A stretch of 64,000 nt of DNA from an uncultured Thermoleophilia bacterium (GCA_963709635.1 CAVPXA010000028.1:70020-134019), one strand, 5' to 3'. Counted from the first letter of the stretch, positions 1 through 64,000 are shown. Made by a program: numbers and translations. Notes: generated by a model from the sequence alone, not told the origin.

Positions 1-2
1 AG

Positions 3-500
3 ATGACGGCCGGCATCAAGTCCGACATCCAGCGCCTGCAGGAGCAGGCCGCGGCGCGGGCGCAGGCCGCTGCAGAGGCGGCCGCGGCGCAGAACGGCGG
101 GGGCACCAGTACCGGCGGCGGGGGAGGCGGCGGCACGGTCATCGACCCGGGCGGCTCCGGCCACTCCGCGGTCGTCGCCATCGCCCAGCGCTACCTCGGC
201 GTGCCGTACGTGTACGGCGGCGCCAGCCCGAGCGGGTTCGACTGCAGCGGCCTCACGATGTACTGCTACGGGCAGGTCGGCATCGGCCTCGCTCACGGCG
301 CCACCATCCAGCAGCAGTCCAGCACGCCCGTGCCGCTCAATGCGCTGCAGCCGGGCGACCTCGTGTTCTTCGGCAATGCCAGCTACAGCTCCCACGTCGG
401 CATCTACGTCGGCGGCGGCAGCATGATCCACGCGCCGCACACCGGCGCCGTGGTCAGCTACGGCTCCATCGGCGGCGCCTGGATCGGCGGCCGGCCCTGA
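3..500 (+). CDS. NlpC/P60 (C40) peptidoglycan endopeptidase, C-terminal part (5' end outside window)
   Basis: ORF is open at the window start. Catalytic-domain motifs YVYGGASPSGFDCSGL and HVGIYVGGGSMIHAPHTG. TGA stop. Confidence 0.85.
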   Translation: MTAGIKSDIQRLQEQAAARAQAAAEAAAAQNGGGTSTGGGGGGGTVIDPGGSGHSAVVAIAQRYLGVPYVYGGASPSGFDCSGLTMYCYGQVGIGLAHGATIQQQSSTPVPLNALQPGDLVFFGNASYSSHVGIYVGGGSMIHAPHTGAVVSYGSIGGAWIGGRP

Positions 501-510
501 TCTTCCGCGA

Positions 511-558
511 GCCTGAGGACGCATTCCCGCCACGTGCATAGGGAATGCGTCCTCAGGC
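511..558 (+). terminator. Terminator-like hairpin after the first P60 gene
   Basis: Perfect 18-bp inverted repeat gcctgaggacgcattccc / gggaatgcgtcctcaggc with a 12-nt loop, 11 nt after the stop. No clear T-tract. Confidence 0.5.
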
Positions 559-634
559 TCGAATACGTTCTCACCCCGAACGGCAGCAAGCGACCGTGCG
601 TCACCTCTCAAGGACGCCGGAGGACAGCATCCAC

Positions 635-1672
635 GTGAATCAGCACAGCACCCTCATCCGCATCAGCACCCTCGCCTTGGTGGCGCTGGCGCTCCTGCTC
701 ATCACCGCGCCTGCCGCGCCCGCGGCCGGGTCGGTGGCCAAGGCCAAGCAGCGCCTCGAGGCCGTCCAGGCCCGCCTCTCCGACGTCTCCATGCAGTCGG
801 AGATCGCCGTGGAGAAGTACAACCAGGCCACCAGCCAGCTCGAGGCGGTGCAGGCCAAGATCGACGAGAACCAGCGCCAGCTCGAGACGACGCGCCACAA
901 CCTCGAGACGGCCAACGACCAGCTCACGCAGCGCGCGCGCAACATCTACAAGTCGCGCGACGTGAGTGTCGTCGACGTCATCTTCCAGGCCGACAGCTTC
1001 GACGAGCTCATCAGCCAGATGGACATGATGGAGCGGCTCGGCAACAGCGACGTCGACACGGTGCACGCCATCGCCGCCTACAAGCGCGAGATCAAGGACC
1101 GCCGCGTGCGTCTCCAGGCGGACGAGAAGTCCGCCGCCAAGCTGGTCGCCGAGCGCGAGCAGCACAAGAACGAGCTCATCGCGCTCGAGGCCGACCTCCA
1201 GGGCCTCACCGGCAAGATCAAGAAGCAGATCAAGAAGCTCAAGTACCAGGCCAAGCTCCGCGCCCAGCTGGCGCTCACGGGCTACAGCGGCCCTATCCCC
1301 GGCCCGGTCGACCCCAACAGCCCCGGGCACCCCGAGATCGTCGCCCTGGCGCAGCAGTACTTCGGCGTCCCCTACGTGTGGGGCGGCGCGAGCCCCAGCG
1401 GGTTCGACTGCTCCGGCCTCGTCTTGTACGTCTACGCGAAGATCGGCATCGGCATGTCCCACGGCGCCACCGACCAGCAGCGTTCGAGCACGCCGATCCC
1501 CCTCTCGGACCTCAAGCCGGGCGACTGCATCTTCTTCGGCAACGCGAGCTTCAGCCACCACGTCGCCATCTTCGTTGAGGGCACCACCTGCATCGAGGCG
1601 CCGCACACCGGCGACGTCGTCCGGTACGGCACGTGGACCGGCCGCGACGCCTGGATCGGCGGCCGGTTCTAG
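635..1672 (+). CDS. Secreted coiled-coil + NlpC/P60 peptidoglycan hydrolase (CwlO/RipA-like architecture)
   Basis: ORF 545..1672. I prefer GTG 635 (GGAGGA about 11 nt upstream), because ATG 545 lies inside the upstream hairpin. Signal-like LALVALALLLITAPAAPA, long Q/E/K/L-rich coiled-coil region, C-terminal YVWGGASPSGFDCSGL ... IEAPHTG. TAG stop. Confidence 0.85.
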   Translation: MNQHSTLIRISTLALVALALLLITAPAAPAAGSVAKAKQRLEAVQARLSDVSMQSEIAVEKYNQATSQLEAVQAKIDENQRQLETTRHNLETANDQLTQRARNIYKSRDVSVVDVIFQADSFDELISQMDMMERLGNSDVDTVHAIAAYKREIKDRRVRLQADEKSAAKLVAEREQHKNELIALEADLQGLTGKIKKQIKKLKYQAKLRAQLALTGYSGPIPGPVDPNSPGHPEIVALAQQYFGVPYVWGGASPSGFDCSGLVLYVYAKIGIGMSHGATDQQRSSTPIPLSDLKPGDCIFFGNASFSHHVAIFVEGTTCIEAPHTGDVVRYGTWTGRDAWIGGRF

Positions 1673-1813
1673 CCATCTGGCGCGCGGCGTGCCCAGGCGC
1701 GCCCACGGCCGCCCATCGGCGCTATCGCGTAGATCCGGCAGACAGGAGTAAGCTTTTACACGGTTCTGCCGAACTAGGACACGGAGAGAGAACCCGAGCG
1801 ACTGGGGCCGCGC

Positions 1814-2905
1814 ATGAGACCGATCGACGACCTGCTCAGCGAGATGATGGCGCGCAACGCGTCGGACCTGCACATCAAGGCCGGGAGCCCGCCGGTGATC
1901 CGCATCGACGGCGAGCTCACGCTGCTGGACGAGCCACCGCTCACCCCGGAGGACACCAAGGACATCGCGGCGTCGATCATGACCGACAAGCAGATCCGCC
2001 GCTTCAGCGAGCACAACGAGATCGACTTCGCCTACTCGGCCACCAACCTCGGCCGCTTCCGCGTCAACGTGTTCCGGCAGCGCGGCAGCATCAGCATCGC
2101 GATGCGCCAGGTGGCGATCAAGATCCCGACCTTCGAAGAGCTGCACCTCCCCGAGATCATCAAGCGCCTGGCGCTCGAGCCGCGCGGCCTCGTGCTGGTC
2201 ACCGGCACCACCGGCTCCGGCAAGACCACCACGCTGGCGGCGATGATCGACCACATCAACAACACCCTGCGCCGGCACGTCGTCACCGTGGAGGACCCCA
2301 TCGAGGTGCTCCACAAGGACAAGAAGTCGATCATCAACCAGCGCGAGATCGGCCTCGACACGGACAGCTACGCGACGGCGCTCAAGTACGTGCTGCGCCA
2401 GGACCCCGACGACATCCTCATCGGCGAGATGCGCGACCCGGAGACCGTCTCGGCGGCGCTCACGGCGGCCCAGACGGGCCACTTCGTGATGAGCACGCTG
2501 CACACCATCGACGCCACCGAGACCATCAACCGCATCATCGACTTCTTCCCGCTGCACCAGCAGAAGCAGATCCGCATCATGCTCGCCGGCACGCTCAAGG
2601 GCATCATCAGCCAGCGCCTCCTGGTCAAGGCCGACGGCACGGGCCGCGTGCCGGCCATCGAGATCATGGTGTGCACCAACCGCATCAGGGACTTCATCCT
2701 CGACCCGGACCAGTCGGGACTCATCCCGGACGCGATCAAGGAAGGCGACTTTTACGGCATGCAGACGTTCGACCAGGCCCTGCTCAACCTCTACGAGGAG
2801 GGGCTCATCACCCTGGCCGACGCGGCGCAGGTGGCGAGCAACCCGCACGACTTCAAGCTCCTCGTGCAGTCGCAGGGCCACGACGTCAGCCTGACGACGT
2901 TCTGA
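1814..2905 (+). CDS. pilT: Type IV pilus twitching-motility ATPase PilT
   Basis: 363 aa. Walker A GTTGSGKTTT, SDLHIKAGSPPVIRIDG, IGEMRDPET, HFVMSTLHT; typical PilT length and motifs. Confidence 0.9.
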   Translation: MRPIDDLLSEMMARNASDLHIKAGSPPVIRIDGELTLLDEPPLTPEDTKDIAASIMTDKQIRRFSEHNEIDFAYSATNLGRFRVNVFRQRGSISIAMRQVAIKIPTFEELHLPEIIKRLALEPRGLVLVTGTTGSGKTTTLAAMIDHINNTLRRHVVTVEDPIEVLHKDKKSIINQREIGLDTDSYATALKYVLRQDPDDILIGEMRDPETVSAALTAAQTGHFVMSTLHTIDATETINRIIDFFPLHQQKQIRIMLAGTLKGIISQRLLVKADGTGRVPAIEIMVCTNRIRDFILDPDQSGLIPDAIKEGDFYGMQTFDQALLNLYEEGLITLADAAQVASNPHDFKLLVQSQGHDVSLTTF

Positions 2906-2943
2906 CGCACGGCCGGCCGGCGAGGCCGGGCGCAGAGAGCAGA

Positions 2944-2979
2944 AACGGGCGGGGCGGCCTCGAGGCCGCCCCGCCCGTT
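2944..2979. terminator. Bidirectional terminator hairpin between convergent pilT and sigH
   Basis: 36-bp perfect palindrome aacgggcggggcggcctc/gaggccgccccgcccgtt. Confidence 0.5.
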
Positions 2980-3016
2980 CGTCATCTCTGTGGCCCCGCC
3001 CGGCGTCTCCGGCCGC

Positions 3017-3694
3017 TCAGCTCGGGACGCGCCGCCCCTCGAGGTGGAGGTCGACCTTGCGCTTGATGCGCTGCAGCGCATTGTCCACCGTCTTGCAGTC
3101 GCAGCCTAGCTCGCCGGCGATGCACTCGTAGCTGAGGCCCTGCAGATAGAGCCGCAGCACCTTGCCCTCGAGGTCCGAGAGCATGCCCGTAAGGCACATG
3201 GTGAGGCTGTCGACCTCCTCGGAGCTGATGACCTGGCTGATCGGGTCGTGCGTCGTCGGGCCCGGGAGCACGTCGGCCAGGGAGCAGTCGCCGTCGTCCG
3301 ACGAGTCGCTTGGCGACTGGCTGAACGAGAGATAGCCGTTCAGCGGCGAGTGCTTCTGCCTCGTGGCCGTCTTGATGGCGGTGATGATCTGCCGGGTGAT
3401 GCAGAGCTCCGCGAAGCTGCGAAAGCTGGCCAGACGGTCGTCGCGGTAGTCGCGCACGGCCTTGTAGAGGCCGAGCATGCCCTCCTGGATGAGGTCTTCG
3501 GCGTCCCCTCCGGCGAGGAAGTACGAACTGGCCTTGAGGCGCACGAATTGGTGGTACCGCAGCATAAGCGCGTCGAGCGCGGCCTGATTGCCGCGTCGAT
3601 AGGCCTGCACGAGAGCGAAGTCAGAACTCTCGCTGAAGAGTTGAGGGTTATGAGACGATCCCGAACTGCGGCTGCGGTCGGCCCTGGGAGCCAT
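3017..3694 (-). CDS. sigH: RNA polymerase sigma factor, SigH (Spo0H)-like sigma-70 family
   Basis: FRSFAELCITRQIITAIKTATRQKHSPLN closely matches the Bacillus SigH signature. Start taken at ATG 3694 (GGAGGTG upstream) rather than ORF-track ATG 3748. Sits after yacP-rlmB-cysS-gltX as in Bacillus. Confidence 0.8.
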   Translation of the reverse strand: MAPRADRSRSSGSSHNPQLFSESSDFALVQAYRRGNQAALDALMLRYHQFVRLKASSYFLAGGDAEDLIQEGMLGLYKAVRDYRDDRLASFRSFAELCITRQIITAIKTATRQKHSPLNGYLSFSQSPSDSSDDGDCSLADVLPGPTTHDPISQVISSEEVDSLTMCLTGMLSDLEGKVLRLYLQGLSYECIAGELGCDCKTVDNALQRIKRKVDLHLEGRRVPS

Positions 3695-3757
3695 CGTTGA
3701 ACCCCACCTCCGCTCGTTTGCCCCTGCACTTCCCGGAGTTTTCCCCATCCAGGAGGC

Positions 3758-4273
3758 CTACTGCGGCTTGTGGCGAAGTTCCTCGAGACGCCTTAAAGTC
3801 TCAGGGTCAACTTTATCCTCAAGCCTAGAGGGCATTCTATTGGAGTCTGGGGCAGAGTCAAGAGCCTGCCCCCGTTGCCCACCCAGACCCATCTCCGAGG
3901 CGAGCTCGAGCGGGGTCATGCGGCTCACTCCGGCGCGCGAGGCGGCGCGCTGGACCTCCTGGTCGGCCGAGACGACGATCACCTGGACATCGGCAGGCTG
4001 ACCGGCGATGCGCCGGGCGATGAGCGTGTCGGCGGTGAACCGTCCGCCGGCGAACACCACCTCGACCGGCGCGCCCTTGATGGGCTCGCTGCTGGTGCTG
4101 CGCGGGCCGCGGCCGTCGAAGACCAGCACGGCCCGTGCGCCCTGCAGGGCGGCGAAGCTCGCCAGACGGTCGGCCAGCCAGTCGCGGCGCGCGAAGATCT
4201 CCTCCTTCTCCGCGCCGCGGAAGAGCGCGTGCAGCACGTTGTAGCCGTCCACGATGTAGACGAGGCTGGTCAC
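3758..4273 (-). CDS. yacP: NYN-domain ribonuclease YacP/Rae1 family
   Basis: LVYIVDGYNVLHA ... VLVFDG ... VVFAG ... ADTLI ... VVSAD pattern. GTG 4273 overlaps the rlmB TGA (GTGA). The long upstream part of ORF 3758..5176 is overprinting. TAG stop. Confidence 0.8.
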   Translation of the reverse strand: MTSLVYIVDGYNVLHALFRGAEKEEIFARRDWLADRLASFAALQGARAVLVFDGRGPRSTSSEPIKGAPVEVVFAGGRFTADTLIARRIAGQPADVQVIVVSADQEVQRAASRAGVSRMTPLELASEMGLGGQRGQALDSAPDSNRMPSRLEDKVDPETLRRLEELRHKPQ

Positions 4274-5025
4274 CGCGAGGAGTCCTGCCTCGAGCCGCCG
4301 GGCGTGCCTGCGGCCGGCCCGGCGGCCGCCTCGCGCTGCCGCCGCGCCTCGTAGAGCAGGAGCGCGGCGGCCACGCTCACGTTGAGGCTCTCCACCGCGG
4401 GATCCATGGGGATGGAGACGAGCGCGTCGCACGTCTTGGCCACCAGCGGCCGCAGGCCCCGTCCCTCGGCGCCCAAGACGAGCACGACACGGCCGGTGAG
4501 GTCCGTCCTGAGGTACGAGGCGGCCGCCTCGCCCGCCGCGCCGTAGACCCAGAACCCGTGGTCGCGGGCGCGGAGCAGAAAGGAGACCACGTTGGTCACC
4601 TGCGCGACCGGCAGGAGCTCGAGGATGCCGGCCGAGGACTTGACCGCCGCCGGCGTGACGTGGGCCGACCGGTGCCTGGGCACGACCAGGCCACCGGCGC
4701 CGGCGGCGAGCGCGCTGCGCGCCACTGCCCCGAGGTTGTGCGGGTCGGTGACCTCGTCCAGCACCACCAGCACCTCGGCGCCGAGCAGCCGGTCGGCGTC
4801 GGCGTACGGGTAGCCGTCCACCTGCAGGGCCACGCCCTGGTGCTCGCGCGTGCCCAGCAGCTCGTCGAGCTGGTGCGCGCTCACTGTGTCCACCGGCAGG
4901 TCCTCGGGGACGAGGCCGGCGACGGTGTCCAGCGCCGTCGGGGTCGCGGCGAGCCTGTGGAGACGCCGCCGCGCGCCGGCCCCCAAGGCGATCCTGACCA
5001 CGTTCCTGCCGTACAGCCACTCCAT
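4270..5025 (-). CDS. rlmB: 23S rRNA (guanosine-2'-O)-methyltransferase RlmB, SpoU/TrmH family
   Basis: 251 aa. LDEVTDPHNLGAVARSA, LVLGAEGRGLRP, IPM...ESLNVSVAAALLLYE. Confidence 0.85.
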   Translation of the reverse strand: MEWLYGRNVVRIALGAGARRRLHRLAATPTALDTVAGLVPEDLPVDTVSAHQLDELLGTREHQGVALQVDGYPYADADRLLGAEVLVVLDEVTDPHNLGAVARSALAAGAGGLVVPRHRSAHVTPAAVKSSAGILELLPVAQVTNVVSFLLRARDHGFWVYGAAGEAAASYLRTDLTGRVVLVLGAEGRGLRPLVAKTCDALVSIPMDPAVESLNVSVAAALLLYEARRQREAAAGPAAGTPGGSRQDSSR

Positions 5026-5062
5026 GGCTCATGCGCCTCCGGGCCGCCTGTACACTCTGACC

Positions 5063-5455
5063 ATGCCCATCGACATCCCACCCGGCTCCCTGGCGGCCGT
5101 GATCATCCGCGCGCTGTTCTGGTGGACGGTGCTCTCGCCGGCGGCGCTGCTCGCCGTGGCCGCCCTGTGCGGCCACCGGCCGCGGCTCGGCGGCGCGCTG
5201 ACGATCGTCGTCCTCGCGCCGCCTCTCGTGACGCTCCTCCCCGTGGCCGTGATGAGCGGCGCTCCGCAGGCGATCGCGGCGGCGGCCGGGGCGGCCGCGC
5301 TGGCCGCCGCCCTGGTGCTGGCGGCGCTCGGCCTCGTGACCGCCCGGCGCGACGCCGGTCGCTCCGGGCGGTACGCCACCGCGGCGCTGTTGACCGGTGT
5401 CGCCGGCGGCATGATCGGGTCCTTCGCGCTCGTCGGGACGCTGGTCTTCAGCTGA
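5063..5455 (+). CDS. Hypothetical small membrane protein (about 4 hydrophobic segments)
   Basis: It fills the rlmB-cysS gap on the opposite strand. ATG 5063. Ala/Leu/Val-rich TM-like stretches. No recognisable family, and it could be spurious in this GC context. Confidence 0.35.
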   Translation: MPIDIPPGSLAAVIIRALFWWTVLSPAALLAVAALCGHRPRLGGALTIVVLAPPLVTLLPVAVMSGAPQAIAAAAGAAALAAALVLAALGLVTARRDAGRSGRYATAALLTGVAGGMIGSFALVGTLVFS

Positions 5456-5461
5456 TCCGCC

Positions 5462-7012
5462 CTACTTCCTGACGACCTGCGTGCCCTGAGGGGTGTCGCG
5501 GACCTCGAACCCGGCCGCCTGGATCTCGTCGCGGAGCCTGTCGGCGTCGGCCCACTGCTTCTCCGCCCGGCAGTGGTCGCGCAGCACGCACGCGTAGCTC
5601 GCGTCCTCGCAGGCGAGCCGGTCGGCGTAGACGAGCGCCACGTCGTCCCAGCGGCCTTCTTCGGCGAGCCGGGCCGCCGGGAGCAGCGCGACGCCGCCGG
5701 TGACGCAGGCGTCCGCCTCCTCCCCGGCCACCGTACCCGCGGCGGTGAGGCCTGCCGCAGTCCCAGGCGCCGGGATGAGGAGCACAGTGAGGGACCCGCG
5801 CAACACGTCGGCGACCGTGGTGAGCGCATCGGAGTCGAGCGGGGAGTCCCCGCGGTCGACGTCCGTGAGGTAGCGGTGCATCTCGCCGACCAGTCCGAAG
5901 AGCTCGCCGAGCGCGCCGGCCGTGTTGAGGTCGTCGTCCATCCGCTCGCCGAACGCGAGGCGCGCGGCCTCCGCCCGGAGCGTGAGGTCCGGGCACTCGC
6001 CGCGCGCCGCCGCCCTGCCGGCGTTGGCCACGCGGAAGTCGATGTCGGCGAAGGCCGCGGCGAAGCGGCCGTAGGCGGCCTTCGCCTCGTCCAGCTTCTC
6101 GGTGCTGAACTCGAGCGGGCTGCGGTAATGCGTGGTGAGGAAGTAGGTGAGCACCACCGCCGGCTCGTAGCGGTCGAGTACTTCCCGCAACAGGAAGATG
6201 TTGCCCACGCTCTTGGCCATCTTCTCGCCCTCGCTGCGGATCATGCCGTTGTGCATCCAGATCTTGGCGAACGGCAGACCGGCCGCTTCGCTCTGGGCGA
6301 TCTCGTTCTCGTGGTGCGGGAAGATGAGGTCGCGGCCGCCGCCGTGCACGTCGAACCCGGCGCCGAGGTAGCGCAGGCCCATGGCCGAGCACTCGATGTG
6401 CCAGCCGGGCCGGCCCAGGCCCCAAGGCGAATCCCAGGCCGGCTCGCCCGGCTTGGCGGCCTTCCAGACGGCGAAGTCCAGGGGGTCGGCCTTGCCGGGC
6501 TCGGTGTCGACGCGCACGCCCTCCTCGAGTTCGTCGATGCGCTGCTTGCTGAGCTTGCCGTACTCGTCGAAGCTGCGCACCTTGAAGTACACGCTGCCGT
6601 CGGCCTCGTAGGCGTGGCCGCCGGAGACGAGCTGGCAGACGAGGTCGATGATCTCCGGGACCGTCTCCGTGGCCTTGGGCTCCACGTCGGGACGCGGGAT
6701 GCCCAGCCGGTCGGTGTCCCCGACGTAGGCGGCGGTGTACTCCTCCGCCACCGCCGCCGAGTCGCGCCCCTCTTCGTTCGCCTTCTTGATGATCTTGTCG
6801 TCGACGTCGGTGATGTTGGTGACCAGCTTGACGTCGAGACCGCGGTACGCGAGCCACGAGCGGAGGACGGCGAACGTGACGTAGGGACGCGCATTGCCGA
6901 TGTGCACCAGGTTGTAGACCGTGGGGCCGCAGCAGTAGATGCCGGCCTTGCCGGGGTCGCGGGGCTCGAACGGCTCCTTCTGCTGGCTCAGCGAGTTGAA
7001 GAGGCGGATCAC
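5462..7012 (-). CDS. cysS: Cysteine--tRNA ligase
   Basis: 516 aa. [17 protein letters not shown] (HIGH) and KMAKSVGN (KMSKS). 4-nt overlap with gltX. TAG stop. Confidence 0.95.
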
Positions 7013-8463
7013 GGCTGGTCTCCTGGTGTGGGGGTGGACTCACCGGCAGCGTTCCCGGCGAGGGTGAGGTCGAGTCGCGCAAGGGCGGCGTCGCGCGCGA
7101 GTGCGGCGAGCACGAACGGCAGCTCGGGTCCGTGCTCCGCGGACGTGAGCGCGATGCGCAGCGGCATGAGCAGGTCGCGGGCGGCGATGCCCTGCTCCTT
7201 GCCCCAGGCGCGATACGCGGCGAGGAGGTCGCGGGCGCCGGCGGGCGTGAGCCACTCCGGCGCCTCGGCGCGCAGCGTGCGGACGCGCGCGAGCTGGGGC
7301 GCGGCAGCGCGCGCGGCGGCGCGGAGTTCCGGCGGCGGAGGCGGCGGCGCGAGCACCTCCGCCGCGGCCGCCGCGGCGTCTCCGTACCGGACCAGCGACG
7401 GCTGGAAGGCGGCCGCGAGCGCGGCCGCCGCCTGCGGCGGCGTCCCGCCCGGCAGCCGCTCCGCGAAGCGGCGCTCGTGCTCCTCCGGCGCGAGCGCCAT
7501 GATGCGCTCGTGGTCGAGCCAGTCGAGCTTGGCGAGGTCGAACACCGCCGGGCTCGGTGAGAGCCTCCCGAGGTCGAACTCGCGGACGAGGCGGTCGAGC
7601 TCGAGCACCTCGTCCTCCCCGTGCGACCACCCGAGCAGTGCCAGGTAGTTCACGATCGCCTCGGGCAGGTACCCGAGCTCGCGGTAGTCGCCCACCGCGG
7701 TGGCGCCGTGGCGCTTGCTGAGCTTGCCGCCGTCCGGGCCGAGCACCATGGAGTGGTGCGCCCAGCGCGGCACGGGCGCTCCGAGCGCCTCGAACAGGAG
7801 CTGTTGCCGCGCGGTGTTGGTGAGGTGGTCGTCGCCGCGGATGACGTGAGTGATGCCCATGTCGCGGTCGTCGACGACGGTGGCGAAGTTGTAGCCGGCC
7901 ACGCCGTCGGAGCGGACGATGATGGGGTCGCCGAGCGCGTCCGCGCCGATGACGACGTCGCCGCGGATGAGGTCGCCGACGACGACCTCACCGGCCGGCA
8001 CCTTGAAGCGCACGGCCGCCGGCTCTCCCGCGTCCAGCCGGCGGCGCACCTCGTCGGCCGGCAGGCCGAGGCAGCGGCGGTCGTAGCGCGGGGTGTGGCC
8101 GGAGGCGAGCGCCTCGCGGCGCAGCTGCTCGAGGCGCTCCTCGGGGCAGAAGCAGTGGTACGCCTGCCCCGACGCCAGCAGCTCGGCGGCCGCGGCGCGG
8201 TGGCGCTCAAGCCGCTCGCTCTGGCGGTACGGGCCGGATGGACCTCCGACGTCCGGCCCCTCGTCCCACGCGAGGCCCAGCCAGCGCAGGTCGGCCATGA
8301 TGCTCGCCTCGAGGGCGGCGTCCGAGCGCGCGGCGTCCGTGTCGTCGACGCGGAGGACGAACGCGCCGCCGCTGTGCCGGGCGAAGAGGTAGTTGTAGAG
8401 CGCCGTGCGCGCCGAACCGATGTGCAGCGTGCCCGTCGGGCTCGGCGCGAAGCGTACTCTCAC
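7009..8463 (-). CDS. gltX: Glutamate--tRNA ligase
   Basis: 484 aa. MRVRFAPSPTGTLHIGSARTALYNY and KLSKRHG. GTG start. Confidence 0.95.
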   Translation of the reverse strand: MRVRFAPSPTGTLHIGSARTALYNYLFARHSGGAFVLRVDDTDAARSDAALEASIMADLRWLGLAWDEGPDVGGPSGPYRQSERLERHRAAAAELLASGQAYHCFCPEERLEQLRREALASGHTPRYDRRCLGLPADEVRRRLDAGEPAAVRFKVPAGEVVVGDLIRGDVVIGADALGDPIIVRSDGVAGYNFATVVDDRDMGITHVIRGDDHLTNTARQQLLFEALGAPVPRWAHHSMVLGPDGGKLSKRHGATAVGDYRELGYLPEAIVNYLALLGWSHGEDEVLELDRLVREFDLGRLSPSPAVFDLAKLDWLDHERIMALAPEEHERRFAERLPGGTPPQAAAALAAAFQPSLVRYGDAAAAAAEVLAPPPPPPELRAAARAAAPQLARVRTLRAEAPEWLTPAGARDLLAAYRAWGKEQGIAARDLLMPLRIALTSAEHGPELPFVLAALARDAALARLDLTLAGNAAGESTPTPGDQP

Positions 8464-8601
8464 TGTGTGGTCGAGGGTTATCTCTGCTCCTCCGGCGACG
8501 CGAATTCCCCTGCAAACAGGTCGAGTCTATCATCCTGCCTTGGTATGCTTGCGGCCGTGATGCGGCGGGCGTCCCGCCCGCCGCGGCGAGGGGAGGACCG
8601 C

Positions 8602-10078
8602 GTGCCGTACGACCAGACGCAGACACCGTACCTCGACGCCGCGCTGCGCTACCGCGCCACGGGCTACACGCCGTTCCACACGCCGGGCCACAAGCTCGGC
8701 AAGGGGGCGCCGGCGGGCCTGCGCGAGTTCATGGGCGACCAGGCGCTGGCAGTCGGACCTCCCCATGGCCGGTGGCGTGGAAGACACGCGCGAGTCCACG
8801 GGCCTCATCCACCTCGCCGAAGAGTATGCCGCCGAGGCCTGGGGCTCAGACCGTGCCTGGTTCCTCGTCAACGGCTCCACCAGCGGCGTCCACGCCCTGC
8901 TGCTCACGCTGGGGGGTCCGGGCAAGACCGTCATCGTGCCTCGCAACGCGCACAAGTCCATGCTTGCGGGGCTCATCTTCACCGGCTCCATACCGCTGTA
9001 CATGGAGCCGGCCATCGACCCTCTCTGGGGCATCCCGCTGCAGGTCCGTGCCGCGGACGCGCTGGCCGCGCTGGAGCAGGCTCCGGACGCCTGCGGGCTG
9101 TTCGTCACCTCCCCTACCTACAACGGCCTCGGCGCCGACCTCCCGCGCATCGGCGAGCTCGCTCACCGCTCCGGCATCCCCTTCGTCACCGACCAGGCCT
9201 GGGGACCGCACCTGCGCTTCTGCCCCGAGCTGCCGGTGGATGCCATGACCGCGGGAGCGGACGCCGCCGTGGTGAGCACGCACAAGCTCATCAGCGGCGT
9301 CACGCAGTCGGCGGTGCTCATGGCGCGCGCGGAGAGGCTCAACCTCGCGCGCCTCGACGGCATGGTGCACATGACGCAGAGCACCAGCCCGCAGGTGCTC
9401 ATGTACGCGAGCATCGACGCGGCGCGGCAGCAGATGGCGGTGGACGGCGCCGAGCTGTGGCGGGGCGCCATCGAGCTGGCCGACTGGGCGCGCGAGCGGA
9501 TCGCGGCGCTGCCCGGCCTCCGCTGTCTGGGCCGCGAGCTGCTCGAGCGCGACGGCGTCGCCGAGTTCGACCCCACGCGGCTCACCGTGTCCGCCTGCGG
9601 CCTCGGCCTGAACGGCTTCCAGCTCGAGACCATGTTGCGCGACGACTACCGCATCGCGGTGGAGGCGGCCGACCCGCTCAACATCGTGCTCAACGTCACC
9701 TTCGGGGACTCGCACGGCGACGTCGACCTGCTGGTCGCCGCGCTCCGCGACCTCTCGGCCCGCCACGCCGACGCCACCGCGGCCGACGTGGCGGCGGCGT
9801 GCTCCACGCTCCTCGCCCACACGCCGCCGTTCACCCGCCAGGTGCTCTCGCCGCGCGACGCCGTGTTCGCCACCGCGGTAGCGAAGCCGCTGGCTGAGTG
9901 CGCCGGCGAGGTGAGCGCCGAGATGGTCACGCCGTACCCGCCGGGCATCCCTGTGCTCGGTCCCGGCGAGGAGATCTCCTCCGAGATCGTCGCCTACCTC
10001 GGCGAGGCGTCGGCCACCGGCCTCAAGGTCCACGGGCCGGAGGACCGCGCGCTGCGCACCCTGCGCGTGGTCGCGTGA
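8602..10078 (+). pseudogene. Orn/Lys/Arg decarboxylase family PLP enzyme; frame broken by a 1-nt indel near 8754 (probable assembly error)
   Basis: N-terminal 50 aa (VPYDQTQTPYLDAALRYRATGYTPFHTPGHKLGKG) are in the frame of ORF 7621..9897. The rest is in ORF 8765..10078 (FLVNGSTSGVHALL, STHKLISG). GTG 8602 with GGGAGGA upstream. Confidence 0.8.
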
Positions 10079-10194
10079 CGACCCGCCCGGCGCCAGGCTT
10101 CAAGAACAAGGCGGCCGCGGCCGACTGTAGTCTCAGGAGGAGTCGCGGTCCCCGCGCCCGAAGACTCCCGCGACATGCGGACAGAGGAGGCAGC

Positions 10195-10831
10195 GTGAAC
10201 AGGATGCGGAGGTGGCTGGCGCTCTCGCTGGCCGTGGCCGCCGCGGCACTCGCCCTCACGGCGTGCAGTGCGAGCGTGAGCACAGGCGACGAGTCGGGCA
10301 GCCCGTCCGCCGACGGCGGGACGACGACGTCCACCAAGACCTACACCAACGACCAGTACGGCTTCTCGATCACCTACGCCGACCGGTTCACCCAGGGTGA
10401 GCCGGCGGAGGGCACCGGCGCCGGCGGGAGCTCCGTCCTCGACGTGGCGTTCGCCGACAAGGACGGTCCGGTCATCTCGGACCGGTTACGTCAACACCAT
10501 CCAGACCTCGGTGTACGAGCTGGCGCGCGAGATCAAGCCGTCCGAGATCAAGCAGATCAAGCCCGAGCTGCAGGGCATCGTCGACCAGCTCATGACCTCG
10601 CTGCCGAACGGCGTGGTGGTGGAGGAGCTGAGCCCCGTCGAGGTCAACGGGCTGCGGGGCTTCGGCTTCAAGTACACCTACGAGGAGGAGGGCGAGGAGC
10701 TGACCGCCGTCACCTTCTTCCTCTTCAAGGGCAAGTACGAGTACCAGATCACGGCGCAGGCCGTGAGCGCCGACTGGGAGTCGCTCAAGGGAGACCTCGA
10801 GAGCGCCGTCCAGACGTTCACCGCGCAGTGA
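10195..10831 (+). pseudogene. Lipoprotein of unknown function; 1-nt insertion near 10482
   Basis: GTG 10195 after GAGGAGG. Lipobox LALTAC. N-part is in ORF 9898..10959 and C-part in ORF 10397..10831; the junction reads ...GPVISD|GYVNTIQ. Confidence 0.55.
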
Positions 10832-10863
10832 GTGCGGCGCCGGGTGGCCGGCGCCGGAGGGCT

Positions 10864-10908
10864 GACGACGAGGGGGCGGGCTGCCGTGCAGCCCGCCCCC
10901 TCGTCGTC
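10864..10908. terminator. Bidirectional terminator hairpin between the lipoprotein gene and pyrE
   Basis: 21-bp perfect stem gacgacgagggggcgggctgc / gcagcccgccccctcgtcgtc with a 3-nt loop. Confidence 0.5.
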
Positions 10909-10942
10909 CGTGCCCGGCGCCGCTGCGCCGGCGTGCCCGCGC

Positions 10943-11473
10943 CTACTCCGGCTTCTTGATGCCGAGCGACGTGGCGGTGAAGAGCGGGTCGAAGGTGAGG
11001 CCCTTCTCCTCGATCTGCGCACGGCCCCCTTCTTCGCGGTCGACCACGCAGATGAGCGTGGAGACCTCGAGGCCCGCCTCGCGCAGCTTGTCGGCGGCCA
11101 TGAGCGCGGCGCCGCCGGAGGTGACCACGTCCTCGACCATCACGACCTTCTGGCCCGGCTCGGCCTTACCCTCCATGGCCTTGTCGGTGCCGTAGCCCTT
11201 GGCGCCCTTGCGCACGATGACGAACGGCTTGCCGCTGGCGAGCGAGACGGCGGCGACGATGGCCACCGCGCCGAGCTCGGGGCCGGCGAGCAGGTCGAAC
11301 GGCTCGTAGGCCGGCAGCTTCTCCGCGATGCCGGCGGCGATGTCGCGCAGCAGGTCAGGCTGGGTCGAGAACAGGTACTTGTCCAGGTAGAACTTGCTGC
11401 GCCGGCCGGACCGGAGGACGAAGTCGCCCTCCAGGTAGCTGGCGTCGAGCAGGCGCTGGCCGAGATCCGACAC
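10943..11473 (-). CDS. pyrE: Orotate phosphoribosyltransferase
   Basis: 176 aa. GDFVLRSGRRSKFYLDK and PRPP-binding VVMVEDVVTSGGA. TAG stop. Confidence 0.9.
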   Translation of the reverse strand: MSDLGQRLLDASYLEGDFVLRSGRRSKFYLDKYLFSTQPDLLRDIAAGIAEKLPAYEPFDLLAGPELGAVAIVAAVSLASGKPFVIVRKGAKGYGTDKAMEGKAEPGQKVVMVEDVVTSGGAALMAADKLREAGLEVSTLICVVDREEGGRAQIEEKGLTFDPLFTATSLGIKKPE

Positions 11474-11536
11474 GGGGCTCCCTTCGCTCGTCTGAGGATC
11501 GTGCGGCGCACGACGCGCCGCGCTCCCCAGACTGTA

Positions 11537-12877
11537 TCAGGTGCCGCCGATGGCCATCCCGTCGATGACCACGGACGGCGTGTGGACGCTGCCTCCGGGC
11601 ACCCAGCGCGCGTCGTCGCCGAGCGCGCGGATCGACGTGAGCATGCCGACGATGTCCCCCGCCAGCGTGACCTCGCGCACCGGCGTCGTGAGCTTCCCGC
11701 CCTCGATGAGGATGCCGCTGATGCCCACCGAGAACTCGCCGGAGATCGGGTTGGCGCCCGAGTGGATGCCGACGGCGTCGGTGACGAGCACGCCCTTCTC
11801 CATGCCGGCGACGATCTCGTCCAGCGGCGTCGCCGGACCGGCGACCACCAGGTTGCTCGGGCGCACGCCGGGCAGGCTGGAGTAGCCGCCGCGCATGCCG
11901 TTGCCGGTGCTCGCACGGCCCGCCTTGCGCGCCGTGTACGTGTCGTAGAGGAAGCCCTGCAGCACGCCGCCGGTGATGAGCGGCGTGCGCCCGCACGGGA
12001 TGCCCTCGCCGTCGAACGGCGCGCTGTCCAGCCCGTCCGCGAGCGTGCCGTCGTCGACCAGCTCGAGGAGCTCCCCGGCCACGCGCTCGCCCTCCTTGCC
12101 GGCGAAGAGCGAACGGCCCTTCTGCACGGCATCGGCGGTGAGCGCGGAGCTCAGCACGCCGAAGAACGCGGCTGAGACGAACGGATCGAGGATCACCGGC
12201 GCCTTCATCGACGGGCACTTCCGCGCGCCGAGCAGGCGGGTGGCCCTCCCGGCGGCCTCGGCGCCGACGAAGGACGCGTCCAGGTCCTCGACGGCGCGGC
12301 CGACGGCGTAGGAGTAGCCGGTCTCGACCTGGTCCTCCTCCTCGGCGAGCACGTACGCGAACGCGTAGCACTGGCCGGCGCGGAAGCTGCCGCGCACGCC
12401 GGCCGTGCTGGCGATGAACACCTCGCCGTCACCGTCGACGTACATCGCGTCTTCGACCGTCTTGACGCGCGGGTCGGCCGCGAGCGCCGTGGCCTCGGCC
12501 TCGAGCGCGACGGCGATGCGGTCTTCGTCCGTCGCGGAGGCGAGCCGCGGGTCGTAGGGGTCCACGTCGGCCGGCTCGCCCTGCGGCTGCGGCAGCGCCA
12601 TGAACTCGTCCGGGTCGCTGACGGCCGCGTTGTCGAGAGCGTGCTGCACGACGGCGTCGAGCGCCCCGTCGCTGAGGTCGGAGGTGTACGCGTGGCCCAC
12701 TGCTCCGTCGCGGAACACGCGCACGCCCACACCGCGGCGCTGCGCGGCCGTGAGCTGCTCGACCTCCTGCTGGTACACCTTGATGCGGTGCGAGGTGGAG
12801 CGCTCGCCGAACACTTCCACGTCTGCCGCGCCGCGCGCCTTGGCGCGCTCGAGCACGGCGTCGAGGATCTCGAACAT
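11537..12877 (-). CDS. pmbA: PmbA/TldE metalloprotease-family protein (TldD partner)
   Basis: Start ATG 12877 (MFEILDAVLERAK) overlaps the tldD stop. PmbA_TldD-type C-terminus GANPISGEFSVGISGILIEGGK. Confidence 0.85.
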   Translation of the reverse strand: MFEILDAVLERAKARGAADVEVFGERSTSHRIKVYQQEVEQLTAAQRRGVGVRVFRDGAVGHAYTSDLSDGALDAVVQHALDNAAVSDPDEFMALPQPQGEPADVDPYDPRLASATDEDRIAVALEAEATALAADPRVKTVEDAMYVDGDGEVFIASTAGVRGSFRAGQCYAFAYVLAEEEDQVETGYSYAVGRAVEDLDASFVGAEAAGRATRLLGARKCPSMKAPVILDPFVSAAFFGVLSSALTADAVQKGRSLFAGKEGERVAGELLELVDDGTLADGLDSAPFDGEGIPCGRTPLITGGVLQGFLYDTYTARKAGRASTGNGMRGGYSSLPGVRPSNLVVAGPATPLDEIVAGMEKGVLVTDAVGIHSGANPISGEFSVGISGILIEGGKLTTPVREVTLAGDIVGMLTSIRALGDDARWVPGGSVHTPSVVIDGMAIGGT

Positions 12878-14277
12878 CAGCCCGTCCCTCCCACCGTCAT
12901 CTCCGCGATGCGCAGCGTGGCCTGCCCGGTACCGACCGGCACGCCCTGGCCGTCCTTGCCGCAGATGCCGGTCTTGACGTCGAAATCGCCGGCGATCATG
13001 TCGATCTTCATCAGGATGTCGATGCCGTTGCCCACGAGGGTCGCCCCGCGCAGCGGCGTCGTGATCCTTCCGTCCTCGATGAGGTAGCCCTCGGCGACGC
13101 CGAAGACGAAGTTGCCGCTGGCCGGCTCGACCTGCCCGCCGGCCAGGCTCTTGGCATAGAAGCCTCTCGCCGTGGCGGCGATGATCTCGTCCGGGTCCAG
13201 GTCGCCCGGCGCGATGTACGTGGTCGTCATGCGCGGGATGGGGACGTGGCGGAACGACTGGCGCCGCCCGTTGCCCGTGGGGGCGGCGCCCGCCTCGCGG
13301 GCGCGCAGACGGTCGTAGAGGTAGCCGGTGAGGCGGCCCTCCTCGATGACCAGCGTCTTCTGCGTGGGCACACCCTCGTCGTCGTACGCCTGCGAGCCCC
13401 ACCCGTTGGTGATGGAGCCCTCGTCGTAGGCGCTCACCATCGCCGCCGCCACGACTTGACCCATCTTGCCGGCGTAGATGCTGGCGCCCTTGGCGATCGC
13501 GTCGGCCTCGAGACCGTGGCCGCAGGCCTCGTGGAACAGGGTGCCGCCGAAGCCGTTGGCCAGGACGACGGGCATGGGGCCCGACGGCGCGGGCTTGCTG
13601 TCCAGCATGACGCGCGCCTTCTCGGCCGCGCGGACCGCCGTCCGCCGGGCGATGTCCTCGTCGAGCAGCTCGAACCCGGCGCTGCCGCCGACCGTCTCGT
13701 GCCCGGTCTGGATGACGTCCCCGCGCTTGGCGACCACCTGCGCGATGAACCGCGTGCGCGTGCGGTCGTCGTGCACGAGGTCGCCCAGCGAGTTCGCGAT
13801 GAGCACCCGCTGGCGCGTGTCGCCGTAGCCCACGGTCGCCTGGACGATCTCGTCGGAGACGCCGCGCGCGGCCTCGTCGCCGGCGCGCACCAGCTCGGCC
13901 TTGTGGGCCGTGCTGATCTCGCCCGGCGGCACGCGCACGGGGTTCTTGCCGGGGTCGGAGACGACCGCGCCGAGGTCGACGACGCGGGGACCCTCGGCCC
14001 CGGCGCTGACGGCCGCCGCGACGGCCTCGGCGGCGGCGGTGAGGCCGGCCTCGTCCACGGCGTCGCTGTAGGCGTAGTACGTACGCTCGCCGGAGAGCAG
14101 GCGCACGGCGGCGCCGGTCTCGCGACCGCCGCTGGTCTGCTCGATGCGGCCGTCCTCGAGGCGCAAGCCGAGCGTCTCACGGTCTTCGACGAACACCTCT
14201 GCGAAATCGCCGCCCCTGCGCAGCGCCCTCTCGATGGTCGCATGCAGCAGGCCGGCGTCGAACTTGGCGACATCCAT
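12877..14277 (-). CDS. tldD: TldD metalloprotease
   Basis: 466 aa. LFHEACGHGLEAD motif and C-terminal SGNFVFGVAEGYLIEDGRIT. Confidence 0.9.
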   Translation of the reverse strand: MDVAKFDAGLLHATIERALRRGGDFAEVFVEDRETLGLRLEDGRIEQTSGGRETGAAVRLLSGERTYYAYSDAVDEAGLTAAAEAVAAAVSAGAEGPRVVDLGAVVSDPGKNPVRVPPGEISTAHKAELVRAGDEAARGVSDEIVQATVGYGDTRQRVLIANSLGDLVHDDRTRTRFIAQVVAKRGDVIQTGHETVGGSAGFELLDEDIARRTAVRAAEKARVMLDSKPAPSGPMPVVLANGFGGTLFHEACGHGLEADAIAKGASIYAGKMGQVVAAAMVSAYDEGSITNGWGSQAYDDEGVPTQKTLVIEEGRLTGYLYDRLRAREAGAAPTGNGRRQSFRHVPIPRMTTTYIAPGDLDPDEIIAATARGFYAKSLAGGQVEPASGNFVFGVAEGYLIEDGRITTPLRGATLVGNGIDILMKIDMIAGDFDVKTGICGKDGQGVPVGTGQATLRIAEMTVGGTG

Positions 14278-14933
14278 CAGGCGCCTCCGGTCAGTGAGTC
14301 GCGCACGCCTGCTGCCAGAGCCTGGAGCTCGGCGGTCGCGGGATCTGTGGGGTCGAGTGTGCGCACCGAGCCGTCGGCCAAGCCGATCTGTACCGCGGCC
14401 GGAAACGGGCGCGCGCGGCGGCGGCGCCAGCAGACGAGGCCGGTGACCGCGCCGGCCGCGAGGGCGAGCAGTGCGAGGCGGCGCGCCTTCACGGCGCCTC
14501 CTCCGTCCGCGAAGGCGTCTCCCAGACAGGTGCGCAGGTCGAACAGCAGGAGCGCGACGGCCGGGTCGGGGCCGGTGACGGCCACGGCGCGGTGTCCGTG
14601 GGCCTCGAGGACCGCGACGGCGCCGCCGGGGACGGGCACGACGACGTGCGCCAGGCCGCCGGCGACCGCGCTGCGGCCGGCGGCCTCCCAGAGCCGCGCG
14701 GCGGCCTCACCAGAGGCGGCCGCGGGACCCGGCGCGGCGGCGACCACGTCGCCGCCCTCGTCGAGCACGGCGACGGCCGTGACGTCCGTGGAGACGTCGA
14801 GCAGGTCGCGGATGGCTTCGTCGATGGTCAGGGCGTCCTCCCAGTGGTGCGGGTGCGCCCGTAGCCTACCCCAGCCGGAGCTTCTCTCACGCCTCTCCCG
14901 CTGCGAACGAGCAGAGCAACTCGCAGCGGTCAC
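14277..14933 (-). CDS. Hypothetical protein with one TM-like segment
   Basis: ORF ends at the tldD start. Ala/Gly-rich with LALLALAAGAVTGLVCW. Start uncertain, because ATG 14933 overlaps the upstream regulator by 47 nt. Confidence 0.4.
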   Translation of the reverse strand: MTAASCSARSQRERRERSSGWGRLRAHPHHWEDALTIDEAIRDLLDVSTDVTAVAVLDEGGDVVAAAPGPAAASGEAAARLWEAAGRSAVAGGLAHVVVPVPGGAVAVLEAHGHRAVAVTGPDPAVALLLFDLRTCLGDAFADGGGAVKARRLALLALAAGAVTGLVCWRRRRARPFPAAVQIGLADGSVRTLDPTDPATAELQALAAGVRDSLTGGA

Positions 14934-15594
14934 CTCCGCAACTGATGCGGCACTCGTCGGGTGCGATCTCGAGACGCCCGAGGCCGGCGGTGACCACCTG
15001 GAGGATGCCCTCCAGGAACGCGCGATGCATGGCGCACACGAGGTCCGGGTCGGCCCCGGAGAGCTCGCGGAAGCTGCAGTTGTTGACCACGACGCTGAGG
15101 CTGCTCTCGTGCCAGGCCACCTCGGGCAGCAGGCCCTGCTCCTCGGCGATCTGCGTGACCAGCGCGCCGACCGCGGCGCGGTCGCGCGGGGGCTCGGCGT
15201 CGCCGGCCAGCACGCGGCGACCCTCGGCCGCGCCGGCCTCGCGACAGACGCGGACCGCGTCGTCGCGGGTGCCGCCGGCGGCGAGTGCGTCCAGCGCCAG
15301 GCGCGAGAGCAGCTCGTACCGCCGCGGCGGGAAGCCGAAGGTGACCACCAGGTCGCTCAGCCGGTACAGCTTGGCAGGCCGCCCCCCGCCGGCGGCGCGC
15401 CGGAAGCCGGTGGCGAGGAACCCCGCCTGCTCCAGCTTCGCCAGGTGCATGCGCGCGACGTTGGGATGCAGGCCGAACTCCCCGGCGACGTCGGCGACGG
15501 TGACGTCCGTCGCCGGCCGTTCGGCGATCCAGCGGTAGATGCGGTATCGGGTGTCGTCGGCCAGGACTGCCGACAGCTCATGTTCGCGGTCCAC
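14887..15594 (-). CDS. ArsR-type winged-helix transcriptional regulator with Cys-rich C-terminal domain
   Basis: LADDTRYRIYRWI...VADVAGEFGLHPNVARMHLAKLEQAGFL...GRPAKLY. C-terminal CSFRE...CAMH...CRISCGGDRCELLC. Confidence 0.7.
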   Translation of the reverse strand: MDREHELSAVLADDTRYRIYRWIAERPATDVTVADVAGEFGLHPNVARMHLAKLEQAGFLATGFRRAAGGGRPAKLYRLSDLVVTFGFPPRRYELLSRLALDALAAGGTRDDAVRVCREAGAAEGRRVLAGDAEPPRDRAAVGALVTQIAEEQGLLPEVAWHESSLSVVVNNCSFRELSGADPDLVCAMHRAFLEGILQVVTAGLGRLEIAPDECRISCGGDRCELLCSFAAGEA

Positions 15595-15601
15595 TCACGA
15601 T

Positions 15602-15628
15602 CCCCTCGGGAGGACATGTCCGGAGGGG
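15602..15628. promoter_or_regulatory. Inverted repeat just upstream of the ArsR-type gene (operator or osmC terminator)
   Basis: cccctc-ggga-GGACATGTCC-g-gagggg. The 10-bp palindrome core lies about 20 nt before the GTG start at 15594. Confidence 0.25.
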
Positions 15629-15702
15629 ATACTACCGTCCTGCACCTTCACCTGTAAACACCGTGCTTGGAGTGCAAACCGCCGATTGCGCGGCGAGCGC
15701 CC

Positions 15703-16119
15703 TCAGCGCTCGATGACGAACCGCGACGTGATGGGCACGGCGGGCCTGAGCGTGGCTTCGACCGAGCAGTAGCGGTCCTCGGAGAGAGAGATGGCACGCT
15801 CCACCTTGCGCTCGTCGAGGTCGCCCTTGAGGCGGTACACCACCTCCAGCGACGTGAAGCGCTTGGGGTGGTCCTCGGCCCGTTCCCCGCTCACCTCGAC
15901 GTTGAACGACTCCAGCGGCTGCCGCATCTTCACCAGGATCGAGACGACGTCCATGGCGGTGCAGCCGCCGAGGGCCACCGCCAGCAACTCCATCGGCGTC
16001 ACCCCGTTGCCGGGCTCGTCCAGGCCGGAGGCCAGGTCCACGGACCCGTGCGCCGTGGATGCCTCGAACAGCAGTCCCTCGTTCTTCCAGGCGAGCGTCA
16101 CCGGTTCGCTGTGCGCCAT
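15703..16119 (-). CDS. OsmC/Ohr family peroxiredoxin-like protein
   Basis: 138 aa from ATG 16119 (GGAGAGGAGG upstream). GVTPMELLAVALGGCTAMDV ... LSEDRYCSV. Confidence 0.85.
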   Translation of the reverse strand: MAHSEPVTLAWKNEGLLFEASTAHGSVDLASGLDEPGNGVTPMELLAVALGGCTAMDVVSILVKMRQPLESFNVEVSGERAEDHPKRFTSLEVVYRLKGDLDERKVERAISLSEDRYCSVEATLRPAVPITSRFVIER

Positions 16120-16319
16120 CTGACCCTCCTCTCCGCGTCCGCCGTCACGGCCGCCTCGTGGTCCACGATCGTATACGGTGCCCCCAACGCGCCCCCGCGA
16201 ACCGGACTGGATGCGGCGCCGACGACGACGGGCGCCGCCGCGCGAGGTCGGGCAGGACGGCCGAGTCGTATAGAATCGAGGACCCCAGACGGCCCTCAGC
16301 GACCGACCAGGAGTCTCCT

Positions 16320-17405
16320 GTGCGCGACCTCTCACGCGGCGACCGCGGCAAAGAAGTCCTCGACGTCCAGACCCGCTTGCGCGGGCAGGGCTTCGAGCTG
16401 GGCAGAGAAGGCGTCGACGGCTTCTTCGGCCCAAGCAGCGAGGTCGCCGTGCTCGCGTTCCAGCAGGAGCGCGGGTTGCTCGCCGACGGGCGCGTGGGCG
16501 CCAACACCTGGCGCGAGCTCGTGGAGGCCGGTTACGCCCTGGGCGACCGGCTGCTCTACCTGCGCGAACCCCCGTTCCGCGGAGACGACGTGCTGCAGCT
16601 CCAGGTCAAGCTCAACCTGCTCGGCTTCAACGCCGGGGCGGAGCGCGGCGTGCACGACGACGAGGTCGAGCGCGCCGTCCTCGACTTCCAGCGCAACGCC
16701 GGGGTGCCGGCGGACGGCATCGTCGGCGACAGCACGCTCATCAAGCTCGAGGCCGTGCGCAAGGCCGAGTCCGGGCGCGAGGGCAAGAAGATCCCCGAGC
16801 GCGACCGCGGCTGGGTCGCCGCCCGCACGCTCACCGGGCGGTCGGTGACCATCGATCCCGGTCACGGCGGGCCGGACACCGGCTACATCTCGGCGGGCGG
16901 CCTCGCGGAGAAGGACGTCTCGCTGGCGCTCGGCCTCCGCCTGGCCGAGCTGCTCCGCGCCGAGGGCTGCCGCGTGCGCCTCACGCGCGAGACCGACGAG
17001 CGCGTGCCGCTCTACGCCCGCTGCGAGGCGGCCCAGGGCGGCCCGCACGACTTCTTCGTCTCGTTGCACTGCAACGGAGAGGCCTCGCCGGCGGCGCGCG
17101 GCGCCGCCACGTACTTCTTCCAGCGCAGCCACTACTACTCGGAGCACGGCCGGCGCCTGGCCGGATATGTGGGCAGGCGCCTCGAGGCGGCCGGCGCGCC
17201 CTCGCTGGGCCGGTTCGGCCGCAACTACGGTATCCTGCGCGAGACCCGCGCCATCGCCCTGCTGGTGGAGCCGCTGTTCCTCACCTCGCGAGAGGACGAG
17301 GCGCTGGCTCGCCGGCCGGAACAGGTGGAGAAGCTGGCGCGCGCACTGGCGGGAGGCCTGGCCGACTACCTCGCGCGCGTCCCGCTGGAGGACGAGGCCC
17401 CGTGA
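16320..17405 (+). CDS. N-acetylmuramoyl-L-alanine amidase with two peptidoglycan-binding repeats
   Basis: GTG 16320 after AGGAG. Two PG_binding_1-like repeats (GDRGKEVLDVQTRL...DGFFG; GDDVLQLQVKLN...DGIVG). Amidase_3 core IDPGHGGPDTG...SLHCN...LVEPLFLT. Confidence 0.85.
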   Translation: MRDLSRGDRGKEVLDVQTRLRGQGFELGREGVDGFFGPSSEVAVLAFQQERGLLADGRVGANTWRELVEAGYALGDRLLYLREPPFRGDDVLQLQVKLNLLGFNAGAERGVHDDEVERAVLDFQRNAGVPADGIVGDSTLIKLEAVRKAESGREGKKIPERDRGWVAARTLTGRSVTIDPGHGGPDTGYISAGGLAEKDVSLALGLRLAELLRAEGCRVRLTRETDERVPLYARCEAAQGGPHDFFVSLHCNGEASPAARGAATYFFQRSHYYSEHGRRLAGYVGRRLEAAGAPSLGRFGRNYGILRETRAIALLVEPLFLTSREDEALARRPEQVEKLARALAGGLADYLARVPLEDEAP

Positions 17406-18262
17406 CGCCCGACGAAGCCGAAGCCCTGCGCATCCGCCTCACGGCCACGCAGTCGCAGCGCCTGCGTGAGCTCGGCGCCGACCCACTCGTGCTCGACGGG
17501 GCGTTCGCCGACGCCGTCGCTCGCGACGCCGCCTTCAAGCGCCTCGAGACCGACCTCGTGCGCACCGGTCGCGAGCACCTGCGCGAGCTGCGCAAGGGCC
17601 GGCGCGCGCCGCAGCTCGTCGAGCTCGAGCGCGCGCTCAGCGACGCGCTCACCGACGCCGGGTTCGTGCGCGTCGTCACCCCGCTCATCATCGCCTCGGA
17701 CGCGCTCCGCAAGATGGGCATCGAGCACGGCCACCCACTGCGCGATCAGGTGTTCTGGCTGGACGACGGCCGCTGCCTGCGGCCCATGCTGGCGCCGAAC
17801 CTCTACACCCTGCTGCGGCGCCTCGACCGGCACTGGAGCAAGCCGTTCGGCATCTTCGAGATCGGACCCTGCTTCCGCAGGGACAGCAAAGGCGCCAGCC
17901 ACCTCAACGAGTTCACGATGCTCAACCTCGTGGAGCTCGGCAAGCAGGACAAGGACGGCCGCGCCCGGCTCGAGGAGCTGGCCGCCCTCGTCATGGGCGC
18001 GGCGGGCGTCGGTGAGTACGACCTCGAGGTCACGGACAGCGAGGTGTACGGGGCCATGATCGACGTCACCGTGGGCGGAGCCGAGGTGTGCTCCGCCGGC
18101 CTCGGCCCCCATCCGCTCGACGGCAACTGGGGCGTCGTCGACCCGTGGGTCGGCCTCGGCTTCGGCCTCGAGCGCCTCATCATGGCGCGCGAGGGCTATC
18201 CCAACATCGAGCGCGCCGGCCGCAGCCTCAGCTACGTGGACGGCATACGGCTCAATCTCTAG
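17402..18262 (+). CDS. pylS: Pyrrolysine--tRNA(Pyl) ligase, catalytic C-terminal polypeptide (PylSc)
   Basis: 286 aa. CLRPMLAPNLYTLLRRLDR, IFEIGPCFRRDSKGASHLNEFTMLNL, VDPWVGLGFGLERL, C-terminus RSLSYVDGIRLNL. Collinear with bacterial PylSc and the archaeal PylS C-domain as I recall them. GTG start overlaps the amidase TGA (GTGA). TAG stop. Confidence 0.93.
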   Translation: MTPDEAEALRIRLTATQSQRLRELGADPLVLDGAFADAVARDAAFKRLETDLVRTGREHLRELRKGRRAPQLVELERALSDALTDAGFVRVVTPLIIASDALRKMGIEHGHPLRDQVFWLDDGRCLRPMLAPNLYTLLRRLDRHWSKPFGIFEIGPCFRRDSKGASHLNEFTMLNLVELGKQDKDGRARLEELAALVMGAAGVGEYDLEVTDSEVYGAMIDVTVGGAEVCSAGLGPHPLDGNWGVVDPWVGLGFGLERLIMAREGYPNIERAGRSLSYVDGIRLNL

Positions 18263-18367
18263 CGCGCCGCCAGGACTCCGCGGACGGCGGCCTACGTGGC
18301 GTAAGCGCGAGAGGGCGGGCCACCGGCCCGCCCTCTCGCGGTCTCTCGGGACTGCTCGCTGCTCCTG

Positions 18368-19001
18368 TTACTTGCCGAGCAGCGCGTCGATCTTCTTGAC
18401 GCCGTCGTTGGCGTCTTCGGCGTAGGCGTCGGCGCCGATCTGGTCGGCCCAGCGCTGCGTGCACGGCGCGCCGCCGACGACGGTCTTGTAGGAGCAGGCC
18501 CTCGTCCTTGATGCGCTTGATGACCTTCTTCTGCTCTTCCATGGTGGTGGTGAGCAGGGCGCTCATGCCGATGACGTCGGCGTTGAGCTCCTTGGCCTTC
18601 TCGATGAAGGTGTCGGCGGAGACGTCGCGGCCGAGGTCGGTGACCTCGTAACCGTTGGCCTTGAGGTAGGCGATGACGATGGCCTTGCCGATGTCGTGGA
18701 CGTCGCCCTGGACGGTGCCGATGACCATGATGCCCTTGGCCTCGGCGGCCTCGCCCTCGAGGGCGGCGTTGGTGACCTCGGTGGCGCCGGCCATGGCGTC
18801 CGCGCTCATCATGAGCTCGGGGAGGAAGACCTCACCGCTCTCGAAGAGGTCGCCGACCTCCTGGATGCCCTTGACGAAGCCGTTCTGCATGATGTCCGCC
18901 GGCGCGATGCCGGAGTCGAGCGCGCGCTGCGCGATCTCCTCCGATGACGCCCGATCGGCGTTCACGATGCTCTCGGCTGCTTCCTGGTAGATGTCTGCCA
19001 T
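18368..19001 (-). pseudogene. Cobalamin-binding corrinoid protein of the methylamine-methyltransferase type (MttC/MtbC/MtmC-like); 1-nt insertion near 18492
   Basis: ATG 19001 after GGGAGGAG. B12-binding_2 cap followed by GTVQGDVHDIGKAIV (DxHxxG) and DVIGMSALLTTTM. The last 40 aa (YKTVVGGAPCTQRWADQIGADAYAEDANDGVKKIDALLGK, TAA) are in another frame. Confidence 0.8.
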
Positions 19002-19302
19002 GACCCTGGACTCCTCCCGACTTTGCTCACAACTGTTTACCGCGCAACGAGGTATGGCGGGTGCGGAAGTTCGGGCGGTGACGCCGCAAGCCGGAGAAGC
19101 AGTGGACGGCCACACCCGCCCGGACGCTCCCCCGCGCCCATCTTCTGCACGTGCCCGGGAGTATATCAGCCACATGCGCTGTCAACCACAAGTGCACATG
19201 CTCGCACAAGGTCCAACGTCGTGCCGGGCGGGCGCAGCGCCGCCGCCGGGCCCGGCGCCCCTCGGGGCGCGCCGCCCGGCGGTGCATGCTAGCATCGGAC
19301 GC

Positions 19303-20182
19303 GTGAGGTACCACGGCGCCGTCATCCGTCCCCCCAGCGAGGCAGACAGCCTGATCGTGCAGGTCACGTACGGCTGCTCCAACAACACCTGTGACTTCTG
19401 CGGGACCTACCTCGACAAGCCGTTCGCCGTGCGCCCGTTCGACGAGGTCGTCGACGACGTCACCGGCCTCCCCGTCACCGTGCGCCAACGCGTACGGCGC
19501 GTGTTCCTCGCCGACGGCGACGCCCTGGCGCTCAGCACGCGCAAGCTCGACCAGATCCTCGACCTGCTGCACCGCGCGCTCCCCAACCTGGAGCGCGTGA
19601 GCAGCTACGCCAACGCGCGCAACCTGCTGCACAAGTCCGTCGAGGAGCTCGTCGCGTCTGCGCGAGCGCGGCATCGAGCTGCTCTACCTCGGCCTCGAGT
19701 CGGGCGACGAGCAGACGCTCGCCGACATCCACAAGGGCATGACGGTGGCGGAGCAGATCGAGGGCTGCCGGCGAGCCACGGACGCCGGCATGAAGCTCTC
19801 GGTCACCGCGATCCTCGGGCTGGCCGGCCGGGAGCGCTCCCTGGTCCACGCCGCGGCCACCGGCGACGCACTCTCCGCGATCGACCCCGAGTACATCGGG
19901 CTGCTCACCCTCATGCTCACGCCCGGCACCGCCATGGAGCGCAAGGTCGCCACCGGTCAGGTGGTGCTCCCGGACTCCATCGGGATGCTCCGGGAGTTGC
20001 GGGAGATCGTCGCCCACCTCGACGTCACCGACTGCCTCTTCCGCTGCAACCACGCCTCCAACTACCTGCCCATCGGGGGCCGCCTGCCGCAGGACAAGGC
20101 GGCCATCCTGGCCTCGCTCGACAAGGTGATCGGGGCTCCCGCGGCGACACGGCTCCGGCCGGAGAGCTGGCGGCTGCTGTAG
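19303..20182 (+). pseudogene. Radical SAM protein of unassigned function; 1-nt insertion at about 19657
   Basis: GTG 19303. SLIVQVTYGCSNNTCDFCGTY (CxxxCxxC). The junction reads ...VEELVA|LRERGIELLYLGLESGDEQTL, then continues in ORF 19739..20182. TAG stop. Confidence 0.7.
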
Positions 20183-20241
20183 GAGCAGCGCCGGCGGCCG
20201 CGCGCGCGGCCGGCTCCCCCCGCAGCACGAGCCGCCGAGAC

Positions 20242-20571
20242 TCAGAGGTCCCGAAGGTGCGAGCCGTACCCCCGCTTGAACTGGGTGGACGCGTACTTCT
20301 GCAGCTTCCACTCGGGGATGCGGCACTGCGGGCAGGCCTCCGCGTACCACTTGTTGCGCAGCCAGCGGGCGGCGCGGCTCGTCTTGGAGTCGTGGACCAC
20401 CATGTGCTTGTTGCAGTGGGTCACCACGACGGCGTAGGAGCCGCGCTCCTCGAACTGCTTGATCCCGTGCAGGATGCCGCGCCGCGACGGCCACAGCTTG
20501 AGCTTCTCGACCAGCCGGAAGAGCGGGACCTGCTTGCGGTAGTAGCGCGCTTTGGTGGGGTCGGTCGGCAT
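20242..20571 (-). CDS. pylSn: Pyrrolysyl-tRNA synthetase N-terminal tRNA-binding polypeptide (PylSn)
   Basis: 109 aa from ATG 20571. LWPSRRGILHGIKQFEERGSYAVVVTHCNKHMVVHDSKTSRAARWLRNKWYAEACPQCRIPEWKL aligns with archaeal PylS residues LWMSRTGTIHKIKHHEV...[31 protein letters not shown], including the Zn Cys/His positions. Confidence 0.85.
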   Translation of the reverse strand: MPTDPTKARYYRKQVPLFRLVEKLKLWPSRRGILHGIKQFEERGSYAVVVTHCNKHMVVHDSKTSRAARWLRNKWYAEACPQCRIPEWKLQKYASTQFKRGYGSHLRDL

Positions 20572-20697
20572 CGGGAGGGCCAGTCTAGCACGGCCGCCCG
20601 CGGCGCCCGCCGCGGCCGCGTCCGGCCGGAGACGGGCAGGACGCGGCACCACCGCGTCGAAGGTTCGGCAACGACCAACTCCGACCCGAGGTGTCCG

Positions 20698-21633
20698 ATG
20701 ACCCGTCGCGCCGCAGCCGGCCTCGGCCGCCTGCTACCGCTCCTGCTGATCGCCGCGGCCGTCGTCGTCGTCACCGGCGCCGCCCTGCTCGCCGCCTGCG
20801 GCGGCTCGTCCGGCGGCGCCTCTCCCGAGCCGCTGGAGACCACCACCGTGACGGCCTCGGGGAGCGGCACGGCGGAGCCGACGGTCACGCCTTCCACGTC
20901 CCCGTCGACGGCGCCGGCCGAGACGGCCCTGCGCATCTACTTCTTGCGCGGCGAGCAGCTCGGCGTGGCCGAGCGGCGGGTCCCGCACACCAGCATGCCG
21001 GCCACGGCCGCCATGGAGGCCCTGCTGGCCGGCCCGACGGCGGCGGAGAGCGCCGCCGGCCTCGGCACCAGCATCCCCGCCGGCACGCGCCTGCTCGGCC
21101 TCAGCATCAAGAGCGGCACGGCCGATGTGGACCTCTCCGGGGAGTTCGGCAGCGGCGGCGGCACCCTGTCCATGACCTCCCGCGTCGCGGAGGTCGTCTA
21201 CACGCTCACGCGGTTCCCGACGGTCCGCGCCGTCCGGTTCCTCATGGACGGCGAGCCGCTCGAGGCGCTCGGCGGAGAGGGCATCGTGCTCGCCGAGCCC
21301 CAGCGCCGCGCCGACTGGCGCGAGTTCGAGCCCAACATCTTCGTCGAGACACCCGGCGCCGGCGCCGTCGTCTCGAGCCCGTTCCTGCTGTCCGGCACGG
21401 CCATGGTGTTCGAGGGCTCGTTCCAGGCGCGCCTCGTCGACTCGTCCGGCCGGCGCATCGTCAACGTCATCATGCAGGCGAGCCGCGGCGCTCCCGGCCG
21501 CGGCCGGTTCGCCAAAGATGTCGCCTTCTCCACCTCCGCCAAGCGCGGCACGCTGATCGTGTTCGACCAGTCCATGGAGGACGGCTCGCGCCAGGACGAG
21601 GTCGAGATCCCCATCACGTTCGCGACCGACTGA
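20698..21633 (+). CDS. Lipoprotein with GerMN domain and Gmad2-type Ig-like domain
   Basis: ATG 20698. Lipobox LLAAC. LRIYFLRGEQLGVAERRV...MEALLAGPT...VDLSGEF...VRFLMDGEPL, then IFVETPGAGAVVSSPFLLSGTA...TLIVFDQS. Confidence 0.7.
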   Translation: MTRRAAAGLGRLLPLLLIAAAVVVVTGAALLAACGGSSGGASPEPLETTTVTASGSGTAEPTVTPSTSPSTAPAETALRIYFLRGEQLGVAERRVPHTSMPATAAMEALLAGPTAAESAAGLGTSIPAGTRLLGLSIKSGTADVDLSGEFGSGGGTLSMTSRVAEVVYTLTRFPTVRAVRFLMDGEPLEALGGEGIVLAEPQRRADWREFEPNIFVETPGAGAVVSSPFLLSGTAMVFEGSFQARLVDSSGRRIVNVIMQASRGAPGRGRFAKDVAFSTSAKRGTLIVFDQSMEDGSRQDEVEIPITFATD

Positions 21634-21935
21634 CGCGGCGCACCCGAGTCACCGGCCCGCGGCGCCGATCTCCCTCACGCTAGTCCAGCTCACGCCCGCG
21701 CCGCTGCACGAGCGGCAGCACGTACCACAACGCCACGAGCCAGGCGGCGATCGCCGCGCCCGCCACGGAGACCCAGGTCGCTTTGAAGAGCATGCGTCGA
21801 CACGTTCCTTGTGATCCTCGGCCACGGCGTGCTCCCGCGATGGATGACGACGGGGTGATGTTCCCCGGACAGGGCGAGACGCGCGGTGCGTGCCGTAAGA
21901 GCGTGAGAGGAGAGAGCGGACGCTGGAGAAGAGGC

Positions 21936-22008
21936 TGGCGGGGAGTGCGGGAGTCACACCCGCCTACGTGGGTTTAGAGCCCACGCTGATCCTTCCGATC
22001 GACCCCCC
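21936..22008 (-). tRNA. pylT: tRNA-Pyl (anticodon CUA)
   Basis: Hand-folded 73 nt: GGGGGGU-C-GAUC-GGAAG-GAUC-AG-CGUGGG-CUCUAAA-CCCACG-UAG-GCGGG-UGUGACU-CCCGC-ACUCCCC-G-CCA. Features: 7-bp acceptor stem with one G-U, a single nt between acceptor and D stems, 5-nt D loop, 6-bp anticodon stem, 3-nt variable loop, T loop without the TPsiC consensus, encoded CCA. These are the tRNA-Pyl hallmarks. Confidence 0.88.
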
Positions 22009-22018
22009 GCGCCCCGCG

Positions 22019-22024
22019 ATTGTA
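22019..22024 (-). promoter_or_regulatory. Candidate -10 element (TACAAT, preceded by TG) for a dedicated pylT promoter
   Basis: Minus-strand ggTGTACAATcgcggggcgc followed by the tRNA 5' G. 10 nt separate the hexamer from the mature 5' end. No convincing -35. Confidence 0.25.
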
Positions 22025-22142
22025 CACCGGACGCGCCGGTGGGTCCGGACGCGGACCAGCGGGCCGTTCCGGCCGCGCGCCGGAGTCGCCGGCGAAGGGC
22101 GGCGCGCGTCGGCGCGGACGACGAGGCGATGGGTGGCGCGCG

Positions 22143-22949
22143 TCAGAGCAGCGCGCGCGCCACCATGACCGCCACGCCGAGCGCGAGCGGCTCGTGCATG
22201 TGGGTCACGCCGAGGACCTCCTGCGCCGCGGCGGTGAACGCCGACGGCATACCGGGGACGGCGGCGATCATCCCCGGACGCACGTCGGCGACGTCGATGA
22301 TGCCGGCCGCCGGGCAGGCGTCGAAGACGAGGTCGCAGCGGGCCAGTCCCTCGGTCAGGCCGGTCTCTTCGAACAGAAGGCCCACCTCTCGCGCGGCAGC
22401 GACGCGCTCCGCGTCCGGCTCGACCACGAGGACGCCCGCGTCACGGGCGGTGAGGCGCCGCACGGCGGCGCGCCCCACGGGACCGAGCCCCAGCACCAGG
22501 ACTTCCCGGCCCGCGAGACCGCCGGAGGCCGCATCGAGGGCGGTCACGTACCCGTCGGCCGTCGCGGGGTCGTCGTCCGTGCTGCGGCCCTTGGTGACGT
22601 TGAGCGCGATGAAGCGGTGGTCGTCGGCGAGAAAGACCACCTGCGCGCCGGCGCCCACCGCCGCCTGGATGCCGCGCACGTCCGGCTGCGTGGTCGCCCA
22701 CGCGTCGCAGCCCAGGTGCAGCAGGGTGGCCACGACGCAGGCCGAGAACCCGGTGATGACCCCCTGGCCGGTGGAGATGGGCACGGCGGCGACGCGCGCG
22801 CCGTGCAACTGCACGCAGCGCTGGTCGTCGACCACGGTGCGCAGCGCGAGGTCGCGCAGCCCGAGCCCGGTGGCGTCGCGCAGACGGTCCTCGACGGCGA
22901 CGAGCTCGCTCGTCAGGTCGGCGACGTCCGCCTCGGTCAGTCGTGTCAT
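22143..22949 (-). CDS. pylD: Pyrrolysine synthase PylD (3-methylornithyl-N6-lysine dehydrogenase)
   Basis: 268 aa. MTRLTEADV..., VPISTGQGVITGFS, FLADDHRFIALN, Rossmann VLVLGLGPVGRAAV, C-terminal EPLALGVAVMVARALL. ATGA overlap with pylC. Confidence 0.9.
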   Translation of the reverse strand: MTRLTEADVADLTSELVAVEDRLRDATGLGLRDLALRTVVDDQRCVQLHGARVAAVPISTGQGVITGFSACVVATLLHLGCDAWATTQPDVRGIQAAVGAGAQVVFLADDHRFIALNVTKGRSTDDDPATADGYVTALDAASGGLAGREVLVLGLGPVGRAAVRRLTARDAGVLVVEPDAERVAAAREVGLLFEETGLTEGLARCDLVFDACPAAGIIDVADVRPGMIAAVPGMPSAFTAAAQEVLGVTHMHEPLALGVAVMVARALL

Positions 22950-24187
22950 CGAAGTCCTCCCTCACCCGGAGTCGCCGTCTCGTCCGCGGCAGCCGGTCGC
23001 AGTCCTTCGTGCCGCGCCAGCTCGGCGACCACATCCGCCGCGCGGATGCGCGCCTCGCTCAGGCCGGGGGCGGCGACGATCAGCGTCGCCGACCAGCCGG
23101 CGCGCCCCGGCGCGTAGTCCGTGAGCGCCTCGTCGGCGCCGAAGAAGCCGGGCACCAGGCGCAGCGGCCCGGCGCTCCCCATCACGTGCTCGCCGAGGAC
23201 CTCCAGCATACCTCGCGAAGCGCGTACATGCTGGTACACGCACGCGCGGCGCGGCGCGCGGTCCACCTCCGGCGGCGCGCCCTCACGCACCGTCCTCTCC
23301 AGCAGTTCGACGATGTTGAGGCCGCTCGACCAGTACACCGCCGTCGGAGTCTGGCTGGGCAGGCGCGCGTCGATCTCCAGGAGCTTGGGGTCGGCGCCGC
23401 GGACCATCACCTCCACGTCCATGAGGCCGTTGAGGCCAAGCCCCTCGGCGACGCGCACCGACGCCGCGTCGAAGGCGTCGAGCACGCCGGCGGCGACGGC
23501 GGCGTCCCAGTCGCAGGCGCCGCCGGGGCCGGCGCACGCCGTCTCCCCGGCCGTCTCGCCCACGGGGGCGACGACGCGGCGGCAGTCGTAGGCCGCGTCG
23601 AACTCGAGACCTGTGACCTGGAGCGGTACGGCACGGCCGCCCCAGGCGAGCACCTCCAGCGAGAGCGACGGGCCGGCCACGTACTCCTCGACCACCACGT
23701 CGTGGCCGCGGCGCTCCAGCTCGCGCCGCGCCGCGGCCAGCGCGGCCTCGTCGTGCACCACGGTGACGCCCTCGCTACCGCTCGCGGTGCTGGGTTTGAC
23801 CACCGCGGGGAACCCGCACGCGGGCCAGTCCAGCGGGCGCGGCACGTCCAGCTCGGCGAACAGCCGCCGCGAGGCCAGCTTGGACGCGGTGACCCGGTAG
23901 GAGTCGAGGTCGAACAGCAGTGGCACGCCCCAGCCGGGCACGCGCTCGGCCAGCCAGGCCAGCGTGGCCTCGTCCTCGAACGCCGGCAGCACGGCGTCGC
24001 AGCTCGTCACGAGGTCGCGGAAGAGGCTCTCGTCGGCGGTCACGTCCACGACGACGTGCCGGTCGGCGAGCCCGGATGCCGGCGGCTCCTCGCGCCGGTC
24101 CACGAGCACGGTCTCCCAGCCCGCCTTGCCGGCGAGGTACGCGGCCTCGGTGCCCTGCAGCTTGCCGCCGACGATCAGGAGGCGCAC
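22946..24187 (-). CDS. pylC: 3-methylornithine--L-lysine ligase PylC (ATP-grasp)
   Basis: Start taken at GTG 24187 (VRLLIVGGKLQGTEAAYLAGKAG), 5 nt after the pylB stop. ATP-grasp core FPAVVKPSTASGSEGV...VVEEYVAGPSLSLEV. The ORF-track extension to 24445 overlaps pylB. Confidence 0.9.
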   Translation of the reverse strand: MRLLIVGGKLQGTEAAYLAGKAGWETVLVDRREEPPASGLADRHVVVDVTADESLFRDLVTSCDAVLPAFEDEATLAWLAERVPGWGVPLLFDLDSYRVTASKLASRRLFAELDVPRPLDWPACGFPAVVKPSTASGSEGVTVVHDEAALAAARRELERRGHDVVVEEYVAGPSLSLEVLAWGGRAVPLQVTGLEFDAAYDCRRVVAPVGETAGETACAGPGGACDWDAAVAAGVLDAFDAASVRVAEGLGLNGLMDVEVMVRGADPKLLEIDARLPSQTPTAVYWSSGLNIVELLERTVREGAPPEVDRAPRRACVYQHVRASRGMLEVLGEHVMGSAGPLRLVPGFFGADEALTDYAPGRAGWSATLIVAAPGLSEARIRAADVVAELARHEGLRPAAADETATPGEGGLR

Positions 24188-24191
24188 ACGC

Positions 24192-25265
24192 TCACCGGGA
24201 GGCCGCGGCGGAGGCCGGACTGCGCACGACGGCCATCCGTTCGCGGTACTCGTCCACGCCGGCCGGACGCAGGCCGAGCCGCTCCAGGTGCGGCAGCACC
24301 CCGTGCACGGTGCGGTAGCCCTCGTCGATGTCGAGCTCGGCCTGCGAGACCCCGGCGAGCCCCATGGTGGGCGGCACGATCGACGTGACCACGTTGGCCC
24401 CGGCCTGCAGGCGGCGCTCCAGGCCGGCGATGCCGTCCACGTCAAGCGACGCCGGGATGAACCTGTCCGGCATCGCCAGCCGCAGGCAGGCGATGGTGAG
24501 CAGCTCGTCGGCGTCGCCGGCAGGGTGCACGTCCTCGAGCGGTGTACCCGCCTGGGGGACGAACGTCATGACCCGCACCTGCTCCCAGCCGGCCTCGCGC
24601 ATGGCGACGATGGAGCCGGCCCGGTCGGCCGGCGTGTCGCCGATGCCGGTGAGCAGGCCGTCCTCCACGAGCAGGCCCGCGCGCCGGGCGGCGGCCCGGG
24701 CGCCGGCGCGCGCCTCGAAGGGCTGCCCCACGCGCAGCCGGTCGTAGAGCTCGCGCGTGTGCGTCTCCTGGTACAGCGCGTACCAGTCGGCGCCCGCGCC
24801 CGCGAGCTCCCCCAGCGACTGCTCCGGCAGCACGCCCGGCGAGACCATGACCGGCGCGCCCGTCGCGTCCACCACGGCGGCGACGAGGTCGACGAGCGTG
24901 GCGGGTTCCGCGAGGACCACGGGGTCCTCGCCCATGGTCAGGTCGAGCAGGACGACGCCCGAGCCCGCGAGGTCGCGGCAGATCTCCACCACCTCGTCCG
25001 TGGTCTTGCGGTACCTCGGGCACTCGTCGTTGTCGGCGCGGTAGAAGCAGAACGCGCACGCGTTGCGGCAGTAGGTGGAGAAGTAGACGAACCCGTAGAG
25101 GAACACGGCGTCGCCGGAGTGGCGCGCGCGCAGCTCGCGGGCCGCGGCGAAGACCAGCGGCGCCTCGTCGCCGGCGCGCAACAGCGCCTCGAGGTCGTCC
25201 CTGTCCGGGACGGCGCCCGCGAGGATGTCGGCACAGAGGCCGGCGACTGAACGGCTGCCGGTCAT
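24192..25265 (-). CDS. pylB: Methylornithine synthase PylB (radical SAM lysine mutase)
   Basis: 357 aa. FVYFSTYCRNACAFCFY, DLTMGEDP, ALYQETHTRELYDRLRVGQ, VEDGLLTGIG, VRVMTFVPQAGTPLE, FIPASLDVDGI..GANVVTSIVPP. Collinear with archaeal PylB. Confidence 0.92.
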   Translation of the reverse strand: MTGSRSVAGLCADILAGAVPDRDDLEALLRAGDEAPLVFAAARELRARHSGDAVFLYGFVYFSTYCRNACAFCFYRADNDECPRYRKTTDEVVEICRDLAGSGVVLLDLTMGEDPVVLAEPATLVDLVAAVVDATGAPVMVSPGVLPEQSLGELAGAGADWYALYQETHTRELYDRLRVGQPFEARAGARAAARRAGLLVEDGLLTGIGDTPADRAGSIVAMREAGWEQVRVMTFVPQAGTPLEDVHPAGDADELLTIACLRLAMPDRFIPASLDVDGIAGLERRLQAGANVVTSIVPPTMGLAGVSQAELDIDEGYRTVHGVLPHLERLGLRPAGVDEYRERMAVVRSPASAAASR

Positions 25266-25269
25266 GGGA

Positions 25270-25932
25270 TCAGCGGAACTCGAGGACGTCCGCGAGCGGG
25301 TGGCGGCTGGTCGGGCGGGGCGGCGTGAGCGGCCGGCCGATGGGCACCACGGCGACCAGGTGCAGCGGGTCCTGCACGCCGAGCAGAGTCTCGATGGCAG
25401 GCGCGGCGAGCACTGGCGCCGTCATCCAGCACGAGCCGTAGCCCATGGCGTGGGCCGCGGTGCAGAGCAACTGGACCGCGGCTCCGATGCTCTGGATGTC
25501 CGGCCGCTGCCGCAGGCGGTCGCGCTCCTCGTAGGGCAGCTTGTGCTTGTACAGCAGCACGTCGGCGAGCGACCGGTACGGCACGCCGAACACGGCCACG
25601 ACCAGCGGGGCCTCGGCGAAGAACGTGGCGTAGGTGCGGTATGCCTTGAGCTCCTTGCCGCGGCCCTCGGCCTCGGGCCACGCCGCCATCTCGTCGATAG
25701 CGGCGTCGACCGCGTCCTTCATCGCCGCGCGCGCGGCGGCGTCCTCGACGGCGATGAACCGCCAGGACTGGGCGTTGCCGGCGTTGGCGGCCCTGATCGC
25801 GAGCCCGACCATGGCCTCGACGTGCTCGCGCGGCACGGGGTCGGGCGCGTACTTGCGCACGCTCGACCGGCCATGGACGGCGTCCGCCAGACCGGTGGTC
25901 TCGAGGCGGGATCTGCTGTGGTGGGCGCTCAC
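25270..25932 (-). CDS. Nitroreductase-family flavoprotein
   Basis: 220 aa. RSSVRKYAPDPVPREHVEAMV..AIRAANAGNAQSWRFI. Its stop is only 4 nt before the pylB ATG. Confidence 0.85.
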   Translation of the reverse strand: MSAHHSRSRLETTGLADAVHGRSSVRKYAPDPVPREHVEAMVGLAIRAANAGNAQSWRFIAVEDAAARAAMKDAVDAAIDEMAAWPEAEGRGKELKAYRTYATFFAEAPLVVAVFGVPYRSLADVLLYKHKLPYEERDRLRQRPDIQSIGAAVQLLCTAAHAMGYGSCWMTAPVLAAPAIETLLGVQDPLHLVAVVPIGRPLTPPRPTSRHPLADVLEFR

Positions 25933-25951
25933 GCCCCCAGTGTACCAACGA

Positions 25952-25990
25952 GGACGGGGCGGGCGCTCCTCACGAGCCCCCGCCCCGTCC
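25952..25990 (-). terminator. Hairpin between the MoaD-like gene and the nitroreductase-pylBCD unit
   Basis: 12-bp stem ggacggggcggg / cccgccccgtcc with a 15-nt loop. It lies 19 nt upstream of the nitroreductase GTG. Weak U-tract. Confidence 0.4.
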
Positions 25991-26011
25991 GGTCCGTCCG
26001 TGCCTCTCGCG

Positions 26012-26281
26012 TCAGCCGCCGGAGATGGGCGGCACGATCTTCAGCACGTCGCCGTCCTTGAGCTCGGCCTCCAGGCCGCCGGCGAGCTTGATGTTGCGCC
26101 CTCCGACGAACACGCCGGCGTACATGCGCCCGTCTTCACGGTAGACGCGCTGGCGCGTGCTCGGTTCGAGCTCGATGGCCTTGTCCAGCGCCTCCTGCAC
26201 GGTCGCGGCCTCGACCTCGACCTCGGTGCGGCCGCTGCCGGTCGCCATGCCCGCGGGCAGCTTGACGGAGACCCTGGCCAT
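26012..26281 (-). CDS. MoaD/ThiS-family ubiquitin-like sulfur-carrier protein
   Basis: 89 aa ending ...DGDVLKIVPPISGG (C-terminal Gly-Gly). The ATG lies 1 nt after the ferredoxin stop. Confidence 0.75.
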   Translation of the reverse strand: MARVSVKLPAGMATGSGRTEVEVEAATVQEALDKAIELEPSTRQRVYREDGRMYAGVFVGGRNIKLAGGLEAELKDGDVLKIVPPISGG

Positions 26282-26282
26282 G

Positions 26283-26801
26283 TCAGGCGCCCGCCTCCCC
26301 CGCGGCGACCACGAGCGTCTTGTCCTGCTTGTCGACCTTGAGGTCGACCGCGAAGACGTACTTGTTCTGGCAGAAGGCGATGCACTGCGGCTCGCCGTCG
26401 CACAGGTCGCACTTGAAGGCGACCTCACGGTCGGGGTGCTCGTGGATGACGCCCGTGGGGCACACCTCGTAGCACTCGCCGCAGTTGGTGCACTTCTCCT
26501 CGTCGACGACGAGGACGAAGCCCTCCATCGACTCGCCCACCTTCTCCTTGCTCTCGAAGAAGCCCTTGGGCGTCACCGTGATCTGCTTGGTGACGATGGC
26601 GTCGTTGGGACACGCCTGCTGGCACTTGGCGCAACCGGTCTGCAGGCAGGTGTGGCCCTTGATCTCGGTGGTGGTCGGGTTGCACTCGGAGTACAGGCGC
26701 GCGACCGACGGACGGTAGGCGCCCTCGTGGTAGGCGGAGCACGCCAGCTCGCACATGTGGCACCCGGTGCACTTCTTCCTGCTGATCATCACGTGTGGCA
26801 T
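26283..26801 (-). CDS. 4Fe-4S dicluster ferredoxin-type subunit associated with AOR
   Basis: 172 aa. CTGCHMCELAC, CAKCQQACP, CTNCGECYEVCP, CDLCDG..QCIAFC. Confidence 0.85.
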   Translation of the reverse strand: MPHVMISRKKCTGCHMCELACSAYHEGAYRPSVARLYSECNPTTTEIKGHTCLQTGCAKCQQACPNDAIVTKQITVTPKGFFESKEKVGESMEGFVLVVDEEKCTNCGECYEVCPTGVIHEHPDREVAFKCDLCDGEPQCIAFCQNKYVFAVDLKVDKQDKTLVVAAGEAGA

Positions 26802-26813
26802 CGGATTCCCTTC

Positions 26814-28603
26814 CTAGAGGCGGACGTCGACGCCGAGCTCGGCGAGTTTTTCTTCGGTCGGCACACCGCTCTCGTCCCAGCCGCGGAGGCTGTAGTACTC
26901 CTGCGTCTTCTCGGCGAAGGTCTCCTTGCCGATGAGACGCCCGGCGGACGGGCCCTTCTTGTGCGGCCTGGTGAGCAGCAGTTCGGGCAGGTAGTCGTCG
27001 GCGGCCGTCATGCCCTCGCGAAGATTGAAGAGGCGGCCGAGGTTCCAGACGCGCTCGCCGGCCAGCGCGAGCTCTTCTTCCGTCACGTCGCGCTTCCAGA
27101 CGTGCTTGAACAGCTGGCTCATCTGGTTGAGGTCGATCGCCCAGAAGTCGCACCAGATGCCGAGGTACTTCATGGAGCTGAAGTTCTGGCCGTTGATGTT
27201 GTAGGCGGCCTTGCCCTCCATGGTGTCGGCAGGCTCGTCGCCGGTGATGATCTCGTCGCCCACCGGATACGAGCGCATGTGGCAGCCGCCCCGGTCGGAC
27301 GTGGAGTACGAGAGGCTCATCCCGAACGTGCCACGCGGGTCGTAGCCCGGCAGCTCGAGGTTCTTGACCTCCATCGCCAGCTCGGGGGCGCCGTACTTCT
27401 CGGCGAGGTGCTTCGAGCCGAGCGCCAGCTCTTCGCCGATGCCCGTGCGCGTCGCCATGAGCTCGGGCGCCTTGAGATAGCCGTCGACGTCGCCGAAGCG
27501 CACGCCGAAGTCCTTGATGCCCTTCTCGGTGAGGTCCATGGCCAGGCCGAGCACGGATCCGGACGAGATGGTGTCCATGCCCCACTCGTCGCACAGCTCG
27601 TTGAACTTGACCAGCGCGGCGATGTCGCCGATGCCGCAGTTGGCGCCACAGAGAGCGATGGTCTCGTACTCCGGACCCTCGCCCATGACCGTCTTGCCGT
27701 CGAGTTCGACACTGTGGACGTTGCGGCAGGCGATAGCGCACTGGTAGCAGGCGCGCTTCTTGACGCGGATCTTCTGGAACGACTCGGAGTTGATGTTGCC
27801 GGCGTCCTCGAACTCGCCCTCGGACCAGTTGCGCGTGGGGAACGCGCCGGCGCCGTTGACCAGGTCGACCAGGACGGGCGTGCCCTCCTCATGGACCCAG
27901 TAGTTGTCGTCGGTGAGGACATACTCCTCGTGGATGCGGTAGAGGTCGGCGAGGAAGCCTTTGGCGTCGCCGACCGTCACCGAGCCGGTGCCGCGCACGG
28001 CGACGGCCTTGAGGTTCTTGTCGCCCAGGAGGGCGCCGTGACCGCCCCGGCCGGCCTTGTGGTACTGGTCGGTGGAGACGCAGGCCCACGGGAGCTTCTG
28101 CTCACCGGCCGGGCCGATGGAGAGGACCTTGGCGTTCTCGTCGAAGTCGTCGCGCAGCGCCTGCTCGATCGCCGACGTCTTCATGCCCCAGTACTTGGGC
28201 TGCGCCGGCAGGAAGCTGACCACGTCGTCCTTGATGGTGACCACGGTGGGCTCGGGCGCGCGGCCCTTGATGATGACCAGGTCGTAGCCGGCGAACTTCA
28301 GCTCGGGCGCGAACGAGCCCCCGACGTAGCTGTCGTTGAGGACGCCCGTGACCGGGCTCTTGCAGCCCACGATGAGCCGGGACGACGTGCTGACGTTGGT
28401 CCCGGCGAACGGGCCGGTGACCAGGAACACGGGATTGTCCTCGGACCAGGGTCGAGCCCCGGCGGGATCTCCTCCCACATGTAGCGAAGCAACAGGCCCT
28501 TGCCGCCGATGTAGCGCTCCGCCCATTCCATGTTGAGCGGCTCGACGGTCGAGGTGCCTGCGCTCAGGTCCAGCCTGAGCACCTTGCCCTGGTAGAAGTC
28601 CAC
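26814..28603 (-). pseudogene. Aldehyde:ferredoxin oxidoreductase (tungsto/molybdopterin AOR family); 1-nt deletion near 28449
   Basis: GTG 28603 after AGGAGG (VDFYQGKVLRLDLS...ERYIGGKGLLLRYMWEEIPPGLDP) is in ORF 28298..28681. The rest is in ORF 26814..28844 (FLVTGPFAGT, GLVMDsimilar core, CYQCAIAC, DRGGCHMRSY). TAG stop. Confidence 0.88.
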
Positions 28604-28708
28604 TGCGTCCTCCTGAAGACGTGCGAATAGGTTCGCCGCGTTCCCCCCCGGAGATCCGCGACGGCTCCAGCCGCGGACCAAGGAGAACGTGGGAGTACAG
28701 GCCCAGCC

Positions 28709-28738
28709 ATTCTAGCGGACCCGCGGCCGGCGCGGCAA
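28709..28738 (-). promoter_or_regulatory. Candidate sigma-70-type promoter of the AOR operon
   Basis: Minus strand TTGCCG-N18-TAGAAT, about 105 nt upstream of the AOR GTG. Confidence 0.3.
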
Positions 28739-28854
28739 TGCCGTGAAAGCGCCGGAATGCAGGGCAAAACGGAGTCTGACCGCGCCTCCGCTTGGCCATT
28801 CTGGCAGGTGGCCGGGCATACTGTCGGGTGCGCCTGCGGCTCACCCGACGAAGA

Positions 28855-29157
28855 CTACTCTTCCGCCGGTCTTGCGTGCCCGGGGGCCTCCGGCAGGTTC
28901 TTGATGTTCTCCGCCTGCAGCCACTTGGCGTAGTTGTCGTTCATGGCGTCGACGAGCTCCTTCATGAACCGCGGTGCGAGGTTCACGCGGCTCATCACGA
29001 CGCCGTTGATCTCGCCGCCCTCGTCGCTCTCGTAGTCGAGGCGGACGAAGGTGATCGAGAACTCGTAGTCCGAGTGGCTGACGTTGGCGAAGTTGGCGTA
29101 CACACCCGCCATCATCTCCGGCGTGGCGTGCAGGTTGATGTGGCGCTCCTCGTCCAT
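28855..29157 (-). CDS. DUF3467-like small protein
   Basis: 100 aa from ATG 29157. GVYANFANVSHSDYEFSITFVRLD pattern typical of DUF3467. The upstream part of ORF 28855..29667 is overprinting of the dehydrogenase gene. TAG stop. Confidence 0.6.
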   Translation of the reverse strand: MDEERHINLHATPEMMAGVYANFANVSHSDYEFSITFVRLDYESDEGGEINGVVMSRVNLAPRFMKELVDAMNDNYAKWLQAENIKNLPEAPGHARPAEE

Positions 29158-29189
29158 GACGAGCTCCTTGCCTCCGGCCCGCGGCCGGC

Positions 29190-30194
29190 TCAGCCGCCGA
29201 TGCGGGCGGCGATGGCGGCGGCCATGCCGGAGGTACCGGCCGAGCCGCCGAGGTCGTAGGTGACGTCCTTGCCCTCGGCGATGACCGCGGCGATGGCGTC
29301 TTCCATACGCCGCGAGGCCTCGACCTCCCCGAGGTGGTCGAGCAGCAGCACGCCGGAGCGCAGCAGGGCCGTGGGGTTGACCTTGTCCTGCCCGGCGTAC
29401 TTGGGCGCGCTGCCGTGCACGGGCTCGAACACCGCCGCGTCGTCGCCGATGTTGGCGCCGGGCGCCACGCCGAGGCCGCCGATGAGCCCGGCGCAGAGGT
29501 CGCTGACGATGTCGCCGTAGAGGTTGGGCAGCACCAGGACGTCGTAGAGCTCGGGCTTCTGCACGAGCTGCATGCACATGTTGTCGACGATGCGGTCGTC
29601 GAACTCGATGTCCGGATACTGCTCGGCGACCTCGCCGCAGACGCGCAGGAAGAGCCCGTCGGTGCACTTCATGATGTTGGCCTTGTGCACGGCGGTGACC
29701 TTGCGCCGGCCGTGCTTGCGCGCGTACTCGAAGGCGAAGCGCGCGATGCGCTCCGTGCCCCGCCGCGTGATGATCTTGATGCTCTCGGCGGCGTCGTCGG
29801 TCACCATGTGCTCGATGCCGGCGTAGAGGTCCTCGGTGTTCTCGCGCACGACGACGAGGTCGATGTCGTCGAACCGGGTGCGCACGCCCTTCATCGTCTT
29901 GGAGGGACGCAGGCAGGCGTACAGGTCGAGCTCCTTGCGCAGCGCGACGTTCACGCTGCGGAACCCCTTGCCCACCGGCGTGGTGATCGGACCCTTGATC
30001 GCCACCTTGGTGCGGCGGATCGAGTCGAGCACGTGCTGCGGCAGAGGCGTGCCGTACTCCTCCATCACGTCGAGGCCGGCGTCGTGCACCTCCCAGACGA
30101 TGGGGACGCCGGTGGCGGCGATCACGGTCTCGAGCGCGGCGGCCAGCTCGGGGCCGGTGCCGTCGCCGGGGATGAGGGTCACGGTGTACGTCAT
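29190..30194 (-). CDS. Isocitrate/homoisocitrate/isopropylmalate dehydrogenase family enzyme (short, NAD-IDH/HICDH-like)
   Basis: 334 aa. [60 protein letters not shown]. Confidence 0.88.
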
Positions 30195-30728
30195 GCTTCT
30201 GGTCCTCCGGGCAGCGCGAAGCCGCCGTGCTTCTTGACGTGGGCGACGAGGCCGCCGTCGTCCAGGATGGTCACCATCACCGGCGGCAGCGGCACGAAGG
30301 GGATGACGGCGCCGGTGGTGAGGTCCTTGACCTCACCGGCGCTCCAGGTCGACCTGCAGCTCGTCCTGCTCGCCGATGCCGCTCGTGTCGCACTGCAGCA
30401 CCGGCAGGCCGACGTTGATGGAGTTGCGGAAGAAGATGCGCGCGAAGCTCTGCGCCAGCACCGCGCCGACGCCGGCCAGCTTGATGATGCGCGGCGCGTG
30501 CTCGCGGCTCGAGCCGAGGCCGAAGTTGCGGCCGCCGACGACGAAGTCGCCCTGCTGCATCTCGCCGGCGAACTCCGGCCGCGCGTCCTCGAGGACGTGC
30601 TTGGCGAGCTCCGGCATGTTGGTGCGCAGGTGGAAGAGGCGGCCGGGCGCGATGTGGTCGGTGCTGATGTCGTCGCCGAACAGCCAGGCCCGGCCGTGCA
30701 ACAGCTCGTCGTCCGTCACGTGACCCAC
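30191..30728 (-). pseudogene. LeuD-type small subunit of an aconitase-superfamily dehydratase; 1-nt insertion near 30342
   Basis: [26 protein letters not shown]. The last 55 aa ([40 protein letters not shown]) are in another frame. The TGA overlaps the dehydrogenase ATG. Confidence 0.8.
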
Positions 30729-31237
30729 TCCTCCTCGCTGACGACCACCGAGTTCATGGCGACGCCGGGCTCGCGCGCCAGCTGCGGGTTGCGCTCCGGG
30801 ATGGCCTCGACGACGTCCATGCCTTCGATCACGCGGCCGAACACGGTGTGCCGCCCGTCGAGGTGCGGCGTCGGCCCGTAGGTGATGAAGAACTGCGAGC
30901 CGTTGGTGCCCGGGCCGGCATTGGCCATGGAGAGGATGCCGGGCTGGTCGTGCTTGAGCATCGGGTGGAACTCGTCGCCGAACTTGTAGCCCGGGCCGCC
31001 GCTGCCGCTGCCGGTGGGGTCGCCGCCCTGCGCCATGAAGCCGTGGATCACGCGGTGGAACGTGACGCCGTCGTAGTAGCCGTCCCGGGCCAGGAAGACG
31101 AAGTTGTTGACCGTCTGGGGCGCCTTGTCGGCGAAGAGCTCGACGACGATGTCGCCGTTGTCGGTACTGATCGTCGCGACGTACCGCTTGCTGGGGTCGA
31201 TGACCATCTGCGGGGGTCCGCTGTACTGCTTGGCCAT
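30716..31237 (-). CDS. Cyclophilin-type peptidyl-prolyl cis-trans isomerase
   Basis: 173 aa. [42 protein letters not shown]. Confidence 0.9.
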
Positions 31238-31250
31238 GGCCGCCTCCTTT

Positions 31251-32523
31251 CTAGAGAAGCTCGCGCGGGTCGGTGATCTCGCCGGCCACGGCCGAGGCGG
31301 CCGCGGTAGCCGGAGATCCGAGGTAGATGGAGGCCTCAGGGTTGCCCATGCGGCCGTGGAAGTTGCGGTTGGCGGTGCTGATGCACACCTCGCCGTCGGC
31401 GAGGATGCCCTCGTGGATGCCGACGCAGGCGCCGCAGCCGGGGTTGGTGATCACGGCGCCGGCGTCCCAGAACACGTCGAAGAGGCCTTCGGCGGCGGCG
31501 GCTCGCGCGGTGGCCTGCGAGGCCGGCGTGACGATGAGGCGCGTGCCCGGGGCGCGGCGGCGACCCTTGAGCACGCGCGCCGCCGAGCGCAGGTCCTCGA
31601 GGCGGCCGTTGGTGCAGGTGCCGATGAGCACCTGGTCGACCCTGGTGCCCTTGAGCTCCGCCGCCGGCGGCCGTGTTGTCCACGGTGTGCGGCTTCGCCA
31701 CCGTGGGCACGATGGCGCCGAGGTCGAAGCGCACGACGCGCTCGTAGGACGCGCCGGCGTCCGCGGCGAGGGGCTTCCACGCGTCCCCGCGGCCCTGCGA
31801 CTCGAGGTACGCGCGCGTGGCCTCGTCGCTCGGCATGAGGCCGCACTTGGCGCCGGCCTCCACGCTCATGTTGCTGAGGGTGAGCCGGCCGGGCATGGGC
31901 ATGGCGTCGATGCCCGGCCCCCCGAACTCCAGCGCCTTGTAGGTGGCGCCGTCGGCGCCGAGCTGCCCGATGAGCGTGAGCATGAGGTCCTTGGCCTCCA
32001 CGCCCTCCGCGAACGCGCCCTCGACCTCGATGCGGAACGTCTCGGGCACGCGCAGCCAGGTCTTGCCGGTGGCCATGCCCACGGCGACGTCGGTGCTGCC
32101 CATGCCGGTGCCGAACGCGCCGAGCGCGCCGGCCATGCAGGTGTGCGAGTCGGCGCCGATGACGAGGTCGCCCGGCTTGGCGTAGCTCTCGGCGACGCGC
32201 TGGTGGCACACGCCCATCTCGACGTCGCTCAGCGTGGCGCCGGACTCGGCGCAGAACGCGCGGATGGTCTTCTGCGCGTTGGCGAGCTCGCTGCGCGGCG
32301 CCGGCGCCGCGTGGTCGATGAAGAACACGCACTCCGGCGCCTTGACCCTGGCGGCGCCGAGCTCCTGGATCTGCTGGATCGCCAGCGGGCCGGTGCCGTC
32401 CTGGGCGATGGCGACGCTCACGTCGCAGACGACGATCTGGCCGGGCGCCACGGCGTCCAGCCCGGCCGCCCCCGCCAGCAGCTTCTCCGCGAGGGTGGCG
32501 GCGCCGGCGAGGGCTCGGTGCAC
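31251..32523 (-). pseudogene. LeuC-type large subunit of an aconitase-superfamily dehydratase; indel near 31660
   Basis: IDHAAPAP, GADSHTCMAGALGAFGTGMGSTD (ORF 31336..32523), then [13 protein letters not shown]...GCGACVG...[12 protein letters not shown] (ORF 31251..31631). TAG stop. Confidence 0.85.
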
Positions 32524-32544
32524 GTCGGCTGCTCCTCGCGGCTG

Positions 32545-33805
32545 TTACGTCGCGGCTCCCGGGGCCGGGGCGGCCGGGCCTCACCGGCGGGCTGCGCCGA
32601 ACGGCTGTTGCCCATGGGCACGGCGTCGCCGAGGTGGCCCAGGTAGTCCTGGTAGATGTACATGAGCTCCTTGTCGAACAGCGCCCGCTTGAGCTCGATG
32701 GCCGTCTTGCGCACGAGCGCGAGCACGCCGTCGCAATCCTCCTGCGTGAGCTCCAGCCCGAACTCCTGGAACTTGCGGTAGATGGTGCGCGAGCCGGAGT
32801 GCTTGCCCACCACGATCTGGCGCTCGAGCCCCACGTCCTCGGGCGCGAACGCCTCGTAGTTGAGCGGGTTCTTGATGACGCCGTCGGCGTGGATGCCGCT
32901 CTCGTGGGCGAACACATTGGTGCCCACGATGCTCTTCCACGCCGGGATCGTCCGCGCCGACGCCGCGGCGACGTACTCGCTGAGCTCGCGGAAGCGGCTC
33001 GTGTGCAGACCGACGTCGACCTTGCCGAGGTACTTGAGCGCCATCGCCACCTCCTCGAGCGCGGCGTTGCCGGCGCGCTCACCGAGGCCGTTGACGGTGG
33101 TGTTGACGTAGGTGGCGCCGGCCTTGATGCCCGCCAGGGCGTTGGCCGTGGCCATACCGAAGTCGTCGTGCGTGTGCATCTCGATGTTGAGGCCCTCTTT
33201 GATGAGGAACGTGATGACGTTGTAGGTGTCGAAGGGGTCGAGGATGCCGAGCGTGTCGCAGAAGCGCAGCCGGTCGGCGCCCTCCTCCTTGGCGGCCTGG
33301 CCGAAGCGCAGCAGGAACTCGAGGTCGGCGCGCGAGGCGTCCTCGGCGTTGACCGAGACGTAGAGGTCGTGGTCCTTGGCGAACGCCACGCACTCGCGGA
33401 TCTGGTCGAGCACCCACTGGCGCGACTTGGCGAGCTTGTGCTCGATGTGGATGTCGCTGGCCGACATGCTGATGGCGACCGCGTCGACGCCGCAGTCGAT
33501 CGAGTGCTGACGTCCTCGATCACGGCCCGGTTCCAGGCGAGGATCGAGGTGTCGAGCCCGAGCTCGACGATCTCCTTGATGGTCGTCTTCTCGTCGCCGC
33601 CCATGGCCGGGATGCCGACCTCGATCTGGTGGACGCCCACCTCGTCGAGCAGCTTGGCGATGCGGATCTTCTCGTGGTTGCTGAAGACCACGCCGGCGGT
33701 CTGCTCGCCGTCGCGGAGGGTGGTGTCGTCGATGCGCACGGCCGGCTCGGCCGGGCGCCTCTGCGGAGCGATGACGAAGCTGGAGAGATCGCTGGTCATG
33801 GTCAC
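32545..33805 (-). pseudogene. NifV/LeuA-family 2-oxoacid:acetyl-CoA synthase (homocitrate / Re-citrate / citramalate synthase type); deletion near 33507, 3' end uncertain
   Basis: ATG 33805. IDDTTLRDGEQTAGVVFS..EKIRIAKLLDEVGVHQIEVGIPAMG, then (other frame) HSIDCGVDAVAISMSASDIH...EMHTHDDFGMATANALAGI...VNGLGERAGNAALEE. The open frame runs 105 nt into the next gene. A TAA at 32545-32547 or a TGA at 32581-32583 in other frames would be a natural end if there is one more indel. Confidence 0.78.
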
Positions 33806-33848
33806 CTGCCTCGGAGGGTCGAAAGGGTCACTGGTCTGTGGGGGTGGG

Positions 33849-35311
33849 TCACGCGTCGAGGGCGCGCCGGAGCAGGTCGCTCACGACCTGCGGGTTGGCG
33901 CGCCCGCCACTGGCCTTCATCACCTGGCCGACGAAGTAGCCGAGGACCTGCTGCTTGCCGCCCCGGTACTGCTCGACCTGGGCGGGATTGGCGGCGACGA
34001 CCTCGGCGACGACGGCCTCGAGCTCGGAGGTGTCGCTGATCTGGCCGAGGCCGTGCTCGTCGACGATCGCCTCGGGCTCGGCGCGCTTCTCGATCATGAG
34101 CGCGAAGATCTCCTTGGCGGCGCTCGTCGAGACGGTGCCCTCCTCGACGAGCTTGACCAGCCGCGAGAGCCGGTCGGCGGTCACGTGGCCGTGGCCGGCC
34201 TCGAGGCCGGCGGCGTTGAGGTGGGCGAGGTACTCGCCCATCACCCAGTTGGCCGCCGGCTTGGCGCCGGCCCCGGCCGCCACCACCTCTTCGTAGAAGG
34301 CGGCCAGCGCGCCGGAGGTGCCGAGCACGGTGGCGTCGGCGCGCGACAGCCCGTACCGCGCCGTGAACCGCTCCACGCGCGCCGCCGGCAGCTCCGGCTG
34401 CGTCGCGCGCAGCTGCTCGACCCACGCCGGGTCGATGTCGAGCGGCACCAGGTCGGGCTCGGGGAAGTAGCGGTAGTCGTGCGCCTCCTCTTTGCTGCGC
34501 AGCGGCGTCGTCGTGCCCGTGTCCGGGTCGAAGTGCAGCGTCTCCAGGTCGATCTTCTCACCGGCCTCGAGGAGCTCGATCTGACGCGGGATCTCCGCGA
34601 CGAGCGCCTGCTGCAGGTAGCGGAAGCTGTTCATGTTCTTCAGCTCGGTGCGCGTGCCGAGCTCCTGGGCGCCCTCCGGCCGGACGCTGATGTTGGCGTC
34701 CCAGCGGATCTGGCCCTCCTCCATGTTGCACTCGCTCACGCCCAGCTCGACGACGAGCGTGCGCAGCTGCTGGAGGAACTCCCGCGCCGCCTCCGGCGAC
34801 GGGATGTCCGGCTCGGTGACGATCTCGATGAGCGGCGTGCCGCCCCGGTTGAAGTCGACCATGGAGTAGTCCGACCCGGCGATGCGCCCGGTCTCGCCGC
34901 CGGCGTGGATGAGCTTGGCGGCGTCCTCCTCCATGTGCACCCGGTTGATGCGGCAGCGCAGGAGCTCGCCGTCCACCCAGTAGTCGAACCAGCCCGCGGT
35001 GGCGAGCGGCTCGTCGTACTGGCTGATCTGGTACGCCTTGGGGAGGTCGGGATAGAAGTAGTTCTTGCGGTGGAAGATGTTGCGCGCCTGCACCGTGCAG
35101 TTGAGCGCGAGGGCGATGCGCGCGGCGTACTCGACGGCGCGCCTGTTGAGCACGGGCAGCGCGCCGGGGTGCGCGAGGCACACCGGGCAGGTGTGGACGT
35201 TGGGCTCGTCGCCCTTGCTCACGGCGCAGCCGCAGAACATCTTGGTCTGCGTGTCGAGCTCGACGTGCATCTCGAGGCCGATGACGGGTTCCCAGGGCGG
35301 CGTGCCGTCAT
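33849..35311 (-). pseudogene. gatB: Asp/Glu-tRNA amidotransferase subunit B; indel within the first about 6 codons (about 35300)
   Basis: [25 protein letters not shown]... is collinear with GatB. The only start is ATG 35311, overlapping the gatA TGA, and it is out of frame by one nt with WEPVIGLE. Confidence 0.9.
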
Positions 35312-36850
35312 GACTGCGCGTCCTCCGGGCGGTAGGTGACGTCGCCCGGACGCCAGCCCTCCGCCTCCGGGCGGGGCGACGAGTCGGCGAACGTGGGAGC
35401 CGTGTCGAAGCCGAGCGCGCCCTCGAGCGCGTGCGCGGCCTCGAGCATGCGGTTCTCGCTGAACGCCGGGCCGATGAGCTGGAGCCCGGCCGGCAGCCCG
35501 TCGCTGAGGCCGCAGGGGATGCTGATCGCCGGCAGGCCGGCCAGGTTGGCCGGGATGGTGCAGATGTCGCTCATGTACATCGCCAGCGGGTCGTCGGTGC
35601 GCGAGCCGGCCTTGAAGGCGACGGTGGGCGTCGTCGGAGAGGCGATGAGGTCGACCTCCGGCGAACGCCCTCTCGAAGTCGCGGCGGACCATCGTGCGCA
35701 CGCGCTGCGCGCGGCCGTAGTAGGCGTCGTAGTAGCCGGCCGAGAGCGCGTAGGTGCCGATCATGATGCGGCGCTTGACCTCGGGGCCGAACCCCTCGCC
35801 GCGCGTGCGCTCGTAGAGGTCGGTGAGGTCCTCGGGGTCCGCGCAGCGGTAGCCGTAGCGGACCCCGTCGAACCGGGCGAGGTTCGCGGAGGCCTCGGCC
35901 GGCGCGATGATGTAGTACGCCGGCAGCGCGTACTCGGTGTGCGGCAGGCTGATCTCCACGCAGGCTGCCGCCGAGCTCCTCGATGCGCGCGAGCGTCTCG
36001 TCGAAGCGCGCGCGCACCCCCGGCTCGATGCCGGCGGCCAGGTACTCGGCCGGGACGCCCACGCGCAGCCCGTCGAGACGCTCGGCGGACGGCAGGGCGA
36101 TGGGCTCCGGCAGCTCCACGCTGGTGGAGTCGCGCGGGTCGCGCCCGACGATGTGCTGCAGCAGCAGGGCGCAGTCGTACACGGAGCGCGTGAGCGGGCC
36201 GATCTGGTCCAGCGAGCTGGCGAAGGCGATGAGCCCGTAGCGGCTCACGGCGCCGTAGGTGGGCTTCATGCCGACGATGCCGCAGAGCGCCGCCGGCTGG
36301 CGGATGGACCCGCCGGTGTCGCTGCCCAGCGCCCACAGCGCCTCGCCGGCGGCCACGGCGGCGGCGGAGCCGCCGCTGCTGCCGCCGGGCACCGTGCTGA
36401 GGTCCCACGGGTTGGCGGTGACCTGGAACGCCGAGTTCTCGGTGCTGGAGCCCATGGCGAACTCGTCGAGGTTGGTCTTGCCGAGCATCACCACGTGGCC
36501 CTCCCACACCTGCCTCACGGCCGTGGCCGTGTACACCGGCTGGTAGTCGGCGAGGATGCGCGAGGCCGCGGTGGTGGTGACGCCCTCGGTGACCATGTTG
36601 TCCTTGACGGCGATGGGCAGGCCCGCCAGCGGGCCCCGCATCGCCTGCATCTCACGGTCGACCTTGGTGGAGTACTTGAAGATGTTGTCCGTGGTCACCT
36701 TGATGTAGGCGCGGACCTTGCCCTCCACCGCCGCGATCTGGTCGAGGTACACCTTGGCGAGCTCGGCCGACGAGATCTCCCCGTCCACCAGGAGCCGCTT
36801 GGCGTCGCGCGCGGTGAGGCGCAGCGGATCGAGCCCCCTGAGCGGTGCAT
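35308..36850 (-). pseudogene. gatA: Asp/Glu-tRNA amidotransferase subunit A; indels near 35660 and 35961, 5' end uncertain
   Basis: Three frames: LPIAVKDN...GGSSGGSAAAVAAG...GSDTGGSIRQPAA; [31 protein letters not shown]; [28 protein letters not shown]. The conserved LTARDAKRLLVDGEISSAEL lies upstream of the first in-frame GTG (36788). The start is therefore either ATG 36850 with another indel or a non-canonical codon. Confidence 0.9.
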
Positions 36851-36893
36851 CTCCGGTGCCCCGCTCGATAGCCCGCTGCGGTCGCTGTTCACC

Positions 36894-37175
36894 TCAGCCC
36901 ATCCTCGGCACGCGGAAGCAGTCGTCGCTGACGGCGGGAGCGTTGCGAAGGGCCTCGTCGCGCGGCAGGCTCGGGCGCGCCTTGTCCTCGCGCGTGACGT
37001 TGACGACGTCGAGGACGTGCGCCGTGGGCGGCACGCCGTCGAGGTCGAGCTCACTCATCTTGTCGATGTGCGCGAGGATCTTGGCGAGCTCACCGGTCAT
37101 ACGGGACGCCTCGTCCTCTTGGAGTCTGAGCCGGGCGAGTCTCGCGACGTAGCGGACGTCGTCTTCGGAGATCAT
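36894..37175 (-). CDS. gatC: Asp/Glu-tRNA amidotransferase subunit C
   Basis: 93 aa. VRYVARLARLRL...ELAKILAHIDKMSELDLDGVPPTAHV. Confidence 0.9.
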   Translation of the reverse strand: MISEDDVRYVARLARLRLQEDEASRMTGELAKILAHIDKMSELDLDGVPPTAHVLDVVNVTREDKARPSLPRDEALRNAPAVSDDCFRVPRMG

Positions 37176-37247
37176 GTCGCGTTCCTCCTGCTGGGCCGCC
37201 GGAGCGGGACGGATATCCTACTCCAGCCTCAGGGGGGCCACAAGAAA

Positions 37248-37282
37248 GGGGGTCCGCCGGCGGCGACCGCCGGCGGACCCCC
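37248..37282 (-). terminator. Rho-independent terminator of the cold-shock gene
   Basis: 15-bp GC stem gggggtccgccggcg / cgccggcggaccccc with a 5-nt loop, followed on the minus strand by TTTCTT. Confidence 0.6.
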
Positions 37283-37299
37283 TGACGCACGTGCCTCGA

Positions 37300-37503
37300 C
37301 TAGACGACCGGCCTCACCGTGGAGGCCTGCAGGCCCTTGTCGCCCTGGGTGACCTCGAACTCGACGCTCTGCCCCTGGACCAGGGTCTTGTAGCCGTCCA
37401 TGGTGATCTCGGAGTAGTGCACGAACAGGTCGTCACCGTCTTCCCGCTCGATGAAGCCGTACCCCTTCTCGTTGCTGAACCACTTCACCGTCCCCTGCGC
37501 CAC
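37300..37503 (-). CDS. cspA: Cold-shock protein (CspA family)
   Basis: 67 aa. [15 protein letters not shown] (RNP1) and DLFVHYS (RNP2). TAG stop. Confidence 0.95.
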
Positions 37504-37585
37504 AACCCTTGCCTCCTACTTGCAGCCCTGTGCCGGCCCGGAGGCCAAGCGACACCCCCCATACGGCGCCGCCAAGCACGTCGCG

Positions 37586-37614
37586 AGCGTACAACACGGT
37601 TTGGGACGTGTAAA
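37586..37614 (-). promoter_or_regulatory. Candidate promoter of csp
   Basis: Minus strand TTTACA-N17-TACGCT, about 80 nt upstream of the start. Confidence 0.3.
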
Positions 37615-37685
37615 TGAGCCTCGGGGGGCGACGCCCCCGCGTCACCGCCGGTGACCGCGATGGGCGAGACGCGGGAGCGCGGGGC

Positions 37686-38296
37686 TCAGTCGCCGGCCGG
37701 GAGGAGCGCGCGCCGCAGCATGTCCTCCCAGAGCTCGAAGAGCGGCTCGAGCCGCACGCCGTCCGGGTCGAGCAGCTTCTGGACGGCGAGGCCGTCGGTC
37801 ATCGCCACCATGAGCGAGGCGAAGGCGCGCAGCCGGTCCTCCGCCACGGCGGTGGCGTCGCCGAGGCCCTCCACGTAGAGGTCGCGGTACCAGTCGTACA
37901 GCGCCGCGACCCGCTCCCTGAGCTCGTCGTCGAGCACCACGTGCGGCAGGATCGCGAAGAAGTCGCGGAAGGCGGCGCGGTCGTCCACGAGGCGGCGGTC
38001 GCCGGCGACGAGCCCGTGCACGCGCTCGTCGCCCCCCGCGCCGCCTGCGTCTCCGCGACCGCGCTCAGGCTCTGGTCGTGGCTGAGCGAGTCGACGACCG
38101 CGGCGATGAAGGCGGCCTTGCTGCCGAAGTAGTACCGCACCGAGTCGCGGTAGGCGCCGGCCTCGGCGGCCACCGCCTCGACGGTGAGCGCCTCGTAGCC
38201 GCCGCGCGCCAGGAGCCGGCGCGCGGCGGCCACCAGCTTGCGCGCCGTCGGCGAGAGCTGTGCGGTCGGATCCTCTGTCGGTCGCTGCGCGTCCAT
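37686..38296 (-). pseudogene. TetR/AcrR-family transcriptional regulator; indel in a C6/G6 run near 38036
   Basis: N-terminal HTH ARKLVAAARRLLARGGYEALTVEAVAAEAGAYRDSVRYYFGSKAAFI (ORF 37799..38314). C-terminal ligand domain in ORF 37686..38498. Confidence 0.75.
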
Positions 38297-38485
38297 GGCG
38301 TCCTCGTGGAGCACACCCTACCACCGCCCGGCGGACGCCGTTCGCGCCCGTGACACCGCCGAGGCATCCCGTTGCGCCGCCGCAGCGAGGCGCTGTAGAG
38401 TGAGGGATATCGTTCGGTTGTACGACCGAATACTGCTGCACATCAGGGGATTCTGCAGCTACCAGATCAACGCCAGGGGGAACGA

Positions 38486-39879
38486 ATGCAGGATGCACTC
38501 AAGCAGGAGGCACTGCGAGAATCGCGCAAGGCGCTGGACTTGATGGCGAAATCCGCGCTCACGCCGGAGGAGCAGCAGGAGGTGGTGACCGACTGCGTCA
38601 CCAACTTCGACCGCTACGTCAACCCCGGCATCCTCGAGTACCGCAAGTCGGTGTCCACCGACTACACGTCGGTCGAGTGGACCGACGAAGGGGCGGTCTT
38701 CTACGACATCCACGGCAAGGAGTACATCGACTGCCTCGGCGGCTTCGGCATCTACATGCTCGGCCACCGGCACCCCACCGTGGTCGGGGCGGTGCGAGCG
38801 CAGCTCGAGCACCAGGCGCTGCACTCGCAGGAGCTGCTCGACCCCATGCGCGGCTACCTGAGCCACCTGCTCGCGATGACGACGCCGGGCGACCTGCGGT
38901 ACTCGTTCTTCTGCAACTCGGGCACCGAGGCCAACGAAGGCGCCATGAAGCTCGCCAAGCTCTACGCGCGGCGCAAGAAGCCGAACCACACGCTCGGCAT
39001 CATCGCGACCACCCGCGGCTTCCACGGCAAGTCGTTCGGCTCGCTCAGCGTCAGCGGCAAGGGTGAGTTCCGCGAGCCCTTCTACCCGCTCATGCCGGGC
39101 GTGCGCTTCGTGCCCTACGGCGACGCCGACGCGCTCGACAAGCAGCTGGCCATCTGCGACCAGATCGGCTTCGACATCGCCGCCTTCATCGTCGAGCCGG
39201 TGCAGGGCGAGGCGGGCGCCATCATCCCGCCGGACGACTACTTCGCCAAGGTGCGCGAGATCTGCGACAAGTGGGGCGTCCTGCTCATCGCCGACGAGGT
39301 GCAGACGGGCATGGGCCGCACGGGCACGCTCTGGGGGATGGAGCACTGGGGCGTCGCGCCGGACATCATGACCATGGGCAAGGCGCTCGGCGGCGCCGTC
39401 ATCCCCATCGGCAACTTCATCGCCACCGAAGAAGTGTTCTCCACCATGTACGAGAACCCGTACATCCACACCACGACCTTCGGCGGCAACCCGATGGCGA
39501 CGGCCGCGGGCATCGCCGCCCTGCACGCCACGATCGAGGAGGACATCCCCGGGCAGGCGGCCGAGAAGGGCGCCTACATCAAGGCAGCAGGTCGAGGAGC
39601 TGGCGGAGACCTACGACGACCTCTTCGAGGAGGTCCGCGGCCTCGGCGTGCATCATCGGCATGCAGTTCAAGGACCCGGACATCGGCTACGCCGTCAGCC
39701 AGGGGCTGTTCAGCCGCGGCGTCCTCATCGGCGGCACGCTCTTCAACTCCCTGACGCTGCGCATCCAGCCGCCGGCGATCATCACCCGCGAGCAGATGGA
39801 CACGGTGCTGGAGCGCCTCGAGGCGACGCTCGCCGACGTGCGCAAGCTGGCGCAGCAGGGCGAGCTCGTCGCGCACTGA
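38486..39879 (+). pseudogene. patA: Class-III PLP aminotransferase, putrescine aminotransferase (PatA/YgjG)-like; two 1-nt insertions near 39584 and 39651
   Basis: YVNPGILEYRKSV...IDCLGGFGIYMLGHRHP...HSQELLDP...FFCNSGTEANEGAMKLAK...DEVQTGMGRTG...HTTTFGGNP is collinear with E. coli YgjG as I recall it. A short stretch QQVEELAETYDDLFEEVRGLG is in a third frame, and the tail IIGMQFKD...RIQPP is in ORF 39271..39879. Confidence 0.85.
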
Positions 39880-40005
39880 GCAGACGGCCGGCGCGCAGGG
39901 CGCGGCACCGGCACGCGAGGGCCGGGATGCCTGCAGAGGCATCCCGGCCCTCGTCGTCTCAGGAGCGGATGGCGGCCCCGGCTGCGCCCGGCCGCCCTCC
40001 GCGGC

Positions 40006-40812
40006 TCACCAGTCGGAGAACCCGGTGTTGTACCAGATCTTCTTGGTGCCCTTCTTGGCGCGCTTCTCCCACTTCTTGGTCTTGGGCTCGCGGTCGATGC
40101 GCGCGCGGACCTCGTCGGCCTTCTGCTTGATCTTGGCCTTCTGCTCGTCGCTGAGCGCGTCCACGCCGTCGACGTGGTCCTTGACGCGGTCGAGGTTCGT
40201 GGTCGCGGTGTACCAGAAGCCCCAGTCGTCGGCGAGACGCCGCGCGACGTAGCCCTCATTGACCTTCTTCGTGTCGTCCTCGCCGAAGTCGGCCACGGTG
40301 AAGAGGTACTCGATGTCCTTGAGGTCCTTGTCGTTGATCTCCCAGATCTGCAGCTTCTGCAGCATGATGTCGGCGAGCGAGACGCTCCAGGGGTCGAGCT
40401 CGAGACGGCCGTCGTAGTTGATCTCGTGGCAGTAGTCGAGCTTGTCGAAGAAGATGTCGATCATGGGGACCTTGCCGCCGAAGTAGATCTGGCGGGTCTG
40501 GCCGGTCATCGCCATGGTCTGCAGGTCGTTCTCGTAGCCGAGCGACTCCATCAGCTTGCCCATGCCCTTGCGGCCCTTGCCGTAGACGGCGAAGTCGATG
40601 TCGGTGAAGTAGCGGTCGCCCAGCCGCTCGAGCTTCGCGTACAGGTCGACCTGGTCCGGGAAGTAGTAGTGGAGCGCGAGGGGGCCCATGACGCGCATGA
40701 TGATGCCCTGCTGCTGCGCCGCTTCCGCGATGCGCTTGCCCTCGTCGAGGAAGACCTCAGGCTTGGGATAGCGGTCGAGCGGGATGTCCTTCGGCAGGAT
40801 GAACTGTCCCAT
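40006..40812 (-). CDS. Hypothetical protein, possible nucleotidyltransferase fold
   Basis: 268 aa intact ORF, Lys/Asp/Trp/Tyr-rich. GPLALHYY...RYFTDIDFAV resembles an NTase G-x-A...D-x-D motif. No family recognised with confidence. Confidence 0.55.
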   Translation of the reverse strand: MGQFILPKDIPLDRYPKPEVFLDEGKRIAEAAQQQGIIMRVMGPLALHYYFPDQVDLYAKLERLGDRYFTDIDFAVYGKGRKGMGKLMESLGYENDLQTMAMTGQTRQIYFGGKVPMIDIFFDKLDYCHEINYDGRLELDPWSVSLADIMLQKLQIWEINDKDLKDIEYLFTVADFGEDDTKKVNEGYVARRLADDWGFWYTATTNLDRVKDHVDGVDALSDEQKAKIKQKADEVRARIDREPKTKKWEKRAKKGTKKIWYNTGFSDW

Positions 40813-40873
40813 CTGTGTCTATCGCCCCCTTCCGGGTTCGGCGTCGTGTAGAAGACTGGAGTCTACGCTCGAC

Positions 40874-41806
40874 TCACCCGGAGGTGAAGACGTAGTCCTT
40901 GATCTTCTTCTTGTCGAGCATGATGATGACGCCCTTCAGGATGCCCTCGGAGTACTCGCTGCCCGGGTTGATGAGCAGCGTGCGGCCGGCCTTCTGCGCG
41001 CCGCGCGACTCGTGGATGTGGCCGTGCAGGCCGAGGAGCGGCTGGTACTCCTCGATGACGCGCTTGGCGCCGAGGCTGCCGGCGTGGATCTTCTCGTCGG
41101 CGGCCATGGTGAGGTTCTCGTCGAGCTTCGGGCACAGGTCGAGCGAGTAGCCGTACGGCGGCACGTGGAAGTTGTAGATCGCCGTCTCCTGGTTCTTGAC
41201 CTTGGCGCAGAGCTCGCGCAGGTGCTTCTCGAGGTCTTCCTCGCTCATCTCGCGCGGCGTCTGCCACGGCGTGGGGTTGGACGCCGACGAGGTGATCATC
41301 TCGTGATGGTCGATCTCGACGACGCGCTTGTCGCACGGGTGCACGAGCTTGGCGTTGTCGATCATGTCGTCGATCACGAACCAGTCGTCGTTGCCCGGCG
41401 CCATGTACATCTGGAACGGCTTGCCCTCGAGACGCTCGTCGGCGAGGTCGAGCCACTCCTGCACGCGCGCGAACACGAGGCTCTTGAACAGCGCGTCGAT
41501 CTTGGCCGGGTCGGCGCGCGTGTCGTCGAACTCGTCGCGCGTCTGGTGGACCCAGTAGTAGCCCGCGTTCTCGGTGGTCTTCTTGATGTCCGCGAGCTCC
41601 TCTTGCCCGTTGATCTCGCGGTACTGCCCCATCAGGGTGCATTCCCACTGGTCCCCGCCCTTGTCGACGAGCGGCACGAGGACCTTGCCGGTGAGGTCAC
41701 CCATGAGCACGGCCAGGTCGGCGCCGTAGATCGGAAGCGCGTTCAGGAACTTCCGGTAGCACACGTTCGAGCCGTGGATGTCGGTGACCATGAAAAGCTT
41801 GTTCAT
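40874..41806 (-). CDS. Metallophosphoesterase (calcineurin-like) family protein
   Basis: 310 aa. FMVTDIHGS, VLMGDLTG, APGNDD, HGHIHES motifs. Confidence 0.8.
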   Translation of the reverse strand: MNKLFMVTDIHGSNVCYRKFLNALPIYGADLAVLMGDLTGKVLVPLVDKGGDQWECTLMGQYREINGQEELADIKKTTENAGYYWVHQTRDEFDDTRADPAKIDALFKSLVFARVQEWLDLADERLEGKPFQMYMAPGNDDWFVIDDMIDNAKLVHPCDKRVVEIDHHEMITSSASNPTPWQTPREMSEEDLEKHLRELCAKVKNQETAIYNFHVPPYGYSLDLCPKLDENLTMAADEKIHAGSLGAKRVIEEYQPLLGLHGHIHESRGAQKAGRTLLINPGSEYSEGILKGVIIMLDKKKIKDYVFTSG

Positions 41807-41874
41807 CTACACACTCCAAAGGCCAGAGAGGGGGTGAGGGCGGGTGCCCTCACCCCCTCAAGGTACTCGTTTGA

Positions 41875-43532
41875 TCACTCCGGCGGCAACTCCCCGTAGG
41901 TCATCGAGACGTCGACGCCCACGCTCTTGCTGCGCTGCTTCCAGAAGAGGTACCAGATGATGCCCGCGATCCACGTCACGGCGATGAGGATCGCCGTGTT
42001 GGTGGTGAAGCCCTCGAGGCGCTTGGCCGGGTCGGGCAGGAAGAAGAAGAAGTACGCCAGGATGCCCAGGTAGATGATGTCGACGATGGCGCCGATCGTG
42101 ACCACCGGGATGCCGGCGATCTTCCAGGTCTTGTACGGCGACGCGTCCCAGATCCCCCTGGCGCGCTTGACGTAGGGGAACAGCAGGGCCGCGATGGCCG
42201 TGACGCCGAACACCGAGAAGATCTCGAGCGCGGTCACCGCGAGGCCCTGCATCGCCTCGTTCTGCCAGAAGACGTACACGGCGATCATGATCTGGCCGAG
42301 CACGAAGCACAGGACGTGGTTCTTGACCGGGCTCGCGAAGCGCGGGTTGATGTCCGTGAACCACTTGGGACCCATGCGGTCCATGCCCCAGGCGAAGATG
42401 ATGCGCGGGAACGCCAGGTAGCTCAGGGCGATCCACCACAGGTTGAACGCCAGGAACGAGAGCACCGAGATGAACATGATGAGCTTGTTGGTGGTGACCA
42501 TGCCGAGGATGCCGAGGAAGTTGGTGCTCCACGGCACGGTGTACGCCCCGCCCAGGTCGCTGCCGGCGTTGTCGACGAACTGCGTGGCGCTGAAGAAGTC
42601 GAACTTGACGAGGCCGTACAGCGCGACGGCGGCCCACAGCATGAACACGCCGGGGACGATGATGGCGAAGAGGTTGGACAGGATGATGGTCTTGTCCGGG
42701 CGCTTGACCTCGCCGGCGATGAACGTGATGCAGTAGCTGTAGGCGAACAGCCACGAGCCGGCGACCATGACGCCGAAGGTGTCGAACCAGTTCCACGTGG
42801 TCGGCATGGCAGCGCCGGCCTCTTCGCCGGCCGCCGCGAGGAAGCCGGCGTAGTCGATGGAGCCGTAGGTGGCGGCGGTGGCGTTCCAGCTCTCGATGAA
42901 CCCGTCCTGGCCGATGCTTCAGGGCGTAGTAGCTGATGGCCGCGAGCAGCACGGCGCAGCCGCCGATGCCGAAGACCATGACGACCTTCTGGATGCGCGC
43001 GAACCACTTGATGCCGAACACCACGAAGAGGAACGCGATGATGTTGGCCACCGTCGCGATGACGAAGCAGCCCCAGGTGTAGCTGAGGCCGCCGAAGAAC
43101 TGTCTCGGTCTCGGGGTTGTAGAGCCAGGTCCAGCCCATGAACTGGGACATCATCACCATGCCCGGGTCGGCCGTCCAGGGCGCCAGCACGTAGATCCAC
43201 ATGATCCACACGAAGGCGTTGCCGAACGACTCGCCGATACCCACGATGGGGTGGATGATGCGCGAGTTGTAGATGTACTCGCCGCCGGAGCGGGGCATGG
43301 AGCCGCCGAGCACGCCCCAGACGATCGGGAACCCGATGCCGGCGAGGATCATGGAGATGATCGTCGCCCAGATGAGGTTACCGCCGAGGTAGACGCCGAC
43401 GCCGAGGCTGGTCATGACCCAGATGGACGGCGTGAGTCCCTGGTTCATGAAGCCGACGCCGAACGCGTCCCACATGGAGAGGCCGCGGACGAGGCCGCTG
43501 GCTTTGCGGGCAAAGGCTAGTTCTTCAGCCAA
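41875..43532 (-). pseudogene. APC-superfamily amino acid/amine permease, copy 1; indels near 42916 and 43100
   Basis: TTG 43532 after AAGGGGGG. Three frames (ORFs 42423..43616, 41858..43051, 41875..42807) join into one 12-TM-like permease that is collinear with copy 2. Confidence 0.8.
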
Positions 43533-43624
43533 AGTTCCCCCCTTGCTACAACGTCTCGCCGGCCCTGGCCCCAGTGCCGGCGATCGCCGTGGTTGATGAT
43601 ACGGGTACGCGGGCACGGCTCCGC

Positions 43625-44143
43625 TCAGCCGATCGCCCTCCCTTCTTCAGCGGCCTCGGACGGCACGTGCCACTGATAGACGTCCTTGAGCTTCCACGGC
43701 ACCATCGCGAGCTTGGTGCGCGTGACTCCAGGGACCTTGCCGATGACTTCGTTGACGAAGCGGAGGAGCTCCTCGGTGTCGCGTGCGTAGACCTGGACAC
43801 TGAGGTCGCCTTCGCCGACCGACCCCGCCACGTAGCTCACGGTGGGGAACTCGACCAGCTGTGCGGCGACGTCCTGCAGCTTGCCGGGGGCGACATCGAC
43901 GAGCACGTCGCCGATGACGGGGAAGCCGACGGCCTGGGGCATGACGATGGCGCTCACGCGGATGACGCCCGTGCGGATGAGGCGCTCGATCCGGTAGCGC
44001 ACGGCGCGCTCGGACACGTGCCCGATGCGCCGGGTGATCTCGGCCGACGAAGTGCGGCCGTCTTCTATGAGAAGCGACACGATCTGTCTGTCGATCGCGT
44101 CGAGGGTGAATGGCAACGCGCGACCCCCCTGGTCAGCGTCCAT
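43625..44143 (-). CDS. Lrp/AsnC-family transcriptional regulator
   Basis: 172 aa. LDAIDRQIVSLLIEDGRTSSAEITRRIGHVSERAVRYRIERL plus a C-terminal RAM-type domain. Confidence 0.85.
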   Translation of the reverse strand: MDADQGGRALPFTLDAIDRQIVSLLIEDGRTSSAEITRRIGHVSERAVRYRIERLIRTGVIRVSAIVMPQAVGFPVIGDVLVDVAPGKLQDVAAQLVEFPTVSYVAGSVGEGDLSVQVYARDTEELLRFVNEVIGKVPGVTRTKLAMVPWKLKDVYQWHVPSEAAEEGRAIG

Positions 44144-44200
44144 TCCTGAGCGCTATTTCGATACCTCGCGTCGGAAAATGTCAAGGGCCGGCGCGGATGC

Positions 44201-44245
44201 GTAGGATTCGGCAAGCCACGAATTTCGCACCCTGCCGAATCCTAC
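44201..44245. promoter_or_regulatory. 13-bp perfect inverted repeat upstream of the Lrp gene (candidate operator)
   Basis: gtaggattcggca-N19-tgccgaatcctac in the least GC-rich stretch of the 44144-44470 spacer. Confidence 0.3.
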
Positions 44246-44394
44246 AATCAGAGTAGGGACTGCCACGCCTCACGCGCACGAAGGCGCGCAGGAGCAGCGT
44301 GTTTCGGACGTTCATCCGAACGCCGGGCGACCCGTGCCGGCTGCGGATCCCGCGATCCGCTGCGGACCGCAGGCAACGGAGCGGCGAACGAAGT

Positions 44395-44428
44395 CCGGGG
44401 CGGCGCGCCGTTCGGCGCGCCGCCCCGG
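44395..44428 (-). terminator. Terminator-like GC hairpin after permease copy 2
   Basis: ccggggcggcgcgccg / cggcgcgccgccccgg, about 14 bp usable stem, 44 nt after the stop at 44472. Confidence 0.45.
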
Positions 44429-44471
44429 GGTCTTCACGTCGCCGGCAGGGCGACGGGGATCCGCGGGAGGG

Positions 44472-46100
44472 TCACTCCGGCGGCAGCTCCCCGTAGGTCA
44501 TGCCGACGTCGACGCCCACGGCCTTGCTGCGGGCGGTCCAGAAGAAGTACCAGACGACGCCGATGGCCCAGACGATGCAGTAGAGGATCCACGACTCGCC
44601 GTTCGAGTCCTTCATCTCCTCCGTGAAGATCAGGAAGTAGAAGAGGATGGCCAGGTAGACGAGGCTGACCGCGGCGCCCCAGCTGACCAGCGGGATGCCG
44701 AGGAACTTCCAGGTCTTGTACGGCGACGAGTCCCAGATGCCCCTGGCGCGCTTCACGTAGGGGAAGATGAGCGCCGCGATGGTGGTGACGCCCCACACCG
44801 AGACGATCTCCATGCCGGTGATCGTGAGGCCCTGCATGTAGCTGCCGAGCCAGAAGGTGTAGAGGGCGATCGCGCCCTGGCAGAGGACGAAGCAGAGGAT
44901 GTAGTTCTTCACCGGGCTCGCCCAGCGCGGCGTTGATCGACGTGAACCACTTGGGGCCCATGCGGTCCATGCCCCACGCGAAGATGATGCGCGGGAAGGC
45001 GAGGTAGCTCAGCGCCACGTACCAGAAGGTGAAGAGGATGTACGAGAGGCTCGCCGCGAACGCCACGAACCAGTTGGAGTGGGCGATGTAGGCGAGGCTC
45101 ATGTAGCTCGGCAGGAACGGCAGGTTGTAGCCCGTCGATGCCGCCGTTGTTGTCGATCCACGCCGTCGCCGAGATGAACTCGAACGGCATGACCTTGTAC
45201 ATCGAGAGCGCCGTCCAGATCATGAGCAGCGCCGGCACGAGGATGGCGACGAAGTTGGCGGTGATGAGGGTCTTGTCCGGCCGCTTGACCTCGCCGGCCA
45301 CGAACACGCAGAAGTAGGCGTAGGCGAACAGCCACGAGCCCGGCCACCATGACGCCGAGTGTGCCGTAGAAGGTGGATGACGTCGGGACGGCCTCGCCGA
45401 TGGCGGCCGACACGGCCGGCACGACCTCGCTGTACTTGAGCGAGTCGTACTGCGCCGCGAGCTTGTCCCAGTTCTCCGCCATCGCCGTCTTGCTGCTGAG
45501 CATGATGGAGCCGGTGACGACAGCGGCGCCGCCGAGGGCGAAGAACATGATCGACTTCTGGATGGTGGCGAAGATCTTGACGCCGAAGACCATGGTGAGC
45601 ACCGCCAGGACGTTGGCGATGGTCGCGACGACGAAGACGCCCCACTCGTAGCTGAGGCCGCCGAAGAAGGCGCCGGTGGCCGGGTCGTAGAGCCACGCCC
45701 AGCCCTGGTATTCGGCGAGGATGACGAGCCCCGGGTCGGCGATCCACGGCGCCAACACGTAGACCCAGAAGATCATGACGAAGGCGTTGCCGAAGCTCTC
45801 GGCGATGCCGACGATCGGGTGGATGATGCGCGAGTTGTAGATGTACTCGCCGCCGGAGCGCGGCATGCTGCCGGAGAGGATGCCCCAGACGAGCGGGAAG
45901 CCGAAGCCCACGAGGACGAGCGAGATGACGCTGGCCCACAGCAGGTTGCCGGTGAGATACGTACCGAGGCCCCAGGTGATCATCGTCCAGATGCTGGGCG
46001 TGATGCCCTGGTTCATGAGGCCCACGGCCACGGCGTCGGTCATCGAGAGGCCGCGCACGAGGCCGCTTGCTTTGCGTGCGAATGCGAGTTCTTCTGCCAC
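44472..46100 (-). pseudogene. APC-superfamily permease, copy 2 (paralog of 41875-43532); indels near 44931, 45130 and 45339
   Basis: GTG 46100 after AAGGGGGG. Four ORF fragments (45099..46184, 44909..45307, 44434..45102, 44472..44912). Shared blocks with copy 1: AEELAFARKASGLVRGLSM, SMPRSGGEYIYNSRIIHPIVGI, AGEVKRPDKT, AFPRIIFAWGMDRMGPKWFT, FPYVKRARGIWD, VGVDVxMTYGELPPE. Confidence 0.8.
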
Positions 46101-46368
46101 ACTACCCCCCTTGTCTGCGGACGACCGGCCGACCCCTGGCGGCGCGCCCGCGTTCAGTAGTGCTGAGGACTGCCGCTGCGTCATCCCCCTCTCGATCGCG
46201 GTGCGGAACAGGCTCTTGGTTGCTCAGCCAACCAACCTTACGCACAGGATACCGCCGGGGGCAAGGGGATCGTGGACGAAGACGAGACCGGGCCGGGGAG
46301 GCGAGCGCCGCTGCCCGGCACCGGTCCGGCGCGCATGCGGGCGCCGTGAGGCGCCCTCCGCGCGGCCG

Positions 46369-48257
46369 TCAGGTGTGCTGCGCGTGGACGGCCGCCTCGA
46401 TCTCCTCCGGCCCGCTGACGACCTTGACCGCGTCGAACTTGCAGGCGGCGCGGCAGGCGTCGCACTTGATGCACAGCGACTGGTCGATGACGTGCGGCGC
46501 CTTCTTCTCGCCCGTGGCCGCGTCGACCGGGCACTTCTTGGCGCACAGCGTGCAGCCGGTGCAGGCGTCCGGGTCGACGGTGTAGGCGATGAGCGCCTCG
46601 CAGGCGAGCGCCGGGCAGCGGTGGTCGTCGATGTGCGCCTGGTACTCGTCGCGGAAGTAGCGGATGGTGGTGAGCACCGGGTTGGGCGCCGTCTGGCCGA
46701 GGCCGCAGAGGCTCGTGCTGCTTGATGTTCACGGCCATGCTCTCCAGCCGCTCGATGTCGCCCTCCTCCCCGTCGCCCTCGGTGATGCGCTCGAGGATCT
46801 CGAGCATGCGCTTGGTGCCGAGGCGGCAGGGGACGCACTTGCCGCAGCTCTCGTTCTGGGTGAACTGCAGGAAGAACTTGGCGAGGTCGACCATGCAGGT
46901 GCTGTCGTCGGCCACGACCATGCCGCCGGAGCCGACGATGGCGCCGGTCGCGGCGAGGCTCTCGTAGTCGACCGGCGTGTCGAGCAGACTCGCCGGCACG
47001 CAGCCGCCCGAGGGGCCGCCGAGCTGGACGGCCTTGAACTTCTTGCCGTCCTTGATGCCGCCGCCGACGTCGAAGATGACGTGGCGCAGCGTCGAGCCCA
47101 TGGGCACCTCGACGAGGCCGCCGTTGACGATCTTGCCGGCGAGGCTGAACGCCTTGGTGCCGCGGCTGGTCTCGGTGCCGAGCGCGGCGTAGGCAGCCGC
47201 GCCGTTGGCGACGATCCAGGGCACGTTGGCCCAGGTCTCGACGTTGTTGATGTTGGTGGGCTTGCCCCAGAGGCCGCTGGCCGCGGGGAACGGCGGCCGC
47301 GTGCGCGGCATGCCGCGCTTGCCCTCGATGGAGGCGATCAGCGCCGTCTCCTCGCCGCAGACGAAGGCGCCGGCGCCCTCCTTGATCTTGAGGTGGAAGC
47401 TCCAGCCGCTGCCGAGCGCGTCGTCGCCCAGCAGGCCGCGCTCCTCGGCGGCCGCGATGGCCATGCGCAGGCGCTTGACGGCGAGCGGGTACTCGGCGCG
47501 CACGTAGATGTAGCCGTCGTGCGCGCCGATCGCGTAGCTGCCGATGAGCATGCCCTCGAGCACGGCGTGCGGGTCGCCGTCCATGATGGAGGCGTCCATG
47601 AACGCGCCGGGGTCGCCCTCGTCGCCGTTGCAGATGATGTACTTGGTGTCGCCCGGCGAGGCCGCCGCGAACTTCCACTTCATGCCCGTCGGGAACCCCG
47701 CGCCGCCGCGGCCGCGCAGGCCGGAGTCGAGCATCTCCTCGATGATCTGCTCGGGCTTCATCGTCGTGAGCGCCTTGCGCGCGGCCTCGTAGCCGCCGCG
47801 CGCCAGGTACTCGTCCAGGCTCTCCGGGTCGATGACGCCCACGTCGCGCAGCGCGATGCGCGTCTGCGCCTTGTAGAAGGGGATGTCGTGCGCGCAGGCG
47901 ATGCGCTCGCCGGTGGCGGGGTCGATGTAGAGGAGCTTCTCCACCACCTCGCCGCCGGCGAGGTGCCCGGTGACCACCGTCGCGACGTCCTTGAGCTTGA
48001 GCCGCGGGTAGTACGTGTCGCCGTCCGAGACCACGGCCAGCGGGCCCTGCGAGCAGAGGCCGTGGCAGCCGATGATGCTCACCTCGACCTCGTCCTGCAG
48101 GCCGGCGGCGGCGATCTGCGCCTCGAACTCGTCCTTGATCTTCATGGAGCCGGCGAACACGCAGGCGGTGCCGGCGCAGACACTGCACGCGGCGCCGGCC
48201 GTCCGGCGTGGCGCCGACCTCGACCCTGACGCCCTCGGGCACGGTGGTCTCAGGCAT
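46369..48257 (-). pseudogene. NuoF/HydB-type NAD(P)H-binding FMN iron-sulfur flavoprotein with N-terminal 2Fe-2S and C-terminal 2x[4Fe-4S] domains; indels near 46717 and 48199
   Basis: ATG 48257. CAGTACVFAGS...GCHGLCSQGP; GRGGAGFPTGMKW; ICNGDEGDPGAFMD; ESCGKCVPCR; [13 protein letters not shown]; [12 protein letters not shown]...[11 protein letters not shown]. Confidence 0.88.
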
Positions 48258-48799
48258 CGGGCCCGCCCTCCTGCTCCGCGGCGACCGACTCGAGCAGCTT
48301 GCGCGCGATCTTGCGCGTCTCGTCGGCGGTGAGGTTGCCGTAGGTCTCGTCGTCGATGCGCATGACCGGCGCCTGCGAGCAGGCGCCCATGCAGGCGACG
48401 GAGTCGAGGCCGAACTCGCGGTCGGCGCGCGTCTCGCCGTCGGCGACGCTCGAGCTCCTGCTCCAGCGCCTCGGTGATGCGCGTCGCGCCGGCGACGTGG
48501 CAGGCGGTGCCGTGGCAGACGAAGCACTTGTGCCGCCCGGTGGGCACCGTGGTGAACTGGGCGTAGAAGGTGATGATGCCGTAGATGCGCGAGGCGCGGA
48601 TGCCGCTGAGCCGCGCGATCTCGTCGACCACCGGCTCCGGCAGGTAGCCGAAGACCTCCTGGGCGCGCTGCAGCAGCGCGATCAGGTTGCCGTGCGGGTC
48701 GATCTCCCCGACGATCTCGGCGACCTGGGAGAGGTCGAGGTCGAGGTCCGGGTCGCCGGCGGACCCGCCGGCCGCCGGAGTGGCTTCTCGCCTGGGCAT
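48250..48799 (-). pseudogene. NuoE/HydC-type [2Fe-2S] thioredoxin-like subunit; indel near 48451
   Basis: ATG 48799. LIALLQRAQEVFGYLP...IYGIITFYAQF...CHGTACHVAG, then (other frame) VACMGACSQAPVMRIDDETYGNL. 8-nt overlap with the flavoprotein gene. Confidence 0.85.
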
Positions 48800-48956
48800 C
48801 ACATCAACTCCGCTTCGCGCTTTGCGCATCCGTCGGGCGAGCGCCCGGTCCGAGCGGGCTCAGGCTCGCCCGCAGCTAGTGAACCACACTTGGCGGGCGG
48901 CGGGTACCGCGGCCCTCGAGGGCCGCCGCGCCCGCCGCCCGCCGTCGTTCTCAGCC

Positions 48957-49809
48957 TCAGACGCCCGTCTGCGCCTTGCAGGCGACGAGGGCGTTCTTGA
49001 GCAGGATGACGTTGGTCACGGGGCCGACGCCGCCGGGGACCGGCGTGACGCGGCCGGCGACCTCGCACACGGCCTCGAACTCGAGCGAGCCGACCTGCTT
49101 GCCCTCCACGCGGATCGTCGTCACGTCGATGACGATCGCGCCCGGCTTGACCATGTCGGCCTTGATCAGGTTCTGCACCGGGGCCGCGCAGATGAGCACG
49201 TCGGCCTCGCGGCAGGCGGCCGGGCACGTCCTTGCTGAACACGTGCACGACGTGGACCGAGGCGTTGCGGTTGAGGCAGAGCAGCGCCACCGGCTTCCCG
49301 ACGATGTTCGAGTGGTTGACGATCGTGACGTCGAGGCCCTGCAGCTCGATGCCCTCGCGGTCGAGGATCTCGATGCAGGCGCTCGGCGTGGCCGGCGCGA
49401 AGAGCTGGTCGCCGAGCAGGACGTGGCCGATGTTGGCCGGGTTGACGCAGTCGAGGTCCTTCTCGGGCGCGATCGCGTTGAACACCGTGTTCTGGTCGAT
49501 CTGCGCGTCCATCGGCATGAGCGCGAGGATGCCGTGCACGGCCGCGTCGGCGTTGAGCTTGGCGATGAGGTCGAGGATCTCGGCCTCGCTGGAGCCCGCC
49601 GGGAGCATGTGGTTGAAGTACTCGAAGCCCACCGTGGCGGTGTTCTTCTCGATCTGGCCGCGGTAGAACTGCGCGCCGCCGTCCTCGCCCACCAGGATGG
49701 TGGCGACGCCGGGCTTGACGCCCTTGGTCGCGAGCGCGGCGACCTCGGCCTTGATCTCTTCGCGGACCTGCTCGGCGATCGCCTTGCCGTCGATGATCTG
49801 AGCTGCCAT
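48957..49809 (-). pseudogene. folD: Bifunctional methylene-THF dehydrogenase / methenyl-THF cyclohydrolase; indel near 49224
   Basis: MAAQIIDGKAIAEQVREE...PGVATILVGED..AQFY...VNPANIG...IVGKPVALL (ORF 48799..49809), then ADVLICAAPVQNLIKADMVKPGAIVIDV...TPVPGGVGPVT (ORF 48957..49199). Confidence 0.9.
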
Positions 49810-49844
49810 GGCTTCCCTCTCGTGTCGTCGTCAGGGGGTGATGA

Positions 49845-50486
49845 TCAGAGCTTGGAGAGCGTGATGGCGAGGACCTCTTCGCGCAGCGCCGCGGCCTCCG
49901 CCTGGATCTTGTCGATCTCGGCGGCCGCGGCGATCGTGTAGTCGCAGTCCTCGATGGAGCCGAGGTTGATGCGCACGTTGAGCGCGGCGCCGACCACGGC
50001 GGCCTCGCCGAGGATCGCGCCGATGCCGGCGTCGGTGATCGCCTGCGGGTTGCCGAGCTCGGCCGCCGTCTTGCTGAGGCGGCAGACGTCGACGGCGACG
50101 CGGCAGATCTCGAGCGGGACGTCGGCGGCGATGACGAGGCCGGCCTGCACGGCCGCCTTGCGCGCCGCCTTCTCCTCGGCCGTCTCCTTGGGCATCTTGT
50201 AGGCGTCGATGACGCCGTTGTACGCCGTGGTGTCGTCCTGCAGCAGCTTCTCGAGCTTGACCCGGGCCGCCTCGGACTTCTCGACGAGCGCGACGATCTC
50301 CGTCTCGACGTCGGCGAACTTCTCGCGGCCCTGGGTGAGGTTGCAGACCATGGTGACGAGCGCCGCGCCGAGCGCGCCGACGCAGGCGGAGACGCTGCCG
50401 CCGCCCGGCGCCGGCTTCTTGCTGGCGGCGTCGTCGAGGTAGACCTGCAGGGGTTCAGTCGCGTAGATGGTGGGACCGTCGCTCAC
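49845..50486 (-). CDS. fchA: Cyclodeaminase/cyclohydrolase-family protein (FchA-like methenyl-THF cyclohydrolase)
   Basis: 213 aa. FtcD C-domain-type PAPGGGSVSACVGALGAALVTMVCNLT. Confidence 0.8.
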   Translation of the reverse strand: MSDGPTIYATEPLQVYLDDAASKKPAPGGGSVSACVGALGAALVTMVCNLTQGREKFADVETEIVALVEKSEAARVKLEKLLQDDTTAYNGVIDAYKMPKETAEEKAARKAAVQAGLVIAADVPLEICRVAVDVCRLSKTAAELGNPQAITDAGIGAILGEAAVVGAALNVRINLGSIEDCDYTIAAAAEIDKIQAEAAALREEVLAITLSKL

Positions 50487-50635
50487 CGTGTACCTCCAGC
50501 GCGGCGCCTCGCGGCGTCGCGGACGGGGAGCGACCGGCGGGGGCCGGCGGAGCGCCGGCCGGGTCGGAGCCCTGGAGGGCTCCGCGGGGCGCCGGCCGCT
50601 GGCCGGCCGGCGCCCCGGGTCGCTCCTTCAGGTTC

Positions 50636-52346
50636 TCAGAACAGGCCGATGATCCGGCCGGTCTCGACGTCGATGTCGACGTCGACGGCGGCCGGCCGCT
50701 TGGCCAGGCCGGGCATGGTGCGCATCTCGCCGAGCAGCGGGTACAGGTACCCGGCGCCGGTGGCGGGACGGATGTCGCGGATCGGCACGCGGAAGCCGCG
50801 CGGACGGCCCTTGAGCGCCGGGTCGTGGCTCAGCGACAGGTGGGTCTTCGCCATGCAGAGCGGCAGCTTGTCGAGGCCCTGCTCGGTGAACTGCTTGATC
50901 TTGGCCTCGGCCTCGGGCAGGTAGTCCACGCCGTCGGCGCCGTAGATCTTGGTGGCGATGGTCTCGATCTTCTCCTTGATGGAGGCCTCGAGCGGATACA
51001 GGAACTTGAAGTCCCCGCCCTTGTCGGCGGCCGCCTTGACGACCTCGGCCGCCTCCTGGCCGCCGTCGCCGCCGAGCGCGTGCACGTTGATCGGCACGGC
51101 GTCCTCGGCGCCGGCCGCGATGGCCTCCTTGCGCACGATCTCGACCTCGGTGTCGCGGTCGAAGGCGAAGCGGTTGATGCGTGACGACGACGGGCAGGCC
51201 GAAGTACTTCATGTTCTCGATCTGCTTGGCGAGGTTCTCGCAGCCCTTGGTGAGCGCCTCGTTGTTCTCTTCCTTGAGCAGCTCGGGGTTGACCGGCAGG
51301 CCGCCGTGCATCTTGAGCGCGCGCATGGTGCAGGTGATGACCACGGCGCTGGGCGCGAAGCCGCCGTAGCGGCAGATGATGTCCATGAACTTCTCGGCGC
51401 CGAGGTCGGCGGCGAAGCCGCTCTCGGTGACGACGTAGTCGCTGAGCTTCATGGCGACCTTGTCGGCGATGATCGAGTTGTTGCCCTGGGCGATGTTGGC
51501 GAAGGGGCCGGCGTGGATGAGCGCGGCGTTGCCCTCGAGGGTCTGCATGAGGTTCGGCTTGATGGCGTCCTTGAGGAGCACCGTCATGGCGCCGCCGGCG
51601 CCGATGTCGTCGGCCGTCAGCGGCTGCCCGACTTGTTGTAGCCGAAGGTGATGCGGCCGAGGCGCTCGCGCAGGTCCTTGAGCGAGGTGGCGAGGCCGAG
51701 GATGGCCATGACCTCGCTGGCGACGGTGATGTCGTAGCCGGTCTGGCGCGGCAGGCCGTTGAGCCGCCCGCCGAGGCCGTTGACGATCTCGCGCATGGCG
51801 CGGTCGTTGAGGTCGACGCAGCGCCGCCACGAGATGGTGAGCGGATCGATGTCGAGCTCGTTGCCGTGCATGAGGTGGCTGTCGACCATGGCGGCGAGCA
51901 GGTTGTTGGCCGTGCCGACGGCGTGGATGTCGCCGGTGAAGTGCAGGTTGAGGTCCTCCATCGGCAGGAACTGCGAGTAGCCGCCGCCGGCGGCGCCGCC
52001 CTTGATGCCGAACACCGGGCCGAGGGAGGGCTCACGCAGCGCGAGCATGGTGTCCATGCCGACGCGCGTTCATGCTCTCGGAGAGGCCGACGGCCGTGAC
52101 CGTCTTGCCCTCGCCGAGCGGCGTCGGGGTGATGGCCGTGACGTCGATGATCTTGCCGTCGGGCTTGTCCTTGAGGCGGTCGAGCAGGGCCATGTAGTCG
52201 ATCTTGGCCTTGTAGCGACCGTAGAGCTCCAGCTCGTCCTCGAGGATGCCGGCCTTCTCGGCGATCGCCTGGATGGGCTGCATGGTGGCGGCCTGGGCGA
52301 TCTCGATGTCGCTCGGCACCGGGGACTTGCGAACGATCGAACTCAA
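50636..52346 (-). pseudogene. fhs: Formate--tetrahydrofolate ligase; indels near 51181, 51630 and 52064
   Basis: TTG 52346 after AAAGGAGG. SDIEIAQ...[11 protein letters not shown]; [22 protein letters not shown]; HAGPFANIA; INRFAFD; PLCMAKT; spread over four ORF fragments. Confidence 0.92.
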
Positions 52347-52434
52347 CGCGTCCTCCTTTGGTCTCCACTATCCCGCGCGTCTCGATGGTGAGGGCCGGCC
52401 ACCCGCGGGGCGAATACCCGGCACCTTGTGCGCG

Positions 52435-52464
52435 ATTCTACTAGCGCGGCACAAAAGCGGTCAA
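52435..52464 (-). promoter_or_regulatory. Candidate sigma-70-type promoter of fhs
   Basis: Minus strand TTGACC-N18-TAGAAT, about 88 nt upstream of the fhs start. Confidence 0.35.
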
Positions 52465-52529
52465 TTTCGAACATCGGGGAGTCCGGCATCCCGGACGGAG
52501 GCGATGGGCGCGAGTGCGGACCGAGGGCG

Positions 52530-53817
52530 TCAGGAGCCGCTGAAGCGGCTGCGCGCGGCGGACTGCGCGGCCTCGTAGACGACCCGCGCGGGCCGCCCCA
52601 CGGCCGCCGCCACGCGGCGGACGTCCTCGTACTCGGGTGAGACACTGGCGAGGCGTCCGCCGACGAAGCTGAGGCGGACGCTCACCTTGAGCTTGCCGAT
52701 CTTGACGGTCTCGCGCCGCTCCTCCGCGTACAGGCGGTCGCAGGGGACGACGCGCAGGCCGAAGGTGGTGGTCTCGGAGAAGACGGCGTCGGCCAGGGGC
52801 TCGCGGTCGGCGGCCGCGGCGAGCACGTGGAGCACCACGCCGGGGCGGCCCTTCTTCATGAGCGCCTGGCTCATCCACACGTCGAGCGCGCCGGCCTCGC
52901 GCAGCGCGTTGGCGGCGTGCGCGAGCAGCTCCGGCGTCATGTCGTCGATGTTGGCCTCGAGGACGACGTGGTCGCCGGGGCCGTGGCCGGAGGCCTGTGC
53001 GGCCCCGGCGGCCGGTCCGGGCTCGCCGGCGTCGGCGTCGTCCGGCACGGCGGCCGGGTCCACGAGCACGGCGCGCAGCACGTTGGGCCGGCCGGGCACC
53101 TCGCGGCGGCCGGCCCCGTACCCGATGCGCTCCACGCGGCCCTGCGGCAGGCCGCCGAACGCGCCGGCGTAGTGCGCGAGCAGGGCGGCGCCGGTGGGCG
53201 TGGTGAGCTCGCCGAGCGGCTTGGCCGGGGTCTCGCCGGCAGGTACGGCCGGCGCGCCGCCGGCCGTCGGCAGGCCGGCGAGCAGGCGAGAGCACGGCCG
53301 GAGCCGGCACGCTCAGCCGGCCGTGCGCCGTCTCGACCTCGCCGTCGCCCAGCGCCGGCGGCGAGGCCACGATCTGCTCCGGCGCGAGCTTCATGATCAG
53401 CGTGACCGCGCAGATGAGGTCCACGGCGGTGTCCACGTCGCTGAGCTCGTGCAGGTGCTCCTCTTCTTCGCCGCGGCCGTGCACCTCGGCCTCGGCCGCG
53501 GCCATGCGCTCGGCGATCGAGGCGACGGTGTCGGTGGCCGGCTGCCCGAGGTCGGAGGCGTACAGCGACAGGATCATCTCGTCGAAGGTCGCGAACCCGG
53601 GCTGGTCGGCGACCTTGAACGCCAGCGCCGCCATGCCGCCGCGGCGCACGTCCTCGATCTGGACGAGCCGCGGGTCGATGCCGGCGGCGGCGAGGGCCGG
53701 GCGCAGCAGGTCGTCCAGCGGGCCGGGGTCGGCCTCGCGCGCCCCGGCCAGCGAGAGCAGCGCGCCGACGAGCATGTCGCCGCTGATGCCGCTGGCGCAG
53801 TCGAGATACAGGATCAT
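52530..53817 (-). pseudogene. larC: LarC-family nickel insertion protein (nickel-pincer cofactor biosynthesis, DUF111); indel near 53286
   Basis: MILYLDCASGISGDMLVGALL ... HLHELSDVDTAVDLI (ORF 52441..53817), then LLAGLP...ELTTPTGAALLAHY...ERIGYGAG...DDMTPE...KKGRPG (frame of ORF 52530..53135). Confidence 0.85.
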
Positions 53818-53946
53818 GAGGTCACTCTATCGCGTTGCCTGGTCTGTACACATCTTCGTCACGCTGCCCGCCGCGCACCGGACGCGGGCGTGTGCCTCCC
53901 ATCGGCACAACCTGGCGCTTGCATGAGACTCCGATAGAATGCCGCC

Positions 53947-54978
53947 ATGCGCATCGCCCAGCTCGCACCTCCATGGATCACCGTCCCCCCCGCGGGCTAC
54001 GGCGGCACGGAGTGGGTGGTGCAGCAGCTCTGCGACGGCCTCACCGCCCGCGGCCACGAGGTGCGCCTCTACGCCACCGGCGACTCGCACACGGCGGCCG
54101 AGCTCTGCGCCCTGTTCCCGCGCAGATGCCGGACCGCATCGGCGTCACGCCCTTCGACGCGCGCCACATCTCGTTCGCGTTCGCCGACATCGAGGACGAG
54201 CGAGTTCGACCTCGTGCACGACCACTCCGGGTTCATCGCCGTCGCCTTCAGCCGCTACCTGGCGACGCCCATGGTCCACACCGTCCACTGCGCCTTCGAC
54301 GAGTTCACGCTCGGCTTCTACGAGCAGTTCGCGCGCGAGGTGGGCTACATCTGCATCAGCGAGTACCAGCGCTCCATGGCGCCGCCCGGCATGGACTGGG
54401 CCGGCCTCGCCTACAACGCCATCCCCGCCGAGGAGTGGCCGTACACCACGAGCAAGGACGACTACCTGCTCGCGTTCGGCCGCGTGTGCGAGGCCAAGGG
54501 GTTCCACCACAGCATCGCGGCCGCCAAACGGCTCGGCCGCAAGCTCATCATGGCCGGCGTGCTGCAGGCGCCGTACCGCAAGTACTTCCACGAGATGATC
54601 GAGCCGCACATCGACGGCGACCAGATCGTCTACGAGGGCGAAGTGACGATGGAGCGCAAGCGCGAGCTGTTCGCCGGCGCGAGCGCGTTCCTCTTCCCCA
54701 TCACCTGGCCGGAGCCGTTCGGGCTGGTGATGATCGAGGCCATGGCCTGCGGCACCCCCGTGGTGGCGATGCGCCAGGGCTCGGTGCCCGAGGTCGTGGA
54801 CGAGGGCAAGACCGGGTTCGTGGTGGATGCCGACGACCTCGACGCGTTCGTGGCGGCGGTGGGCCGGGTCGGCGAGATCGACCCCGCCGTCTGCCGCCGC
54901 ACCGTGGAGGAGCGGTTCACCGTCGAGCGGATGATCGACAGCTACGAGGCGATCTACCGGCGCTACCTCGAGAGGTGA
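53947..54978 (+). CDS. GT4-family glycosyltransferase; ORF intact but about 27 codons (54120-54201) are read out of frame between two compensating indels
   Basis: MRIAQLAPPWITVPPAGYGGTEWVV...EPFGLVMIEAMACGTPVVA...EVVDEGKTGF. The Arg/Ser-rich segment PRRCRTASASRPSTRATSRSRSPTSRTS becomes AQMPDRIGVTPFDARHISFAFADIEDE in the +1 frame. Confidence 0.8.
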   Translation: MRIAQLAPPWITVPPAGYGGTEWVVQQLCDGLTARGHEVRLYATGDSHTAAELCALFPRRCRTASASRPSTRATSRSRSPTSRTSEFDLVHDHSGFIAVAFSRYLATPMVHTVHCAFDEFTLGFYEQFAREVGYICISEYQRSMAPPGMDWAGLAYNAIPAEEWPYTTSKDDYLLAFGRVCEAKGFHHSIAAAKRLGRKLIMAGVLQAPYRKYFHEMIEPHIDGDQIVYEGEVTMERKRELFAGASAFLFPITWPEPFGLVMIEAMACGTPVVAMRQGSVPEVVDEGKTGFVVDADDLDAFVAAVGRVGEIDPAVCRRTVEERFTVERMIDSYEAIYRRYLER

Positions 54979-56064
54979 GCAGCGCCGGGAGCCTGACGCC
55001 CGCACGCCGCGGCCGAGGCCTCGCCGCGTACCTCGCCGGCGCGGGCGAGCGGAGAGCCCACCCCGCCCCGCTCTTCCTCCTGCGGCGACGCCGCCGAGGT
55101 CCTCACGCGGTTCCCGGACGCCTCCGTCGACTGCGTCGATCACCAGCCCTCCGTACTTCGGCCACCGGCGCTACGCCGGCGGCGGCATCGGCGCCGAGGG
55201 CGGCTGGCAGGACTACGTCGCCGCCCTCGGCGCCGTCACCGCCGAGCTGCTCCGCGTCGTCAAGCCGACCGGCTCTCTCTGGCTCAACCTCGGCGACACC
55301 TACCGCGGCAAGCGCCAGCTCGGCGTCCCCTGGCGGGTCGCCTTCCACCTCGCCGACGAGCAGGGCTGGACGCTGCGCAACAGCGTCGTCTGGCACAAGG
55401 TCAAGGGCGGGCCGGACAACAGCAAGGACAAGCTGCGCAACGTGCACGAGCTGCTGTTCCACTTCGTGCGCCAGCCCAAGGGTTACTACTACGACGACGG
55501 CGCCGTGCGGCGCGCGCCGCGCGCGGCGCGCGTGGAGAACGGCGCCGTCGTGAGCGCCACCGGCGTGAGCGGCGTGCGCTACCGCCGCCAGATCGAGCTC
55601 TCGACGTCGCTGGACGACGCGGAGAAGGCGGCGGCCCTCGCCGCGCTCGACGAGACGCTCGGCGAGGTCGCCGCCGGCCGCCTCGCCGACTTCCGCATGG
55701 TCATCCGCGGCCGCCAGCGCGCGACGCACTCCGACGTCGGCGCCGTGAGCGGCCGCGCCCGCGAGCTCCAGGAGCGCGGCTTCTACTTCCTCCGCTACCA
55801 CCCCGACGGCGCCAAGCTCGGCGACGTCTGGGACATCCTGCCGGAGGACTCGCAGGGCCGGGACCTCCACTTCGCGCCGTTCCCGGCCGACCTCTGCCGC
55901 ACGCCGATCCTGGCCACCTGCCCGGCGGACGGCGTGGTGCTCGACCCCTTCTGCGGCACCGGCACGGCCATGCTCGTCGCCGCCGAGCTCGGCCGCCGGT
56001 CGGTCGGCATCGACCTCGCCCCCGAGTACCTGGCTCTCGCGCGCGAGCGCGCGGGCAAGCCTGA
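54975..56064 (+). pseudogene. Beta-class (N4-C/N6-A) DNA methyltransferase, no partner endonuclease seen; indels near 55082 and 55138, 3' end uncertain
   Basis: GTG 54975 overlaps the GT4 TGA. GDAAEVLTRFPDASVDCV|ITSPPYF (motif IV SPPY), GSLWLNLGD, VWHK, later DPFCGTGT (motif I) - the order typical of the beta class. The open frame has no stop before 56578; a TGA at 56062-56064 in another frame is the likely true end. Confidence 0.72.
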
Positions 56065-56169
56065 CGCAAGCCCGGGCAGCGCCCGGACCGGCTCCGCCCG
56101 CGGTCCTTACCCGTTGGTCACTTCGTGTAGTATCTGCGCCTGCGAGTCGCGAGCGAGGAGGGAGCGGAC

Positions 56170-56880
56170 ATGCCCGAGGGCAACATCAACGCCGAGGTCG
56201 CGGAGCACCTGCGCGAGCACGGCGGGCACGGGGAGCACGACGAGCACCAGCCCAGCAAGCGTCGCATCGAGACCATCGAGATCCTCGAGGCGCTCCTGCT
56301 CGCGATCGTCGCCATCGCTACCGCGCTCAGCGGCTTCCAGGCGGCTCTCTTCGACGGCGAGAGCGCCAAAGAGTACGCCACGTCGTCGCGGCTCCGCTCC
56401 GAGAGCGTCGAGAAGAACCTGGAGTCCATCCAGGTGGCCGCCTACGACGCCAGCACCCTCAACTCCTGGCTGCAGGCGGAGGTCGCCGGAGACGAGGAGC
56501 TCAAGGCGGTCCTCGCGAACCGCTTCACGCCGGAGTACGAGGAGGCGTTCAAGGCCTGGGTCGAGCTGGACCCGCTGAACAACCCCGACGCCCCGGCCGG
56601 CCCGCGGTTCATGCCGGAGTACGAGGATCCCCTCGCCGAGGAGGCCAAGGAACTGGCGGCGGAGGCGACCCACGCGTTCGACCTGGGCGTCTCGACCCGC
56701 CTCACCGGCGAGAAGTACGTGCGCGTGACGGTGATCCTGGCCGTGGTCCTCTTCCTGATCGCCATCGGCCAGCGCTTCAAGGTCCGGGGCGTCCGGAACT
56801 CCGTCAACGCCGTAGCGGGAGTGCTGATCGTCTACTGCGTCTACTTGATCATCGTCTACCCGCACATCTTCACGCACTGA
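56170..56880 (+). CDS. Membrane protein, DUF4337-like
   Basis: 236 aa. ATG after GAGGAGGGA. His/Glu-rich N-terminus, TM ILEALLLAIVAIATAL, long helical middle, two C-terminal TMs. Confidence 0.6.
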   Translation: MPEGNINAEVAEHLREHGGHGEHDEHQPSKRRIETIEILEALLLAIVAIATALSGFQAALFDGESAKEYATSSRLRSESVEKNLESIQVAAYDASTLNSWLQAEVAGDEELKAVLANRFTPEYEEAFKAWVELDPLNNPDAPAGPRFMPEYEDPLAEEAKELAAEATHAFDLGVSTRLTGEKYVRVTVILAVVLFLIAIGQRFKVRGVRNSVNAVAGVLIVYCVYLIIVYPHIFTH

Positions 56881-56904
56881 CGGACGGCGGCGCGGCGGCG
56901 GAGG

Positions 56905-57162
56905 CTACTTCTCCGCCGCCCGAGCCTCTTCCAGGTAGCCACGCACTTCGTCCGACGCCGGCACCCTGCCGCGACAGACCACCTTGCCGTCGATGCGCAG
57001 GCCGGGCGAGCGCCACACGCTGCGCGCCACCAGCGCCGCCGGGTCGCTGATGCGGCGCACGTCTGCGGAGGCGGCGAGGCCGGTGGCCGCGAGCGCCTCC
57101 GTGAGCGCCGCGTCCAGCGCGGCGGTGCGTTCGTCCGCGAGTCCCAGAAGTTCGATGATCAT
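56905..57162 (-). CDS. Small thioredoxin-fold protein (redox-active-disulfide-protein-2-like) lacking the CxxC pair
   Basis: 85 aa. MIIELLG...SPGLRIDGKVVCRGRVPASDEVRGYL resembles the MKIEVLGxGCxxC...TPALVIDGKVV..GRVP family, but has LADERT where CxxC is expected. TAG stop. Confidence 0.5.
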   Translation of the reverse strand: MIIELLGLADERTAALDAALTEALAATGLAASADVRRISDPAALVARSVWRSPGLRIDGKVVCRGRVPASDEVRGYLEEARAAEK

Positions 57163-57228
57163 GCCGCGAGCGTAGCGCCGCCGCGGCGCGGAGCGACATG
57201 ACCTGCGTCAATCCGGTCATGCCGCCTT

Positions 57229-58776
57229 CTATCCACGGCCGTCCGAGCCGCCCGCGACGCCGCAGCGGGGCCGCGTCGGCCGGCGCGCGTCAGCGCGCGT
57301 CAGCGCGTCGAGCTTGGCGGCGATGTCGGAGAACTGCGCCTGCACCCACTTCTCGACGCTGTTCTCCTCCACCACACGGCGCAGCATGCCGGCCCGGTCG
57401 GCGCGCTCCTCGGCCGGCATCGTGAGCGCCCGGTGGAGCGCCTCGGCCTGCCCCTCGATGTCGAAGGGGTTGACCCCCAGCGCGAACGCCCCGAGCTCCT
57501 CGTAGGCGCCGGCGTACTCGCTGAGCACGAGCACCCCGTCGTGGCGGTTGAGGACGGGGCCCTCCTTGGCGACCAGGTTCATGCCGTCGCTGATGGCGTT
57601 GACGAGCAGCACGTCGTACTGCGCGTAGGCGGCCAGCGTGACCGGGAAGTCGTCCTGGATGCGCAGGTCGATCGGCATCCAGTCGGTGGTGCCGTGGCGG
57701 GTGTTCACGTCGGCGACGATGCGCTCCACGCGCTCGCGGTAGGTGACGTACTCCTCCACGTCCTCCCGGGAGGGCTGCAGCAGCGCGAGGAAGGTGAAGC
57801 GCTCCTTGAACTCCGGATGCAGCTCCAGGAACCGGTCGAGGGCGACGAAGCCGCGGATGATGTTCTTGCTGAGGTCGAGGCGGTCGACGCGCAGCAGGAG
57901 GTGCTCGCGGCGGCGGCGGACGAGCTCCAGCTCCGCCGCGTGCGCCCGCGCGGAGCCGGCGGCGTCGCGCAGCGACGCCGGGTCGATGCTCACCGGGTAC
58001 GCGCGCACCCACACCTCGCGGCCGTCGTAGCGCACCACGGCGCGCGCCTCGTCGACCTCCAGGTCCAGCAGGTCGGCGCAGCAGCGCAGGAAGTTGCTGA
58101 CGTAGTGCCGCGTGTGGAAGGCGACCACGTCGTTGCCGAGCAGCCCGCGGAACACCGCCTCGCGGATCTGCGTGGGCAGCACCCGCCAGTAGTCGCTCTG
58201 CGGCCACGGGATGTGGATGAACTGGTGCAGGAACGCGCCGGGGCAGGCGGCGCGCACGTCGGAGGCGACGAGGTAGAGCTGGTAGTCGTGCAGGAGCACG
58301 AGCGCGTCGCCGCCGCCGGCCGCGCCGGCGGCGGCGCCGTCCGGGCCGGCTGCCCCGCGGCGCACCTCGTCGATGACGGCCGCGGCGAACTGCCGGTTCA
58401 CGACCACGTAGCCGGCGTGCCAGGCGTCCATCTCCTCGGCGCGGATGTCCGGGTGGCGGCCGAGGTCCCACAGGTAGTGCTGGATGAACCACAACATCGG
58501 GTTGCTGACGATGTTGTAGTACTTGTGGTAGGCCTCGGGCGACGGGGCGACGTACCGCACGCGGTACTCCTCCCCGTCCAGCGCCACTTCGACGGCGCGC
58601 TCCTCGGCGGCGAGGCGGCGCTCCGCGTCGCTCAGCGCCGCCGCCACCCACGTGCCGGGGTGGTGGCGCAGCACCTCGGTGAGCACCGTGACGAGGCCGC
58701 CGGGGCCGCGGGTGACGACCGGCTCTCCCGAGGGGTCGTCGTGGAACGACACGGGGCCGCGGTTGGCGGCCACCAC
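57229..58776 (-). CDS. otsA: GT20-family trehalose-6-phosphate synthase-like glycosyltransferase
   Basis: 515 aa. VVAANRGPVSF, FSNPMLWF-like NIVSNPMLWFIQHY, LHDYQL, DRLDLSKNI, LVNAISDGMNLVAKE. TAG stop. GTG start has a weak RBS. Confidence 0.82.
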   Translation of the reverse strand: MVAANRGPVSFHDDPSGEPVVTRGPGGLVTVLTEVLRHHPGTWVAAALSDAERRLAAEERAVEVALDGEEYRVRYVAPSPEAYHKYYNIVSNPMLWFIQHYLWDLGRHPDIRAEEMDAWHAGYVVVNRQFAAAVIDEVRRGAAGPDGAAAGAAGGGDALVLLHDYQLYLVASDVRAACPGAFLHQFIHIPWPQSDYWRVLPTQIREAVFRGLLGNDVVAFHTRHYVSNFLRCCADLLDLEVDEARAVVRYDGREVWVRAYPVSIDPASLRDAAGSARAHAAELELVRRRREHLLLRVDRLDLSKNIIRGFVALDRFLELHPEFKERFTFLALLQPSREDVEEYVTYRERVERIVADVNTRHGTTDWMPIDLRIQDDFPVTLAAYAQYDVLLVNAISDGMNLVAKEGPVLNRHDGVLVLSEYAGAYEELGAFALGVNPFDIEGQAEALHRALTMPAEERADRAGMLRRVVEENSVEKWVQAQFSDIAAKLDALTRADARRPTRPRCGVAGGSDGRG

Positions 58777-58860
58777 GAGACGGCGCTGTGCGAGATCGAC
58801 ACTCCCTCCACCGCGGGCCTCCCGTCGGCTGGTCGGGGCCGGCGCTCGGCAGCCGGCCGG

Positions 58861-60115
58861 TCAGGTCCCTATCTTACCCTCGAGCAGGTCGGCGAAGAGC
58901 CGCAGGTCGTCGCGCAGCAGGCGCGGCGTGAGGAACTCGCGGCGCACCTTCTCCTTGCCGAGCAGCGCCATCTGCCGGTGCTTCTCCGGATCGGCCATGA
59001 TCTGCAGGCAGCGCTCGGCGCACTCGGCGGCCGAGCTCACCAGGTACCCGGTCACCCCGTCCTCGATCTGCAGCGGGATGCCGCCGACGTCGCCGCCGAC
59101 GACCGGCCGGCCCTTCCAGAGACCCTCGGTCACGGTGAGTCCGAACCCCTCGCGCGTGGACTTCTGCAGGATCACGTCGGCGTGGCTCTGGAACGCGTTG
59201 ATCTCCACCGAGCCGACATTGTCGAGGTTGGAGAGGATGAACACGTCGGTGTCGCCGCCCACGTAGTCGATGACGCGCTCGAGGTAGTCCCAGCCCTCGG
59301 GGTCGTCGCTGGCCATGGAGCCGACGAGCGCGAGTTGCACGTCCGGGTGCTTCGCCTTGACGGCGCGGTACACGTCGACCACGCCGAGCGGGTCCTTCCA
59401 CGGGTCGAAGCGGGAGACCTGGAGCAGGAGCGGCCGGTCCACGTCGATGCCGAACTGGCGCACGATGTAGCGCGCGTCCTCCGACGAGAGCTGCATGTTC
59501 TTGGGGGCCAGCGGGTCGATGGTCGGAGCGATCTCGCGCACCGGGATCGGTGAGCCCCTCGGGCACGTAGTCGGCCAGCGTGTAGACGGCCGCGTCGTAG
59601 CGGTTGATCGAGGGAAGCAGGTACTCGTAGAGCCCCTGGTCGGGCGTGGACGTGTCGATGTGGCAGCGCCAGATCCACCAGGTGGAGCGGTCCTGGCTGA
59701 GCGAGACGAAGTCGCGGATGGCGAGCGGCTGCGGGTCGTGGATGACCACGAAGTCGTAGGGCCGCGTGAGCGCGGCGGCGTTGGCGCGGCAGACCTCTTC
59801 GTAGAGCGCCTGCGACTCCGCCGGGAAGTCGACGGCGTGCCCCTGCAGGCCGTTGTGGAAGCTCTTGGTGACGTTGTAGAACTCCGGGGGCGCCGTGAGG
59901 ACCTGCCAGTGCGCCTCGAGGCCGACGTCGTTGACCAGCGGCACCAGCGTGTAGAGGATCTCGGCCACGCCGCCGCCGAAGGCGGTGGCGTTGACGTGCA
60001 GCACCTGGCGGCCCTTGAGCAGCTCGCCGAGCTCGTCGATCTCGGCCATCAGGTCCTTGGGGACGATGCTTCGGTAATCGGCCAGCGATTTGCGGCCGAC
60101 GTTCACTTCGTGCAT
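58861..60115 (-). pseudogene. GT4-family trehalose-synthase (TreT)-like glycosyltransferase; indel near 59542
   Basis: ATG 60115 after GGAGG. HVNATAFGGGVAEILYTLVPL...WQV (ORF 58874..60151), then VREIAPTIDPLAPKN...LLQVSRFDPWKDP...QKSTREGFGLTVTEGLWKGRPVV (ORF 58861..59541). Confidence 0.8.
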
Positions 60116-60180
60116 GTGACCTCCGTCTGGGTGAGGACGGTAGTACATCACACTGTGCCCCTTCGTCTAAACTCGAGGGG

Positions 60181-60988
60181 ATGAAGCCGTCCTCCCCTGA
60201 GCACGTACGACCGAGGGCCTCGGCCGGTCGCGATCGACTCCGACGGGGTCGAGCTGGCCGGCCGGCTCTTCCTGCCCGCCGGCCGGCCCGAGGGCGCCCT
60301 GCTCGTGTGCCACGGCGCCGGCAGCCGCAAGGAGAACCACGAGATCATGGGCGAGCAGGCGGCCGACGCCGGGCTGGCCGCGCTGACGTTCGACTTCCGC
60401 GGCCACGGCGAGAGCGGCGGCCTGATGGGGCCGGACGGCTGGCGGGACGCCGTCGCCGCAGGCGGACGGCTGCTCGCCGAGTCCGGCGCGCCGTGGCTGG
60501 CGGCGCGCGGGGCCAGCATGGGCGGCACCATGCTGCTGCTGGCGGCGCGCGCCCGTCCGGACTGCTTCCGCTCGCTCGTGCTGCTCTGCCCGGCGGACGG
60601 CGCCTCGCTGCTCGCCGGCCTCGACGAGCTCGCCTGGGCTCCGGAGGCCGGTCCGGGCGGGCCGCAGGAGCGCGCGGCCGGCGGCCCACAGGGCGAGGCC
60701 GGCGGCCCACGAGGACGCGACTACACCGGCCGCTTCGACGAGGCCGCTCTGCGGCCGTTCCTCGAGACGCTCGACCTGGTCGCGGTCGCGCGCGGCATGC
60801 CGCGCGTGCTGCTCGCGCACGCGCGCGACGACGACTCGGTGTCCTTCGCGCACAGCGAGAGGCTGGCCGCCGTCCTGGCGCCGCCCTCGGAGTTCATCGC
60901 ACTCGACGAGGGCGGCCACCACGGCCCCGGCCGCTCGCCGCTGGTCGCCCGGGCGACGATCGACTGGGCCGAAGCGAACGGCGCCTGA
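60181..60988 (+). pseudogene. Alpha/beta-hydrolase-fold protein; probable indel near 60215 just after the start
   Basis: The conserved frame (VAIDSDGVELAGRLFLPAG...LLVCHGAGS...FDFRGHGESGG...GASMGG...HARDD...GGHH) has no start codon after the TGA at 60182. ATG 60181 is in the neighbouring frame. Confidence 0.65.
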
Positions 60989-61009
60989 CCCCGCGGCGGC
61001 CTGAGAGCC

Positions 61010-61091
61010 GGTCCGGGCGGCGCGGTCCGGGCGGCGGGTCCGGGCGGCCGGTTCGGGCGGCCGGTTCGGGCGGCCGATTCGAACGGCGGCC
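61010..61091. repeat. Tandem repeat, about 6 copies of a 13-nt unit GGTYCGGGCGGCS
   Basis: ggtccgggcggcgc ggtccgggcggcg ggtccgggcggcc ggttcgggcggcc ggttcgggcggcc gattcgaacggcggcc, read directly. Intergenic. Confidence 0.8.
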
Positions 61092-61183
61092 GAGCGCGGA
61101 CGCCGTCGGAGCGGACCCGCATGTCGGCGGGGCGCAGCCAGGAGGGATCCGTCGGGGCGAGGAGTGTGTCGGTTCGAGGGTGT

Positions 61184-61234
61184 GAGCCTTCGACGGCACC
61201 TCGATGGCACCTTCGATGGTGCCATCGAAGGCTC
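61184..61234. repeat. Second short tandem/inverted repeat (11-12-nt unit TCGAYGGYRCC, outer arms complementary)
   Basis: gagccttcgacggcacc tcgatggcacc ttcgatggtgcc atcgaaggctc. The outer gagccttcg / cgaaggctc and inner ccttcgatgg / ccatcgaagg segments can pair. Confidence 0.6.
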
Positions 61235-61360
61235 TGACCCTCAGACGACATACCCCCACCGCCCCGCGGTCAGCGTGCACGCACGGGTGCGGCGAACGCG
61301 GATCGCAGGATCAAGAGGCCGCGGCCGGGCGCAGGGACCTCGCAGCCTCGAGCGCCCCCG

Positions 61361-63350
61361 TCAGAGCAGCGGCAGGACGCGGGCGACGACGCCGCCGACG
61401 AGCAGCGCGAGGCCCAGGGTGCCGGCGCAGATGAGCGCCGTGATCCGCCACCCCAGCTCGCGCCCCAGCACCGCGATGGTCGCGACGCAGGGGATGTACA
61501 GCGCGTTGACGATCGCGAAGGTCACGATCTGCGACGTGGTCATGAACGTGGAGATGCTGACCACGGTGCCGCCGGCGGCGACCGTCGCGAACACGAGCAG
61601 CAGCTGCAGCGCGAGCTCCTTGCGCAGCACGGCGAACACGAGCGTCAGTCCGGCGACCATGGGCAGCAGCAGGACGCCCTCGACGAGGGGCCCGAGCACG
61701 GTGCCGAGCTCCCAGATCCAGCCCGTCTCGTACAGCACGCCCAGCGCCATGCTCCCCAGCAGGATGATGGGCGCCGCGTCCCACACGAACTCGCGGAACC
61801 GGCGCCACGTCTTGCGCGCGACCTGCCGCACGACGGGGCGGCGGAACGGGAACATCTCCATGACCAGCACGCCCTTGTCGCCGGGCATCAGCCGGTTCAA
61901 GCCCAGCCCGGCGAGGACGATCACGACGATGAGCACCAGGTAGGTGAGCACGGCGTACTGCCACCCGGCGACGCCGGCGACGGCGCCGATGATGACGGCC
62001 GTCCGCGCGCTGCAGGGGGTGAGCGTGGCGAGGATGGAGGCGATGACGCGCTCGCGCCGGGTGACGAGCGAGCGCGTCGCGATGATGGCGGGCACGTTGC
62101 AGCCGCCGGCGGCGATGAGCGGGATGATGGCGCGCCCGTGCAGGCCCACGCGGTGCAGCACGCGGTCGCTGAGGAACGCGGCGGCGTTCATGTACCCGGT
62201 GTCCTCCACCATCGCCAGGATGAAGTAGAACGTGAGGATGTACGGGATGCCGACGGCGAGCGTCGCGAGGATGCCGCCGTCCACGCCCCAGAGCACGACC
62301 TTGCCGAGGGTGCCGTCGCCGAAGATGGCGGTGACGACGGCGATGACGGCCGGCGAGATCCACGCCGTCCACGCCGCGGTGAGCACGCGCGAGAGCAGGT
62401 CGCCGACGATGAAGAGCGTGGCGAACACACCGACGATGACGCCCAGCAGGATCGGGATGCCGGTACGCGGCGCCGTGGTGAGGCGCCACCAGCGGTCGGC
62501 GGAGGAGCCGGTCGCGCGGGCCGCGTCGGCGAGCGCCCGCGCCTCGGCGTGCCGGGCCTTGGAGATCTCCAGGGCGAGCCCCTCGTCCGCTTCCGTGAGG
62601 GCGCCGTCCTCGTGGAGGCCGAGCGCCCGGCTCACGTCCTCGTCGCCCTCGAGCACGGCGAGCGCGGCCGCGCGCGGGCTGAGGCCTCCGGGAGGCTGCA
62701 CATCGTCGTCCTCGCGCACGGCGATGTGCAGCGCCAGCTCCGCGACGCGCCGCTCGACGTCCTGAGGTAGCGGCGTACCGGCGGTCTCGCCGAGGCCGCC
62801 GCCGGCCGCGACCGCCAGGACGGCCGCCTTGAGGTCGGCGACGCCCTCTCCGCGCGGCGCCACGGTGGGCACCACGGGGACGCCGAGGTCCCGCGAGAGC
62901 GCCTCGGCGTCCGGCATGCGCCCGCGCCGCCGCGCCTCGTCGGCGAGGTTGAGCGCGATGACCACCCGGTAGCCGAGGTCGAGCAGCTGCAGGGGCAGGT
63001 ACAGGCCTGCGCGCGAGGTTGGTGGCGTCGGCCACGGCGACCACCACGTCCGGGCGCCAGTCGAGCACCGCGCGCCTGGCCGCCAGCTGGTCCTCTCCGA
63101 GGCCGTCGAGCGCGTAGCTCCCCGGCAGGTCCACGATCTCCAGGGCCCGGTCTCTCCAGTGCATGCAGACGGCGCAGGCCTCGACGGTCACGCCGGCGCA
63201 GTGGGCGGTCTCGTGCGACTCGCCGGTGAGCGTGTTGAACAGCGAGGACTTGCCGACGTTGGGGTTGCCGGCGAGGCAGACGACGACGGGGCGCTCCGCG
63301 TCCGGCGCGTCGACAAGCTCGTGGCGCCTGGGGTGGAACGCGGTGGCCAT
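61361..63350 (-). pseudogene. feoB: Ferrous iron transporter FeoB; 1-nt insertion near 63005
   Basis: ATG 63350. G-domain GNPNVGKSSLFNTLTG...DLPG (ORF 61311..63350), then LYLPLQLLDLGYRVVIALNLADEA and the polytopic membrane domain (ORF 61361..62965). Confidence 0.9.
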
Positions 63351-63355
63351 CGGAG

Positions 63356-64000
63356 CTAGCCGCGCACCATGATCTTGTCGGTGACCTCGCGGCCGAGGGC
63401 GTACTGGGAGCCCGCCACGCGGACGAGCAGCGGGCCGTTGAACGGCGCCACGCTCTCGACGGCGACCGGCGTGTCCGGGAGCAGGCCGAGGGAGGCCAGG
63501 TAGCGCAGCAGGTCGCTCTTCTCCTCGGCGATGCAGCCGATGACGGCCTCGTCGCCGGGCTCGAGATCGGAGAGCGGACGCAGCTCGAGCTCGGGCAGCG
63601 AGCCGTCCTCGCCGGGGATCGCGTGCCCGTGCGGGCAGGTGAGCGGGTTGCCGAGCTGCTCGGCGAGCCGGGCCTCCACCTCGGGGCTGAGCACGTGCTC
63701 GAGCTTGCAGGCCTCGTCGTGGACCGCGTCCCAGGGCATGTCGAGGTAGTCGACCAGGAACCGCTCGCTGAGCCGGTGCCGGCGGACGAGCGAGACGCCC
63801 TCGGCCGCGCCCTCCTCCGTGAGCGCGATCGACCTGTCTTCAGCGGGCTCCGCGACGAGGCCGGCGGCGCGGAGCCGGCCGATCATCTCGGAGACGGAGG
63901 GCGGCGCCACGCCGAGCACCCCGGCGAGGCGGGTGACGGTGACGGGGTCGCGGCCGAGCTGCAGCTTGAAGATGGCCTCGAGGTACTCCTCGGCGTTCTG
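63356..64000 (-). CDS. DtxR/MntR-family metal-dependent regulator with C-terminal FeoA/SH3-like domain (N-terminus just outside window)
   Basis: The frame is open to the window end (NAEEYLEAIFKLQ...VTRLAGVLGVAPPSVSEMIGRL). RRHRLSERFL...WDAVHDEACKLEHVLS. FeoA-like LEPGDEAVI...LGLLPDTPVAVE. TAG stop 5 nt before feoB. Confidence 0.85.
   Translation of the reverse strand, partial: QNAEEYLEAIFKLQLGRDPVTVTRLAGVLGVAPPSVSEMIGRLRAAGLVAEPAEDRSIALTEEGAAEGVSLVRRHRLSERFLVDYLDMPWDAVHDEACKLEHVLSPEVEARLAEQLGNPLTCPHGHAIPGEDGSLPELELRPLSDLEPGDEAVIGCIAEEKSDLLRYLASLGLLPDTPVAVESVAPFNGPLLVRVAGSQYALGREVTDKIMVRG

Follow-up and report, generated by a model that had tools for sequence, protein, structure and literature searches.

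A complete pyrrolysine gene set

Do the pyrrolysine (Pyl) genes scattered over both strands of a high-GC contig make up a complete and working system, and in what kind of host? In the known pathway PylB converts lysine to 3-methylornithine, PylC joins this to a second lysine and PylD oxidises the product of PylC, which leads to cyclisation to pyrrolysine; tRNA-Pyl(CUA) is charged by PylSc, aided by the separate tRNA-binding PylSn, and in its charged form this tRNA decodes single in-frame UAG codons. A preliminary description of the window (the whole 64-kb stretch of DNA that was analysed) had listed this tRNA and all five proteins, and ARAGORN and the NCBIfam profiles recovered each where it had been placed. 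All five proteins exceed the NCBIfam equivalog cutoffs and the best PDB match of each is a solved Pyl enzyme. As judged from the sequence, the host is an uncultured high-GC Thermoleophilia (Actinomycetota) bacterium, and the window carries a complete, intact gene set for pyrrolysine biosynthesis and insertion. It is very probable that this is a working Pyl system, transmitted vertically in its clade and divided among at least five units with promoters of their own.

The catalytic subunit of the pyrrolysyl-tRNA synthetase is encoded by pylSc (17402-18262, + strand; 286 aa, GTG start, TAG stop), which scores 320 bits against TIGR02367 (PylS_Cterm, cutoff 178) and aligns over its full length with PylSc of Desulfitobacterium hafniense (3DSQ/2ZNI, 315 bits), the NEFTMLN and VYG motifs being kept. 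The tRNA-binding N-terminal subunit is encoded by pylSn (20242-20571, - strand, extending to 20590 with its promoter; 109 aa, ATG at 20571), which scores 127 bits against TIGR03912 (PylS_Nterm, cutoff 51) and 54 bits against the Methanosarcina mazei PylSn structure 5UD5, with four aligned Cys/His/Cys/Cys positions conserved. Of the five pyl proteins PylSn has changed least, with 92-96% identity among the relatives compared. The two halves are distinct, convergent genes 2 kb apart, as had been proposed, and their presence as separate genes corresponds to the bacterial PylSn+PylSc class defined by Guo et al. 2022 (PMC9630628).

The three biosynthetic genes lie together on the - strand, and their products score above the equivalog cutoffs and well above generic families. 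The methylornithine synthase gene pylB (24192-25265; 357 aa), a radical SAM lysine mutase with the motif CRNACAFC, reaches 435.5 bits against TIGR03910 (cutoff 348; HydE 97.5) and best matches M. barkeri PylB (3T7V, 285 bits); assignment to BioB (77.5 bits) or ThiH (52.7) was rejected on these scores. The 3-methylornithine--lysine ligase gene pylC (22946-24187; GTG start at 24187) scores 338 bits in two stretches against TIGR03909 (cutoff 248; next model 39) and 170 bits against M. barkeri PylC (4FFL). At 413 aa its product exceeds the length of the family profile (374 positions) and is collinear with its relatives over residues 1-411. The dehydrogenase acting on 3-methylornithyl-N6-lysine is encoded by pylD (22143-22949; 268 aa), with 189 bits against TIGR03911 (cutoff 150; next model 30) and 97 bits against M. 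barkeri PylD (4J43).

For the tRNA gene pylT, ARAGORN gives a tRNA-Pyl with anticodon CUA at 21936-22008 (- strand), lying after pylD as previously described. The predicted fold has the hallmarks of this tRNA: a single base separates the acceptor stem from the D stem, the D loop has 5 nt and the variable region 3 nt, the anticodon stem is 6-7 bp long, and the T loop (UGUGACU) lacks T-Psi-C. G73 and CCA are encoded. Relatives carry six sequence variants of pylT with two compensatory pairs, and in five relatives the anticodon stem contains a C.A mismatch. At pylT the general Rfam tRNA model stayed below threshold, as is expected for so atypical a tRNA, and the sole Rfam match was to tRNA-Sec (28.8 bits, below its threshold).

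Organisation of the locus and its host

The order amidase-pylSc / corrinoid gene / radical SAM gene / pylSn / GerMN gene / pylT / pylDCB-nitroreductase is indeed unlike both pylTSBCD and pylT-pylSc-pylBCD-pylSn. It is identical in all 20 GTDB loci that reach far enough and, beyond these, in L030, L031, L033 and L034. The idea that the configuration is peculiar to this genome thus has to be given up, since every related locus long enough to show the layout has the same order; being common to all public relatives examined, it marks a little-described member of a known system, not an oddity.

Upstream of pylSc, and on the same strand, lies an N-acetylmuramoyl-L-alanine amidase gene (16059-17405; PG_binding_1 and Amidase_3 domains, NCBIfam amidase matches), whose true start is probably near 16300, given the 362 aa of a clean orthologue. 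The pylSc GTG start overlaps the TGA stop of the amidase gene (GTGA), and the same 4-nt overlap is found in L030, L031 and L033-L035, so that amidase and pylSc would form a first transcription unit. The pylBCD operon is headed by a nitroreductase-family flavoprotein gene (25270-25947 including the promoter, - strand; 220 aa, GTG at 25932; Pfam Nitroreductase 111 bits, weak BluB and FbiB-C similarity), the stop of which lies 4 nt before pylB; in L030 the genes of this operon overlap by 4-13 nt.

Promoters were called from conserved -10 boxes only, a simple sigma-70 scan having found no full promoter. Extended -10 boxes are conserved 6-10 nt upstream of four genes: TGCTAGACT at 20590-20582 (-), 10 nt before the pylSn ATG (23 loci); TGCTAGCAT at 19287-19295 (+), 7 nt before the radical SAM gene (24 loci); TGGTACACT at 25947-25939 (-), 6 nt upstream of the nitroreductase start (16 of 17 distinct relatives' sequences); and TGTACAAT at 22026-22019 (-), exactly 10 nt upstream of the tRNA 5' end, kept in 23 loci although the flanks diverge. 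With so short a distance to the ATG the pylSn mRNA is probably leaderless. Going by this conservation, pylSn, the radical SAM gene and pylT would each be a unit of their own, as would the corrinoid gene with its long leader, and nitroreductase-pylB-pylC-pylD would be transcribed as one.

The G+C content (0.63-0.76 in 2-kb windows) agrees with the earlier figure of about 70%. The Bacillota-like background suggested at the same time is contradicted by the relatives: all 26 related genome loci come from metagenome-assembled genomes (MAGs) labelled Thermoleophilia, Actinomycetota or Actinomycetes, with syntenic flanks at 63-95% amino-acid identity, and PylSc is present at 68-89% identity in 26 GTDB species-representative MAGs. 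Host and configuration had also been thought undescribed, which for the host was an overstatement, as NCBI already names relatives' proteins 'pyrrolysine--tRNA(Pyl) ligase large subunit [Thermoleophilia bacterium]' and two of the 81 bacterial PylRS genomes counted by Guo et al. 2022 (PMC9630628) are Actinobacteria. Our literature search found no paper describing this Thermoleophilia Pyl lineage or its arrangement.

Genes interleaved with the pyl genes

Between the pyl genes lie those of three further proteins (corrinoid, radical SAM and GerMN lipoprotein), all of them noted in the preliminary description and taken there to be unrelated, which does not apply to the corrinoid protein, a probable member of a methyltransferase-partner family (MtbC/MttC-like; 18368-19001, - strand, 210 aa). 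Its frame is broken in the window by one inserted base near 18493, seen by alignment to the related locus L006, and the truncated ORF scores 186 against TIGR02370 (cutoff 215.3). The intact orthologue, 97.6% identical to the window copy over the 169 residues compared, scores 223.8 and reached none of the NCBIfam equivalogs (MtbC 213 vs 350; MtgC 206 vs 310). Upstream of the gene is a conserved leader of about 158 nt with a -10 box TATACT at 19165-19160 (19002-19165, - strand; conserved blocks in 18-21 loci). This leader is a candidate regulatory RNA; it had no Rfam match at E<=10 and its covariation is weak.

The radical SAM gene is divergent from the corrinoid gene (19287-20182 including the promoter, + strand; 292 aa, GTG at 19303, motif CSNNTCDFC of the CX4CX2C form) and likewise carries one inserted base, near 19657. 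The intact orthologue has a Pfam Radical_SAM domain (61 bits) and no other. The protein matched no NCBIfam equivalog, the nearest models being the radical SAM halves of B12-dependent enzymes, and in HpnJ and similar models it covers only positions ~200-390 (50 bits vs 578). A class B (cobalamin-dependent) radical SAM enzyme was considered and rejected, the proteins being 292-314 aa long with Pfam Radical_SAM alone and no B12 domain. The GerMN (Germane) and Gmad2 lipoprotein (20698-21633, + strand; lipobox LAAC, PF10646 86.8 bits, PF10648 68.2 bits) evolves faster than any other gene of the block (dN/dS 0.32-0.53), and we know of no link between such a protein and pyrrolysine.

That the corrinoid protein, the radical SAM enzyme and the 158-nt leader constitute a new accessory or regulatory module of Pyl-dependent methylamine metabolism is a speculative and rather unlikely idea. 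Such a module might take the form of a cobalamin-dependent radical SAM enzyme with two components, or of a novel leader RNA that tunes the supply of corrinoid protein.

Probable targets of pyrrolysine insertion

Neither a methylamine methyltransferase nor any gene with a conserved in-frame TAG was found in the 64-kb window, or in relatives within 10 kb of pylSc, so that targets are shown in relatives only, with PylSc ~83% identical to that of the window in the case of L030. The genome containing L030 (GCA_040768465.1) has, in addition to the same pyl locus, a second island (L032) with the order TetR-mtbB(TAG354)-corrinoid-MttB-like-mttB(TAG328)-mtbB(TAG354)-corrinoid, and L027 likewise has mtbB with TAG354 twice and mttB with TAG328. 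Read through the TAG, the island proteins give single full-length matches, with 510 and 521 bits for MtbB against TIGR02368 (cutoff 369) and 740 bits for MttB against TIGR02369 (cutoff 525), and in M. barkeri MttB (7XCL) the residue aligned with TAG328 of mttB is the pyrrolysine, X334. Most of the mtbB relatives among the at least 120 matches listed (58-92% identity) have annotated lengths of 351-356 aa, a sign of a conserved in-frame stop.

The corrinoid gene of the pyl locus in GCA_040768465.1 is 99.9% identical to the last gene of its mtb/mtt island, and the pyl locus contains a duplicate of the island's corrinoid partner. By extension from the relatives, the targets in the present genome would be mtbB (dimethylamine) and mttB (trimethylamine) methyltransferases in a separate island. 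Genes for FTHFS, FolD and a protein with a cyclodeaminase domain are also present in the window, and methyl groups may enter the tetrahydrofolate route through FTHFS and FolD, encoded 25 kb away.

Alternative explanations

Both the corrinoid and the radical SAM genes are frameshifted and the window has no Pyl-dependent target gene, as might be expected were the cassette a decaying relic, its genes recognisable and the system no longer working here. We consider this very unlikely, as comparison with clean assemblies shows no break or truncation in the tRNA or in any of the five pyl ORFs, and dN/dS values of 0.06-0.38 indicate purifying selection on the pyl genes. Housekeeping genes in the window are split or truncated too (FTHFS into at least three pieces, gatA, a leuC-like gene, folD and feoB), breaks of this kind occur, in other genes, in many related loci from long-read MFD MAGs, and the two frameshifts are single-base insertions in an indel-rich assembly; if they were real, part of the locus would be decaying in this genome. 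A reassignment of UAG to Pyl throughout the genome, with TAG never a stop, has been proposed recently for some archaea (a precedent cited in a preprint) and would fit the complete system and the apparent own or housekeeping-linked promoters of pylT and pylSc, which suggest constitutive expression. It is extremely unlikely here, given that TAG ends 8 of 50 confident window genes, cysS and pylSc among them, with the next in-frame stop 4 to 568 codons further on, and that TAG and TGA are interchangeable at the same stop among orthologues (21 TAG and 11 TGA for pylSc, 14 and 9 for the radical SAM gene, 8 and 7 for AOR). With UAG elsewhere an ordinary stop, Pyl insertion would compete with termination, as in other Pyl bacteria.

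Recent acquisition of the island from Bacillota would account for the GerMN and spore-type amidase neighbours (GerMN and CwlD/SleB-like matches have a Bacillota flavour) and for the best solved PylSc relative being that of D. hafniense. It is most improbable in view of the G+C content and of the GC3 of the pyl genes (~0.89-0.96), which is that of the rest of the genome, and of the synteny of the whole 20-kb neighbourhood among species whose PylSc has diverged down to 68% identity. The dS of the pyl genes (0.27-0.77) is also like that of the flanking TldD gene (0.42-0.55), and the closest named PylSc proteins outside the clade, from Eubacterium limosum, an uncultured Desulfovibrio and Acetohalobium, are only ~50% identical; any transfer is, on this comparison, ancient and older than the clade. 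An assembly or binning artefact joining different organisms is scarcely credible. The assembly is indel-rich, and in L035, a short-read contig, a 739-bp repeat links the methyltransferase island with pylSc, so that this repeat can mislead assemblers; the same order nevertheless recurs in over 20 assemblies obtained independently and by different methods (MFD MAGs from long reads, digester and lake MAGs from short reads, and contigs of up to 2 Mb from JGI and ENA), and composition is uniform. A vertically inherited, working Pyl system remains our preferred reading.

Implications and comparison with known systems

Through this locus pyrrolysine is firmly established in Actinomycetota, a third large bacterial phylum, where it appears to be a clade-wide, vertically inherited trait. 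Its carriers are uncultured Thermoleophilia common in public metagenome assemblies, and its occurrence together with dimethylamine and trimethylamine methyltransferases points to a non-methanogenic methylamine consumer in those habitats. For engineering, it offers a natural PylSn/PylSc/tRNA-Pyl set adapted to ~71% G+C and to actinobacterial, putatively leaderless promoters, with a PylSc that shares only ~50% identity with the named bacterial homologues recovered. For annotation and automated detection, the lesson is that a Pyl system can exist without being an operon and at a distance from its targets.

The locus shares with the D. hafniense type (pylT-pylSc-pylB-pylC-pylD-pylSn) the two-gene synthetase with a PylSc collinear over its full length, a tRNA-Pyl with G73 and CUA, tightly coupled pylBCD in the same order and the retention of TAG as a stop. 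It differs in occupying both strands in at least five predicted transcription units, in having pylT after pylD with its own promoter, pylSc translationally coupled to a cell-wall amidase and a nitroreductase-family gene heading the pylBCD operon, and in the interleaved corrinoid, radical SAM and GerMN lipoprotein genes; its host is an actinomycetote of ~71% G+C and its PylSc shares only ~50% identity with named proteins from Bacillota and Desulfobacterota. With Methanosarcina (pylTSBCD) it has in common the five protein functions and the tRNA, the best PDB matches for PylB, PylC and PylD being M. barkeri enzymes, and, in the relatives, MtbB and MttB as targets with UAG at the homologous position. 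In contrast to the fused PylSn-PylSc of Methanosarcina, the synthetase here consists of two proteins; the genes are not gathered in one operon, the host is a bacterium, and methyl groups presumably pass to tetrahydrofolate and not to coenzyme M.

In Acetohalobium arabaticum, code expansion depends on the carbon source and the pyl genes lie beside mttB/mttC. That cluster is likewise a bacterial Pyl system tied to a trimethylamine methyltransferase and its cognate corrinoid protein, with TAG also used as a stop, whereas the Thermoleophilia methyltransferases lie in a separate island that has only the duplicated corrinoid gene in common with the pyl locus. The pyl genes of the Methanomassiliicoccales are dispersed and, as here, do not form one compact operon, but these archaea belong to the delta-PylSn class without PylSn, which is present in the locus described here.

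Pyrrolysine proteins and tRNA-Pyl

Protein identity was judged from scores against the curated cutoffs of the NCBIfam equivalog models, and all five Pyl proteins named in the preliminary description of this locus exceeded them: PylSc (17402-18262, +) scored 320 against a cutoff of 178, PylSn (20242-20571, -) 127 against 51 and, within 22143-25265 (-), PylD 189 against 150, PylC 338 against 248 and PylB 435.5 against 348. The alternative families came out far lower: BioB reached 77.5, ThiH 52.7 and the other ATP-grasp models no more than 39. Among solved structures the best matches were D. hafniense PylSc at 315 bits, M. mazei PylSn at 54 bits (the four aligned Cys/His/Cys/Cys positions kept), M. 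barkeri PylB at 285 bits (CxxxCxxC motif retained), PylC at 170 bits and PylD at 97 bits. The start of pylC was refined to a GTG at 24187 and that of pylSn to an ATG at 20571, while pylSc starts with a GTG (17402) overlapping the stop codon (TGA) of the amidase gene upstream.

The only tRNA called by ARAGORN across the 64-kb window is a tRNA-Pyl with anticodon CUA at 21936-22008 (-), in agreement with the tRNA first recognised by eye. In its predicted fold a single base separates the acceptor stem (7 bp) from the D stem (4 bp, loop of 5 nt); the anticodon stem has 6-7 bp, the variable region 3 nt, and the T loop (UGUGACU) lacks the usual T-Psi-C. G73 and CCA are genome-encoded. Rfam gave no match on the whole window at gathering thresholds; on the tRNA region at E<=10 it returned tRNA-Sec alone (28.8 bits, below threshold) and the general tRNA model was not reached, as is usual for so atypical a tRNA. 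ARAGORN placed a tRNA-Pyl at the same position in all related loci covering that spot except one (L016). In five of the relatives (L001, L003, L005, L026 and L021) C26 stands opposite A40 as a C.A mismatch in the anticodon stem, where the window has U26-A40.

Host lineage and conservation of gene order

The genomic background had initially been taken as Bacillota-like, a placement overturned by the relatives of PylSc and by the syntenic flanks, which identify the host as a member of the Thermoleophilia, a class of Actinomycetota. In a large protein collection, the best 120 relatives of PylSc share 79-100% identity with the window protein, and those named by NCBI are titled 'pyrrolysine--tRNA(Pyl) ligase large subunit [Thermoleophilia bacterium]' or '[Actinobacteria bacterium]'. 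When GTDB was screened with one genome for each species, PylSc turned up in 26 loci (identity 68-89%), every one of them in a MAG with Thermoleophilia, Actinomycetota or Actinomycetes in its title. The window belongs to this lineage since its flanking genes (TldD/PmbA, an HTH protein, amidase, nitroreductase, ferredoxin and aldehyde:ferredoxin oxidoreductase, AOR) are syntenic and 63-95% identical in those loci. Ordinary chromosomal genes in the window include cysS, gltX, an rlmB-like gene, a sigma factor, gatCAB and an icd/leuB-like gene.

The scattered configuration, at first regarded as peculiar, is the norm of the lineage. The order TldD, HTH, amidase, pylSc (+), corrinoid (-), radical SAM (+), pylSn (-), GerMN (+), pylT (-), pylD-pylC-pylB (-), nitroreductase, ferredoxin, AOR was the same in 20/20 GTDB loci reaching far enough and in four further contigs. 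Differences in layout among relatives are confined to unrelated insertions (SAM methyltransferase, aminotransferase, dehydrogenase and an ECF sigma block), and from this content they were rejected as a hidden site of the methylamine methyltransferases.

The pyl genes are under purifying selection, with dN/dS of 0.06-0.10 in pylSn and 0.16-0.38 in the remaining pyl genes. In synonymous divergence they resemble the flanking TldD gene, and their GC3 equals that of the genome. Outside the clade the nearest PylSc is one unnamed cluster at 65%, and the nearest named proteins, at ~50% identity, are from Eubacterium limosum, an uncultured Desulfovibrio and Acetohalobium arabaticum. This pattern fits a single ancient acquisition that was then passed on vertically.

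Promoters and transcription units

A simple sigma-70 promoter scan of 17.0-26.4 kb returned no site, and promoter inference was based instead on conserved -10 boxes. Extended boxes stand out within otherwise divergent spacers: pylT is preceded by TGTACAAT/GTAGAAT, exactly 10 nt from the tRNA 5' end in 23 loci, pylSn by TGCTAGACT (10 nt to the ATG), the radical SAM gene by TGCTAGCAT (7 nt to the start) and the nitroreductase gene by TGGTACACT (6 nt to the start). The nitroreductase stop lies 4 nt ahead of pylB, and clean assemblies show overlaps of 4-13 nt among nitroreductase, pylB, pylC and pylD. Because of these boxes and the tight or overlapping nitroreductase-pylBCD genes we infer that the locus is divided into separate transcription units, most of them leaderless: amidase-pylSc; pylSn; radical SAM; corrinoid; nitroreductase-pylBCD; and pylT. 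The tRNA gene does follow pylD, as originally noted, but on this reading, with a -10 box of its own, it would not simply be the 3' end of the pylBCD transcript. The nitroreductase-family flavoprotein (25270-25932, -) is encoded first in the pylBCD operon throughout the clade and shows weak BluB and FbiB C-terminal similarity; we know of no nitroreductase-family partner for pyrrolysine synthesis.

The corrinoid and radical SAM genes

Compared with their relatives, the window's corrinoid gene (18368-19001, -) and radical SAM gene (19303-20182, +) each carry one extra base, near 18493 and 19657 respectively. Real decay of the two genes would account for both frameshifts, yet housekeeping genes of the window are likewise fragmented or truncated (FTHFS in at least three pieces, gatA, leuC-like, HMGL-like, folD, feoB and larC), so that the assembly looks rich in single-base indels, and breaks in other genes occur in many related loci from long-read MAGs. 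Assembly error is thus the likeliest origin of the frameshifts and decay the less likely one.

Upstream of the corrinoid gene (19002-19165, -) lie a conserved -10 box (TATACT) and a likewise conserved untranslated leader of ~158 nt, in which the invariant blocks GCUUGCGG, CGCCAUACC and GGGAGGAG surround a variable hairpin and CGCCAUACC has its complement in GGUCAUGGC at the start codon. The leader had no Rfam match at E<=10, RNAalifold gave a weak consensus structure at -14 kcal/mol without net support from covariation, and a hand-picked outer stem holds among close relatives only. The leader stands as a candidate regulatory RNA.

Transcribed divergently from this stand-alone corrinoid protein's gene, the radical SAM gene encodes a protein with an unusual CX4CX2C cluster motif (CSNNTCDFC) and without a B12-binding domain. 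It matched no equivalog, came closest to models of the radical SAM halves of cobalamin (B12)-dependent enzymes, and had no informative solved relative (best 9ccb, 26 bits). Synteny throughout the clade was rejected as proof that the interleaved genes are functionally linked to Pyl; since the whole 20-kb neighbourhood is equally syntenic, housekeeping genes included, it cannot tie the radical SAM gene, the corrinoid gene or its leader to the Pyl system.

Elsewhere in the window, split or partly matched genes were seen at 50636-52367, 31336-33827, 35571-36893, 48799-49830 and 61361-63187. The segment 40000-46000 has a lower G+C (0.63-0.65) with ORFs of GC3 near 0.97 that have little or no family match, apart from one weak metallophosphatase match and one partial amino-acid permease match.

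Methylamine methyltransferases as probable targets

No MttB, MtbB or MtmB was found in the window, either with TAG read as sense or by Pfam or NCBIfam on ~55 ORFs. At 26011-28844 (-) the AOR gene ends in TAG and is followed in the same frame by the ferredoxin gene, then by a ThiS/MoaD-like gene ending in GG; a read-through fusion of AOR and ferredoxin was rejected, these being two genes whose spacing varies in relatives.

The corrinoid gene had been listed among unrelated genes. Its intact orthologue passes TIGR02370, the model for corrinoid partners of the methyltransferases (223.8 against 215.3), and in the MAG GCA_040768465.1 an identical corrinoid protein is encoded twice, once in a pyl locus laid out as in the window (L030) and again at the end of a methyltransferase island on another contig (L032). 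A 739-bp repeat of 99.9% identity covering the corrinoid gene (L030:9979-10717 and L032:9979-10717) links locus and island. The island, ordered TetR, mtbB, corrinoid, an MttB-like gene without TAG, mttB, mtbB, corrinoid, has a single in-frame TAG at codon 354 in each of the two mtbB and at codon 328 in mttB. Read through, the mtbB products match TIGR02368 end to end (510 and 521 against 369) and the mttB product TIGR02369 (740 against 525), while the TAG-less paralogue fails the Pyl-type equivalog (300 bits). In the alignment with solved M. barkeri MttB, TAG328 of mttB falls on X334, the position of the pyrrolysine. Most of the 120 mtbB relatives among the matches listed are called at 351-356 aa, which we read as the mark of a conserved in-frame stop. 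A second contig (L027) carries the same island, and in a low-coverage contig (L035) the island runs through the 739-bp repeat into pylSc, a junction that may be chimeric or may reflect a real variant or recombinant arrangement.

FTHFS, FolD and a cyclodeaminase-domain protein are also encoded in the window, and methyl groups would pass to tetrahydrofolate, a route that these genes fit. A gene group at 46238-53312 (-) comprises a NuoF-like flavoprotein with 2Fe-2S domains, FolD, a formiminotransferase-cyclodeaminase-domain protein, FTHFS and a LarC-like nickel-insertion protein, a combination suggestive of an anaerobe with a one-carbon route linked to tetrahydrofolate.

TAG as a stop codon

The stops of 50 confident window genes are TGA in 41, TAG in 8, cysS and pylSc among them, and TAA in one, and orthologues swap TAG and TGA at the same stop. 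Genome-wide reassignment of TAG is thereby ruled out. As TAG is still a stop, pyrrolysine insertion would compete with termination, as it does in other Pyl bacteria.

Comparison with known systems

In the literature searched we found no description of pyrrolysine in Thermoleophilia, the sole mention being a count of two Actinobacteria, given without detail by Guo et al. 2022 (PMC9630628). That count, and the names that NCBI had already given to the proteins, temper the earlier impression of an undescribed host. The target genes of this genome and read-through aside, the features of a pyrrolysine system are present as far as they can be read from the sequence. The system would work like the bacterial type with split PylSn and PylSc, from which it differs in gene arrangement, promoter architecture and host phylum; in addition, a nitroreductase-family gene heads pylBCD, and pylSc is coupled to an amidase gene.

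Follow-up and report, generated by a model that had tools for sequence, protein, structure and literature searches.

The 73-nt element described here, found in a 64,000-nt stretch of DNA from an uncultured Thermoleophilia bacterium (hereafter, the window), is on the evidence of its sequence a genuine and ordinary bacterial class S tRNA-Pyl gene, with charging and UAG decoding as predicted properties. We consider it very probable that this gene, pylT, is a functional member of the type that is served by a split PylRS, and that it has its own promoter, consisting of a -10 element only, followed by a 4-nt leader; from the sequence we infer its transcription, processing and charging.

Fold and identity of the tRNA-Pyl gene

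ARAGORN reported a single tRNA in the window, whose G+C content is 70.6%. This was a tRNA-Pyl with the anticodon CUA, read from 22008 to 21936:

21936..22008, minus strand: pylT, tRNA-Pyl, 73 nt, anticodon CUA at 21975-21977, CCA encoded (ARAGORN and covariance model)

Divided into its stems and loops, the tRNA reads, 5' to 3', GGGGGGU C GAUC GGAAG GAUC AG CGUGGG CUCUAAA CCCACG UAG GCGGG UGUGACU CCCGC ACUCCCC G CCA. The arms comprise a 7-bp acceptor stem, a 1-nt linker (C8), a 4-bp D stem with a 5-nt D loop (GGAAG) that lacks G18G19, and a 6-bp anticodon stem (C24-G42 to G29-C37) closed by the 7-nt loop CUCUAAA, which is invariant among 18 distinct relatives. The T loop, UGUGACU, lacks T54-Psi55-C56 and keeps U54/A58 and purine 57, and both G73 and an encoded CCA are present. 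ViennaRNA returned the very same cloverleaf as its minimum free energy structure, at -36.7 kcal/mol and with 56% of the ensemble. An earlier reading of this DNA from the sequence alone (the sequence-only reading) had noted the 6-bp anticodon stem, the 1-nt linker, the 5-nt D loop, the UGUGACU loop and the encoded CCA as tRNA-Pyl traits, and all of them are in the sequence.

To obtain a canonical set for comparison, metagenome contigs were scanned with a pattern of the 72-nt architecture. The scan returned 120 loci, in which ARAGORN made 110 tRNA-Pyl calls; 109 of these were usable, one with an ambiguous base having been dropped. Methanosarcina-type and D. hafniense-like sequences are both included in these 109 genes, and since the pattern requires 7 nt from the D stem to the anticodon loop, the Thermoleophilia type was left out. 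A covariance model, R1, was then trained on 68 distinct full-length sequences of the canonical 72-nt type, all of them from unrelated metagenome loci and none from the Thermoleophilia lineage. R1 scored pylT at 86 bits (E 4.9e-21) in an alignment that spans positions 1-72 of its 72 and has one inserted nucleotide at the D/anticodon junction, and this was its sole significant match in the 64 kb. The fold put forward by the sequence-only reading was thus recovered as tRNA-Pyl by an independently built model. Rfam gave no tRNA match to pylT at the gathering threshold, and its general tRNA model, RF00005, was silent even at E <= 10. The RF00005 miss can be taken to speak against a canonical tRNA fold, but not against tRNA-Pyl identity, because the fold of tRNA-Pyl is known to be non-canonical.

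Covariation within the lineage points the same way. There are 19 distinct tRNA sequences across 56 Thermoleophilia loci (the window and 55 relatives, described below), and the sequence in the window is identical in 13 genomes, the window included. Eighteen of the 19 were used, one without a terminal A being omitted. In these, 99.3% of cells in the cloverleaf are paired and 8 pairs have changes on both sides; none of 500 shuffles matched the observed values, and slid controls dropped to 37-57% paired. The ARAGORN call, the R1 score, this covariation and the NCBIfam-confirmed pylB, pylC, pylD, pylSn and pylSc genes nearby together uphold the identification as tRNA-Pyl.

Two departures from the consensus were seen among the relatives. 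A C26.A40 mismatch in the anticodon stem is present in 3 of the 18 distinct sequences (loci L003, L004, L006, L007, L009, L026, and L041), and others have a compensated C-G pair. The tRNA of locus L049 (12229-12300) has CC-G rather than CCA as its 3' end, and an encoded CCA is therefore not universal in Thermoleophilia tRNA-Pyl.

Bacterial tRNAs that function with a split enzyme (PylSc plus PylSn) have been designated class S (Beattie et al., 2023, PMC7615293), and D. hafniense and the window both have separate pylSn and pylSc genes. Common to the D. hafniense tRNA-Pyl and pylT are the CUCUAAA loop with its CUA, the GGGGGGU acceptor strand with G5.U68, the G1:C72 pair, G73, the D stem GAUC/GAUC, a 5-nt D loop without GG, a single nucleotide at position 8, a long anticodon stem, a T loop without T-Psi-C and an encoded CCA. 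The single acceptor/D linker nucleotide and the 5-nt D loop without G18G19 are among the unusual traits described for tRNA-Pyl (PMC1851642). The identity set established for the bacterial PylRS of D. hafniense comprises G73, G1:C72, G10:C25, A11:U24, and G8 (Herring et al., 2007, PMC1851642), of which G8 is a moderate identity element (PMC1851642). Four of these five are present in pylT, along with the G5.U68 wobble, U54/A58 and purine 57 as further D. hafniense recognition features; the fifth, position 8, is C in the window's tRNA and G in that of D. hafniense. This C is invariant in the Thermoleophilia class, whereas the canonical set (n = 68) has G in 45 sequences, T in 14, A in 8 and C in 1. 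The T loop of the window also differs from the commonest form, UGAAACU; UGUGACU occurs in 2 of the 68 canonical sequences.

The tRNA-Pyl of the window is 73 nt long, compared to 72 nt in D. hafniense, and has one additional nucleotide at the D/anticodon junction. The D stem and the 6-bp anticodon stem are separated here by two nucleotides, A22 and G23, rather than by one. Of these, G23 is paired with U43, which opens the variable loop. A standard pair is formed at 23:43 in all 18 distinct relatives (GU in 8, GC in 7, AU in 2, and CG in 1) and the two positions are never unpaired, which in effect gives a 7-bp anticodon stem and leaves 2 unpaired nt in the variable loop. Of the 68 canonical 72-nt sequences, 43 have a standard pair at the equivalent positions. 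The 6-bp stem and 3-nt variable loop of the sequence-only reading correspond to the canonical register, in which the variable loop is UAG; when the covarying 23:43 pair is counted, they become effectively 7 bp and 2 nt.

The pyl gene neighbourhood in Thermoleophilia

The window encodes the other pyl components around pylT, with pylB, pylC, pylD, pylSn, and pylSc all lying within 5 kb of it. These five genes were called with NCBIfam equivalog models, and all scored above the curated cut-offs:

25932-25270, minus strand: nitroreductase, ending 4 nt ahead of pylB
24192..25265, minus strand: pylB (TIGR03910, 435 bits)
22946..24181 (start approximate), minus strand: pylC (TIGR03909, 338 bits; extent by tblastn)
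22143..22949, minus strand: pylD (TIGR03911, 189 bits; cut-off 150)
about 20689-21633, plus strand: GerM-like lipoprotein gene, convergent with pylT
20242..20571 (start approximate), minus strand: pylSn, tRNA-binding small subunit of PylRS (TIGR03912, 127 bits)
about 19300-20182, plus strand: radical SAM gene, adjoining pylSn
17402..18262, plus strand: pylSc, catalytic subunit of PylRS (TIGR02367, 320 bits), its start overlapping the amidase stop

The stop codon of pylD (TGA, 22145-22143) is on the same strand as pylT and is separated from G1 of the tRNA by 134 nt, in agreement with the sequence-only reading. Canonical pyl clusters and the window have the same six components (pylT, pylSc, pylSn, pylB, pylC, and pylD), those of the window within about 8 kb. 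The orders described for canonical clusters are pylTSBCD in Methanosarcina and other archaea, and pylTScBCDSn or pylSnScBCD in bacteria (PMC3941956). The order in the window is different: nitroreductase-pylB-pylC-pylD-pylT is followed by the convergent GerM-like gene, pylSn, the radical SAM gene on the opposite strand to pylSn, and amidase-pylSc on the other strand. In this order pylT comes after pylD, in contrast to D. hafniense, where it comes before pylSc.

PylD has hundreds of metagenomic homologs. A scan of the GTDB representative genomes with a PylD profile identified 57 loci, all of which are from Thermoleophilia or unclassified Actinomycetota MAGs, with PylD identities of 48-86%. In 55 of the 57, ARAGORN placed a tRNA-Pyl gene after pylD in the same orientation. 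The full synteny (nitroreductase-pylBCD-pylT, convergent GerM, pylSn, radical SAM, and amidase-pylSc) is present in about 40 loci, in which the nitroreductase, the GerM-like lipoprotein, the radical SAM protein and the amidase overlapping pylSc are fixed non-pyl members (25270-25932 to 16059-18262 in the window). With this arrangement so common, pylT sits where it normally does in the class, and its placement is no quirk of one genome. Gene orders are very mixed among the 109 metagenome loci with 72-nt tRNAs, and pylD is adjacent to pylT in about 25 of these unrelated loci, so the gene order is neither unique nor new. Two Actinobacteria were already included among 81 bacterial genomes with PylRS (PMC9630628).

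Several further observations on these loci deserve mention. Loci L033 and L051 have pylB and pylD but no tRNA-Pyl within 10 kb, and pylC was undetectable in L033; these may be degraded or rearranged pyl clusters. The radical SAM gene of the window is split over two frames, its N-terminal part in an ORF from 18991 and its C-terminal 147 aa at 19739-20182, a pattern suggestive of a frameshift or of misassembly; about 45 loci keep the C-terminal part beside pylSn. A search of the 64-kb window for in-frame TAG codons with coding signal on both sides returned only antisense-frame artefacts and adjacent genes, and no Pyl-dependent gene.

A candidate private promoter and its leader

Two short elements immediately upstream of pylT are central to its predicted expression:

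22019..22028, minus strand: candidate -10-only promoter, G-n-n-G plus TACAAT (hexamer 22024-22019), with the box present in 56 of 56 loci
22009..22012, minus strand: predicted leader GCGC, with G22012, the 7th nt past the hexamer, as the inferred start

In the window, 10 nt (cgcggggcgc) separate TACAAT from G22008, the spacing from the mature 5' G given in the sequence-only reading. We compared this region between the window and its 55 relatives, a total of 56 loci in which no two upstream sequences are the same. Exactly one TAnn[AT]T box is present in the 60 nt upstream of pylT in each of the 56 loci. The box starts 14-18 nt ahead of G1 (a gap of 8-12 nt) and is at -16 (a gap of 10 nt) in 37 of them, the hexamers being TACAAT (31 loci), TAGAAT (8), TATGAT (8), TATCAT (7), and two others. 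The background frequency of TAnn[AT]T in these 70% G+C loci is 3.3e-4 per position, from which 0.0017 boxes per locus are expected by chance in the 5-nt interval where the box starts. Guanines are conserved directly 5' of the hexamer (51 of 56 loci) and 4 nt 5' of it (49 of 56); columns -40 to -20 and -10 to -5 have only background composition.

The distance of the box from pylT stays fixed while the gap between the pylD stop and pylT varies from 22 to 1580 nt. Intervening genes were inspected in 2 of the 11 long-gap Thermoleophilia loci, L039 and L019, and in both a gene for a membrane or secreted protein (11004-12059, minus, and 10842-11498, minus, respectively) lies in the opposite orientation between pylD and pylT. 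In these two loci pylT could therefore hardly be transcribed from pylD, yet the TAnnAT box keeps its place. A promoter private to pylT, as the sequence-only reading had proposed, is strongly supported as a prediction by these comparisons, that is, by one box per locus throughout the 56 loci against the 0.0017 expected and by its persistence in L039 and L019.

No -35 hexamer (TTGACA) was present 16-19 nt upstream of the box, the best match being 2-3 of 6 positions in most loci, and a scan for two-hexamer sigma-70 promoters near pylT found nothing. This arrangement resembles that of mycobacterial SigA promoters, in which TANNNT lies 6-13 nt upstream of the start and a -35 cannot be recognised (Martini et al., 2019, PMC6448022). 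It is the usual form of SigA promoter in Actinobacteria, for which a -35 is dispensable (PMC6448022). Shared with the actinobacterial -10-only SigA promoters are the TAnnAT hexamer, the lack of a -35 and a G 7 nt downstream, at the start predicted here. Unlike that type, the 4-nt GCGC leader is unusually short and invariant, and the motif is G-n-n-G-TAnnAT rather than TGn. The sequence-only reading had written the element as TG-TACAAT; the window reads GTG-TACAAT, in which the TG abuts the hexamer and is one position too close for a TGn extended -10, and that label was rejected. We also rejected a conserved operator upstream of the -10, as the CACCGG-N5-CCGGTG inverted repeat located there is limited to this genome.

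GCGC directly precedes G1 in 45 of the 56 loci, and the 7th nucleotide after the hexamer is G in 45 of the 56. Since this 7th base is the first G of GCGC, the predicted leader is 4 nt, within the 3-4 nt of the sequence-only reading. The conservation of GCGC is stricter than a start site requires. Similar leaders are found elsewhere: in 75 distinct bacterial-type canonical pylT genes, purines and pyrimidines alternate over the four positions before the tRNA (-4, A48/G7; -3, T33/C27; -2, A46/G24; -1, T38/C27), and the Thermoleophilia GCGC is the GC version of this purine-pyrimidine-purine-pyrimidine leader. An alternating leader may reflect a common constraint of RNase P or of initiation. As a side observation, the -1 pyrimidine of pylT leaders could pair with G73. 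The canonical pylT genes differ from the Thermoleophilia type in having no shared fixed position for a -10, although L127, L158, and L176 have TATAAT-like boxes at similar distances. Overall, comparison between the loci makes an unusually clean case for predicting both a -10-only promoter dedicated to pylT and a leader of 4 nt.

These features are consistent with the following mechanism. The housekeeping sigma factor would transcribe pylT from its own G-n-n-G-TACAAT promoter without a -35, and transcription would begin at the G located 4 nt ahead of the mature 5' end. RNase P would then cut off the GCGC leader, trimming of a pyrimidine-rich trailer would expose the encoded CCA, and PylSc and PylSn would charge the tRNA, after which UAG could be read. 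If the promoter is private, the supply of the tRNA would be independent of the transcription of nitroreductase-pylBCD, and the uncoupling of tRNA and biosynthesis levels that the sequence-only reading envisaged is a reasonable inference.

Read-through, trailer and alternative explanations

The regions on either side of the promoter and tRNA contain two additional elements that bear on how pylT might be expressed:

22132..22164, minus strand: GC hairpin with 11-bp arms, GGUGGCGCGCG / CGCGCGCCACC, the pylD stop codon in its loop
21925..21934, minus strand: pyrimidine tract CCUCUUCUCC, starting 2 nt past the CCA

The hairpin over the pylD stop has a z value of -4.2 relative to shuffled post-stop sequence, the strongest of the 57 loci, for which the mean is -0.68 and 16 values are below -1.5. 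No T run follows the hairpin at 22132-22164, which the terminator scan did not report. It may be a terminator without a U tract or a read-through attenuator, and it probably limits read-through from pylD without necessarily abolishing it. The pylD-pylT spacer is about 100 nt longer in the window than in the closest relative, L036, where the stop-codon hairpin directly adjoins the -10 box. The window's spacer (22009-22142) contains two copies of a 9-nt direct repeat, CGCGTCCGG, in addition to the CACCGG-N5-CCGGTG inverted repeat, which is just upstream of the -10. The idea that the extra ~100 nt come from a repeat or a mobile element was considered and rejected: there is no second copy in the window, and the spacer is unconserved in relatives beyond its last 30 nt.

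Downstream of the tRNA, a pyrimidine tract begins 2-4 nt after the CCA in 54 loci. Positions +4 to +11 past the CCA are nearly all C or T in these 54 loci (+9 in 54 of 54), and the 30-nt trailer is 64% pyrimidine compared to a background of 49%. The terminator scan found no intrinsic terminator after the trailer. Such a tract suggests a role in 3' processing or Rho loading; endonucleolytic cleavage in mycobacteria has a strong preference for C at +1 (PMC6448022).

No public sequencing runs with this organism were found, the best runs sharing <0.2 of sampled words. Metatranscriptome contigs of relatives contain pylT with both flanks and reach past the -10 box, and in three runs pylD is joined to pylT. 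These bridging contigs have low depth, fit either read-through or DNA carry-over, and show no discrete start. The RNA contig of one relative runs into an Illumina adapter 1 nt past the CCA, evidence too thin to build on.

The most serious competitor to the view that the private promoter is the source of the tRNA is one that retains the promoter and adds to it. Here a constitutive private promoter would supply basal tRNA, and partial read-through past the hairpin would provide more when pylBCD is induced. This dual arrangement, which takes up the two routes of transcription envisaged by the sequence-only reading, accommodates the conserved promoter box, a hairpin without a U tract that is confined to some of the loci (the 16 noted above as falling below -1.5), and the bridging contigs in three RNA runs, and we give it somewhat less than an even chance. 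It meets a difficulty in the loci with an intervening opposite-strand gene; as read-through cannot contribute there, it is unnecessary for function. A further version dispenses with the promoter altogether, and makes pylT the last cistron of a nitroreductase-pylB-pylC-pylD-pylT transcript, freed by RNase P and 3' nucleases, with TACAAT a chance or non-promoter sequence. The shared strand of pylD and pylT in 55 of 57 loci, the many loci in which the gap between them is just 22-60 nt, and the contigs of relatives' RNA runs that bridge the 3' end of pylD and pylT would all fit such a transcript. However, the box recurs at a fixed distance in every locus, far above the chance expectation, it is kept in both of the long-gap loci inspected in spite of the opposite-strand gene, the window has its pronounced hairpin at the pylD stop, and the bridging contigs are of such low depth that they are indistinguishable from DNA carry-over. 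We therefore regard a promoterless pylT as quite improbable.

Two other explanations concern the nature of the conserved sequences themselves. The TAnnAT-N6-GCGC block might be an element acting at the RNA level, with the leader pairing with G73/C74 to guide or delay RNase P, or it might be a protein-binding site. The excess conservation of GCGC (45 of 56) over what a start site needs, the ability of C-1 and G-2 to pair with G73 and C74, and the alternating leader of the 75 canonical bacterial genes are in its favour. But the A/T-rich hexamer matches TANNNT exactly and has a G at a distance of 7 nt, as expected of a -10, the 6 nt that lead from it to GCGC vary, and a box that was part of the RNA would place the start further upstream, where nothing is conserved; this explanation is accordingly improbable in our estimation. 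That pylT is a tRNA-like remnant, in decay or without function, or else a suppressor tRNA that carries some other amino acid, is very unlikely indeed. Its failure to be recognised by the Rfam tRNA model, its C8, unlike D. hafniense, and the lack of a visible UAG-containing gene in the window could be cited for decay, but a remnant would be hard to reconcile with a sequence that is identical in 13 genomes with every stem change compensated, with the 86 bits against R1, or with the complete pylBCD, pylSn and pylSc alongside. We retain, then, a functional tRNA-Pyl gene with a predicted promoter of its own as the preferred reading.

The known picture of the Pyl system is unchanged by these findings, which amount to a well-supported annotation and a comparative promoter prediction, together with modest architectural variation (73 nt, the 7th stem pair, and C8). 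The layout of pylT with its own promoter is normal for the lineage and is no new kind of system. One might go further and propose that the Thermoleophilia tRNA-Pyl is a distinct structural sub-class, defined by its 73 nt, an obligatory 7th stem pair with a 2-nt variable loop, C8, an always self-contained -10-only promoter, and an invariant GCGC leader that can pair with G73-C74, with a core that has co-evolved with PylSn and PylSc. We find this doubtful; if it is true, the pair could be naturally orthogonal to other PylRS classes, and the leader could impose an unusual RNase P processing step.

Within class S, the 73-nt architecture, with its additional junction base, 2-nt effective variable loop and C8, is a shape variant that occurs in nature, and a candidate for orthogonality in genetic-code expansion. 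For the organisms themselves, these loci indicate a complete pyrrolysine-decoding system in an uncultured class of Actinomycetota that is widespread in soil and sediment, with pylT predicted to be an autonomous transcription unit. A tRNA that reads UAG could thus be present whether or not pyrrolysine synthesis is on, which bears on how these bacteria cope with ambiguous UAG codons.
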